From: Octopus vulgaris
Taxonomy: Eukaryota
NCBI GenBank assembly: GCA_951406725.2
Contig: OX597814.1
Coordinates: 55,490,001-55,554,000 of the forward strand
Reading direction: 5' to 3'
Length of the DNA stretch: 64,000 bases
Positions 1 to 64,000 of this stretch are shown here, piece after piece. The notes under the pieces were generated by a model, which was given only the letters and a program-made list of their open reading frames with translations, had not been told where the DNA came from and made no database searches. How positions within the stretch are numbered: the first letter of the stretch is position 1; every line of letters starts with the position of its first letter. A program made the translations under genes and the position numbers.

Positions 1-558
1 ATCATAGCTGTGTAGAGTGATGGATTTGAATTTTGTTTATTGTCCACTCCTCCCTCCCAATATTTTGATCAGTTTATCCTATCTGCTCACATTTCTCATG
101 ATATGAGTTCAATTTAAAAATCATTTAGGTAAGTTAGCAATTTTTGAATCCATTTTTGTCATTGCATGGATTTGATATTGCTTTTCTGAATTCACAATTA
201 GAACTTAAATAAAAAGATGAGGGTTTGATGTAAGAAAGAGTACACATCAATGAAATACCAGCCCCAGCTATTGAAATTTACAGACATATTTATTTTTTGT
301 TGAAAACTTATGTTATTAAAGTACAGTGTAAATTTTGTTTAACAAAGGGTATATTTTCTAATATTTCAACCTTTCAATGGGAGAAGTCTTTATAAGATGT
401 TTTGTTAAACTGTGTTTGTATGTGGTTGAAGAATTTGTTGTGCACACTTATTCATCATAAGAAATTCAATTATAACTTAATACACAATACATTTGATTTG
501 AAAAGAATATAGGTAAAAAATAAGTCTAGGGCATCCGGTTTTTTTTAAAACTTTGTAG

Positions 559-561
<3 letters not shown>

Positions 562-598
<37 letters not shown>

Positions 599-689
599 TA
601 CATACACACACATATATATATATATATACACATATATATACACACATATATTTATATATATATATACATATATATTCATATATACATTT

Positions 690-734
<45 letters not shown>

Positions 735-739
735 TATTC

Positions 740-776
<37 letters not shown>
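562..776. repeat. Compound (TA)n/(CA)n microsatellite
   Basis: Direct reading; similar tracts at 21139-21390, 37634-37675, 38123-38168, 39078-39125, 59056-59145 and 60256-60318. Confidence 0.97.
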
Positions 777-780
<4 letters not shown>

Positions 781-2773
781 ACAAAATGTAGCATTTCCAA
801 AGATAAATAACAAATAAGAGACCTCCCAATCATTTTATATAATTGAAGTGCTGTGTTGGCTCAGCTGGAAGAATATAAAACCAAACAATTTGAGTAGTAA
901 TAAGATAAAAATGCAACAGTAAGAGTTTATGGGACTATTTTAACTCATGGATTTCAATGAATTATTTAAATGATTTATGTATTTTACTTATTAAATATTG
1001 TCCATCAATATCAGGCATTGCTGAATATCTGAAAAGGCACGATTTATATGTAAATATAAAGAATATATGTAAATATTCTTCAATGATAGATTGACCAACA
1101 GAAGAATTAAAGCTAACCTAATTAATCATTGATTTGTATTAACCAAGTTTTGTCCATAAATTTAAAACAGAAACCATATATATATATATATATATTACAT
1201 ACACATAAATATGAAATGTAATTTAGAATTATTCAAATAATTTGAAAACTATTCAAATTTTTTAATTTAATGAAAATTATTATGAAATACGTTTATCATA
1301 AAAAGTAAAATATCAAGAAAAATAAATAAACAGTTACATGTTCATATCTTAGTTTGTTATTATTTTAAACTAAAATATTAAAATGCATTTTAAAATTTAA
1401 ACATTATACTTACATAAAGTCAATCATAACAGAATTTATTTTCCCTATAGTCTTTCATTAATAAATGCTGATATTTCTGACTTCTAAAATTTAGTGAGGT
1501 AGAATTTTAAAAAGACTAACTATAGCTTCTATGATGCTGAAAGTTGCTAATTTTTTTATGTTTTAGATTACTGATCAAAAGAACACCAAATAAGATGGAT
1601 GCCTGGTTTAGGAAATCTTCCTGAATACTAACTGGATGTTATTAGAACAGATGCTTTCCTAGATCTAAGACAAGAGGTTCTTGCAAATACTGCTAATACA
1701 CTTTATATTAATGTAAGAATAATTCATCAGTATTCAATATTTTTCTCAAAAACAATTCTAAATATAAAGGATGAAGAAATATCCTACAGAAAACCATTTA
1801 ATAAAGGGAATATCAAACAATCAACTGGGGAATGAAAAAAGTCAGCATCCACAGTTATCAAAAGAAGGGTTAAGTATTTGCCTTAAAATTGCATAGTCTA
1901 TAAATGGAAATAATTCAGTCTGTATATATTCCTTCTTTATCATCAGTGCTATGGACCACATAGGTTATAATTTTAACAGAAATCATATCTCATATGGTTA
2001 GCTTCTAAGTAAGTGATTCAATCATTTTAGAACACAAAACTGTTGGGTTGAATATCTTCCAGCATACTAACATTGATCGAGATACTAAAAATCTCTTTCA
2101 TTAAATAAATACATATTTGTTTAATTACCTTTACACAATTTTTGAATGTTAAAATAGTTCTTTGACTTTCGGAAAATTTCAAAATTTCAACTGATGCATA
2201 TCAGCATGAGGTATTACACATATTGTTCATGTACTGGGACCAGTAGTCACTGATAAAACATAGATCTCTTGTAGATCGAGAGTTAGGTAGTTGCTGCTCT
2301 CACTGTATAATGAACAATAAGGGCAACTTTATTGATGTGAAGAAAGCAGTGTTAAGAGGCCATCAAAACTGTGCCAGCACAGTCACAAATTGGTATCAAA
2401 AATAGGAAATAAATATCGCATGGGTGTATGGAAAAAATTCAAAATATAGGCAATATGGAAGTTAAATTTTTTGAAAAAAATGTGTTTTTTTAAAAAAATT
2501 TTTGATAAGGTTTTGAGATTTTCTTTCATTTATAATTTATTTTTCATTATTCACTCAACAGGAGGAATATGTTCAGCATGTTCAAAAAGCTGTTCAGTAT
2601 ATAAATATGTGTTCTGGAGTATATTCTTATTGATGATATACAACAGTTTAAGATTTATGACCTTTCACAATCAGCAGGGGAGAAAGAGCATTATCCAGAT
2701 AAGGTTTTAGATAAAAAGCAAAAGATAAATATTCCAAGTTTTGCATACTCAAAGGATTTCAATCTAAATTACT

Positions 2774-2929
2774 TCAAACAACAGTTCCTCGTATTCCTTT
2801 ATAGCCTTCTCTGCTACAACTTGTCTCTTCTTCAGCATCAGATTCTGAAATGTCATCTTCTGTATCTTTAGAATCTTCAATATTAGCTGTGTCCTCATCT
2901 TCATCACTGTGAGTATATTCAACTGGTAT
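2774..2929 (-). CDS. KCNT/Slo2: Probable terminal coding exon of Slo2 (IPVEYTHSDEDED...GYKGIRGTVV*)
   Basis: Acceptor tattttag|, phase 0, 51 aa plus TGA; acidic low-complexity tail ending T-V-V, a class I PDZ-binding pattern like ETQL of KCNT1. Linkage to upstream exons is inferred from strand and phase. Confidence 0.7.
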   Translation of the reverse strand: MPVEYTHSDEDEDTANIEDSKDTEDDISESDAEEETSCSREGYKGIRGTVV

Positions 2930-3206
2930 CTAAAATATACAATTGATTTTATATGCTTTGAACAAAGAATCATTTATTATCGTATGATCATAATGCAGTT
3001 CATCTTAATATTTCAATACCAAACTAACTTTTTATAAAAATGTGAACCTGTAAGCAATATAAAACCTTTAGAAAAATTTAAAAGGGAAGCAAATTTACCA
3101 GTGATAAAAAAATCCAAGAAGCTTCAGGTTCATTATAACAATAAAACACCTTTATAAATATGTGTGTGTGGGTGCATAAAGTTGTAAGGTACCACATGAG
3201 TGGAAA

Positions 3207-3840
3207 TATATATGAAAGAAGATTTTAAAATGCAATTTTAAAGATGTTTATTCATTTGACTGGTTTCACTTTTTTAGTGAAAGATTGTCAAAAGTAAAAT
3301 GTAAAGCTTTGTATGAGCTTTGTTGTGTTAAGTACTGGTTGTCACATAAGTATTAAAAAACAGAAATACATTCTTTGATGATAATAAGAAAATGTTAAAA
3401 ACAGTTTACGAGAAAGTATTTGAGAAAGTAATCAAAACGGGTTCAATAAAAATCATGTTCGTTTGGTAGCATATATATATACACAGGAGATATATTTAAG
3501 AATTTACAAAAAATTGTAGAAGATAACTGACTTACAGTTCTATATTTAAGAGATGAGGAATTATGAACATTATTTACATTCAACGGATATTTGTCCTCAT
3601 CTTGTTTGTTGTTAACTCAACATTTTGGCTGATATACCCTCCAGCCTTCTTATCAAAGAATGTATTATCAAAGTATGTATTTCTGTTTTTTAATACTTTT
3701 GTGATAACCAGTACTTAAAACAACAAAGCTCATACAAAGCTTTACATTTTACTGTTGACAATCTTTTTCTAAAAAAGTGAAACCAGTCAAGTGATAAACA
3801 TCTTTACAATTGCATTTTCTAACTTTCTTTCATGTATATA
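3207..3840. repeat. Foldback: ~175-bp inverted arms (3207-3383, ~3666-3840) around a spacer with a truncated hammerhead remnant
   Basis: Arms are reverse complements, e.g. tgtaaagctttgtatgagctttgttg / caacaaagctcatacaaagctttaca; spacer minus strand reads GA-A-GGCUG...CAGCC-AAAAUGUU at ~3617-3650. Confidence 0.9.
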
Positions 3841-3891
3841 TATATATATATATTATCCGAAATGTTTAGTATTAAATATCCATCATGGCTG

Positions 3892-3974
3892 ATCTTATCA
3901 ATTGGTTTCACATAAAGAATACAATGGAGTGTTAGGTAACAATCCAATTATATAACTTTACACTTATCAGAGAT
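3892..3974 (-). ncRNA. Type I hammerhead ribozyme, slightly decayed, long stem II
   Basis: AUCU-CUGAUAA-GUGUAAAG...CUUUAUGU-GAAA-C-CAAUUG-A-UA-AGAU; two G->A changes from the canonical core/stem III. Confidence 0.75.
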
Positions 3975-4280
3975 AACCAATATGGAAAGGAATATGGCGA
4001 CTGCTCTCTATTGTCAGAGGTGGATTAGCACAACAGGTCAGCTGTTGCCATGAAAAAAGTGGTGAAATGAAAAAGGCTAGGGGATTATATATATGTATAT
4101 ATAAAATAAGGGAAACACCTAGCATCAATAGCATCATAATTTTAAGATATCTATAAAACCATCAAAAGCTTGCTTATTTTAATGATTTTTGATTTATTAT
4201 TACTGTTGCTTAATATGTTTTGCTAAAATTGTTGTTTCTTTTCAGATATCATCAGTAAAAAGTAATTAAAATTCATTAAA

Positions 4281-5130
4281 ATGACAGATCCATTGGACTT
4301 TCAGAGAGGTCAAATTGTTGGTGCTCATATGGCAGGCGCTAGTGTAATGAAAACAGCTGAAATATTTGGTGTATCAAGAAGTACTGCCTTGAAAGTTATG
4401 ACAGCCTTTGAGAAAGAAGGGAAAAAAACTCCTCATTGAAACAAAAGTCCGGAAGAAAACCAAAACTTTTGGATAGGGATGGTCGGACTCTTACACAAAT
4501 TGTACAGCTTCCAAAATTACTGCAGAGCTCAAGAAGCCAGTTTCAACAAAAACTGTTTGCTGGGAACTGCACAAAATCAGATTTCATGGGAGGGCTGTAA
4601 TCAGAAAACCACTACTTTCAAAAACATAAGTTGCAAAACGCTTAGAGTTTGGTCCCTAAAGCAGTGGAAGAATTGGTCCCTAAAGCAGTGGAAGAATGTT
4701 ATTTTCTTGGATGAGTCATCCTGTACCTTATTTCCAACTACTGGCCAAGTATATGTGTGAAGACAGCCAAAAGAAGCATCTGACCCAGACTGCCTTCTTC
4801 CAACTGTTAAACATGGAGGAGGATCTGTAATGATCGGTGGGGGGGGGACTATATCTTGGAAAACCACCGTCCAATGGTTTCCCTTCATGGAAGAATTAAT
4901 AATCAAGACTGTTTAAGCATTTTATCTAATCAAATTCATCCTATGGTTGTGGAACTGTTTCCGGAGGGAAACACAATCTTTCAGGATGATAATGCACCAA
5001 TTCACACAGCAAAAGTTGTTACTGAATGGTATGAGGAACATTCTAGTGAAGTTGAACATCTTATCTGGCCACCACAGTCCCCAGATCTCAACATTATCAA
5101 ACATTTATGGTGCATTTTAGAAAACAAGTA
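4281..5130 (+). mobile_element. Decayed Tc1-family transposase with DD36E-type spacing
   Basis: MTDPLDFQRGQIVGAHMAG HTH start, VIFLDES, QDDNAPIH...WPPQSPDLNIIK; frameshifts, a stop and a 24-bp tandem duplication. Confidence 0.92.
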
Positions 5131-5199
5131 TATACAATTTTAGAGAAAGTCAGTCAGTCAGAACAGGAAGAGGGTCAATGATTGGCATAGCAGCTCATC

Positions 5200-5680
5200 A
5201 CTTTCTGTAAGGGAAAAGGAGATAACTCAAAAGGAACTGACTACAGAGGCATTGAAATGGTGGATCAAGTCAAGAAAGTATCAATAAAAGTTATAACATA
5301 ATTAATTAGGAAGAATATTAGCTTCCAAATGTAGCTTGGGTTTGTGCCAGAACAAAATATCACTGAAGGTCTCTTCCTAGTAGACAACGATAGAAATTCT
5401 TAGAAAAATAGTAAACTATTATATAACATAACATAATATAACATTTGTTGATTTGGAAAAGGCTTTTGACAGAGTACCATGTTTTGTAAGCTCATGGTTG
5501 TAAACAAAACTAGCCATAGCTGGATGAGTTGTAGCAGCAAGGTAAGAGTTAGTGATGAGTTCAGTAAGGAAGCTAAAATAGGTAAGTACCTATCAAGGCA
5601 TGGTTTTCAGCCTCCTCCTGTTTATTATATTTTTTCTGGTCATAACAGAGGAGTCTGTCCAACCCATGCAAACATACTAA
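5200..5680 (+). mobile_element. RTE-clade LINE reverse-transcriptase fragment
   Basis: LGFVPEQ, TFVDLEKAFDRVP, SKVRV motifs; ends in a (GAT)n tail. A second small piece (QEKYLVKRKPLYIAFIDLKK) lies at ~6977-7045. Confidence 0.75.
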
Positions 5681-8373
5681 TGATGATGATGATGATATTT
5701 TATTCTTTATATATCATTAGAGATTTACAAATAAAATTTGATCAAATAAATAAAAGTAACTTCAGACAAATTTGGGATATATGTTAAATACTTGAAATGA
5801 ATCATATGAGTAACAGAAACAAATAGAAATGGAGAAAAACAGAATTTTTCTAATTTCTAAAATGTAATAACAGCAATAACAAATTATGTTTTGTTCAGTT
5901 AATTTAAGACAAACAGATGCAGAAAATTGGTATAAGCTTCTCCACAGTGGTTGAGTTAATGAATATAACCAACAATACAAACAATGTATTTGTGTAGGAT
6001 GTATGATACTTTAGTGAACTATCAGAAAGAAAGCTACTGCAGCTTGTTGCTGGTTATAATGATGTGAACAGAAATTAACAACTATTTGACAAAATATCAA
6101 ATTTTCACATCAAACTGTACAGTATATATTCTTCAACAGAAACTGTTAATAACAAGGTTGATATTCAGAAAATGTTTAACTAATGATGCAGAAATGCCTA
6201 GATATTTCAATTAATTTCTTCAAATTCACTTTGATGTAATGATAATTAATTTTAGTAGTTTCATATTGTTTTTATCTTTACCTGACTGTTTTACATGACA
6301 GAAAATTATTTCCTAAATGCTATACACAACTAAAGATATTCATCATACTTTATAAAACAACACAATATCCAACAAACAAGATATACTCCCAACACATAAA
6401 TTAAGACAATGTCTTTTTGAAATACATTTGTCTTTTATTGCTGTGTCCAAAAAAGAAGGTGATTCTGAGTGTGTGAGATGCTAATTAAAATAGTGTATTC
6501 TAAGGCAAATAGCTTTTCTCTCATTGCAATCATAATGAAAGTTGTCAAAGAGGCAGAAACAATTTCAGATGAAAATATTCAGGATCCAATAGCTTGACTT
6601 TACACTAAAAGAAATAATTTAACAGAGTACTTCATTGAATTATTGTAATCTGTAGAACCATAAATCACAGTGAAAACAAAGAGAAATCCAGAATATTCAG
6701 AGTAATGTATATAAAAGAAAAGAAATTGTTACATTGTAAATATATACGTAAATATATATTAGATTATAATTTTTTACAAGGCCATAAGTTTTGAGGTGGA
6801 GCAAGTTGATTAAATTGACTAACCCCAGTTCTATAAAGTGTTTATTTTATCAACTCTGGAAAGATGAAAGGCAAAGTTGGATTTGGTGAAATTTTAACAC
6901 AGAGTTGGTAAAATCACCTCAAGGCATTTTGTTCAATGCACTAATAATGCTGCAAATCCACTATATATATATATAGCAGGAGAAGTATCTAGTTAAAAGA
7001 AAACCACTATACATAGCATTCATTGACCTGAAGAAAGATTTGAACACCCCAGAAATAGATTACCTGTTCTAGACAGGTATAGATCCCATATATACACACG
7101 CAGACACATCTACACACTTACAAACCTAAATACTCACATACATGCATATCATGTCATATCATATCACGAACTAACTGTTACTTTCTCAGATACACCACGG
7201 AATTTTTTCAGTGAACAGGTCGGGGTCTCAAAGTGATGAAAATATTTTGACAAATTAAATTTAAATGTTGAAGTGAATCCAACAGTTTTTGTGTGGTTTT
7301 AAGTGGATTATAAACATCTTCCATGCTGCAATTGTTTTTGATTCAACACACAATCTCAGTTCAGGTCACTTGCTATGCAAGTACATCTCCATATATATAT
7401 ATATATATATATATCAAAATATACAGTATTACAGATCAAGTTCAGCCAATCTTGCCAATCTTACCAATCAGTTTTGCACCAGGTACTAGGTAACATGATG
7501 ACTATCTAATACAGAAGACAGAAAAAGGAGAAAGGTCATAATTAGTCAGGGTTCTTTCTTGTGTGATGAGATCGATATTCATCATGAACATCTTGTAGGT
7601 TAATATTTAGAGGTTAATGTGGGAAAGGAAATTTCAGAAGGTTGCAGTTCTGTGAAGGAAAGACAGAAAAGTGTTCTGAGCAGGGTTTGGCAGGTGAGAT
7701 ACAGTGAGAGTAACAGAAGGAGACTGGTGGGTTGGTGGACCTAGGTAGAAACTATGCATCACCAGGAAATGATCTCATTAAGCAGTAGTCCTGCAAGTAT
7801 TAACTGAAAATACAAGGAAACCATAGCAACTGGTGAAATCTCTGTTTTTTAAATAGTGAAGAAAATTAATTAAAAAATGATTCTTTTGCTTGAAAAAAGT
7901 AGGACAAAATGAACTATGATTTTGAATACAAAGTAAACAATGAAATCTGACTGAAGCAGTGCTGATGACTATTACAGACTCTTTAGACTGATAAGACTGG
8001 TGTGATACCTAGCCTAAACATTGGCAGATCAATGTTGGGAGTAAAAATATAAGAATTGGTGTGTGGGAACTGTCTGAATTCTTGCAACTCCACACATTAA
8101 AGAACCAAGGGTTAATTCAGAAACCAAGTAATATGTTAAAATAAAATCTCCTGATAGAATTGATATCATGGAGAGAATAATTTTCTTTAGGAAGCAGCAT
8201 AGGATAAAAGATATGAAGAAATTGAATTACTTTTATTTTCTTAATTGGTCTCCCATTTTATTTTCCACCAGTTCTGGCAAATATAATGTTTATTTGTTAC
8301 CACTGTTTTGAATTAATCATGCATTATTACAGAATTTAAAGATTTCAATGATGTGACTTTAAATTCTGATGAT

Positions 8374-8404
<31 letters not shown>

Positions 8405-8577
8405 TATACATATATATATATATACGATGAGCATCTTCCACTCACAAGGCTTTGGTTGGCCCGAGGCTATAGTAGAAGACACTTGTCCAAGATGCCATGC
8501 AGTGGGACTGAAGCTGAAAACATGTGGTTGGGAAGAAAGCTTCTTATCATACAGCCATGCCTTTGCCTTATATATTC

Positions 8578-8756
8578 TGTAAATAATAATTATAAGCTCA
8601 AGCTTAAAAGCATTCACCATACATTGGCTATAGAAAATACTCTAATATTGGGGCATATAGGCTCTCAATGGCTTATACACCCCGATATTAGACTATTTTC
8701 TATAGCCAATATTTGGTGAATGCTTTACACGCTTAAGCTTATAATTATTATTTACA
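8578..8756. repeat. ~180-bp near-perfect hairpin (MITE-like)
   Basis: ~85-bp arms tgtaaataataattataagc... / ...gcttataattattatttaca around an 8-nt loop. Confidence 0.88.
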
Positions 8757-9104
8757 TAATTTTTCACTCATCACCATTTCTTAACTTAATGCATATATAT
8801 ATAAAGAAATGAGGTGAAGGAACAGGAAATGAAATCAAAAGAAAGTTGAAAAAAAGGTGATAATGGAAGGGAGGGAAACACTGTAAAATACAATGTCTCC
8901 TGGTTGACAAGAAGCAGATATGCTAATTATGTCAAACTGCTTTTCTTTTACCTTCAGTCTCTCTTTAATCTTTCCCTCTCACTCTTTAAAACTCTACTGT
9001 AATATTTTCCCTGTCTTCTTGTTTATGACTCATTTTCTTTTAATATATTTCTCTCTCTCTCACAATCTTTACACCCATCTCTTCACATCATCTTTTTCTT
9101 TATT

Positions 9105-9485
9105 TCTTTATATTGTTTCAGTCATTTGACTGTGGCCATGCTGAAGCATCACCTTTAGTCAAGCAAATCGATCCCAGGACTTATTCTTTGTAAGCTTGGT
9201 ACTTATGCTATTGGTCTCTCTTGCTGAACCGCTAAGTGACAGGGACATAAACACACCAGCATCGGTTGTCAAGCGGTGTTGGGGGGACAAACATAGACAC
9301 ACAAACATATACATACATATATATATGACGGGATTCTTTCAGTTTCCGTCTACCAAATCGACTCACAAGGCTTTGGTCAGCCTGAGGATATAGTAGAAGA
9401 CACTTTCCCAAGGTACCATGCAGTGGGACTGAACCCAGAACCATGTGGTTGGTAAGCAAGCTACTTACCACACAGCCACTCCTGC
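9105..9485 (-). mobile_element. tRNA-head SINE, near full length
   Basis: Minus strand TGGCTGTGTGGT (A-box-like) and GGTTCAGTCCC (B-box-like). Further partial copies at ~8436-8560, 13640-13752, 19366-19880, 22800-22870, 25975-26090, 27410-27500 and 30927-31100. Confidence 0.85.
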
Positions 9486-9696
9486 TCCTGTTTGCAACTT
9501 CTTGTCTCTCTATTTCTCTTCTACATCACACTCACACTCTCAAATCTCCTCTTTTTCCAACACGCACACAGTTACATGTCACCCACTACAAGTTTAAGCC
9601 CAAAATATCTGGAAACAACCAAGCTATTCCTGCTTTTTCAATTCTGAACAGATAACAATCTATTACAAAGAAAAACTGTCATGAAGAGTTTAGTTC

Positions 9697-10720
9697 AGTG
9701 TTTCCCAAATTCTTTGCACCAAATTGCAAAACCTATCGACCAAAAAATGTTCCATCACCCACCAGTGTAAAAAACTACAATTTTTACAGAAATAGTGACA
9801 GTCAAAACAGAGCACCATGTTGCAACAAAAGCTATTCAAATACATGATTGAAACTTATTTTAAAGTTGCAAGAAATGCCTCATGAAGAGAATTACATCAG
9901 AAGATTCCAGTATGCTCTAGAATGTACTTTAACTCTGGATTTTTGACTTCATATCAATGCCAACAAAACACTAGCTGTAGAACATGTTTAATGAATTAAT
10001 GTTCCTGAATAATGAAGCTGCAATTATTAAGGTTGGAGATCATGGTAAATGAGTTATTTTAGAATGTCATGACAGTTGCATGAAATTCATAATGAAACTC
10101 ATCATTCATATAATACTTAGCTATATCCATTGTTTTTTTGGTTTTTTTTTGTAATGGAATAAATAGCTACCACTTTGGTATATTGCAAGTTGGTTGGTTG
10201 GGTAACTTCCATAAAAAAACAAAGCAAAACAAAAAAATGTATTCTGTGTGGATTGTTATGCTTATTGATTCAGATTTGAAGCAGTTCATTTAACTGTCTT
10301 CATCATTGCCAAGACTTTTGTCTCTAATAAGTTTGTTGATATGTATGCCAACATAGAGTTGGAGAGGTAGTATTACATAAAAATGCATAAAAAGTATATT
10401 TAGAATCAGTTACGAACTTATGAAATAGTGTTAATAAGGAACAGAGATCAGACTACATTGTATTCTGCCATTCAGTTTTAAAAGAAATCTGCAACATATA
10501 CACAAGAGAGCACAGGGACCCCATGATTTATGCATGCAATAATGAATGACTTGACCTTTGCATCACTTTTATTTGCAATGCTAATAGAGCAAAATCGAAG
10601 CAGAACCTTTAACAAGACAGTTATACACTGACAGACATAATACCATGACCTCATATTATTCAGACTGCTATTCCAACTGATTGTTCCATGGAAATGATAG
10701 TTTTATACCAAGAACACCCA
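9697..10720 (-). mobile_element. Possible hAT (Charlie-like) remnant
   Basis: Terminus CAGTGTTTCCCAAA typical of hAT-Charlie TIRs; only faint transposase-like residues internally. Confidence 0.3.
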
Positions 10721-11574
10721 GAAATAATTATCATACTCAAAAGGTTGCAGTTTCTAGTAAAACTTCAGTTTTTCTATGTTCATAAATAAATCATAAGAGC
10801 AAGCTTTATCTGTTGATGGGTTACAACTGGAAGAGAACATTGCTTTTTTCATAGATAATGAAACAAGTTGCATGTGTAAGAGATGGAAGTCCTTGCATTC
10901 AAAATACTGGGATTAATATGATTTATTAAAAACCTTTGAAGGTAGTGCCAAAGTATGGTCACAGTTCAATGGTTGAAACCAACACTAAATAATAAAAGAG
11001 TAAAAGAAGCAACCACCTTTACAACTTAAATAATAACCCTGAATCCCTTGAAATTTTTCTAGTGAATCCCTCTTATCCTTGTTGAAATTGAGGGTACTAC
11101 AGTTATACTGATTATCATGTATATACCTATCCACACAATATTGAATACCACAATTCTCCTAATGTTGGTTTAGTTTTCCTTTCTTTTTTTGAGACAGTAA
11201 TCAGATCATCTTTACACCTAGTTTCTGTTGCTTTCTCATAGCTTACACCCACTCATATTCACACCAATTGCTTAGAAACCAATTTTAGCTTATTGCAAAT
11301 ATCATATATTCAATACAAAGAAAGACTATATATATGTTAAGAGGAGTGCAGAAAATTTAAAGATTACATAGTTTTATTATAGTGACAATATTTTCTTTGT
11401 GAACTAAGTCCATGATGGGGGTTTTAGTTCTTAGCATGTTTAATACTGATGTGTTTGGGAAAGGTATGAACAGAAAAAAAATTAATGAATCCATCACTAA
11501 ACTGCATATGTATTTCTTTTAACTCATTGTTTTATACACTAAAGTATTCTATGGTGTGTAAATCAATCAATCTT

Positions 11575-11675
<101 letters not shown>

Positions 11676-14480
11676 TGCATTATTGACAGAATAATGTTGC
11701 ATGAATTGGCATTCTTCAAACTTCAACTCTTCAGATCAACACACATTTTAATATAATATATGAGATGGTTTTAAAATAATATATTATTAGAAATTTTTCA
11801 GTAATCATACATTAACTGTTTTGATAACTATGTAATCTATGAAATATATTATCAATAAGTGGGACTTTTATTCAAATTTTATTTTGATAAATGGTTACCA
11901 TCATATATAAATATAGCTTAGCTATGTCTGGTATGCAAAACAAAAATTAGCAACTTACTTTGTTCAAAGAATCGAAAGGTATAAAGATGCTAATTATTTG
12001 AAGCATTAGCGAAGAACAGCATCACATTTACTTGATATTGCTACTGTTTACTTGTCTGTGTGTTGTTCAGAAAGACTTAGTGTAATTCATTTGACAAATA
12101 TGTGTTACTATTAGTCAGATTTCCAAATAGGAGGATTGAAGAACAGTTGTTAGTGGTAATTTATAGTTATGGATAAATGGGCTAATTTTGAAGAACATAT
12201 GTGTGAAATAAAAGATTTCAAAATATTTGATGTTTATTATTTTTATAAGTCAAGAAAATTCTTTAATAATATATGTCTTCTCAACCAGCTGCTAGAGTTC
12301 AGTAATTTGTAAGGATAGGGTGTTCAACAAAATCAATAAGGTGTTCAACAAAATCAATCATAAACAGCTGTAGTATAAAATGATATTTGAAGAGATATTA
12401 AATGACCAGCTCCTGACTTATGAGTCCAAATCTACTGCAGATTTGAACTAACCTTTTGAATGTTAGCAACTAAAATTCCCTTTTGGTTTGTAAATAGATT
12501 ATTTTGTGAGAAAATTCTGGCTAATTTGGAACCTTCTAGTTGAGAATTTAAAGTGTTATATAATGAATTACACATCAGTTGAAAAGACATGATTCATCTT
12601 TATGACAGCTGACTTTCTTTAATGATTGTATATTATTTTCATTAGGTATGTTCACAGTAACTCTGGTGTATAAGTTGACCATTAAAACTGGATATAAAAG
12701 TGAAAGGTTAATTGAATCATCTAGTAGCTGGTTCAATCAGTAGTTTACCTTAGGACAGCTGGTACTATATGCTAGTTTAAAAAGCTAAATCCATATTAAG
12801 GAGTCGGCAGAAGCTTGTGTATATATGCACACATCTATTCACACACATGCTCATATAAGACTAAGAAAATGGGACAAGAAATCATGAAAGTGCTATGAAA
12901 GTGGGATAAAAAATCCTTAAGAATGATTTCCATTAGTAACAATCTGTTTTTGTAGGGAATTCTGTAGAGTATAGGTGTGTTGTCTACTAATGTTTTCCTA
13001 TCTCCTAGTGTTTTTCACTGTATGCATGGTAACTGTTCTTTCTTTGTATGCATGGTAACTGTTCTTTGATATAAGTGCCTGGTAATTCAACATAAGTGTG
13101 TATGCATAGACTTAATTTAGCAGTTAGTCTTGTAGTGTACAACTTCTATGTTTGCAATATAATTCATAAATTACATTAGTCATTTGTAGCTTTTTAGAAG
13201 GTTTATATGCTTGTGGTTTGAAAATAGGGATTTTAATGAATAATAAGATTAATAATGGAGATATCATTCATAACAGCACAAGGCTAAAATAACGACAACA
13301 CATGAACACACTAGTCTGAAACAAAAATTAACTCTAGACAGATGATGTATAAACATATTTATCAAAATTCTGATGGAAATATCTATACCGATCATATTGG
13401 CCCTGTCTATTATAGAGAAGCAGCAGCACATGATGACATCACTTTATCCAGTAGATGAGACTACGAAGGACTAGAAGATGGATTTAGGAACACTTTACAA
13501 GGAACTCAATGAAAATATGAAAATACCACATTGAAAAAGATAAAACTAGAACACAGATTCTTCAATACCAGGTGTGTGTGTGTGTTCGTATACACATACA
13601 CACATGCACACACAAGGACACATATATACATATACATACAATGGGTTTCTTTCAGCTTCAGTCTATACTATCCACTCGCAAGGCTTTGGCAAGCCCAGGG
13701 CTATAGTAGAAAACACCCAAGGATCCACTTCTTACCACACAGCCATGCTTGTGCCTCTTTCTCTCTCTCTTTCTCTCCATACATATATATATATATATAT
13801 ATAGATGCACATACACACACATCTTTTCTCATGCATGTGAATTATTTTGTTTCAGACATCAAAGTTCCATCCCTTTTCTTTGACTTTTCTCAATTATCAT
13901 TATGTATCATATAAATATCTGATTAACTATATTGACTTCTTGCAAGTCAATAAAGCAAAGACAATTTGAAAATTTTATACTCTTTGGAAAAATCATTATT
14001 ATTACTGAAAGGAAAAAAGCTCAATTTATAATCAAAACTGAGTCAAGAACTCAGTTAACTCATGACTTACCACTACTCCACAGTGCTCAGCAACAGCAGC
14101 CTAAAAGTCAAACATTTTTAATGGTTTCAACTTTAAACTGAGCTCAGTTTAATTGAGATTTTATCTGGTCTGTTACTTGTGGAAAAAAAAATCTAGGATT
14201 ATTATACGCATAAAAACATACAGAGCAAGTACTAGCAGAAGCTTATGAAAATAAAAACAGAACAAGATAAATGAAAGTACTCACATACAACAAACAACAG
14301 CTACTACTGATTGAAGAAGCAGCGACCAAAATAAAGTATAATACAGTTTTGTTAAGGTGATAAATGTTTAGTTTATAATGCAAGAAGATATTATTATGTA
14401 GCTATTTTCAGATCAATTTCTAAAATATTTGATTTGATATTGATTTAATACATAGTATGACAGAAAGAGAGAGAGAGAGA

Positions 14481-14542
<62 letters not shown>

Positions 14543-16314
14543 AGAAAAGCCAGATAGATATATGAATGGAAAAACAGAAAGTGCAAGTTTCGCTAAAAAA
14601 CAAAAAAACAACCCAAAATACTATTTATCCTAATTTTATGAAATATCAAATGTGTTTATAAATAATTTTACCAATTAATTCACTGAATTAAGATGTATTT
14701 TTTATCTTGCCAAAATGTTGTTTTAACCATATCTGCTAATGATGATTTCTAACTTAAACAAAAGATCACAGATTTTAGGGAAAGGATGTTGTCAATTAAA
14801 TTGATACTAGTATTGATTGATAGTTATTTTATTGGCCCTGAAAAATATCTACTAATAATGCAACTATTAAATGCCATAACATAACTTTTTCTCTTTTTTA
14901 CAGCAAAACAATTTATTCTACCTTTGAGGTATTTATGCTCCTTCCTGATTTTTGATGCTCATTATCAGTAGTTTCTTTGAATATTATTGTTTATAATATA
15001 TATTAAATGTCATATACAGTTATTATACCAAAAGGTGATATTTAACAATTGTTTTTCACTGATAAAATACCTCAGACTACCAAATGGCAAATTGTAGCTA
15101 AACTTTGTTCAGTTCATTGAATTTTGTAATTCTAATAAATTATATTCGTATTCACACTGATTAAGTTTGCAGAAGCTAAAAGAAATAAAAAAATAAAACA
15201 AAATAATCATCATTATCCATTCATTTCCATTCTAATAATACTAGTTACTTTTAATGACTTATAGTCATCTTGTTACTGTCTGTATAGTAAACATGTTGTC
15301 CCAGGTCAGCACTCATGGAGGTAACTTTTGATCAAAGGCAGTCCAGCCTTGTCCCCACTACCTTTATATATCCTTGAGTCAATTTTGTCTAATAAAGGGT
15401 GATGGAAATCAGAATCAGTAGAGCACTGAACAAAATACCATGAAGTACTTATTTAATGCCTTTTATAATCTGTATTCAAATCCTATCAAGGCTGGCAGAA
15501 TAAGTACTAATCAATATTATACTCAAAATCTTTGCTCATGTTAAAAAAATATATATAGGCAGACATTTCTATCGTTGATGTTAGGCTTAAACCTCTACAC
15601 GCCAATGTGTATTGGAAATATTGGCACAAGCTTGTATCACTTCTCTTTTTCTTTAAGATGAATTCTTTTTTAGAACATTTTTTTCAGTAAAAGAGTTTTA
15701 AATTTGAATGGAGAATATACTGTAAGTTAACAACTTAACAATAAAAGCTATTAACAGTGGAAATAAACTGAAGAATTTTTAGGAGGCAGATGAAAAGTGT
15801 TCAATCTGATTTAAGACACAGCATCAATACATATGGAGATTTTGCATATTTCAGGCCTGGACAATTCATGCCAGTATTACATATTACTGGCCAAGGAGAT
15901 GTGATATTGGACTCCTGTGTGATAAATATCATATCCAAGTAGATATGATATTTATCATACAGGAATTCAATCCATTGCAGATATATTACAAATATTTCTT
16001 AATTTTACATATTTCAGTTCACAGTAGTTAAAAATAGGCACCAGATCCATTGGAAATGTTTTCTGAAATATGCAAGGGTTCTAACAAAGGTAGATTTATT
16101 TCTGATCTGTTTTATGCCCTGTAACTCTAAGTTCTGACCCTTGAAAACCTCCCAGGGATTAGGAGACGAGTACATTTAATCTGGTGTTCTGTCATTTTGC
16201 CATTCCAGCATCTTTTCCATTCTTACTGTTAATTTTGGATTTGATTATGCATATGCTTGTACATAGGATGAGTACAAAACATTTTTGAAGCAGTATTAGG
16301 TTAGTAGTGCTAAC

Positions 16315-16375
16315 AGTTAGTGCATGCTGCTCCAATTTTTTACATTTTGCTTTCAGTTGCTGCAATTTCCCCGCC
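16315..16375 (-). CDS. Candidate Slo2 micro-exon (AGKLQQLKAKCKKLEQHALT), coiled-coil-like
   Basis: Pyrimidine tract ttttttttatcccctacaaaaag|, weak donor ACT|gttagc; 61 nt, phase 2->0; with the 44-nt exon it preserves frame (105 nt). Confidence 0.5.
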
Positions 16376-19300
16376 CTTTTTGTAGGGGATAAAAAAAAAG
16401 AGTTGAATGTGTAAGTCACCTGCTAATATTTGGTCACTCTACTACCATGACTTCTGTGGTTCCTTGTGATCATATACAGTAAGTGTATACCTTGCAGTTC
16501 TAAGCTAAACTGTAAAGGATCATGGTCCATCAGTGTGTGGACATACTCTGGTTTCACTCAACTACAATCTTAATGCTGGGGTCAACATAATCAACTAGTC
16601 TTCCTCCTGCAAAAATCTCGTCTGCTTTCACAAATAGCAAGAGCAGATGAGACTGCCATAACTTGCAATCTATCTAGTAGGAAGTCATTCCAAACAAAAA
16701 CTATGGATGTTGCTTGTGCCTGGGTTCTTATTGTGTGTCACCTGAGGTTTTCAAAGTAAAGGGCAGACAAGGGCTTATGTCTAAAAATGGTAGAGCAGGG
16801 CTATAAATAGTTGTGTCTTGCATGTTTTTAAACAACAGTGTAAAACCTAATAATAGATGAAAAAGTTATTGAAAATCCTTAATTTTATGGAGAATTGAGA
16901 TGGATAGAGATGCCAGTGGAAGACTCGTCTGAAGATGAACTACATAATAATAATAATAATCCTTTCTATTATAAGCACAAAGCTGGAAATTTTGCAGGAG
17001 GGAGACTAGTTGATTACATCAACCCCCAGAGTTGCACCAGTACTTATTTTACTGACTCTGAAATGATGAAAAGTAAAGTCAACCTTGGTGGAAATTGAAC
17101 TCAGAATAAAAAAACTGAAAGAAATGCCACTGAACATTTTGTTTGATGTTTTAAGAATTCTGCCAGCTTGCTGCCTTAATAATGGTTGCTACTGTACTAT
17201 GCTATACATTGACAGTTGATACAAATGAGATTGTGTGCTTTTTTTTTAGCAACTAACATATGTCCAGATGCATCAATTGAATTTGTTTCTCTAGTCTGTT
17301 CTTTTTTAGTTATGCTATGTATCTTAGCTGGATATCAGTTCCTACAAAAAGTGTCCAATTGCAAAATACAATGAATTCAATATATCCAGAATAATGGTTT
17401 TTAAATAGTATTGTGAAAGAAATAAAGGAACATTATGAAAATTAAATTTTCCCCCAAAAGCAATAATTAAAGCCAGTCCATTCTGAAATCAAAACCAAGC
17501 TGAAAGCTCTATCTTTAAAGAATTATCTCCATACCCAACAGATATTTGAAACAGTAATGGAAAGGCTTAATATGTTAAGCCTTCATCAAAACATAAGTTA
17601 AATATCCTTACTGTTAATAGCAATAAAAAAAGAAAGAATTTAAACAGAAAGACCTATATAATAAAAACAGCTTAATATAGTATTAGTTTGTTTAATATTA
17701 ATCTGAAAACCAATATAACTGTTGAATGGAGCATCCTATCAATTGGAAGTAACTTTTGAAAACCATGAGGAACTTGATAAATTCCTCATATGTCCATCTA
17801 AAATAGTAAGCATGTCTATATTTTAGAAATTTATATTTAAAGCAAAATTAAAGTAGAATTTCACTTTCTGATCTTGAAGTATTAAAAGGTTTAAGAATGT
17901 AATTTACTAGCTACTTGTTATTCTTTACATGAAATACAGGCATTTAAATGAATTAATTATTCCTTTCATTTGCAAATTTAGCAAAGATCATATATTAATT
18001 TCATTCTAAAATCTATTTTAGTTTTTAAAATGAGTAATGCGGCTTAAAGAATAATTTTTATTATTGAAAGAAGAAATGAAGAACAGCATGACATTTTCTA
18101 CTTTGGCATTCTAGTTGACCTACTGTAGGCAATGCAGCATTAAAATAGATGAAATTTCTAATTTGTGCAGTGTGCACATCTTAAAGGCATCTGGCAAGAT
18201 TTGCATCCTAATATGTCTATTATTCATGCAAACTACTCCACTTACCCTCTCTGACTGACTACATTGAAGGCAGTTCATAACTTTGTTCCAGACTGATATA
18301 AGGCCATCAGATGAAGTGTTGGTAAATCTTGGAGATTCAAAGGTAGGAAAATATTCTACAAGGAAGTTGGTGACAAATTCAGGAATGTTTTCAAAAACCC
18401 CAACAATGAAAATTTAGTTTGTATTGTTTACCAACACAAGCTTTACAAATTTAATTTGGAAAATATGAAAATATAGAAGAAATAAAAGAACAACCCTACA
18501 TTGAAAGAAGAATTATAACTGATTAAACTTATAACTATAAAATTTGAAATCTTGAAAATTATAACATATTTTAGTACTAAGTTATAAGTTTCTTGTAAAG
18601 TATGAGTATACAATTATATACAATAAATAAATAAATAAATAAGATCTACATTTTTTCGGATTATTTCTTTTAACATCACTTAGTTATATTGTTAAAAACT
18701 GAAAAATTTTACAAATTTTGAAATTTGCTTGAATTTAAAAGAAAAAGAATTTACTTAATACTGAAGTAGAAATTATGAGTATTTTGTGCTGCTTTTCTAC
18801 GGAGCATAATTAAATAAGTGACTTTATATAACTTTTTATTTGAATAGTATAGTTTCTTTCTCACTTATGTACACACACATACATACACACATATATTCAT
18901 ATGCATATACACACTTTTTTTAATCAGAGGTTGTGGACAATTTTTGACTGTTCTAAACAATAGCACCTAACCCTCCATAGGTAATTGTTGCTTTCCCTGT
19001 GTGCACTTTATTCTACACATTAAAACATCCAGTCTTAACAATCTTAGACCTAAGACATGTGGTCTTGATGACATTTGTTTTGCACTGAGAAACAGTTTTG
19101 CCTATGTTAATACTCATAGCAAAAATGTTGCAGGTCCTCTTCATAATACACCACAATTCAATAAACAGTTCTAAACTACTGATTAAAAAGCCTCTAATTT
19201 TATTGTTAGCAAATAAATTTTGGCAATATGTGCTGATCCTACTAAATATGTAGGTGCTAAAGCTTTGGACACTAGATATATTTACTCAATTTATTTGATT

Positions 19301-21010
19301 TCCATTGAAGGGTATTTTACAAGAAATTTGTCACTTGCATTACTCAGATATTATTATCATAAGTGCAGGTATGGCTGTGGGGTAAAATGTTTGATTCTGA
19401 GCCACATGGTTCTAAGTTGTCTTTTCTGTGCTTGTGTTTGTCTCTCAGCACCACTTGACAACTGGTGCTGTTCTGTTTACGTTCTCGTAACTTTGTGACT
19501 TGGCAAAAAGAGGTTGATAAAATAAATACCAGGCTTAAAAAAAAGTACTGGAGTTGATTTGTTTGACTAAACTTTTTGAGGTGTGCCCCAGCATGGACGC
19601 AGTTCAAGGAATGAAACAAGTAAAAGATAAAAGACATATGTGTATGTTTGTGTGTGAGTCTTTAGGCTGGCACTTGTTTCTTCACTTCTTGACAACCAAT
19701 GTTGGTTTGTTTACACCCCTGTAACTGTTCGGCAAAAAAGACCAATAAAATAAGTACCAGACTTGAAATACATAAAAAAAACAAACAAAAAAAAGTACTG
19801 GAGACAATTTGTTTGACTAAACCCTTTAAGTGGGTACGCCAGCATGGCCACAGTCCAATGACTGAAATAAATAAAAGATAAGAGATGAAATCAGCTCAGT
19901 ACTTCACAAAAATTTAACTTTACAGACCCAGGGAAAGATGAAAAGGAAAGTTAATTCAGTTGGCTATTTTTGCAAGCTAATTTATGGTAAGTATCTATTT
20001 TTGTTAGAGAAAATACCATGTCAAACAATATACATGTCTAATACAATTACTTAAAATTTTGAAATGTTACTTGAGCTGAAGAACATTATCAATGGTTATT
20101 GACCTGTTAGGAAATAGTTTTTGAACCTGTTAATGTGCCTCGCTTGTACATACATTAATTTTTAAATTGGTTTAATGATTACCATGTCTATATCAGTAAT
20201 AGCTCTTAGAATTAAAAATTGTATGTATATGTTTGTGTGTATGTGTGAATATGTGTAGATGAGGGAGAGAGAAAATGAGAGGGAGAAAGGGAAAGAAAGA
20301 GATACTGAGGAGCTGAAGGATGAGAAGTGATATTTGCAATTTGATATTACAAGTTTTATGTTCACACTGCTGTCATTCATTTAAAATACTGCCTTAAGTA
20401 ACTCAGTCTTTTATAAATCTATCATTAATAAAATAAATGGTAGTTCAATTTAAAAGAGGGAGAGCTAGGTCTCTTTTTTGATTAGCATAATGTCACTCAC
20501 ACACACAATCCAGCCTCTGGCCTAGTTGCACCATTTCCTCCTTTCTTTGTTTTTGCTATAGCTACTATAATGGCCCTTGCTTCCTGGTGCTGACTGTTCT
20601 CAGTAAAGCATTCCTGTCCCACTCATCTCTCTTTTTGTAATGTGTGTGTGTGTGTGTGTGTATTTAGAGTGAGTTTATATTTTTATATATTTATGCTTGT
20701 GTTGATAGGTTGGCTAATAGATGCATTACTTTAAGTTTTTGCAAAAAGTTTCATAAACACATAAGAAAAAGGCATCTGATTATTGGGAAGTTTATCTCAG
20801 TAGTACCCAAATGATTAGGTATGATGCTTTTTCTTATATGTGAAACCTTAAGTAATGCATTTTCAAGTCAAACTGTCATTACAAATATTTAAAGCACATG
20901 ACATGTATTGAGCGTCCTTTCCTTTTATTTGTACACATAGATGTGTGTGTGTGTGTATACACATGATAGATCGCTAGCCACTACACATTCTTTATTTTCT
21001 CTCCCTGTTT

Positions 21011-21046
21011 CTTTCTGTGGAAGAGCATGGGTTCAAAACATTAAAG
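21011..21046 (+). ncRNA. CpG-decayed minimal hammerhead remnant
   Basis: CUUU-CUGUGGA-A-GAGC-augg-GUUC-AAAAC-AUU-AAAG; stem I CUUU/AAAG; consistent with an ancestral ...GCUC-GAAAC-GUH. Confidence 0.45.
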
Positions 21047-21136
21047 ACTTTTTCACTTCCCGAGCATTAAACTAATACATCTGTTTGTGTCGTCTACACC
21101 ACCTGTCTTCGTTTTTTTTTTTTTTTTGTGAATTCT

Positions 21137-21178
<42 letters not shown>

Positions 21179-21205
21179 GTTAAATATATATATACATATA
21201 TATAT

Positions 21206-21236
<31 letters not shown>

Positions 21237-21340
21237 GTATCTTTATTTCAATTGAATCAGTTTTTTGCCACACAGAGTTTCACACAGGGTTTTCAGGCAA
21301 TAAATACATACATGCATAATATATATATATATATGTGTAA

Positions 21341-21375
<35 letters not shown>

Positions 21376-23674
21376 TACGTATGTATGTATGTATATTTAT
21401 GCATGTGAGGGTGTGTATGTTTTCCCCACTGCAACATGCTGGAAATTTGTGCAAGTTTTGGTATTTGTAAACTTGTTAGAATAAATGTCTTCTTCCTCTT
21501 TCTCCTTTTGTTTTTCAACAATCATAAAATAAGTATTTGGCTAAACTACTTTTATTATAATCTTATTTATGTATGATCGGTGTTTTTTTCTCTCTTTTCT
21601 ACTCACATTACCTTCAATGCATAGACACTGTACATAAATGTGTAATTTAAGAAGACTGCACAATAAAATTTAATGGGTGTCCCAATTCCCATAAAACATT
21701 GAATAGGTAATATACACACACAAACATACATACAGAGCACATACACACTGTAAAATGGTTGGCATTAGGAAGGACATCCAGCCATACAAACCATGCCAAA
21801 ACAAGACGACTGGAGCCTAGTGCAGCCCTCTGATTTGCCAGCTCCTGTGAAACCATCCAACCCATGCCACCATGGAAAATAGATGTTAAATGATGATGAT
21901 GATGATGATGTTGATATATATGGCATGCAGAGCTTTTCTTTAACCCCATAACATCAGTTGATATAAATTTATGTCCACTGTGTACTTGCTTTGAGTTAGA
22001 CAACAAAAATATAAACAGCCCTATCTGCTGTGGTTTTGTACCTGTTTGTGTACTGGTTGACATAAATATCCACTATCACTCATGGAACCAATAATAGAGG
22101 CCACTGTGCAAATTTCAAGGAATCTGATAGCTTTGTTAGACTCTTCATGTAAATATTTCCAACTCAGTGCAAGACTTCATCACCATAATAGTATAAAAAC
22201 AACAGTTTTGGTGGTTACACCACCATTTCCACAATGGCTTCCTATCAAATTTGTACACATTCAGCAAATTCTTCTGGTCCTTCATGGAATTTATAGCCGC
22301 ATCTAGCTAAGCCAGTTTCATTGAATTTACAGTCCTCGCAGTGATGACAGCTTACATAAATAAACAATGCATGCTTTAAAGTGGTTGATGAAATATATGC
22401 CAAACTGTTGTCGTGTGCTAATTGCTGATCTTGGCCAAGATGATTACTGTCAGTGCAACCTGGTTGCTTGATAAAAAAGACCTATTGTCATGGGGTTAAA
22501 GGCAAGACAATATCACACAATACATTTGCCAAAAAATGTTGGTGCCAACATTTCAGATACTTATCTAGTCTACAGAAGAAATTTGCTCCATAGATATTAA
22601 AACCTGCAAAGTCCTGATATCAACTGTAAACTTCCACAAAAAGTGATATTCACAAGCTCTCTCCCAGAAGAAAAGAGGCAGGTAAAAGTCAGGAGTATGC
22701 TCCTTAAGAAACACTCATTTGATGATCTCCTATATGAACCCAGAATTACATACCACAACAAATATCTGGAAGAGGAACACTCTGTATACTACAAAAAGTT
22801 AGGCATGGCTGCATGGTTAAGAAACTCACTTTGCAGCCATGTGATTTTGGGTTCAGTTCCACTGCATGTCACTGGAATAAATAAGGACTATTCTCCAGTT
22901 ATTGAATATGTATATGCATATCAGTAAATATAAATCATATTGGTAGGACATTTCAAGCAAAATTTTTGCTGCAAATCTAAGGAGCAAGATATAATTGTTT
23001 GGAACAAGAAAGAAATATTGTAAGCAGTCATGCAGATCAGCTACTTTACAGATGTGGACATTTCTTCTAGTGGGGAGTTTATCAATGGACAGTTGTTTCA
23101 AAACCTACAGTTTCTCTTTGATTATAAATTCATATTTATGCCAAATAATTAGCTATGTTAAGTGATCAGCTAGTTCACATTTCCCAAATAAAATCTATAA
23201 GTGTAACAATAAAAATGCAAAACTTTTCTGAAGATCAACAGGTAATACTTAGCATTGTGGTTATTCAAATACCAACAATAAAGTATTGTTTCTTTGTTAG
23301 GAACCAGCTTATTCCTTGTACGAAGAATTCAAATAAATAAGAGTAGTAAGAAAAGAAACAATATAAATACATACATTATGCAGAGAAGCATAAAATATAT
23401 ATGTGCTTCAAAACAGAATTAATGACTAATGATAGCAATAATAAATTAAAAATAAATAATCTTCAATGCCTGGAACTTCTGAACAAATATCCACAATGCT
23501 TTTTATCCCTTCATCTACATAAAACTCTTTACACATATTCACATATACATTATATTAATTTAAAATATATGATTTAATGTACATGCTTAAACATTCTTAA
23601 TTAATGTTTGATACATTTAATATTTGCTAATTATTTTTAAGGATTATCATTATCATTATTATCACTTTTTCTGT

Positions 23675-23985
23675 GAAGGCATGTGGCTCAGTTGTTAGAG
23701 TATTTGGTTCAAGCTTTTAAGGTCATGAGTTTGCTTCCTGGCAAAGTGGTGTGTCCTTGAACAAGATATTTTATTTCATTATGCTCCAGTCCACTCAGCT
23801 GGTAAAAATGAGTTTTATCTGTATTTCACATTCTGTGTCATGCTGAATCTCTCTGAGAACTATATTAAGGGTACATGTATCTGTGGAATGCTCTGCCACA
23901 CACACATTAATTTCACAAGCAGGCTGCTCCGTTGCTTGGATCAACTGGAACCCTTGTCATTGTAACAGACAGAGTGCCAGTTTAT
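23675..23985 (+). mobile_element. Third tRNA-head SINE family copy
   Basis: tggctcagttgttaga A-box-like head, gtgtccttgaacaaga core, ctccagtccactcagctg...aaatgag. Confidence 0.6.
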
Positions 23986-26089
23986 CATTTTACAACTGCT
24001 TTTCCATGCTGATATGGATTGGACATGTTGTTACATGAAGAAACAGCTTGTCTAACCCATGCCAGCATGGAAATCAAGTGGCTAAATCCTCCCTTGTGTT
24101 AAGCGATGTAAGATGCATGCAATAAATATAACAAGGTATTTTTTTTCATGTGCTTATCTAACAGTAATCCTTTGTTGATATATACACAAACACAGAAATA
24201 GAGAAAAGTAAAATACACAGAGGCTAACTGTTCATTGATGGCCTGTGAGGTCTCCAGGAAGTAATATCATATGTATGTGAGCATTCAATTTCAGTCTGGC
24301 AAATTTCACTCACGAAATAGCAGTCAAATCAAATCTATGGTAGAAAACACTTGCCAAATGCATTCTATTATGGAGATCAAACATTGTGGTTGTGAAAATA
24401 ACTTCTTAATCTCACATTTTCAAGTGTATGTATGTATGTATGTATATTTATTTATTCCTGACAGGTGCAAGGGAAATAAAGTAAAGCTGATTAAGGTGAC
24501 CCAGTACAGCACTATTTACTTACATTATTGGCTCCAAAAGGATAAAAGTCTGTAGAATCTGAACTCAGGATGTAGGGTGATAAGACTAAACACTGTTGCT
24601 AAGTTAATCCAATGCTCTAATCTCATATAACATAGTATAAATATTGAATTCTTTTGATGAAGTAAAAATAGGTTCTGTATTTAAGGAGAGAGATGAAATG
24701 GGGTTCTGTGATGTTCAGCTGTTCACCATGGGTATTAGTATTATAATCAGATGAAATAATGGATTGAAATCATGTCACTATCTTTTCCTTCCAGGGAACT
24801 TATGTCTTGGTCTTTGACTTTCACTAGTTAATATAAATCTATATTTCTTCATGTAAGTGTATATAGATATTAATTCCTAACTTAGACACAAGGATATATT
24901 TTTTTATTGGCATAAGAAAGGAAACAGAAAATGATAGCAAACTACTATTTCATACTTATTTTCTTGACTCTGGAAGGATAGAAAGCAAAAGTAATCTTGG
25001 CCAGATTCGAACTCAGAATGTTAAGAACATAACTAAATACTGTAAAGCATTTTGTCCAATACTTCACTTATTCTACTTATAAAGTGCAAAAATATAATCT
25101 TCTCAGATAGACATTTCCATTATCATTCATTTAGTCTTTTCATCAATGATATTTGTATGTGTTATTATATATATATATATGTATGTTTTAAACAAGATTA
25201 CACAATGTAAACAGATATGGCAAGCGTGTTAATATTCACATATAGCAAAGAGTTATCATTGATTTATATTAATATTAATTGTATACCACAAAATATACAA
25301 CTGTATATTTACACTCGACCATATAGAGATATAAAAAAATTAAAATATTCCCCATGCTTAATGCAAAGAACACATAAAGGGATATTGCATATGCTTTAGG
25401 AAAGTCAAGTTAATCCAAGTCATCAGTGCAAATTAGAGAAAAATGAGATAGTGAAAGAAACCAATTTAGAGGGTATTAGAGTGCTACAGAAATAAAACCC
25501 AGAAAAGAGAGTGCATTTGTTAGAAATTGCAAACAAATAAGTGAACTAAAAGGCTTAGACTGTGGCAAGAAATGTAAAAAAAAATTCCTGTTGCTAGACA
25601 ACTCATATATGAAAAAAGATTCAGAAGACAAACAGTGCTAAGGCATAACTCATTTCATGGGATATTTAATATAAATGTGTTTGTATGCGCATGCATAATG
25701 TGTGTGTATGTGTGTGTGTATATAGATATATATCATCATTTAAATATCTGTTCTCCTATTCCATGCTTGCATGGCTCAGATGGAATTTATTGAGGTAGAT
25801 ATTCCAAGGCTGGATGGCTTCCCTGTTGCCAGCCCTTACTTGTTTCCAAGCAAAGTAATATTTCCCCTTCGCCAGACATGTTTTCACAGAATATTGGAAA
25901 TGAATGCCATTTATTTACAACAATCACATGATGTCAAGGCAAGAAGACACAAACATACAACCATACACTACAACGTTTTGGTTAGCCCAGGGCTATAGTA
26001 GAAGACACTTGCCCAAGTACCATCCATGTAATAGGAATGGAAACAAAGCCATGTGATTGTGAAGCAAACATCTTCACCACAGTCATTCC

Positions 26090-26188
26090 TGTGTGTATGT
26101 GTGTGTGTGTGTATATATTTGTATATATGTATACATACGTACATACATACATACATACATACATACATACATACATACATACATACAT

Positions 26189-26227
<39 letters not shown>

Positions 26228-26253
26228 CATACATACATACATACATACATACA

Positions 26254-26284
<31 letters not shown>

Positions 26285-26285
26285 C
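26090..26285. repeat. (TG)n + (TACA)n + (CA)n compound microsatellite
   Basis: Direct reading; a similar (CATA)n tract is at 55783-55865. Confidence 0.97.
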
Positions 26286-26840
26286 ATATACATGTCATCA
26301 TTTCAATATTCACATTTTTATGCTTGCATGTATCAGACAGAATTTGTTGCTAGGTAATATTTTCCCTTGGCAGACATAAAATCTATTAATTAGTTTAGAG
26401 GTTAGTAAGATTCAATCATTATGTATATAAATATATACACTCATATATTTATGCATATATACATATATATAAATATACAATAATATACATGTATGCAAAT
26501 ATATGTATATTACATATATATACATATATGTGTATATAATACATATAGAAACAGAGCAAATTTAGCTGTTTCTCCATAGATTGGAAGAATTCATGAACAA
26601 CTTTAATCAATTTTTGTATCTTATTGGATTCTCATCAAAGGCATCTACATGAGTTTGACCAAGCCCAGGGAAACAAGCAGCCAGTATGGCAGTATTGGAG
26701 CTACTAATTTGCAAACTGTAAGTGTTCACACACTATCTTAAATATCAGGGGCTAGCCAATGGGGATCTCAGTCTACACCACACACACTCACATATACATA
26801 AATATATCTATATCCAATGATTTTACACATATAAGTTATA

Positions 26841-26930
26841 CATTCTGACGATTTGACTATACATTTTGATAATGTAATTTGTATTATGTAATTAATAATC
26901 ACCTTTTGGAAATGAAATATATGTAAAATG
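26841..26930 (+). ncRNA. Type I hammerhead-like motif, core intact, stems eroded
   Basis: CAUU-CUGACGA-[~60 nt]-GAAA-U-AUAU-G-UA-AAAUG followed by AATAAA; stem II poorly paired. Confidence 0.6.
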
Positions 26931-27190
26931 GAACAAATAAATATCTTAAAAACAATCTCTCATGTGTTATTTTATATATATATATCCTTGGATATTGTAT
27001 ATGGCAAATACCTACCAGTGCACTCATAAAAGCTCCTATGCTATTGTTACTGGCTACCATATATTACTCCCAACCTGCCAAGTTAACTGTATGGGATTGT
27101 TATGTATGTGGTATTCCATGTAGTTTAGGATAAATATATTAATAATAAGAAATATTTCATGAAGAGAGATTCTTATATTTCTATTAATAC

Positions 27191-27330
27191 ATTGCTACAT
27201 ATGTTTCAGCATAACATGTATTTTTATGGGACTCCTTGATCACATCCATAAGATATTATTAAATATTATTTATAATATCCATGGCTCTAGGGGAGCCCAT
27301 TAATTCAACATGCATACTTCTTCAGACAAT
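27191..27330 (-). ncRNA. Type I hammerhead ribozyme, intact core, long stem II
   Basis: Minus strand reads AUUGU-CUGAAGA-[~110 nt multi-segment hairpin]-GAAA-C-AUAU-G-UA-GCAAU; 5-bp stem I, palindromic stem III CAUAUG, GUA cleavage triplet. Confidence 0.85.
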
Positions 27331-28663
27331 TTTGTATCAATGCCTTGCTATTTAAACTTCAAGATATTAATCATTCTAACCAATCAAAAAGTTCTGCTGG
27401 ATTAATGGGAAGTGATTGTGGTAAGAAGTTTGCTTTTCAGCAACGTGTTTCCAGGTTCCATTCCACTATATGGCACCTTGAGCAAGTGTTTTCTACTATA
27501 CTTTATGAATATTGCACCATATGAAATCTTTGTGGTGCCCTTTACATTGCTGATTGCTTTTGGGAGCATATCCAAAGCATAATACTATGTATGCTAGGCC
27601 AACGTATTACCATCCATTTCAAAACTATAGGCCATTCTATTACTCACTTATCAGTGTGCGGTATTACCACAAACCATGGATTTCAAATTCTCAAGGAAAC
27701 AGAGGGAACAATGTTTCATATTTGACCTGTCACTGACAAATTTAAATGAACATTTTTCCTTCTATTCCTACACCTAGTAGTTCATTAAACCTTTTCTTAT
27801 CCTTCAACTCTTCTCTTATTATTTCACTCACATCTTTTCCTACTTCTCCTCATTCCATTACTCTTTCTTCCCTCTCATGCTGTTTTGCCTACCACTTCTT
27901 ATTCACATATGAAATTTGCGTGATCATGCATTCCTTATAAGTTGCAGCCAGTTCTTTTTTTTAACTTGGAGGATATAAAACTCTGCTGTCTCTCAGCTTT
28001 TCTTTTAAGAAGGACATTGTCTGAAACATCGGATCTTCCACTCCTTATGGCAAATTCCCTGTACTCATCAATTTTACTACATAAGTCTTGCTGACACAGA
28101 TCAACAGCAGCCTCTTTGGTGTCCACTTGATCTCTCTCCCTCTCTCAAACACACACACAAATAAAATGATGTAGCAAAGAAATAGTGTAAGTGACTGAAT
28201 GAATGACACTACTACTTTCTATTAAAGCCATTGAAAACCTGAAGTGACAGTGTTCATAAAAGAATAACATATAACTTCTTTGTGCTTATCTTGCACCATA
28301 TTTAATCTGAGATTCTTTATTGAAGCAGAATATTGTTATGTCTCTATAGATTTCTTTCGATCACTTAAACCATATGCATTTTATAGATAATCATTATTAA
28401 CAGTGATGAATTTTAAGAACCAAACCAAAGTTAGACAGTATTGTTGGATAGAATCATGAGCCACTGATATGTATTTATGCTGTGTTGCACACAGATATTA
28501 ATGAGTACTTGGTATTGTATTGTAATGAGATTAAGTAGTGTTAGAGGACACAAGCAAAGTACAATAATATCAATACATGTGCACATAGTGAGCATGGATA
28601 TTTTTTATTTAGTTTGTTTTCTCGTCTCTGCCAGATGGTTGAATTTAATTGTAAACCGATTAC

Positions 28664-28707
28664 TTAACACCATCCATTTTATAATTTTTATCAGTTACTG
28701 GAATTGT
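28664..28707 (-). CDS. Candidate Slo2 micro-exon (TIPVTDKNYKMDGVK)
   Basis: Strong pyrimidine tract ending gaag|, donor AA|gtaatc; 44 nt, phase 0->2, compatible with the exons at 33603 and 16375. No homology support. Confidence 0.5.
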
Positions 28708-30159
28708 CTTCACAGAAACAAAAAGAAAAAATATAATAATGAAAATAAAAACTGGTACTATGGCAAAGAATATATGTGACTGTAGTGGGGTGTGTGTGTG
28801 TGTGTATGTGTATATAGATACCTATGTGTGTGTGTATATCTATATGTCTATGTATATATCTATATATACACACACAAAGAATATTGAAGACACACACACA
28901 TACACACACACAAACACCTGCGTTTGACTCCATTTCTTAATTTATCCATTATATATATACATATATATATATTATTTATATATATATATAAATAATGGTA
29001 TTTTATCATAAATGATCGAAATTGTTCTGAGAAGATTCAACAATATCATATAATCTATTAAATATTTAAAATAATTCAAAACTATGAGACTAAATAAATA
29101 AGACATACAAAAAGCATCAAATCAATAAACCATACAAAAATCTCAATGACACAATGAATAAAACAACATAATATTTGTCAAAACTATTCACAAAATATGA
29201 AAATGAGCATGACAGAAAATATTGAAGACAGTTTAACTTGCACCAAGATGTATATTCTAGGGGTGTATTTTAATGTATAATTGATAATGAATGTTAAAAG
29301 TGGAAAATATTGTACAAATCTAATTCTTCACAGTTATCTCTTTTGAAGCTAAATAATTTTCTTTTATAATAACAAAAGGGACACTATGATTATAATCAGA
29401 TTATAATATATATAGGGTTGTCTTTTGCTTTGCCAGCTTTGATGAAACTCTACTGGAAATTACTGTGTCCCAGTTTCTGCCTAATATCATTAAATTACGA
29501 TACAGGTACCAAATATGAAGGAGAGCCAGCCAAAAATTTGAAGTCACAGTCACCCAAATTCTTATAAAAATTTAATAAAACATGTGCTCCACTTAACAAT
29601 ATTGGGTAATTGTTCTTAATGTTAAATTGCTTTTATTTTTAGTTTGACCTAAAAACAAAAATTTGTATACACCCATAGATGTTCGTATAAGTTGTGCATA
29701 TGTACAGACATAAATATTTGTATATATTTATCTATATTTATTTATCCATATAAATATACATGTATTGTAATATATACTGATGTGCAACTATTAATGTCTG
29801 CACACATTTGAAATCTTTTATTTTCAGTCATACAGATAATAAGATATTAGAAATTATCAACTTCAAATCCTATCATATCTCATTAACATTATATGTGTGT
29901 GTGTGTGCTTATGTGTAGGTTTGTCATTCTCTGCAATGTCAATTTAATTTCAACTATCACTTAATTTTAAATGATATTGTATTACAAACAAAGTTGAATT
30001 GTTAAGACAAAACCCTTTCCCCAGTTTCAATGAAATTCTCTTAGCTCTAATTCCTGTAGTATAATTATTGAATTAAAGTAAATCAAATATTTTATTTTTC
30101 GAATACAATTATTAAATATGAAATTCAACATATAGTTGAATTTCATGAATTAATCTATA

Positions 30160-30592
30160 CATCGAAGACCCATTGAGGCAAGTGAGGATCAGAATCGAAA
30201 TCGATCAATGGAAATCGATCAATGGAAATTGCAGATGTGTTACCAGTGCCGGTGGCATGTAAGAGAACTTTCCGTTTCGCGACCGTTGCCAGCACCGCCC
30301 CGTTTCGTGTCCGTTGCCAGCCTCGCCTGGCCCTCGTGCCGGTGGCACATAAAAAGCACCATCCGTTCGTGGCCGTTTGCCAGCTCTGTCTGGCACCAGT
30401 GCGGGTGGCACGTAAAAAGCACCCACTACACTCACGGAGTGGTTGGCGTTAGGAAGGGCATCCAGCCGTAGAAACACTGCCAGATTTGACTGGGCCTGAT
30501 GAAGCCTTCTGGCTTCACAGACCCCAGCAGAACCGTCCAACCCATGCTAGCATGGAAAACGGACGCTAAATGATGATGATGATGATGATGAT
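30160..30592 (+). mobile_element. Young CpG-rich SINE/RTE-tailed retroposon with 14-bp target-site duplication
   Basis: TGAATTAATCTATA at 30146-30159 and 30593-30606; tail ccatgctagcatggaaaacggacgctaaa(tga)n. Related copies at ~21745-21910, 41070-41260, 53900-54170 and 60317-60517. Confidence 0.9.
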
Positions 30593-31099
30593 TGAATTAA
30601 TCTATATAATTTTCCCCACTAATTTAGTCTAAATTTTATGTATAGAGAAATTGTTAAATTTAATATACTTATATGAATGATGTTTCTCACATGAAAGCTA
30701 AATGGTTTAATAGTGATAATACAAGTAGTAAGTCTGGTTATAACTGCAACATATATGAATGCTATTACTGGATTAGACTGAAATATCCTGAAATTACATC
30801 AATATTTCCTTCATTTCTACAGAATTAAAGGGGTTTGAACAGTTCTGAGTTCAGCAGCAACACAGATATATGTCTAAATAAATATAAAGAACTTCATGAG
30901 GATCAGAGATTAAATCAATCTATATACAGGCACAGGTGTCACTGTGTGATAAGCAGTTCGCTTCTCAACCATATGGTTTCAGGTTCAGTGCCACTGTGTC
31001 ACACCTTGGTCAAGTATCTTCTAGTACAACTCCAAGCTGACCCCAAAGGCCAAAACCTTATGAGTAAATTTGGTAGACAGAAACTGAAAGAAACCTACT

Positions 31100-31161
<62 letters not shown>

Positions 31162-33602
31162 GAACACACAGGTGAGCAAGGTTTCTGTAAGAAGCCTATG
31201 AAACTTTAAGTTGCATGGGCTGAATCAAACTGTTTTAAATAATAATAATGATATACATATGTTTGCTTGTCTTTGTGTTTATGAAAATTCAGCAAAAGAG
31301 ACTGGTAGAATAAGTACCAGACTTAAACAAATGAATAACTGGGGATAATATGTTCAACTAAACCCAATATATCTTCAGTCCAATGACGGAAACAAGTGAA
31401 AGACAAATGAAAGAGAATGTCAGAAAAATATATATCAAAGATGAAATTGATAATCTAAAAACCTACAGTTGTAGTTAAAATCTTATTTTAGATGTATTGA
31501 TGAGTTACAGGTGTTGATGTTCCTTCAATTAAAATTATTTTTGTAAATGTATAATACTAAAACTTCTTTAATGTATATGAAAACTTTTAATTGATCTTCT
31601 AAATTATATTTTTTAGAGTTTTCAACATATTTTTTTAATATTCTATAGTGAGTAGTTTTGCAATACAACTTTGCATGCATGTGTGTGTGTGTGTGTGTGT
31701 GAGTGTAGCTTGGTTGTTTTATTTCTTTCTTTTGTTTTACATCTATTTTTTATGGTAATGATACTTGCTGATGTGTGTGTAGCCTTGTCTACTATTATTG
31801 ATTTGAACCTGTGTTTTATCAGTCAGGGCAACTGGAGCAAGCAGAATCATATCTCTTGCCCAATGTCACACTACAATAGCTGTAGTAAGAGTTTAACTTA
31901 TAAAGATATTATCAATAATCCATATTTTAAACTCAGTTTCATTTTACCATCCAACAGTTAAAAAGTTCTTATCTGTTTAACTATTAAATCACTATATGTA
32001 TAAAGATATTTATATTAAAATCAATATTATATCCAAATTCAATCAATTTATACAGAAATATGTTTTGATAGAGAATGTGATCTACAGTCTCAGGCTGAGT
32101 GATGAAATTGAAACTCATGAGGTTGTTGTTTAGCCCAAGGTCAGTACTGAACATGTGGACTTATGATCAACTATATTCTAATCTTGACAATTTTCTCTTT
32201 TCCAGGCATAAAATTCAATGTTATTTCTTTATTCAAGGTAGCAGAGTTTGATTTGAAAAAGATTTTGCTCTCCCACCCTCCATATTTTTTGATTTACCAG
32301 CAGGTTTCTTATATAGCTGCTTTCATTCCTCCCTGTATTGTCACTTATTACCTCCTTCTTCCTGAGCCATTTTTATTCTTTCACCTTCTCCATAACACTA
32401 ATATTCACCACTGATCACACCTTCACCTGTGTCCCATTCCCTACATCCCTCTCTACATTCATCTCTAACCATTTGTCACACTCTCCTCACACTCTAATGA
32501 ACCTGTCTACTCACCCTTCTCGATGCTTTGTCTGTATTCTCCCTTATACACATCTGATACAATCACCACGATTATTGTCTTCTCTAGAGCCCATTCACCC
32601 ATTTATGATGCAAGGTAGTCACATATCTCCACTAAAGCAAGATATACACACACTCACATACATACATATACATGTGTGTGGGTGTGAGTATGTTTTTGTG
32701 TTTCCTGGTTTTGACATAGCATGATAGTTATAAATGAGAGCCACAAGTGTTTTTCATTTCCAATATTCTGTGAAAACATGTCTGGCCATGGGGAAATTTT
32801 ACCTTGCTTGGAAACAGGTGAGGGTAGGTGGTAGAAAGGTTATCCAACTGTAAAAAGTCTGTCTCAATAAACTATGTCCAGTACATGCAAGTATGGAAAA
32901 GTAGATGTCAAAAAGATAACGATGATGATATATGTATACATGTGTGCGTACACACATACATACATATGTATATATGTATGTATACACACACACACGCATA
33001 TATCTATATATACACACATGCAAAAATATAGATACATAAATTTCAAACATACATACACATATACATCTTGTTGTTTTGAAAGTTAGAGGTGATTTATCAA
33101 CTTCTGTGTAGGCTAAGATGTGCAAGTTCTATAGAAATCACATATTATTTACATATTGTACAGCATGTGCATAGTCTAATATCATACTATCAGTTGCACT
33201 CTGTTTTGATTGGGGTTACCGTTCTATTACAGTAAAGGTCAATAGCTTTCATCTATCCTTGCTGCTATACCAGTATAACAGTGCTAAGACTACTTGGTAT
33301 TTCAGCTTTAATGTTATTTCATTGATTTAACTTGAAATCTTTCAGAAGCATATGCAACTTATATATATTTAAGTATACTCATGCAAGTCCCTCAATATAT
33401 TATTTAAAAAATATTTCTTAATCACCACTAGCTAGAAAGAACTTCAGTAATATTTACTTCTGGTAATCTTTATAAGAAAATGTAACAGACTTTATAATAT
33501 TACTAATTGTGTAGCTAGAAAAACTGCCATCACTGTATTATACTTGGATTCAGTCAACATACAATACAGGAAAGTTTTAAATAGTTTTTCTAGAGAATTT
33601 AC

Positions 33603-33837
33603 CCTACTGTTGTCTTCCAGTATGGTTGAAATCCTTGTTCTCCTGAAATGAGGGAAAGGCCCTAGTTTGTTGTCTGAATTCTCATCGGTATCTGAGTTGT
33701 CTGCCCCTGTTGGCTCACCTCTTTCACTGAGGCTGTGTAGCTTAGAATCTTTTACTATTTGATTTTTCTTCAACAGTTTGCGTTCATCTACCAGTGGCGA
33801 GGGGTGAGGGGACAATGAACTCGGTCGAATAAGATAT
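33603..33837 (-). CDS. KCNT/Slo2: Slo2/KCNT exon (YLIRPSSLSPHPSP...RISTILEDNSR)
   Basis: Long poly-T acceptor, AGG|gtaaat donor, 235 nt, phase 2->0; YLIR continues the conserved D-I-V-Y-L-I-R motif, followed by a divergent Ser/acidic tail. Confidence 0.9.
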
Positions 33838-35113
33838 CTAAAAAAACAACAAAAAAAAAACAATAAAAAATATTTTAAAACAAAATTATATAAGCTTTTA
33901 ACAATAATTATTTATAGACTTTGACATAAAATTGCTATTTCTTTTTCATAATCATGTGAAGATTTAATACATGAATTTTATACCACATATTTTTGTAATT
34001 AAGAAAACCATCTTAAAATTCTAATTAATATTCAATAGTATAAAAATCAAAAAATAGAAAATTTGTTTGAAAAATTAGCTTTTATGATTTGCATGCACAT
34101 TCTGTGAGAATAATGTTTTATAGAAATGACTTTGCTTTTCATCTCTTGAAGCTTAAGAGAGAATAAATGACAAAGTTAGTTTGTTAGAGGACAACCAGTT
34201 ATGTGTTCAATGGTTAGTATGTTGCTACCAGCATTGTATTGAGTTCACGGTTCAACCAATTAACTTTTAAAATGCATAATACATCTAACTGGAATAAAGT
34301 ACAGTGGAATAGGGGAAAAAAATCTCTCCTCTAAACAGTGTTATGTTAAGTTGTAGTGTACTGAATTCAACTTGTCCTGTGAGTATAGTTTGACTGAAAA
34401 TAGAAACACTACTTGGGTTTGGGACTGATCTTGCCCATACTAAAGACCAAACAAGAGAGCCTCTATATGGTTGCAGAGCCAGTTACAAATAGCAGCCAAA
34501 TTTCACTTAAATTACACCCTAGTGTCTTAAAAAAGAAAGAGATTTTAGATATTGTAGTACAAGATAGCTGTTTCATGATGGAAAAAAAAAAAAGAAAAAA
34601 GAAATGAGAAGTAAGATGATCATAGCTGTAGGTCTACCTGATCAGAGCTGATTTGGGGATAAACAATAAGAACAACAATAATCCCCAACAACACCCAATT
34701 CTGAAGCAGAGGAATAATTTATTTTGCATTATGGAGCTAACGCAATAGTTCCAGTATGGTTTGAACTCTTAATTAGTCTTTCTGTAGTCCTCTAACAAGC
34801 CAGACATCTGTAGCAGCTCACTGAAGATATCACAAATTCATAAATATGACAGCTATATCTTTGGAACCATTACTTTAGATTCTGAGTTATTGATTACCAA
34901 AAACAAGCTCACATTGAATATTGCAGTTGCATAATTTCTGATTTAAGAGAAAGTGCCAATATTGCAGAATTACTGAAGACTTTTATTTATCTCATTGGCT
35001 GTCTGCTTTCTGTTTAATAGCAAATATCTAAGTTGGTTAGAAACTGTGCTCTCATCAAACATATTATAGTGAGATCAGAAAATGGAAAAAAAATATTATC
35101 TAAATATACTTAC

Positions 35114-35198
35114 ATGATATCATCAAGAACTAATTTTGTGTCATAACTGGGATTAGTGATAACATATGATAAGCAATTTTTCTTTTCACCACAATCAT
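35114..35198 (-). CDS. KCNT/Slo2: Slo2/KCNT exon, end of RCK2 region (NDCGEKKNCLSYVITNPSYDTKLVLDDII)
   Basis: tgtag| acceptor and AT|gtaagt donor; 85 nt, phase 1->2, which exactly bridges the flanking exons; contains the LSYV.xNP..D..L..D.I motif of Slo-family channels. Confidence 0.95.
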
Positions 35199-37139
35199 CT
35201 ACAATGGTATGATATAAATTCATTTGTTTTAGAATACAAGAAAAAAGAAAAAAGACAGTCAATTTCTTTGAAAACAATTTCTACTGAAAAGAATAAAATG
35301 ATTAATAAGGAATAGATAAAAAGAAATGTTTAAAAAATGACCATAAAATTTGTATTTGTTTGCACAATCCCTTTACATGAAATGTATCTCTTTGCAGATG
35401 ACAGTGATTACTTCTTCCATTATCTATTTCTTCTAAGGACATACTTCCTTACACTGGCCAGACACTTTGTCATGTAAAGTCTGGTACTCTCTTTCTCCAT
35501 TGTTTTTGTTATTTTCTTGAGAGAATTATTTTCCTATTTGCTGTGATCTACCCTATTTTCTAGAAAGTCTAACATTTATTTCTACAAAAAAAGATCATGT
35601 CTCAGAAGCATCAAAATAATCGAAGTACTTATGAAAGAAACTTACTAACAATGCTATATTCTTCATAAACACATGGATAAAAATTTCCTGCACTTAAATG
35701 TTAACTCTCACAGTTTTTGAAATCTTTTCATAGCATTCCTAACATAATAAAGGATGTACAATGAAGATATATTTTCGCTTCAAGGAAAGAAAATGTTTTG
35801 GTTCTGAACATTTTCTCTACAAGGTGCAAGTAATGCACTTATATAAATAGAATAATGTGGATGCTACAAACATACATGCTCATGCATGCATACACCACAA
35901 GATGTTATCCCAAAAGAGGTAATTTAATTGATAAGTAAATCTTCACTCATGGCAAAGATGTAGCTTCTGCACCACTAAAGCAATGTTACTTCATCCAAAC
36001 TATTAAGCTGTGAAAAACTCTCATCCAAACTCAGAATTATATGTCTACCACTCTTCTTGTCATCTCAATTGTATCCTACTTTGTAAATAGTGTGCTAAGT
36101 ACTGTACCAGAATCTTTTCCCCCAGAACTGAAGCACTGTGGAACTTCCTCTCACCTGTCTATATTTCCAACAGGAACAGTGAAAGTTCCACTTTATTATC
36201 ATTACCTCAGTTCAAACTGGTTTCACATTTTGGTACAAGGCCAGCAATTTTGGGGTAGCAGGCTAGTTGGTTATATTGACCCCAGTTTTCAACTGGTACT
36301 TATTTTATCTACTCTGAAAGAATGAAAGGCAAAGTCAACCCTGGCAGAATTTGAACTCAGAACATAGAGATAGACAAAATACTACTAAGCATTTTTCCCT
36401 GCATGCTAATGTTTCTGTGAGCTTGCCACTCTTACATCAGTTCATATTGCCATAAAACAAACAATAATCTAATCAATAAACAAAGGTCTTCTTGACTCAA
36501 TTAATCAATATATACTTTTTCTATCCAGAGGGTTTTTTAAAACCTATTATCTACATACTTTTCTTTATAGATTTATCTACTTCAGAGTTCAACAATTATA
36601 AATGAATTTTTCATGTTCTCTTGAAATTTCCGAATTCTTATGACATAGATAATGTATACTATTTTAAACTGATGATACAATCAACAGAATGACTGAAGAG
36701 AGAAATGAAATAAAAAAGCTACAATGTAAAAAAATGTTGAAATCTCTTTAACATTAGATTAGTAATCAAGATTATTAATCAGAAACAGAATTTCATAATT
36801 TATTTTCTAGCAAGATTCATTCATTAAAAATAATCAAAAGTAATAATTTTTCAGTGTTATTTTCATGAAAAAAAAAAAAACATAGCTAAGTTCCAAGTAA
36901 TATTTTCTTATACATTTTGAATATGATTTGCAAAGTATAAAGCAGAAACAGTGATCAGTTTTTAAACCAAGAAAATATATCAATTTTACTACAGATTTCA
37001 ATAAAAATGTTTTGAAATATCAGTATTTTCAGATTCAATGTGTAAAATTAAATTTTTTTATTTCAATTAAAAAAGAAAAAGATAGGAATAAAAAGAACAC
37101 ATTACTTGTAAAATCTTGCCAAGATCACAAAATACTTAC

Positions 37140-37272
37140 TATAATCTTTTAATGGAAGATTAAGATGAGCCATCCGGCATCTAACCATCTGTGCAATCTC
37201 TTGACGTTCAGGAGTTGTATTTGTATGGTAGGTAGATTGCTCTTCAGTTTCATGATTCATACTTAAAGAAAC
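37140..37272 (-). CDS. KCNT/Slo2: Slo2/KCNT Na+-activated K+ channel, C-terminal exon (VSLSMNHETEEQSTYHTNTTPERQEIAQMVRCRMAHLNLPLKDY)
   Basis: Acceptor ttttattttcag, donor A|gtaagt, 133 nt, phase 0->1, only one open frame. ERQEIAQMVRCRMAHLNLP matches the ERQELSELVKNRMKHLGLP motif of KCNT1 (recalled, not searched). Confidence 0.93.
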
Positions 37273-37631
37273 CTGAAAATAAAAAATTAAATATGAATTT
37301 AGAATAGTTTTTTTTTATATCAACAAAACACCAGAAGATATTTTAAAAAACATCTTTCTTTTCAGTTACCATGGTGAGAAGACATGGTGACACGACAAAG
37401 GGCAGTTCTGTAAAATTCAATATTTGAATGAATTAGCAAAAATATTTTCTAGTAGGTTTTGAACCTGATATTTGTTAATGTCACATTAATAACATGCTTC
37501 ATTTCATACTGCTATAAACAAAATAGACATGAAATTGAATACATAGAGCAGAAAAAATATTTGTATCAGTTCAAAGAATAATTGAATCGACAAATATATA
37601 GATGTACATAGATATGCACCCACACATTGAT

Positions 37632-37675
<44 letters not shown>

Positions 37676-38118
37676 TAGATATAAGCAAAGCAAAAAATAA
37701 CAAAATAGACCAACTTTTAGTTAAGATAAATATTAATGAAAAAACTGAAAAAGTGCTGTAAATATTGAAATAGAGTTTCTTTAAAATGAGGCTCTAGATA
37801 TTAATGTAGCTAGATGTTATTATGATATTGTAACTCAATGATTTAAGTTTATCATATCTGAAATTAAATGTTACTAGAGAAGAATGATACAATCAAATTC
37901 ATTAAATGCCATATCAATTAATCCAGAGAAACTTTAAACATTATATTTTTCAGGTATTGAACTAAATATATTAAAGAAGATATTCATATATATTGGGAAG
38001 GATATACAAAAAATATTTATGAATATTCATTATAAAAGAAGCATCATAACATTTTGATTTGTATTGTTTAACTAAAGATGGGTTTGTTTCATTTTGGTTA
38101 TATAATTTACTTGGTGAA

Positions 38119-38171
<53 letters not shown>

Positions 38172-38177
38172 CATATA

Positions 38178-39019
38178 CAAGATGCATTACAAAAGTTTTG
38201 AGACATTTTTAGGACCAGTAGTTAGTTATAACAGTCCGAGATTATGGTAATTTTAGTATATCATAGCTATACATCTAATAAGCTGAGCTGCCAAATTTTG
38301 TTATTCCAGACTGAAGGTGATGGTTGTAACAGCACTTTGAACACGTCCTACTAAACATTGCTTTCTACAGCTGATTAGTTTGCAGAATGCTGTCAGGATG
38401 TGAAGACAGTTTAGAAGCTCACTATATAATAAAGTTTTGTGTTAAACTGAACAAGAACACTACAGAAACTTATGAAATGCTCCACACTGCTTATGGATTA
38501 ACTTATAAGAGCCAAGTGTCTGATTTTTACTGGTACAAGAGGCCAGGCAAAGTAAGTCCATGATGATTTCCTTTTTCAGCAGCAACACCAGATTCCTTCT
38601 GGTGAGTCAGCAAATAAAGAACACTTAGTGGAGATTTTGAGGGAGTCCAAGCAATTTCCTTGCAAAAGGCCAGAGCGCCTGCACCAGGACAATGTACTAG
38701 TCCACAATTCCATCCTGGTAACCAAAAACTTGACAAAGATGGGCATCAAAACTGTCCCTCACTCTCACTACATTCCAGACCTTGCTCCCCATAATATTTA
38801 GTTGTTACACAAACTTAAGAGATGAAGGAGGCTGTGACAAGGGTCCTTGGATGCTTTCATTTTGGAGGCCTTCCATAGCCCCTTCACAAAGTAGCTGGAG
38901 TTCTACAAGTGCACTGAAGTCAGATTATTATACTTTGAAGGAGAGTATAGTTTTGTGTTTCTTTGGAATTAATAAATGTCTCTCTTGAAAAGGTTTCAAA
39001 ACTTCTGGAATATACCTTG
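38178..39019 (+). mobile_element. Internally deleted mariner element with TIRs and TA target duplication
   Basis: ta-caagatgcattacaaaagttttga ... tcaaaacttctggaatataccttg-ta; remnants TETYEMLHTAYG, HQDN, HYIPDLAP. Confidence 0.85.
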
Positions 39020-39075
39020 TACACTCATATGCATATACAGACACATGCACATTGCTATGAACAGATACACACACA

Positions 39076-39130
<55 letters not shown>

Positions 39131-41674
39131 CACACGCACATTCATACATATATTTATCCTCATCATCAGTTTAATCTGTTTCTCCATGCTAGCATGGAAA
39201 GATCTTTTCCAGCAAACCATCATGTCACTTGTTGTAATCCTTCATGATGTTAAGCTTCTTCAGATCAGAATTTACTGTTTCTCATGCCTTTCACTTGGAT
39301 TATTTGACACACATCTCATTCTCCATACATATCAAATATCTGTCTGTAATAGTTCAGTCTTTTGTCATGTATTCAACAGCTAATTGCTCTTATATCCAGT
39401 TTTTGTCACACCACATTTAAATCCTGTCATTCATACACACAATTATTATATTCCTGCTCCCAGCTGATGAAGAACAGCCAGAATGTTTTCAGGAAAACCT
39501 ATAAGTAACTCCACCTCCTATAAAATCCAACATGGAATTAAATTAGAAAGACACGCATCAAGTATCAATAATGAGCATTCTTTGAACAAATTATTTTACA
39601 ATTAAAAAATCTATAAGTACATTCTAAATATAAAAATATTTTTAAACATGTTAAAAGGGGGGAAAAAAAAGAAAGAAAAGGTATGGATCCTGCAAAGAAA
39701 TATAAGTTTGACAGAAGGAAGAAATAAATAGGAAAAGAGGACCAATTCCATTCATACTCCAGCATCCACCTATGAGTTAATTTCATGAACTTAGTAAGAA
39801 TTTTAAATCACAGTAACTAGTTTTAGGGATAGTGACATAGCTCTGCTTCTGAAAAATATTAAGTGCTCAAATATTTTACCTATTATATTAACACCTATTA
39901 TAACTTGTATAGTTGTTAAGTCGACTATTTTTAAATGATTTTTTTCCCTTAGTGCGATGCTTTAAGTACAAGCATTCCACCTTTAAAAAAGAAAAATGAC
40001 AAGCAAAAGGATAAAAGAACTATTAATAAAAAGTTTTATTTTTTAATTAATTTCAAAGTGTAGGCAAATAAAGCAAAATACAGAAAAATCAGATACAAAT
40101 ATAAAGATTAAAAATATAAAGATCTGTAAATTCCATAATAGAGTCCATATATATAAGAATATATTATTGAATCATGCAAAACATTTCCTTTTGTAAAGCT
40201 GATCACACGCTGCCATTTTATAAAGACATTTTTGCAAGAAACCAATAAAAGTAAACTAAAATGAAAGTAAGCTGAAGCAAAGCATTTAACAGATAAGGTA
40301 GTTCAGTCATGTTTGTTCATATAATGCCTGCAAGATGACTTGTGGGAAATATTAGCTTCTTTTAGAAAATATAGGAAATAACAATACATTGCATATGTAT
40401 ATATAATTCACAAAACATTTATTAGCAATTCGAACATTGTAGCAACACCAGCTTAAAAGCATATAAAACATTCTGTGATGAAGCCTGAAACAAACATTGA
40501 CAGCATATTGATGATTAGCTAATAAAAGTTTAAATAATATATTGGAAAGATATTTATATGTTGCATATTTTGTGCATTTTGTAACAATTTAATGCAATAA
40601 TATAGTTGGGTGAGATAAAAATTCTTGAAATATTTAAACAAGACACTTTTACTATTAGAAGATATATATCCTTTCAATTTATATATTACAATATATATCT
40701 TAATTAAAGATACTGCATTTCTGAAGTTACAATATTAAATCCATAGTAATTTTCTTAGTGTATTACTTTTACTGATTTAGTATATATATTTAATTTATAC
40801 TTTCAGAATTTAAATGATATAGATGTATTCTATTGATTGTATACACTTATTTAATTTTTCATACCTCTGTTGAAATGAACTTTTGATAATTAGATAAGTT
40901 AATAAGTATTTTTGATTAATTTTTCATCTAATAAGTTACATTCTCTCTTAATTCATCATTCTTGCTGTTTACATAGAAATAATCCGCTATTAAGATAAGG
41001 CAATCTCACTTGTACCAATAATTTCATAGCATCAATCTACGTAAGTCTTATAATCATGATCGTCATGATCATCATCATCATTTAATGTCTATGTTGGATG
41101 GTTTGACAGAATCTGATGGACCCAAGAATAGCATCATACTCCAATATTTGCTTTGCCATAGTATCTATGACTGGATGCCCTTCCTAATGCCAACTATTTT
41201 ACAGCATGTACTGGGTGTTTTTTTCATGCCACCAGCACTAGTGAAGCCACCATGCAGCTTGAAATGCTATGAACATCAAGTGGGTAGGTTTATGCTAAGA
41301 GATGAGTGTGAGAGAAAGAGCCAAAGCAGAGTTACATGACAACTCACATTTTAGAAAAGAGGATGGGAGTCATTGAGTGAAGATGGAAAGAGATAAAAAT
41401 ATTGGTGGTAAGGTGTCTGGGTGGGCCCTTAATGTATGAGATGAGTAGGAGTGAGTGAGATGGGTGGACCAGAATAGAGAATGAGTGGAGGTTGCAAGAG
41501 TGTATGAGGGAATGAGAAATGGGCAATAGGTGAGAGAAGGGAAAGTAGGCAACAACTGTAAAGATGGGGTAGGGTTGAAGGATGAATGTAGTGAATGGCT
41601 GATGACCAATGATACAAGAGGTGAATGATTGTGTTGAGCAACAGTATAACAATGATTGTATAGTAGACTGGTAG

Positions 41675-41742
<68 letters not shown>

Positions 41743-42179
41743 ACAGATAGTATGTGGTGTGGTTGGGTAGGTTGCAAGAGTGTGGGGTGTGAAGAGAGAG
41801 AAGCAGACATAGTGAATGAGGAGAGTGAGAGATGTATGGTGGTATTATTTTGAGCTGTATTTTAATTTTGATATATATATATGCACAGTAAGTGATGCAT
41901 TTAACTAAAATATGCTTGTCATTTCCATCTGAAGATCATTTTTAGTATGCTACTTGGATATCATTGATGAACAATGATATACATTCATATCATAACTGAA
42001 GATTTTGACATACATCTGATATTAGATTACACTCACTCTCTTCACTATTACACATGCCTTCAGTTTACTCATATAAATACTTATTGAAAACTTAATTATT
42101 GTAAACCAAACACCTGGGCAATGAAGATTTGTAATTCTAATTATCTGCTACTAACACTAAGATGGTTTGCAATAATCAC

Positions 42180-45100
42180 TTATATATTGATAATGCGGAA
42201 GAAGCAGATGCATGGCTAAAACAGTTTAACCCAAACCTGTTTACAGATGACACTGAGCTTAAACTGGTTAAGTCAATATTTCTCACATTGTGTGGCATCA
42301 CAGCAATCATCAAACTGAAAAATGTCCTGTATGTACAATAGTTTAAGATTGTTCAATTGAAGATTTAAAGTATGCTGTTGAAAATGCAGCTATACTTAAT
42401 GAAATACATGATATCAAGTTGAAATTATTGGATCTAAATCAAAAACAAGAACCAGCTAAATATTCATTGTTAAGAAGGCTCAATGTACAGGCTTTTTATC
42501 TATGTAAATTCTCTACAACCAAAGATGACAAAAAGCAAAGATGACAAAAAGCAAAGATTATAAAAATAAAGATTCTACAAACTTTTCCAAAAGCATCCAT
42601 CTTGTAAGCCTTGTTATAATTATGCAAGCAAAGTAAGTATTTGCTCTTGGATCAGTAATACAACCAAGCTTTAATACATAAATTACTTTATGTTATTGGC
42701 AAAGGCTCTTATCAAAGAAAGCTGAATAAACAAGTAACTGACTAAAGCTGGGTTAAAAATTGTGGCAATTGTGAATCAATACATCCTCCCAGATTCTGTC
42801 CTGCATATGTGAACAAATGATTTGAATGTGAGAGATTGAACTATTCCAGCAAATTAAGACCAAAACCACTGTATTCTACCAAACCTGTCTATAACATTAA
42901 ACTTATGAATCTTAAAGAGTTTGAAGAGGAAGTAACTTTGAATGTAAATTGTGCAACAAATAATAAATTGAATAGACATCCAGTATCAAGAGTGGATGCT
43001 TCAAAGGATGGATTCTAATAAACAAGATTCAATGGATTAGTGCTCCTAAATTGAAAGAAATTGAGAAATATCTGGTGTTGATAAACTAGTACTGGTGCAG
43101 TATGTTGCATTGTTCTAGCCTAACTGTACAAACTAGTACTGGTTACTGGTGCAGTATGTTGCATTGTTCTAGCCTTACTGTGAATGAAATTGTCATTAAT
43201 CCTCAAATCTATTGAGACACATTTAACTTCTGATGATGGTTCAATAACTAGATGTAGTTGGTACTAAAACAGTCTTCACTTTAGAGATAAATAAAAAAAA
43301 TAAAAAGCATCACATCTGTTTTGTTAAAAGTTAATAATCTTTATAACTTTGGCTTTATCAAGGCTGATACTCTGAAAAATATATCATGCAGCTGTGTTTC
43401 TAACTATTTGACATCAGTAAAACATTTTAATGCTATCAGGTAAAGTTAAATATAAAATTTGTTCAGGGTGACATGTTACAATACACCTATAAAAAGAAGG
43501 TCGAAAATGAACTTCCCAGTCTTGCAGTAATGTCCATATGAAGGTATCAACAATGCATCACGATTTGTTTGAGTGTGAAAGAAAGTAAATTAAGAATGAG
43601 TATTGATTACAAAATGCATTTAAATAATAAGATTAAGACTATCATATTTTCTTATTTAAATCCTTATCTAGAAACCAACATTGACTGATGAGCAAGAAAC
43701 AAATTTTCCCTTCATATTGCACTCTTTGAATCAATTGAATAATTCTTTAAGAACCTGCATGCAATATGTGTAAGCAATGATCTTTATTGATCCATAAATT
43801 TCTGCTGAGCCTAACATAACAGCAGTTCCATTTTCCAACATTCTATGGAGTCTATACTGAAGGGAAGTAATGACATAATCATTTGTGAGAAACGCACTCA
43901 TCTTTACAACAACCTATAATATATTAAAGAATTAAGAAAATGTGATTATTGCTAGACTGAAAGGAGCCAGTTTATTAATTAATCCACATAAATGTATTCA
44001 TCATGCATCTTCCTTTAATTTCTTAAGAGTGGATACTTCAAAGGATGGATTCTAATAAACAAGATTCAATGGATTAGTGCTCCTAAATTGAAAGAAATTG
44101 AGAAATATCTGGTGTTGATAAACTAGTATTAGAAGTTTATACCAACATTTACAAATGTAGTTGAACCAAAGTTTACAAAAATAGTTGCAACAAAAAGGAA
44201 TGTTGTTTTTTACTCATGGAATGCATCAAGACCAGGCCTTTCAGGTAATAAAAGAACTTTTTAGATTATATTCTGTTTGGCAACATTCACTACTAAGAGG
44301 GGAACAACTTTCAGTGTATTTGTTTCTAAATTGAGAGTAGCAGGCATAATGTCTCTAAATGGAAAGCACAAACCACATGTTAGTCATACATTTGAGAATA
44401 CCTAAGTGATTTTGGGTCAATATTGAATATGAAACCTATATGGTGATATGATGGGTGAAAAATTGAGATCTTTTCTATTAGGGAAAGTTTCCACTTTGAA
44501 AATACATTTATAATTAACTTTTTTAAAAGCTTGATATATGAATTTCTCAGTAAATTGCCAGAAGAGCTATCATATGACTTCAAACTTGTTTACATGCCTA
44601 GTAAAACTATCAGTCATATTGATGCTCTGAGCAGATTGAAATGGGATTCAGATCAGTCTGATACAATCACTGTCCTAGGTAACAAGAGCATCACTGGCAT
44701 TGTCTGTATTTGTTTATCATAATTTTATGTCTGTTTTATGTATTACAATCTGACATTGGTAATGATGAAAGAATTTTTGCTGAGGGCAAGGAAGTTGAAG
44801 ATATAAAAGATAATTTTAAAGAATTCACACTTGATTCTTGTTTACAAAATCACAACGCTGGAAAATATTGATTTTAGACTAATTCTTTTAGAATGACAAT
44901 TTACCAGATTGTGGAGAATAGTCCTATCTTTAATAATCGCTGCAAATTTTGGCACAAGGCCAACAATTTTAGGAGAGGGGTAAGTCAATTACATTGACCC
45001 CAGTGCTTGATTGGTACTTATTTTATCAACCCCAAAAGGATGAAAGGCAAAACTGACCTTGGCAGAATTTTAATTCAGAATGTAAGAATGGATGAAATGC

Positions 45101-45860
45101 TACTAAGAATTTGTCTAGCATGCTAATGATTCTGCCAGCTTATTTCACTCTTATCTTTAATAAAACAGGCTAAGTCATAATACACACATAAATGTTCAAT
45201 CAAAATTAAAAAATAAAATAAAAACCCAGGGATTAATCTTGGTAGAAACTTTAAAGAATTTGTTAGATCTTGTGATGTGTGCTTAAATTAAATTTAAAGA
45301 CACCCTTTGTGCTGATAAATGGCCCAAATCACAGATCAGGGAAAGGTTACATATGGAATGGGAATAAATAGAGCATATTGGGAAAATTTTGTTCGTAGTC
45401 GACTTTATGTATTCCAACAGAAGTTTCGAAAATGTAAGGTATAGCTAATTTGCTATTTTTCCTAGATCTTGTGTTTCAATGACAGTGGTATTAGATAATG
45501 CACTAGAATTGATTTAGTTAAAGGAACAGTTAAACTTATTTGCAAGAAAATTGATTCTACTTACAGTCAAATATTTAGTGATGCAGCAGAAAGAGCTGTG
45601 CAAAGAATAAAGTTTGCATTAAAACCTTCCAGTGCATCAGCTGATAAAGTTAATGAGTATTTGTTAAAGTTTCTTTTTAATTCATTGTGCATCTCCAGTT
45701 GAGAAACTACATAGTAGACAATTAAGAGTAGTAGTAAGCTATTTTAAAAAGGTTGAACAACTGGTTAATTACAAGAACAGTATAATGAAATTTCCTGCAG
45801 ATGCGTGTCATTTGACTACAGACCAGATTAAATGTGAAGATGAGAATTTTCTGTGAGTGT
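42180..45860 (+). mobile_element. Highly decayed Ty3/Gypsy LTR-retrotransposon internal region
   Basis: Ordered remnants: gag-like EEADAWLKQF, knuckle CGNCESIHPPRFCPA, RT LRMSIDYK, RNase H YDFKLVYMPSKTISHIDALSRL, integrase RLHMEW / VVLDNA / AERAVQRIK; LTRs not recognised. Confidence 0.8.
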
Positions 45861-46439
45861 CAGTTGAATAAATTGCTTCTAAATACATTCCCTAACTACA
45901 TCAGTTAATCATGATTTTAGTTTTGATCATTGGAGATAAATAGCAAACGTCATGAAGTTTAATGTCAGCTAATAATTTATGATTATTAAAAAAAATATCA
46001 AATTGAAGTAAATGATATTATTGACAGGTTAATATCACCCATTTTTCCATCTCTTATATAACTGCCTGTTTATTAAGTAATTCCCTGAATCCATTTCCAA
46101 CAATTCAACATTAGCAATTCCCATAACTATCACTGCAGCTCATATTCAATCTCTAATTTCTTTCATGTGTCTAACACTTTACCTCATGCTGAACTACAAT
46201 GAGGCTTTAACTAAGCTTCATAGTAGTTTAATGGGTAATACAAAACCTCCAACATAAGAACTGCAGAATCCTAAAAGGATATTTAGAAATTACAAAGATA
46301 TAATGAGAAATATGATTCATTTTTTGTGGTTACATTTGTAGTATTCCATATAATTGCTTATGTAGATCTCTGCTCAGTAATTAGTATATATGTGTGTGCA
46401 GAAAATGAATGACAAGAATGACACATGCTTGGTGAGAAT

Positions 46440-47200
46440 GAAGAGCAGTTTTAACATGCCGTTTGGATAATGTTGCATTTACAACAGATATCTGAGGATA
46501 TGAACTTGCCCTTGATATTAGATTACCTACACTATTTTCTATTACTCAGCTACCCAACAATAGTTACTATGCTCATTACTCTTTTATTTTGAAAGAAAAG
46601 ATGTTATCCTCAAATGACTGATGTAGCAGTATCATTGTCAATTACAAGAAAAAAATACTTGCACTGGAGAAAGGTCATTATTGAAGCCTTAAATTGATGA
46701 ACCAGGTCATGAAAGTAGATAAGTATGTTACTGAGAAGTTAGTGCAATACAAGGTTGGTTTGGATAGAGTTCAGTTTTAGTTCGGACCAAAATCTATATT
46801 TTTAATTATACTAGTTCAAAAGTGATCCCAGCTAAACCTCTCAGACCTCTATCTTGCATTTATCAGTTTGGATAGAGCTTTGAAAACTCTTCTGAACTCA
46901 GGTAAGTATTGATCAAATTGGGTGTAGATGAATGCCTTCTACAAGTTGTTTGAGACCAGTAGGAAGGTACTGTGAAAAAAGGTTAGGATTAGTAGAAAAC
47001 TCAGAATGAATTTAATGTACAGGAACATTCAGCAGTAATTTTCACAGATCCTCTTCATATTCTTTATAGTACCCGGAATAATAGCCTAAGTGTTCAGAAC
47101 TAGTTGTCCTTGGGAATTTTTGTGCACTGATAGCCTGGTACACATAGAAATGGCCAACTGTTAGAAAGGAGTTTGACAATAAAGAATTTTTCTCAGTTGT
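46440..47200 (-). mobile_element. Possible very old CR1/L2-like LINE remnant
   Basis: Weak motif echoes (VFKALSKL, DLVHQFKASIMTFLQ); no intact YADD. Confidence 0.3.
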
Positions 47201-48753
47201 ATGAAATGTATGTAAGAAGTGTAGCCATGCAATGTCTTAGGTGCTCAGCTATAGATAATCTGTGAAGGCTAAAGAAAAATATGTAATGAAAAAAAACATA
47301 AGCAAGCTAAGAAGGTGTTGAGGAATTAAATCACCAACTGATGTATGGGAAAAAGATGATTGCACTACTGGTACAGATATGATATGAACATGAATGATAA
47401 ATGATGGGTCAAAAAAGTGTCATGTATTAACTGTGGAAGGTATCAGTGACAGAGAAAAATTAAGGAAGATATGAGAGGAAGCAGCAAAACTAGGATGTTA
47501 GGTTCTCTCAGATATGACAAAAGATCATGAAAAGTGATGGTATGCCATACTGCAGATCTCATCAATCTATATTATCATGGAAAAATGGCTGTGAAAAAAA
47601 CAATGACAACCTGCTAGTGATGATAATGAATTTGACTGACTCAATAAAATATTTTCAATTCAATATTCTAATATTTTTCCATGCTTTGACATGCTTGCAT
47701 GGGCTGGACAAACCTTCTGAAGTAGTGTCTTGTTATATTTCTATGTCATCTCTTTAGTGAGAATCAAACTTCTGAAATCAGATTTCATCACTTCTCTTAA
47801 CTTCCTTTCCACAGGTTCCTTTCACATGGCTTGCTTGGCACTTCTCTACCCACTGTCTTCTTTCATTCACATCACATCTTCATACCAGGGCAGACTTCTT
47901 TCGAAACCACTACATCTAATCCATCTTATATTCAGTTTTTCTCTCAGTTTATGTTTCTTTGTCCATTATATAGTCAGCAGAGTATGCTTGCCTCATTTCT
48001 GTACAATATTTATCAGATTAGTTTAAATTTTCTGATTTGCTAAAAATATCAAGCAGTGTTACTTAATGTTACATCTTAGTTCTAAATTTTCAGGTATCAC
48101 TAGCTTTGAACAATCCAACATACATTATTGCTATAGGTTAAGTAAACAAGCTTTCACACTTGTTATTTTGTAGTTAATCAAAATTTCATTTCACAAACTG
48201 ATAATATTGACATTAAAATCAATAAATTCAAATCAAAGAATGATTTATTCTTTACTTTCAGTTCACATCAAGCTACAGCACTAAAAACTATTTCTGTTGT
48301 TTAACTCTAGGTCAGCCTTAATTGAGTAGGCCTATGATCAAATGCATTCCAGCAGTGACAATCCCATATGTTGTATATTTAAGGACCACATTATCCAACA
48401 TGCTTTTTCTTTCTAATGTCTGAACTGAGGGAAATTTGACTGCAATTTCTAACATAGAACAAGTGTGTAGGGGTTCTCTTAAAGTCTCAAATCAATAAAT
48501 AGTATTTTTAATTTTGGTAGCTTATACATAAGAAAGCACTCTCTTTAGAAATAAAGCAAAGAGATACAGAGGAAAAGACACCAACAAATAGTACTATAAT
48601 GATTAATAGTAACTACATAATTACACTTTCTACACACTTGTACAAATGCAAACAGTAATTCTCAAAAAAGTAAAATACCTTCAGTAGAGTTGCTTTATCA
48701 AATCTAGCATATACATAATCCGATATAGCCATTAAAAATAGATATGAATGCAA

Positions 48754-48808
<55 letters not shown>

Positions 48809-48809
48809 T

Positions 48810-49035
48810 TCTTTACTACCCACAAGGGGCTAAACACAGAGGGGACAAACAAAGACAGACAAACGGATTAAGTTGATTACATCGACCCCAGTGCGTAACT
48901 GGTACTTAATTTATCGACCCCAAAAGGATGAAAGGCAAAGTCGACCTTGGCGTAATTTGAACCCAGAACATAGCGGCAGACAAAACATGGCTACGCATTT
49001 CGCCTGCCGTGCTAACGTTTCTGCCAGTTCGCCAA
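48810..49035 (-). mobile_element. tRNA-head SINE with conserved central domain (CTTTCATCCTTT.GGGGTCGATAAA..AGTACCAG), (ATT)n tail
   Basis: A-box TGGCAGAAACG, B-box GGTTCAAAT. Other copies at ~6770-6960, 16960-17180, 24900-25060, 36215-36430, 44940-45140, 49080-50650, 61940-62155 and 63330-63460. Confidence 0.88.
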
Positions 49036-49603
49036 GAATAAGAATAATAAGAATAATAACAACAACAACAACAATAATAATCTGTCCTACTATAAGGACA
49101 AGGCCTGAAATCTTGGGGTAGGGAACTAGTCGATTACATTGACCACAGTGCTCAACTAGTACTTATTTCATCAAATCCTGAAAGGATGAAAGGCAAAGTC
49201 AAGTTTGGCAGAATTTGAACTTAAAACATAAAGACAGATGAAAAGCCGCTAAGCATTTTGCCTAATGTGCTCATGATTCTGCACACTAGCTACATTAATA
49301 ATAATAATAATGATAATAATAATAATAATAATAATCTTTTCTACTATAGACACAAGGGCCTGAAATTGTGGGGAAGGGCCACCAAGCATTTTGCCCAGTG
49401 TGCTAACGATTCTGCCAGCTCACTATCTTAAATAATAATAATAATAACAATAATAATAACAACAATTGTTTCTAATATTGGCACAAGGGCAAAAATTTTA
49501 AGAGAAGGGTTTAATCAATGCCACTGACCCCACTACTATATTTTAACAACCCTCAAAAGATGAAAGACAAAGTTGACCAAATAAGATGTGGATATGTAAC
49601 ATA

Positions 49604-50202
49604 CGAGATCTAATCAAAAAGTACTGGGATTGTTGCTATGGTAATGCAGCTAAAGCACACAGAGTGAAGCTGCTTGGTGTAGATTGACCTTGAACTGTGT
49701 CATGTACGCATACTAAGTTATAACATTCTCACTCATTGCTGTTGTTTATAGCAGTGCTTGGAAGTAATGTGTATACAGCATGGTCATCTCACCACATGAC
49801 AGAGGTTCTATTAATGACCAGAGAAAATATGAGGCAGAGAAAATATATGTGCATGCACGCATGTGCGTGCATACAAATGTGTATGTGCGTGTGTGTGTGT
49901 ATGTGCACATGTCTGTCTGTGTGATGGTTATTATGGCCAAGAATCTTTCCAAAAAAGTCAAGTCCTGCATGGAAGAACAAGATTTCAAGACATGAAGGAA
50001 ATCCAAGAGAATGCAACAAGGCAGCTGTTCACTATCCCCAAAATGGAATTCTAGGAATACTTCCATCAATAGAAATGATGCTGAATAAAGTATGTGGCTT
50101 CAGAAGAGGAACTACTTTGAAGGAAATTAAATAATGAATTGACAGGTGTTGTAGTTTACCACTTACGTAGCATCAGTCCTAATACATTTTGATCAAAGCT
50201 CA
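49604..50202 (+). mobile_element. Short non-autonomous mariner (MITE-like), apparently inserted in a SINE
   Basis: Imperfect TIRs ta-cgagatctaatcaaaaagtactggga / tcctaatacattttgatcaaagctca-ta; C-terminal transposase remnant (...EENYFEGN*). Confidence 0.7.
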
Positions 50203-50937
50203 TAAAGATCCAGATAAAACACTGCAAAGCATTTTGTTTGATGCTTGAGCAATTCTGTCTGCAGATGTTGATGATGATAATAATAATAACAGTTTCTAAT
50301 CTAGGTACAAAGCCAATAAGTTTGAGAGAAGGAGGTTAGTTGATTCCATCAACCATCGTTCTTGACTGGTAGTACATTTTAATAAACTCAAAGGATGAAA
50401 TGTAGGATTTGAACTCAGAACATCATCGTCATCATACTATTATTAATAATAATTCTCTCCATTAAAGGAACAATTCCTGAAATTTTGGGAGAAGATGCAA
50501 GTTGAATGTATTGAGCCCAGTGCTTGACTGACCCCAAAAGGATAAATGCAAAGCTGACCTCAGTAGCATTTGAATTTAGAATGTAAAGCTGGAAAAGATG
50601 CTACCATGTATTTTATCCAACATGGTAAAGATTCTGAGAGCTTGCTGCCTTGGTAATAATAACAATAAGTGAGGTCGTAAGATTTGTCTCAATTTACACA
50701 GGTGATGTAAAAAATATAGATATACCATTTCAGACAAGTGATATAATCATGTACTAAAAGAAGAAAAAAAAAAAACTATAAATGAACTTGGTAAGTGAAA
50801 AATTTCTAAAGATTTCAGAAATCCATACAGAATGACTCAACACTGTAGACCAGATATCAATATACAGAATCAGTTATCATCTGAGTTAAAATCCATTATA
50901 CAGGTTGGATACCGAGCTTGTTTTCTTAGAAAGTTAC

Positions 50938-50963
50938 TTTCTGTCTCAGGCTTTTTGTTAAAG
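50938..50963 (-). CDS. Candidate 26-nt micro-exon (SLTKSLRQK)
   Basis: Strong pyrimidine tract tttttttccctcctttcttc...caag|, donor AAA|gtaact; phase 1->0 would link the DIYNHQ frame of the 56249 exon to the 37272 exon. Confidence 0.3.
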
Positions 50964-51179
50964 CTTGACAGTTAATATGAAGAAAGGAGGGAAAAAAACA
51001 ATATCTTATAACCACACAGTAAAATATTGTTATATACTACTGTAACAAATAATAAAATTTAAAAAATGTACTCTTTAAAGGCTATATTCAAAACTTGTAG
51101 TGCTCTGGAAGAGAAAACAGAAAAATATGGAAGAAAGGAAGTCAAATTTTGAAAGAAAGCAGCATTATTTAGTGTTTTT

Positions 51180-51700
51180 CATAAATACAAAAGTGGTTAT
51201 GGGATGACAAGTATAGCTAACTCTGGTTACAGAATAGAATATAGATAAAAGATCAAAGGAATGATTTTAGCAGTACATGAACAAGCCCTAAGGGCAAAAT
51301 GAATCAAAATCATGGTAGATCAGCCAGACTGGTCATCTAATTATAAAATGTAAAGCAATCCACATGTAACTAAAGCTTACATTGAATTGGAATGTCCAAA
51401 GTTAATTCAGATTGAATGAAATAAGTATAGGTATCATAAGATTGTTGTAGTAATTCACTAGAATTCCTGCAAGAGATTCAGTTTCGCATGAATGCAAAAG
51501 AGCTTTTTGCATTCATTTTGTAGGAATAGAAATGGAAATCCTTAAAAACGATGAATGAGGAGGTTATGGGACTTACCTATACTAAACAAATGGAGAACAG
51601 AATGCAAGTTGGGTATTGTAGTCATTGATAAAGAGAAACTATGTATCGTAATTGATGTGGAATGTCTGTTAAATACCATAGTAAAGAAAAAGGAGTCATG
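51180..51700 (+). mobile_element. R4/Dong-like non-LTR retrotransposon C-terminal (RLE) fragment
   Basis: ILAVHEQALR, ECPKL, RYHKIVVVIH and LWDLPIL...IVVIDKEKLCIVIDV in the expected order. Confidence 0.6.
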
Positions 51701-52244
51701 ATCCAATCAATTAATCTTGGAAAACTAGACCTTACTTTAATAGTGGGTGTATTGCAGGAAACCTTTTTACCAGCTCTGTTAAAAATCATCCAAATAAGCT
51801 TTGATACAAAGTAAGAAAAGATATGAAGAGTGGAAAAACACTTTTATATAGATGGTATAAAAGTGCTCCTCATCAAGACAGTGAGTTGTAGTTTGATTGG
51901 AAGTAAAATTAAACTGGTTACAACACCAATACTGTGTAACCAAATAATAAATAATATACTGTTGATACTGTTGATATATACACTTTGATGCACTTCATCA
52001 TAGATCATTGTTTATAAGTTGAAGGCAGTTGTATATAAAGCTTACTGTGCTGGAAGTAACTATATTCACCTTTTTTAAAAAAATCTAATATCATATAACT
52101 ATAATTTCCAATAACTATATTTTAGATAGGCACAAGGCTATATATTTATACTAGAGAAGTGTAGTCAGTGAAATCATATTTGGTACAGGCATGAATGTAT
52201 GTACTTATGCATGTACATACGTATGTGTGTGTGTGTATACGATA

Positions 52245-53129
52245 TGAGGTGTAGTCAAAAAGCATCCAACCTTTGGCAAAAAAACAAACAAGTAATATTA
52301 AAAATCTCACCATTTTGATCTAGTCTTCTTCAAAGTGTTAACCTTGGAATTTTACACACTTCTGCCACTGTTCCTACCACAACTGAAATCATTTCTGGAA
52401 ATCACATTTTGGGATGCTGTGGAGCTGTGCTGTTGAATTTTGCTTAATTTCCTCTGTTGACTCAAATCTTTTCCCTTTGGGTGTTTTTTGAGCTTTGGGA
52501 ATAGCCAAAAGTCACATGGAGCCAAGTTTGGGGAGTAGGAACCTTGACAAACAAGTGGTGTGTTTTGCTTGACAAGGAATGCTTTGATGACATGGGTGGA
52601 GATGCCTGTTGTCATGGTGGAGTTGCTAGTTCTTTGCAGCCCACAGGTCAGGTTGTTTTTGCCACACAACTTCATGAAGGTGATGAAGAACCTTTGCAAT
52701 CATTTCATCATTTCTGTTAGTTGATGGTCTGCTACAATGTAGCTCACTGTCCACTGAGGTGTGGCCATCCTTGAACTGGTTATACCACTCCTTTATTTGT
52801 GCTTTTCCTGTAGCATCATCCCCAAAAGCCTTCTGAATCTTCTCGATAGTCTGGGCTTGTGTAACACCAAGTTTTAGGCAGAATTTGATACAGTATCTTT
52901 GCTCAATGCAATTGGTCTTCTTGACTCAAACAGAAAAATCACATAGCACACTCTTCACATCTGTACTCAATGTGTCACTGTTGGCGACTGGTGCAACCTA
53001 CAGACATAAACATTTTTCCACATGCTCAGGAAGGATGCAACCATCTAATACCCATGCAGATTTTGTTCACGCATTAATATTTTGTGCAAAAAAAAAAATC
53101 AAGTTTGGATACTTTTTGACTACACCTCA
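52245..53129 (-). mobile_element. Internally deleted mariner element with TIRs
   Basis: TIRs tgaggtgtagtcaaaaag(c/t)atccaa at both ends, left TA; YSPNLAPCDFWLFPKLK motif. Confidence 0.92.
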
Positions 53130-55209
53130 GATGTATATGCAGATATGTATGTACATATATATAAGTATATATGTGAGTGTCATTACACACAGACACACAC
53201 AACGCCATAATCAATGTTCAGATTCAAATAAATGCATGAAATGTGGCTTGTTTTTGTGGCAAAAACTGTTTTTGCCATACGGATTACAAATAGATCTGTA
53301 TAAAATTGTGTGCAATGCTCTGAGAGATAAAACCTTGAGTATTCAATATATTCAAATAGAAAATTTACTTTAGTGTCCTTTAAATGCCCCATTAAGAAAT
53401 CAATATTTGATTGATAATGTGTGTTAATATATGGAAGAAATAAAACTCAAGTTTATGTAATCTTGTTTTATAAATGAGAACAAAGTTGGTTACTTTATAT
53501 TTTTAGCTATATAATAAATGAGGATCACACACTTATCTGCGAGGACTAAAATGATTTCGTTGAAGATATATTTTACTTCATCAGTTGTATCGAGAATCTG
53601 CACCAAAGATCACTATTTATAAGTTGAAAGCAGTTTCACATAAAGTTTCCTAATTTGAAAATAGTCTAATGTCATGCAATTATAATTTTCAGTAACACTA
53701 TTTTAGATTGGTACATAGCTATATATCTGTACTGTTAGGATGAGTTAAAGAAATCATACCTAGTATATAACCAGTTCTTACCAGGCTTAAAGAGCAAAAA
53801 CTTTTTGGATCCAGTAAGTTTTGTATTCAGAATATAGAGAAACGAAACTCCATACTAAGGTATTTTAAACTAGCAGTATCATTTCTGTTTCCTCACTTAT
53901 CATCATCATCATTTCGTCATTATAATCAACGTCTATGTTCAATACCTGCCTGAGTAAGATAATTTGACATGATTTTGTAGGTCTGCACTATGTTTTGGTG
54001 TTACCTTTGGCATGATTTCTACAGTTCGATGCAATTCCTAGTGCCAACAACTTTACAGTATGTACAGGATGCTTTTTTGTGGTACCAGTACTAGTGAGGT
54101 TGCCATGTAGCTTGCAAGACTGTGATCTCCTTTGACTGAGAAGGAATACAGTAGAGAAGGAAGTGGCTTTATGTTAGGAGATAAAAAGTATAAGAAAAAA
54201 TATATATATATTCACATATACATATGCATGTAGATATTGTACAGTTATTTGTATACATATGTGCGTGTGTGTATGTGTGTGCATGCATTCCTAGATACAT
54301 ATGCATCATCATTTAATGTCTACTTTACCATGCTTGCACAAATCAGATGGAATTTGTTGAGGTAGATTTTCCACAGACAGATACCCTTCCTGTCACCAAC
54401 TCTTATTTGTTTCCAGGCAAGGTAATATTTCTCATGGCCAGGCATGTTTTTCAGTGGAAGACTGGAAATGGAGAACATCACTTGTATGATGGTGATGCTC
54501 ACTTACATCCATCACAGGATGTTTGGACAAGGGTACATACGCATACATATATATATAAAAGGGAACCCCTTCTATTATCCCTGTTCATCTACTATTTCCA
54601 CTGTTATAAATTGCTATCTTCACCCCTGATACCGTGCATCTCTCACACATCTCACCCTACAAAATTCACATCATCTGCACTGCTTCCTATTACCTCCCTG
54701 ATCCACTCATATTTCCTCTGCTTTCTCCTCCAATTGACATTCACAATTGACCATGTTTCCACTTGTGTTCACCACTCACTGTATTCTCTTCTGTCTCCAT
54801 CTCTATCATTTATCTGCTACTTTCCTTCCACACTCTTGTGAACCTACACGCTTATCCACCCACTATGTCCAATCTCCTGAACAACTTCTCTTATACTGAC
54901 TTTCGTATAACTTGAAGGTACATGCTGACACATTTCCACAATCATCCTTTCTCTTTACCAGCTAGGGTAACCATCTATCTCTCCTATAGCAAACCACAAG
55001 TTTCTGTTCCTTTATCATACTTTAAATGCTTATAACCTGGCATAAAGTCACCTCCCTCAATACTACATCCCCTCAGATGAAAAGTCTTTCCTCATAGGTG
55101 TTAGTGCCACATAAAAAGCCCCCAGCACTCTATGTAAAATGTTACATTAGAAAACATGTCAAGGCATATATATATAAATATATTTCCCTCAATGTAACCA
55201 TCTCACATT

Positions 55210-55257
55210 GTCTCTGATGAAGTGATATCCGTAATATCCCAGAAACAGCTGTAAGAC
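55210..55257 (+). ncRNA. Minimal type I hammerhead ribozyme, intact core
   Basis: GUCU-CUGAUGA-A-GUGAUAU-ccgua-AUAUCCC-A-GAAA-C-AGCU-G-UA-AGAC; stem I GUCU/AGAC, palindromic stem III CAGCUG. Confidence 0.85.
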
Positions 55258-55473
55258 TAACTTTCTCTTTGATGTCTCATTTTATTTAACATATACATAC
55301 TTGTACTAGACCCCCATCAGACTCCTCACTTGTATTATTATCATACCGAGAGTTTAACTATGGTCCTTCCCTAGCACTTACATAGCCTTACCTGCCACCT
55401 TGGGTCTTCTGGATACCAATACCTCTCATATATATATATATAATTATATGTATGTTCATATACACTTTTTTAA

Positions 55474-55664
55474 TTTGTGGGTTAACAAGGCAACTAATGG
55501 TTTCACGAGAGGAGATCTTCACAATTGTTTAAGCTTGCCACATAGAAGTGTTGGTACTTGTCTCCACTTTGGATGAAAATATTCTCATCGAAAAATAGTG
55601 ACAAATACCAAAATTGAGAAGATCTCTTCATATGAAACCATTGGTTGCCTTGATAACACACAAA
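55474..55664. repeat. ~190-bp imperfect hairpin
   Basis: Outer arms tttgtgggttaacaaggcaactaatggtttca / tgaaaccattggttgccttgataacacacaaa, inner arms ttggtacttgtc / gacaaataccaa. Confidence 0.8.
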
Positions 55665-55808
55665 TAAAGAATATTTATCCATCAATGCAGTGTTGAGTAT
55701 TTGTTCTCACTATTCAATATTAGCGTATATGTACACATATATGCATAAATCTATATACGTATGTTGAGTGTTTATTCCCACTCATACATACATACATACA
55801 TACATACA

Positions 55809-55867
<59 letters not shown>

Positions 55868-56248
55868 GTATTGCAATAAAAGCCACATAGAGTATATATG
55901 TATATTTTCAATGTATTTATAAAATTACAAAACCATAAATAATGTTGTATTCATACACATTGTGAACAGGTTCTTATAAGTGTCATAAAATTTGAATAAG
56001 TTTAGTGATTATATTAAAAAGAAATTTTTCTAATGTATATTATTTAGTAGACATTAGTTTTATATTCATTTGATAAAACATACATGTAGATAGTTATTGG
56101 GCCTGAATCTCATTAAAATAGAAAGCTATGATTATTAATATTTCATTGAATATAAATATAAACTATTTTATGTCTAAGCCAAGCTAAATGACAAAGCATT
56201 AGTTCATAGATATCACTGCACTTGCCTTTCAATAAAAACAATACTTAC

Positions 56249-56307
56249 AACAGACTGTTTGAATGCTAAATTCATTGCTGATTGATCTTTGATGATTGTA
56301 AATGTCC
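56249..56307 (-). CDS. Candidate upstream small exon of the minus-strand gene; acceptor (56307 or 56311) and frame unresolved
   Basis: Long pyrimidine tract, tandem acceptors aag|TCAG|, perfect donor gtaagt; two frames are open (TFTIIKDQSAMNLAFKQSV or DIYNHQRSISNEFSIQTVC). Confidence 0.5.
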
Positions 56308-56628
56308 CTGACTTGCAATATAATAATAAAAAGGAAAATAAAAAAACCAACTGATCATTGGTAGTTGACAGTAGAAAAGGTTATGAAACAACTGAGGCTT
56401 ATAAAAGAAAATATTTCTCCAAGTGTGAATTTCCAGAAAGGATGTTCTACTAGGATTTGTTTCAATATATATATACATAAACAGGCATTTAATAATAAAT
56501 ATGTTGTTCAGTATTTGCATATTATGTACAAATACATGTACATATGTGTATATGTATGTGTACATATGTATACACAGTAAGTACTAGAATCAATTGTGAA
56601 AGCATTTGTCTTACAAAAATGCAATATG

Positions 56629-57474
56629 TTGTGTGGAGTCAAGAGTTTTGCAATACTTTGATGACATATTTGCTCTATTCCTCAAATTACAACAAAGCAG
56701 CCTAGCATTCAAAGTAGAGGCCATTGTGTTGCACTGTCTGCAGCCACCTTTCTGCCAGCTCCTTCATCCTATGCTGATACCAGTTCTTGTCCTATGAGGC
56801 AAAGAACCCCTTCACTGAACCTTCTACTTCCTCTTGGTTGATGAATCTTCACAAGTGCTGGAAATAATCCATGTAATAATCTGAGAGTTATTTTCCCCCA
56901 ATCCTAATGTGCATGAGCAGTGGTTAAGCAAGGCCCAAATTCAGGTATCTGTCACCAAACATACAGTGATACTGTGCATCTAGTGGGATTATGAGGGGAT
57001 AATTGACTTTGAGTTCATTCTCATTGGTCAAATTATCAATGCCAACATATACTCCAAATAGCTGGAGTAGATGTATGCGACTGTGTGGCAAAAATACCCA
57101 GCATCAGTTAATAGAAAGCACACTCTTCTGCAGCAAGACAATGCAAGATATACTGCTAGAATAACGTGGCATAAACTCCAGGAACTTGAGGGAATTGAAT
57201 TAGTGCCACATCTAGCGTATAGTCTGGACCTAGTTCCCTCAGATTATTACTTTTTCCAATCCATGATTCACTTCCTGCACTGTACCAGGAAGAGGTGGAA
57301 GCTTCAGTAAAGGACAAGAATGGCATCAGCATGGGATCAAAGAACTGGAAGAAAGGTGGCTTCAGATGGTGCAACACAATGGCTTATACTTTGAATGCTA
57401 GGCTGCTTTTGTTGTAACTGATGAATAAAGCAACTAAGGTATCAAAATATTGCAAAACATTTGACTTAACACAG
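56629..57474 (+). mobile_element. Mariner derivative with two inverted 3' ends
   Basis: LQQDNAR...AYSLDLVPSDYYFF on the + strand; ~56629-56840 is the reverse complement of the 3' end at ~57285-57474. Confidence 0.85.
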
Positions 57475-57505
57475 TATTTTGATACAATATATACACACAT
57501 ATATA

Positions 57506-57537
<32 letters not shown>

Positions 57538-57780
57538 AGGAAAAATACGTTCAAAAAAGAATAATTCAAACTTTTTGAGAAGTCCAAAAAGAGAAAAAGA
57601 ATAATTTCTAATAAAGATTCATCATATTCATAAAAAACAGCCAGAGTGAGTAATAAGAATAGGAAAATAGTAGGTGAAAAATATCATTATAGGTATAAAT
57701 ATAGCATAAGCAATTATAGAAAAATAGAGTAGTAAAAGATGTTGAATCAAAATTAGATTTAATACAAAATAGGATTCAAT

Positions 57781-57878
57781 AGATACGTGTGTTTCAAAGG
57801 ACAATACAAATATGTGAGAAAAAAATTTTAACCATAGTAATTCTAATTAAATTTATGCATTGTCATTTTCATCAGTGT
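57781..57878 (-). ncRNA. Hammerhead-like motif in left arm of foldback
   Basis: ACA-CUGAUGA-AAAUGACAAUGCA...UGUAUUGUCCUUU-GAAA-C-ACAC-G-UA-UCU; core intact, stem I weak. Confidence 0.65.
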
Positions 57879-58397
57879 GAGGAATTTTTGTAAGGACATC
57901 GAAAAAGGTTTAATAAAATAAAGTAAATTAAAATAAAATAAAGTAAGGGAGAATAAAAATTGGGCAATAGGGAAAGAATTTGATATTTACAAGCAAGTTT
58001 TAAAAGGGGAAAAAATAACAGTAATAATAATAGTAAGAGGGACAAAATGGGTGGGGAGAGACAGACATATCAGTGTGTATGCATGTCTATATGTGCGGTA
58101 AACTATAACATAAAAATAAGAAAGAAAAAACCATACATATACATATTAATATTGAAAAACGAAAAAATATATGTATATTTTACACGAAGCTAAAAGGCGA
58201 TAGGCAAGAATATGTTTGAACAAAGTTACAATATTAAAGTAAAAATGTACATGCATGCAGAAAAAAATCAAAGAGAACTTAACAAGGAAAAAACATCGAT
58301 CGATGTTTTTTTCCTTGTTGAGTTCTCTTTGTTTTTTTCTACTAGTCCACCTGTTACTATATACACGTAGCCATGTCTCGACCTGTTACCATTTTTT

Positions 58398-58602
58398 TTA
58401 ACCCTTTAGCATTTAAACCAGCCATATCCGGCCAAAAGTATTCTACCTGTTTTATGTTCAAACTAGCTAGATCTGGTCTCTCACACCAACCCCACAATAT
58501 CGTTTTAAAAATTAACGGCTACCTCATCAAAATCTCATAGCTACAAGATAATGCATGATTAGTTTAATACAATGAGGATGTAAAAGCATTAATTTTGGCA
58601 GA
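58398..58602 (+). mobile_element. Truncated piggyBac-like MITE inside the foldback centre
   Basis: Begins TTAA-CCCTTTAGCATT; it interrupts the symmetry of the foldback; the other TIR is not seen. Confidence 0.5.
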
Positions 58603-58844
58603 TTACATTCTTATTTTTATGTTATAGTTTACCGCCCATATAAATGTGCATACACAATGATATGTTTGTTTTTTCCCCTTCGTCCCTCTATTATTATAAT
58701 TGTTATTTTTTCCCCTTTTAAAACTTACTTGTAAATATCCGTTTTTTCTCCCTATTGCCCCATTTGTATTCTCCTTTATTGTATCTTATTTTAATTTACA
58801 TTATTTTATTAAAACGTTTTTTGATGTCCTTACAAAAATTCCTC

Positions 58845-58942
58845 ACACTGATGAAAATGAAAATGCATAAATTTAATTATAATTACTATGGTTATAATTT
58901 TTTTCTCACATATTTGTATTGTCCTTAGAAACATGCATGTGT
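58845..58942 (+). ncRNA. Mirror hammerhead-like motif in right arm of foldback (decayed cleavage site)
   Basis: ACA-CUGAUGA...UGUAUUGUCCUUA-GAAA-C-AUGC-A-UG-UGU; inverted copy of 57781-57878. Confidence 0.55.
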
Positions 58943-59049
58943 ATTGAATCCTGTTTGTATTAAATCTAATTTTGATTCAACATCTTTTTCTCCTCCATTT
59001 TTTCTATAATTGTTTATGGTATATTTATACCTATAACGATATTTTTTCA

Positions 59050-59150
<101 letters not shown>

Positions 59151-59562
59151 GTGAGTTAGAGGTTGAGAAACCAACTAAAGGATAGTACCTATCCAGTATA
59201 CTGCTGGTAGTGTACCCAATTATTCATACCCAAGTGCTAGTTATTGCATGGCAATCTCGCAATTAAGTATTATATATGAGTAGGGATAAAAAGTGGTTTA
59301 TCTTTGATTTATATAGCAAATAAGAAAGTGGAGATGATATGAAATCGACAGACACCAGCTGGTAAACATTCCAGTATGTCTATTTATTCAAATGTATTGG
59401 ATGTATCCACACACTTGTATTAGTGGTACAGATTATCAAGTGGAAAAAGTTAGTAATTGCATAAACAAGGGTGTGGAAGCATATAAGCATATAAAAACAA
59501 GTGAGTAATTGAGTAAATGAATAGATTGCCACTAAAACCGAATGTGTATGCAGGTGCTAGTT

Positions 59563-59686
59563 CCTTATGGCCGTTTTTGCCAAGAGGCAATGAAATTTTC
59601 CAGGTTATCTCCATCTCTTCAGTGTTATGCAGGGATGAGCAGAAAAGGCTTGGATAATGAATGTGCCCCCTAGGCTTCTTCAGAGG
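59563..59686 (-). ncRNA. Decayed hammerhead motif, left arm of second foldback
   Basis: CCU-CUGAAGA-A-GCC...GGC-A-AAAA-C-GGCC-A-UA-AGG; GAAA has become AAAA. Confidence 0.6.
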
Positions 59687-59875
59687 GAAATCAATTAATA
59701 ATAGCTACAGTGTGTTAGTCTTTTTGAAATAAAGTAGAAAAAGAGTAAGAATAAGAACAAGCACTTGTATTCTCGTGTTTGTTCTTATTCTTTTTCTACT
59801 CTGTTTCAAAAAGACAAACACACTGTAGCTATTATTAACTGACTTTTATGTGTTAGCCCCACCAACCACTTAGAA

Positions 59876-59998
59876 CCTCTGAAGAAGCCTAGGAGCGTAT
59901 TCATTATCCAAGCCTTATCTGCTCATCCCTGCATAAAACTGAAGAGATGGAGATTACCTGGAAGATTTTGTTGCCTCTTGGCAAAAACGGCTGTAAGG
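59876..59998 (+). ncRNA. Decayed hammerhead motif, right arm of second foldback
   Basis: CCU-CUGAAGA-A-GCC...GGC-A-AAAA-C-GGCU-G-UA-AGG; the two arms together reconstruct the stem III palindrome CGGCCG. Confidence 0.6.
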
Positions 59999-60252
59999 AA
60001 GTAGTACCCGCATACCCATTCTGTTTCAGTGACAATCTGCTCATTTTCACATTTGCTCAATTACTTACTTGTTTTTATATGCTTATATGCTTCCACACCC
60101 TTGTTTATGCAATTACTAACTTTTTCCACTTGATAATCTGTACCATTAATACAAGTGTGTGGATTCATCCAATACATTTGAATAAATAGACATACTGGAA
60201 TGTTTACTAGCTGGTGTCTATCAATTTTATATCCTCTCCACTTTCATATTTA

Positions 60253-60318
<66 letters not shown>

Positions 60319-60542
60319 CATCATCATCATCATCGTTTAGCGTCCGCTTTCCATGCTAGCATGGGTTGGACGGTTCAACTGGGGTCTGGGAAGACAGAAG
60401 GCTGCACCAGGCCCAATCTGATCTGGCAATGTTTCTACAGCTGGATGCCCTTCCAAATGCCAACCACTCTATGAGTGTAGGGTGCTTTTTATGTGCCACC
60501 GGCACAGGTGCCAGACGAAAACACATGCATACAGATATTTAC

Positions 60543-60595
<53 letters not shown>

Positions 60596-60674
60596 CACCC
60601 TTATACTCATTAAAATTAATTTAAATCTGAAATTATACATTCAAATTATTTATTAATTATTATAATGTGAATAT

Positions 60675-61695
60675 CTAATATTTAGTAGACATGCTCTTTA
60701 CATTTTTCAATGCAAGGACCCTATCAGGTATTCTATTGATCAGATGACAGATATTCTTTTGAGGAATTTCTTTCCAAATTTCATGCAGTAATCTCAAAAG
60801 ATTTGGCTTTGAGTATACTTTGTTGTTCTTTATATGAAGTGTTCTGTTCATTATGACTGAGAGGTATCCAATAGGGTTCATATCTGGTGACTGGCTTGGC
60901 CATGGAAGATTTTTAATGCCATTCTCTTCCAACCAGCCTTGGGTCTTTTTAGCCATGTGACAAGGAGCCCCATCTTCCATAGATAAAGTGTCTTCTTTAA
61001 TCATTTCCCCACTGGAGAAGATTGGAAGGAGTCCTTTCTACAATATGAACACATATTTATCTGAGTCTATGTTTCCCTCACACTCTACCAGCTCTGATCG
61101 ACCATTTCTCCAAATTGCTTCCCAGACCATCACAGAATAGCTGCTGTATTTTATTGTTGGCTGCAATCTTTTCATGTCAAGCTCTTGATTACAGAGTTTC
61201 CAGACCCACACTCGACCACTGTCAGAAAATACAGCAAATTTGGACTCATCAGAGAATATGACAGTGTCCCAATGCTAGTGCCCTCTCCACCATCTTACTG
61301 GCCCAATCTTTTCTCTGCTTGATATTGGCTGGTCGAAGAAGTGGCATCCTTCTTGTTGTTCTGCTATAGTAGCCAAGTTAGTGGAGATACCAAACAGCTG
61401 TTCTGAGATTGACATCAACTTGTTCTGCTATGTCAGAGGCCTTGCAATGAAGATTGTCCTTCACACTTCACTTAACAAAGCGAAGGGTCCTGTCAGGGGA
61501 TCTTGGTTAACCTGAGCAAGGTAATGTGGACTCCTTGCCAACCCTAGTGAATTGCACAATCACACTATTAACTTTAGAAAGTGGGATCCCAGGGTGTTTT
61601 GGGATTTTACTCTAACTAGGTCCACCTTCAGATTGACTCACAATATGGCCTTTTTAGAATTTGAACAGTTCCAAGCCTTCTTTTTTGTGTGGCAT
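60675..61695 (-). mobile_element. Decayed near-full-length Tc1 (DD34E-type) transposase
   Basis: IFSDESKF, VMVWEAI, EDGAPCH...WPSQSPDMNPIG (34-residue spacing, E->G); multiple stops and frameshifts. Confidence 0.92.
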
Positions 61696-64000
61696 GATTA
61701 AACAGTCACATATAGAACCTGAAACATGAATATGTCAATTAATAAAAAATATAAACCATTTCAAGCTGAAATAAGCATAAAACGATGTTTTATGAGTTGT
61801 CTATTTACTTCTGTCGTGTGTGTGTCTATACATATATATAAATAAATATATTGGGAATCAGTGACATAGTGTGGGTTGTTAGCATCCAAAGCAAGACAAG
61901 TGTGCACAAAGGGAGGCTGCTCCGAGTTTTATTATTATATTCTTTTCTACTCTAAGTACAAGGCCCGAAATTTTTGGGGAAGGGACCAGTTAATTAGATT
62001 GACCTCAGTGTGCAACTGGTACATAATTTATTGACCCCGAAAGGATGAAAGACAAAGTTGACCTCAGCGGAATTTCAACTCAGAATGTAAATACAGATGA
62101 AATACCACGAAGCATTTTGCCTGGTGGGCTAATGTTTCTGCCAGCTCACTGCCTTATATTATTACTACTTTATATTTTTTTACTTTTGAAAGTTTGTCTC
62201 CCTAAGAATTTTGTATCCAGGGAAACTGCCCTTGAGGCCTATCCTTGCTATGATGATTCCCTCTGGTTTCTTCTTGGGGAGGAAAATTTTGGACTGATGC
62301 AGCATTAAGAAATATTATATAATGCTTAAGGATTGCATTGGTGGCATGGGAAGATTTTTTTATAGGATTGAAAAGTATGTTGGTTCATGTTTTCTTTGTA
62401 ATTTATTTAGTAGTTTTGGACAATTTGATTAGGTTTGAAGTTTGTATGTATGTAAATTAGCTGTACATAGATATGTATTACTCATTCTTTAATTACTATG
62501 AGATTTGAAATCAAGTTTTAAATTCTAATGCAAGCAGCTCTTATCACCAGGAAAGAAATATATATCAACTTTAATTTGAATTATTCCCTAAATTTCTTTT
62601 ACCCATTTTAACTACATCTACTATCTTAATGCTTTCAACATATTCAAATATAATACACACATGCACATTCCCTCCTTCAGCTTTCACCTATTGTCCATCT
62701 CTGGTTAGAGATATTTTAGCAAGTAACTATTATTTAACGGAACTAGCATAGAAAGGTACTTAAGTGTCAATTATTTTGGTAAATTTTATACCAAATTAGT
62801 CACCCAACCAAGTCCCAACACATTCTACTCACTCAAGAATGTGTATGCACACACACATAATTAAATAAAATAAATACTTCAAACTAATTTGAAGATTAAA
62901 GGGGAAAAAAAGCTAAAATAAACAAACTACCATGCCTTTTCCTTGTCCTTTAACACTATATAATATCTCCATGCTTTTAATGTTACATCAGTCTGAAGAA
63001 TCTTGCTTGGGTTGAACCAACAGACCACTGTGTGATATTAAAACCTTCCACTTCTGAAAATATAGTCTTACTCTTCAATTAACCCATATTAAGTTCTCTC
63101 TATCTGAGAAGAAGTAATACAAAGTACAACCGATCCACTATGTGCACACACCCACACCAATATATAGATATATATACGTAAGATGCAACTAAATTTGAGC
63201 TTGAACTTTTTTAAGGCTTTTTTTTTCATTTCCTTAATAATTCTTTATGTTTAACTTGGGAAACAACATTTCTAAATCCATTAGTCATTTAATGTGTAAT
63301 GAACTTCCTCAAAATAATGTGATGGTAATAATGGTTTTAAATTTTTGCACAAGGCCAGGTGAAATGGGTAAGCCAACTACATCAACTCTCAATGCTCAAC
63401 AGGTACTTATTTTATTGACCTCAAAAGGATGAAAGGCAAAGTCAGCCTCAGCAGAAATTGATGGCAATAATACTATGTTTGTGTGCTTTGCAGTATTTTG
63501 CAAGTGACCACTCAAATAATTTTATAACAAATACAATGATCAACAAAAAACCCCTAAAAAACGACTTGGTAAGTTTGCATGAATTTCATGATGAATTGTT
63601 GTGGCACAAACCTAATAACCCTTAACCACCTATAAGCTTACAAATGCACCTAGACACAGACTTACCAAATGACCAAACAACATCATCAAGAATTATTGAC
63701 TAAACAGCATATGATCAGCAGATAAATTCCTTGAAATTTCACAGGAAATTAACAAAATTGACAACATTTCCACCATGGGCATCAGAAATCACTAATGTGC
63801 CAGTTATGGAAACTATGAATATAATCTGGGATAAAAACCCAATAAAAACCATCTGTTATAAAAGAAATATCATGAAAATGTTTCTGTTTGTTCTGCTCAA
63901 CTGAGGTTTTCTTCCATTGTCCACAAGGTAATCTGTACATCTTAAAAGCATGGAGTGGCTATGAATACCCCACACAGATGTACATTTATAGTTTTCTGTA

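Follow-up and report, generated by a model that had tools for sequence, protein, structure and literature searches.

The window analyzed here, a stretch of 64,000 nucleotides from Octopus vulgaris, contains 3′ exons of the potassium-channel gene KCNT2 (Slo2). For the exon at 33600–33836, Octopus proteins of this gene match at up to 99% (four matches among 456 candidates), and mapping of four proteins placed minus-strand exons at 37272–37138, about 35.2 kb, 33836–33600, and 2929–2777. Two more minus-strand exons, at 56311–56240 and 18356–18243, are each matched in one of the four proteins and are alternative exons; residues 1 to about 1040 of KCNT2 lie outside the window. The first of these alternative exons is the host exon nearest to the element described below and lies about 2.8 kb downstream of it in the direction of the transcript. 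Based on this exon mapping, the element likely lies within a KCNT2 (Slo2) intron and is read on the minus strand, in agreement with a sequence-only reading of the window, which had placed it in a cephalopod channel transcript.

The element is a long foldback flanked by (TA)n microsatellites (Table 1). Comparison of the window with itself by blastn returned an inverted match at 59307–60262 (E = 0), and an inverted-repeat search of the window also recovered three collinear arm pairs. In a pairwise alignment, the arms are 91.5% identical, with 38 mismatches (27 transitions and 11 transversions) in 448 aligned columns and a K2P distance of 0.09. Gaps of 29 nt and 8 nt occur in the left arm and gaps of 6 nt and 1 nt in the right arm; the 29 nt correspond to about 59847–59875 of the right arm. 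The 10-nt loop is placed according to the best register of the alignment and would shift to 59762–59771 in an ungapped register. When the foldback is folded as RNA, 91% of its bases are predicted to be paired. The arms of about 450 bp and the loop of about 10 nt are as the sequence-only reading had described them, and the foldback is indeed present at the extent it gave (59311..60260), but the element reaches further left, to about 59147.

Table 1. Features of the foldback element and its surroundings (positions in the window).
Feature	Position	Strand	Basis
Nearest host exon, alternative KCNT2/Slo2 exon	56240–56311	−	tblastn, 95.8% identity to P0003
(TA)n microsatellite, left flank, likely insertion target	59055–59146	.	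sequence
One-sided 3′ extension (“tail”) of left copy, no mirror in right arm	59147–59313	−	contigs of all four runs
Left arm, element sense = KCNT2 pre-mRNA sense	59307–59764	−	self-comparison and alignment
Near-identical arm tract, likely gene conversion	59362–59502, mirror ~60067–60207	.	arm alignment
Decayed type I hammerhead motif, left	59563–59686	−	sequence, descriptor, family letters
Left motif, stem I	59686–59684 / 59565–59563	−	
Left motif, CUGAAGA (C3 at 59683)	59683–59677	−	
Left motif, stem II region	59676–59578	−	
Left motif, G12A	59577	−	
Left motif, stem III (nominal cut after 59566)	59574–59567	−	
10-nt loop, head-to-head (5′-to-5′) junction of two copies	59765–59774	.	alignment and fold
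Right arm, element sense	59775–60255	+	arm alignment; ends at (TA)n, recurrent family end point
Decayed type I hammerhead motif, right	59876–59998	+	sequence, descriptor
Right motif, stem I	59876–59878 / 59996–59998	+	
Right motif, CUGAAGA (C3 at 59879)	59879–59885	+	
Right motif, stem II region	59886–59983	+	
Right motif, G12A	59984	+	
Right motif, stem III (nominal cut after 59995)	59987–59994	+	
(TA)n microsatellite, right flank	60256–60317	.	sequence

Each arm carries a type I hammerhead motif that reads outward, which confirms the mirror-image hammerheads proposed earlier. From the centre outward, each arm reads CCU and CUGAAGA, then an unpaired A, GCC, a long insertion, GGC, and another unpaired A. 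Next comes AAAA, which replaces GAAA, and then stem III, a palindrome now decayed, which is followed by the nominal cut site and AGG. In both motifs, stem I has 3 bp and the stem II region spans 98–99 nt. Stem III reads ACGGCCAT in the left arm and ACGGCTGT in the right arm, each one CpG transition from ACGGCCGT. The observations that the change of GAAA to AAAA is common to both arms and that the CpG-type changes in stem III are arm specific had also been made in the sequence-only reading, and both hold. Penelope-like element (PLE) hammerheads are defined by an extra base after A9 (position 9) and a palindromic stem III (PMC4209133). This extra base is present here as the A after CUGAAGA, and is followed by the GCC/GGC G–C opening of stem II; the second unpaired A, before G12, creates a 1×1 mismatch at the base of stem II.

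The type I descriptor used to score these motifs was drawn up after the motif had been seen, and its relaxed form also matches a transposase frame at 61252; the weight therefore rests on the palindrome and on the family data presented below. The descriptor accepts the left motif once two family-majority letters are substituted in silico. Among 20,000 dinucleotide shuffles, seven gave a relaxed match, one gave a 3-bp stem III, and none gave the full 8-nt palindrome. The Rfam hammerhead models gave no match at the gathering score and none among the 61 matches at E ≤ 10. The predicted folding of the stem II regions is no more stable than that of shuffled sequences (z = −0.66 and −1.67, or −1.26 and −1.41 with family letters), and the same comparison for the whole motifs gave z = +0.94 and +0.44. 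The predicted folds have a basal stem II helix of 8 and 11 paired positions after one bulge.

Several other matches were set aside. Those to plant microRNA models of Rfam at the foldback centre are below the gathering scores and are expected from any long hairpin. The hammerhead-like match at 61252 (minus strand) was treated as chance and sits on the FSDESKF codons of the transposase frame, which is presumably of Tc1 type, and the match at 34973 was judged in the same way. The second CTGAAGA within stem II has no stem I or stem II partner. Motif matches in metagenomes were likewise ascribed to chance, since all 11 are on contigs of 44–59% GC and come without an upstream core or wider similarity.

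Features of an active ribozyme are absent at the locus, in that position 12 is an A in both arms and stem III is broken by CpG changes. G12 is the general base of the hammerhead (PMC6155905), and the energy predicted for the duplex of the two arms (−672 kcal/mol) far outweighs that of the hammerhead fold (−22 to −27 kcal/mol). Self-cleavage is therefore not expected, and both hammerheads are predicted to be dead.

Public sequencing data were used to place the element in the context of its family. Part of the stretch was found in 20 of the 24 listed public runs (five organism labels), and four of the 24 (X1, X4, X14, and X19) were aligned to 59150–59885 at 80% likeness, with 862, 1072, 986, and 42 matching contigs, respectively. 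The family data consist of the 40 of 221 difference rows, 15 of 40 joints, and 24 of 593 loose ends that were listed; summed contig depth is not a copy number, and its trend alone was used. At 59577, the family majority is C, that is, G12, with a summed depth of 2781/2781 in X1, 5858/6045 in X4, and 4854/5217 in X14 (35, 51, and 42 covering contigs); in X19, two contigs only have the G12 letter (5.2 of a depth of 12.7). The family-majority C at 59568 restores the stem III palindrome. The CUGAAGA half shows no difference among the rows listed, and because depth is low there, this half of the family core rests on its presence in both arms. The element belongs to a dispersed repeat family in which G12 and an intact palindromic stem III are the majority state. 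The sequence-only reading had named a family consensus lacking the hammerhead core as grounds for giving up its proposal, and this is not what the contigs contain.

Family sequence continues past the left arm for about 165 nt, as far as a (TA)n run; contigs of all four runs cover this tail, with the greatest depth at 59175–59224. Divided by the median of eight listed pieces, summed depth is about 1600–6600 there and 60–110 at the hammerhead, and in the three DNA-type runs it declines from the 3′ end toward the centre (a rough estimate, from contigs only). This trend displays the frequent 5′ truncation that is a PLE trait. Normalized depth beside the foldback centre is 0–6 per bin, and the mirror bins hold more. 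The segment 59175–59224, which is about 20–70 times deeper than the hammerhead region and has letters that are polymorphic between organism labels (59208, 59211, and 59212), may also occur in a short repeat that is much more abundant. The tail also contains a 7-bp hairpin (59284–59303) that adjoins the recurrent short end and is present in the family majority; in the window copy, both 59286 and 59301 are changed and the pair is kept. Speculatively, this hairpin is a candidate RT-start or recognition stem-loop.

Other copies do not always form foldbacks, which answers a question raised by the sequence-only reading. Among the loose ends listed, eight X1 contigs join (TA)n just before 59314, the mirror of the right-arm end at 60255. 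Upstream of 59804, five X4 and seven X14 contigs continue (median 111 and 124 letters) with sequence absent from the stretch, which means that those copies do not fold back here. Still other copies invert elsewhere: among the joints listed, whose orientation is not given by the data, five are opposite-strand joints, at 59351/59446, 59402/59590, and 59414/59685 (one contig each in X1 and X4) and, in X14, at 59184/59384 and 59435/59503.

No listed contig spans 59150–59885, so the junction is without independent confirmation. Depth at 59700–59724 is near zero in X1 and X4, a hole that proves nothing, and this bin has a mirror at about 59809–59833. That neither a contig nor a read of independent origin confirms the junction would suit an assembly artefact in the form of a palindromic chimera. 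We consider this explanation hardly credible, since the arms differ at 38 sites and by four indels, in a pattern marked by transitions and CpG changes. Moreover, 24 of the listed difference rows fall in the left arm, and in 16 of them the family letter reaches at least 75% when the runs are pooled. Of these 16 sites, the right arm agrees with the family at eight and with the left arm at eight. Letters common to both arms include those at 59355, 59415, 59494, 59548, and 59577. Family letters at eight sites are impossible for a chimeric copy of the left arm and identify the right arm as a separately aged copy rather than an assembly echo.

Mismatches between the arms are unevenly spread, with 2 in the 141 columns at 59362–59502 and 36 in the 307 columns elsewhere. 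The permutation p value for any 140-column window is 0.0016 (the window size was picked after viewing), and the longest identical run, 79 columns, has a permutation p value of 0.017. Within 59362–59502, four of the five listed departures from the family are common to both arms, which indicates that this tract mutated normally and was likely homogenized, by gene conversion between the arms. Outside the tract, both arms share three of ten listed departures, G12A included (binomial p = 0.003–0.04 at assumed parallel rates of 3–8%); this count drops the gap-adjacent site 59522 and the CpG site 59315, which is just below the 75% cut. G12A itself sits in just 21 identical bases bounded by arm-specific changes.

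The sequence-only reading had suggested that the change at G12 predates the inversion or was homogenized. Homogenization as such is now directly supported by the 141-nt tract with two mismatches, while the data on G12A fit several origins: a template already unlike the family, an older conversion, and duplication at the DNA level would all fit the shared letters. In our judgement, the template has about an even chance of being the source of the shared G12A, conversion a somewhat smaller one, and two independent changes a small one. The shared changes do not point to a template edited by ADAR, and this source was rejected, since just one of eight is A>G on the element strand.

Duplication at the DNA level would mean that a single older copy was duplicated and inverted after insertion, by fold-back repair or template switch. 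The eight of 16 listed left-arm departures that recur in the right arm (family majority ≥75%) agree with this idea, as do the three of ten shared outside the tract, which exceed the expectation for parallel mutation. However, the right arm and other copies of the family have the same end point at (TA)n, to the base, which a random fold-back would not choose, and the right arm retains the 29 nt and 8 nt that are missing on the left; an already divergent template combined with conversion accounts for the shared sites equally well. We therefore regard a DNA-level origin as unlikely.

In our view, the hairpin is probably one insertion of a PLE family, in which two 5′-truncated copies were placed head to head between (TA)n runs by fold-back reverse transcription and have since decayed, with hammerheads that are predicted to be inactive. 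Membership of the PLEs is likely and rests on six architectural features, among them a type I hammerhead with a short palindromic stem III (in the family majority, among the differences listed), an inverted 5′-truncated copy placed head to head so that the motifs read outward from the 10-nt loop, a tail at one end only (59147–59313) with a recurrent short end at 59314, and (TA)n on both sides of the element as well as at the short end in the eight X1 contigs. The suggestion in the sequence-only reading of an inverted arrangement as in Penelope-like elements is borne out, as head-to-head copies, a one-sided tail, and (TA)n flanks match the published PLE build.

In the proposed sequence of events, a PLE RT/GIY-YIG protein acting in trans would insert the element at a nick in (TA)n. 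Both arms would be copied from one template molecule, fold-back (self-primed) reverse transcription would join the two short copies head to head, and later mutation with at least one arm-to-arm conversion would yield the present arm differences. The published parts of this picture come from EN+ PLEs. Inverted pLTRs with a one-sided tail and mostly head-to-head junctions were read as self-priming by Arkhipova 2013 (PMC3846280), and an inverted 5′-truncated copy, a 30–40-bp tail, and (TA)n targets were described by Craig 2021 (PMC8557442). As far as the sections of these papers considered here go, the likeness extends to the head-to-head 5′-truncated copy, the hairpin-like junction, the extension at one end, the (TA)n target, and a hammerhead near the 3′ end; unlike those elements, the present one has no gene between the repeats, and its tail is about 165 nt long, compared with 30–40 bp. 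According to the consulted part of Frangieh et al. (PMC11167929), the PLE tail is set by internal RT starts, and hammerhead catalytic mutants still insert in vitro.

Dual hammerheads on opposite strands, 100–700 bp apart, are known from Schistosoma (Cervera and De la Pena 2014; PMC4209133). The sections of that paper drawn on here indicate that the S. mansoni PLE hammerheads resemble the present motifs in the opposite strands (the C3–C3 distance here is 196 nt), in the extra base after A9, and in palindromic positions 15.2–16.2. Their helix II is 7–8 bp, in contrast to a stem II region of 98–99 nt, and the present motif further differs from these minimal hammerheads in its 3-bp stem I and the loss of G12. 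Hydra-clade and PLE-X hammerheads (rows of File S2 of PMC8557442) share the 1×1 mismatch between core and stem II and the short palindromic stem III, and Hydra elements share the (TA)n preference; Penelope-13_HM, in the same file, has an inverted copy and a hammerhead on each strand. Unlike the present motifs, the hammerheads in these rows have a loop 2 of 3–11 nt in canonical cases and at most 35 nt in deviating ones. The foldback build has thus been published before (PMC4209133, PMC3846280, PMC8557442, in the parts covered), and what remains of interest here is the unusual length of stem II and the homogenization tract.

The element contains no RT or GIY-YIG remnant (sense-strand translation; five overlapping frames without a Pfam match), as is expected for a short 5′-truncated copy. 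The contigs include upstream continuations of other copies, and the family could not be linked to a PLE gene. A direct tandem pLTR is absent from the window copy (repeat search and self-comparison). The Octopus Naiad consensus (Naiad_Ovul / Naiad_Omin) gave no match by eye and no exact short motif in its line-broken text, and the Hydra-1_Obim hammerhead, as given in its row of File S2 of PMC8557442, differs from the present motif in all three stems. In O. vulgaris, 190 PLE families together account for 6.83% of the genome (PMC13282606); the accessible text of that paper contains neither “hammerhead” nor “ribozyme,” and the one supplement searched contains none of five motifs.

The lack of a coding remnant in 1.1 kb would also be expected if the family were a short hammerhead retro-element, retrozyme- or SINE-like, that is non-autonomous, without a gene of its own at any time, and moved by borrowed PLE machinery; the much greater depth of the 3′-terminal 50 nt is compatible with such an element. 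Animal retrozymes have been proposed to derive from PLE pLTRs, and non-LTR retrozymes resemble the present element in being noncoding, carrying a type I hammerhead, and being related to PLE pLTRs (10.64898/2026.07.22.740005, from the part of that text considered). Retrozymes, however, are tandem arrays, whereas the present element is an inverted pair with no head-to-tail repeat of the unit within the window; the motif is of the PLE type and not of the canonical form with a 6-bp stem I, and copies extend upstream of the fold point. We judge an element of this kind about as improbable as a DNA-level duplication.

Another reading, now largely refuted and very unlikely, is that of a miniature foldback DNA transposon of the Tc1/mariner type, with long TIRs and inserted at TA, that captured a hammerhead. 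TA does adjoin both arm ends, the window contains mariner and Tc1 remnants, and low central depth is weak evidence against such a transposon, since short-read assemblies lose hairpin centres. Yet the family runs about 165 nt past the left arm, which makes the termini asymmetric, and the inversion points vary among copies, some of which pass the centre.

A PLE insertion in this intron would have consequences for the transcript. As judged from its orientation, KCNT2 pre-mRNA would carry the left motif in sense, with a near-perfect antisense 200–430 nt upstream, and pairing of the arms would give a duplex of about 450 bp in which the ribozyme is hidden, so that passive ADAR editing, rather than self-cleavage, is what the element likely causes at present. 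The predicted duplex is a likely candidate ADAR substrate, and the sequence-only reading had considered it a plausible substrate for ADAR or siRNA. Penelope insertions would in this way supply neural pre-mRNAs with ready-made long duplexes in an animal whose A-to-I editing is very high. The parts of PMC5625713 used here report about 1.05 million unique hyper-editing sites in octopus CNS, heavy editing of lizard Penelope, and palindromic repeats as strong editing substrates. The Xenopus palindromic Harbinger and lizard Penelope of that study resemble the present element as self-folding repeats with a long duplex and a short loop, and differ in that editing was shown there, whereas here there is a candidate substrate only. 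None of the runs that contain the stretch was listed as RNA. X19, guessed to be RNA and from another organism label, has no A>G or T>C excess over the DNA-type runs; its contigs are other family copies and are therefore uninformative on editing at this locus.

The same duplex, with its high degree of pairing, lies near an alternative exon in an animal with extensive hyper-editing, and one might suppose that the host keeps the hairpin as a regulatory dsRNA (an editing inducer or splicing element) for that KCNT2 exon. We find this highly improbable. The differences between the arms look neutral (transition bias, CpG decay, and deletions), several foldbacks occupy the same introns, and selection is without support from conservation.

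One of these foldbacks adjoins the PLE-like insertion. Its arms, at 57670–58122 and 58608–59054, are 88.6% identical, the whole region spans 57540–59054, and the spacer of about 490 nt contains a small palindrome (58259–58340). By eye, the left copy runs about 130 nt further to (TA)n and the right copy ends at (TA)n. Among the matches listed, it has no similarity to the family described above. It contains outward hammerhead-like motifs (C3 at 57875, minus strand, and 58848, plus strand) with both core halves intact and 73 nt between them, and its stem III sequences are what a 10-nt palindrome would give after CpG decay. The motifs have a weak stem I, and the z-scores for stem II are not significant. 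In a core-plus-stem test, the left arm passed, as did 1 of 10,000 shuffles. Judged by its layout, this foldback appears to be of the same build as its neighbor and, as its core is intact, it is the better candidate for a cleavage assay.

Two foldbacks with a long stem II region lie side by side at the locus and may represent two unrelated families. We found no description of a PLE hammerhead with a 70–100-nt stem II in literature searches or in the considered parts of the papers cited here, of PMC6765202, and of PMC8969392. The hammerhead core search in the part of PMC8557442 considered allowed spacers of 7–17 nt, and published descriptors also include a “half core” at 35–50 nt. It is possible, but to our minds doubtful, that several octopus PLE families have hammerheads with a stem II of 70–100 nt that escape Rfam and published descriptors, and that the template mobilized here carried a dead ribozyme. 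The locus points to hammerhead variants with a long stem II that current libraries miss, and if these cleave, the hammerhead content of PLEs is undercounted. If the template was indeed mobilized after ribozyme death, the locus would be a natural case to set beside the catalytic mutants reported to insert in PMC11167929, in the portion considered. In itself, the locus is a minor one, a decayed retroelement remnant of a published build; the arm pair provides an internal clock and a visible homogenization tract for studies of conversion in inverted repeats.

The same introns contain further inverted-repeat pairs, at 3206–3839, 8574–8760, 56622–57481, and 15906–15971, and window-wide scans found no long-stem hammerhead in these four. 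The pair at 56622–57481 flanks what we take to be a mariner-like remnant. A mariner HTH_48 remnant (E = 2.6e-10) is present at 52629–52925 on the minus strand, and 60678–61427, also on the minus strand, contains a broken transposase with a DDE_3 match below the cut-off, the frame that we assume to be of Tc1 type; its FSDESKF codons mimic the hammerhead core and are a trap for motif scans. At 42100–45900, short broken frames resemble, in our estimation, a decayed LTR-retrotransposon pol, and the seven frames tested gave no Pfam match. This region also includes a 104-nt direct repeat at 99% (42988–43091 and 44025–44128).
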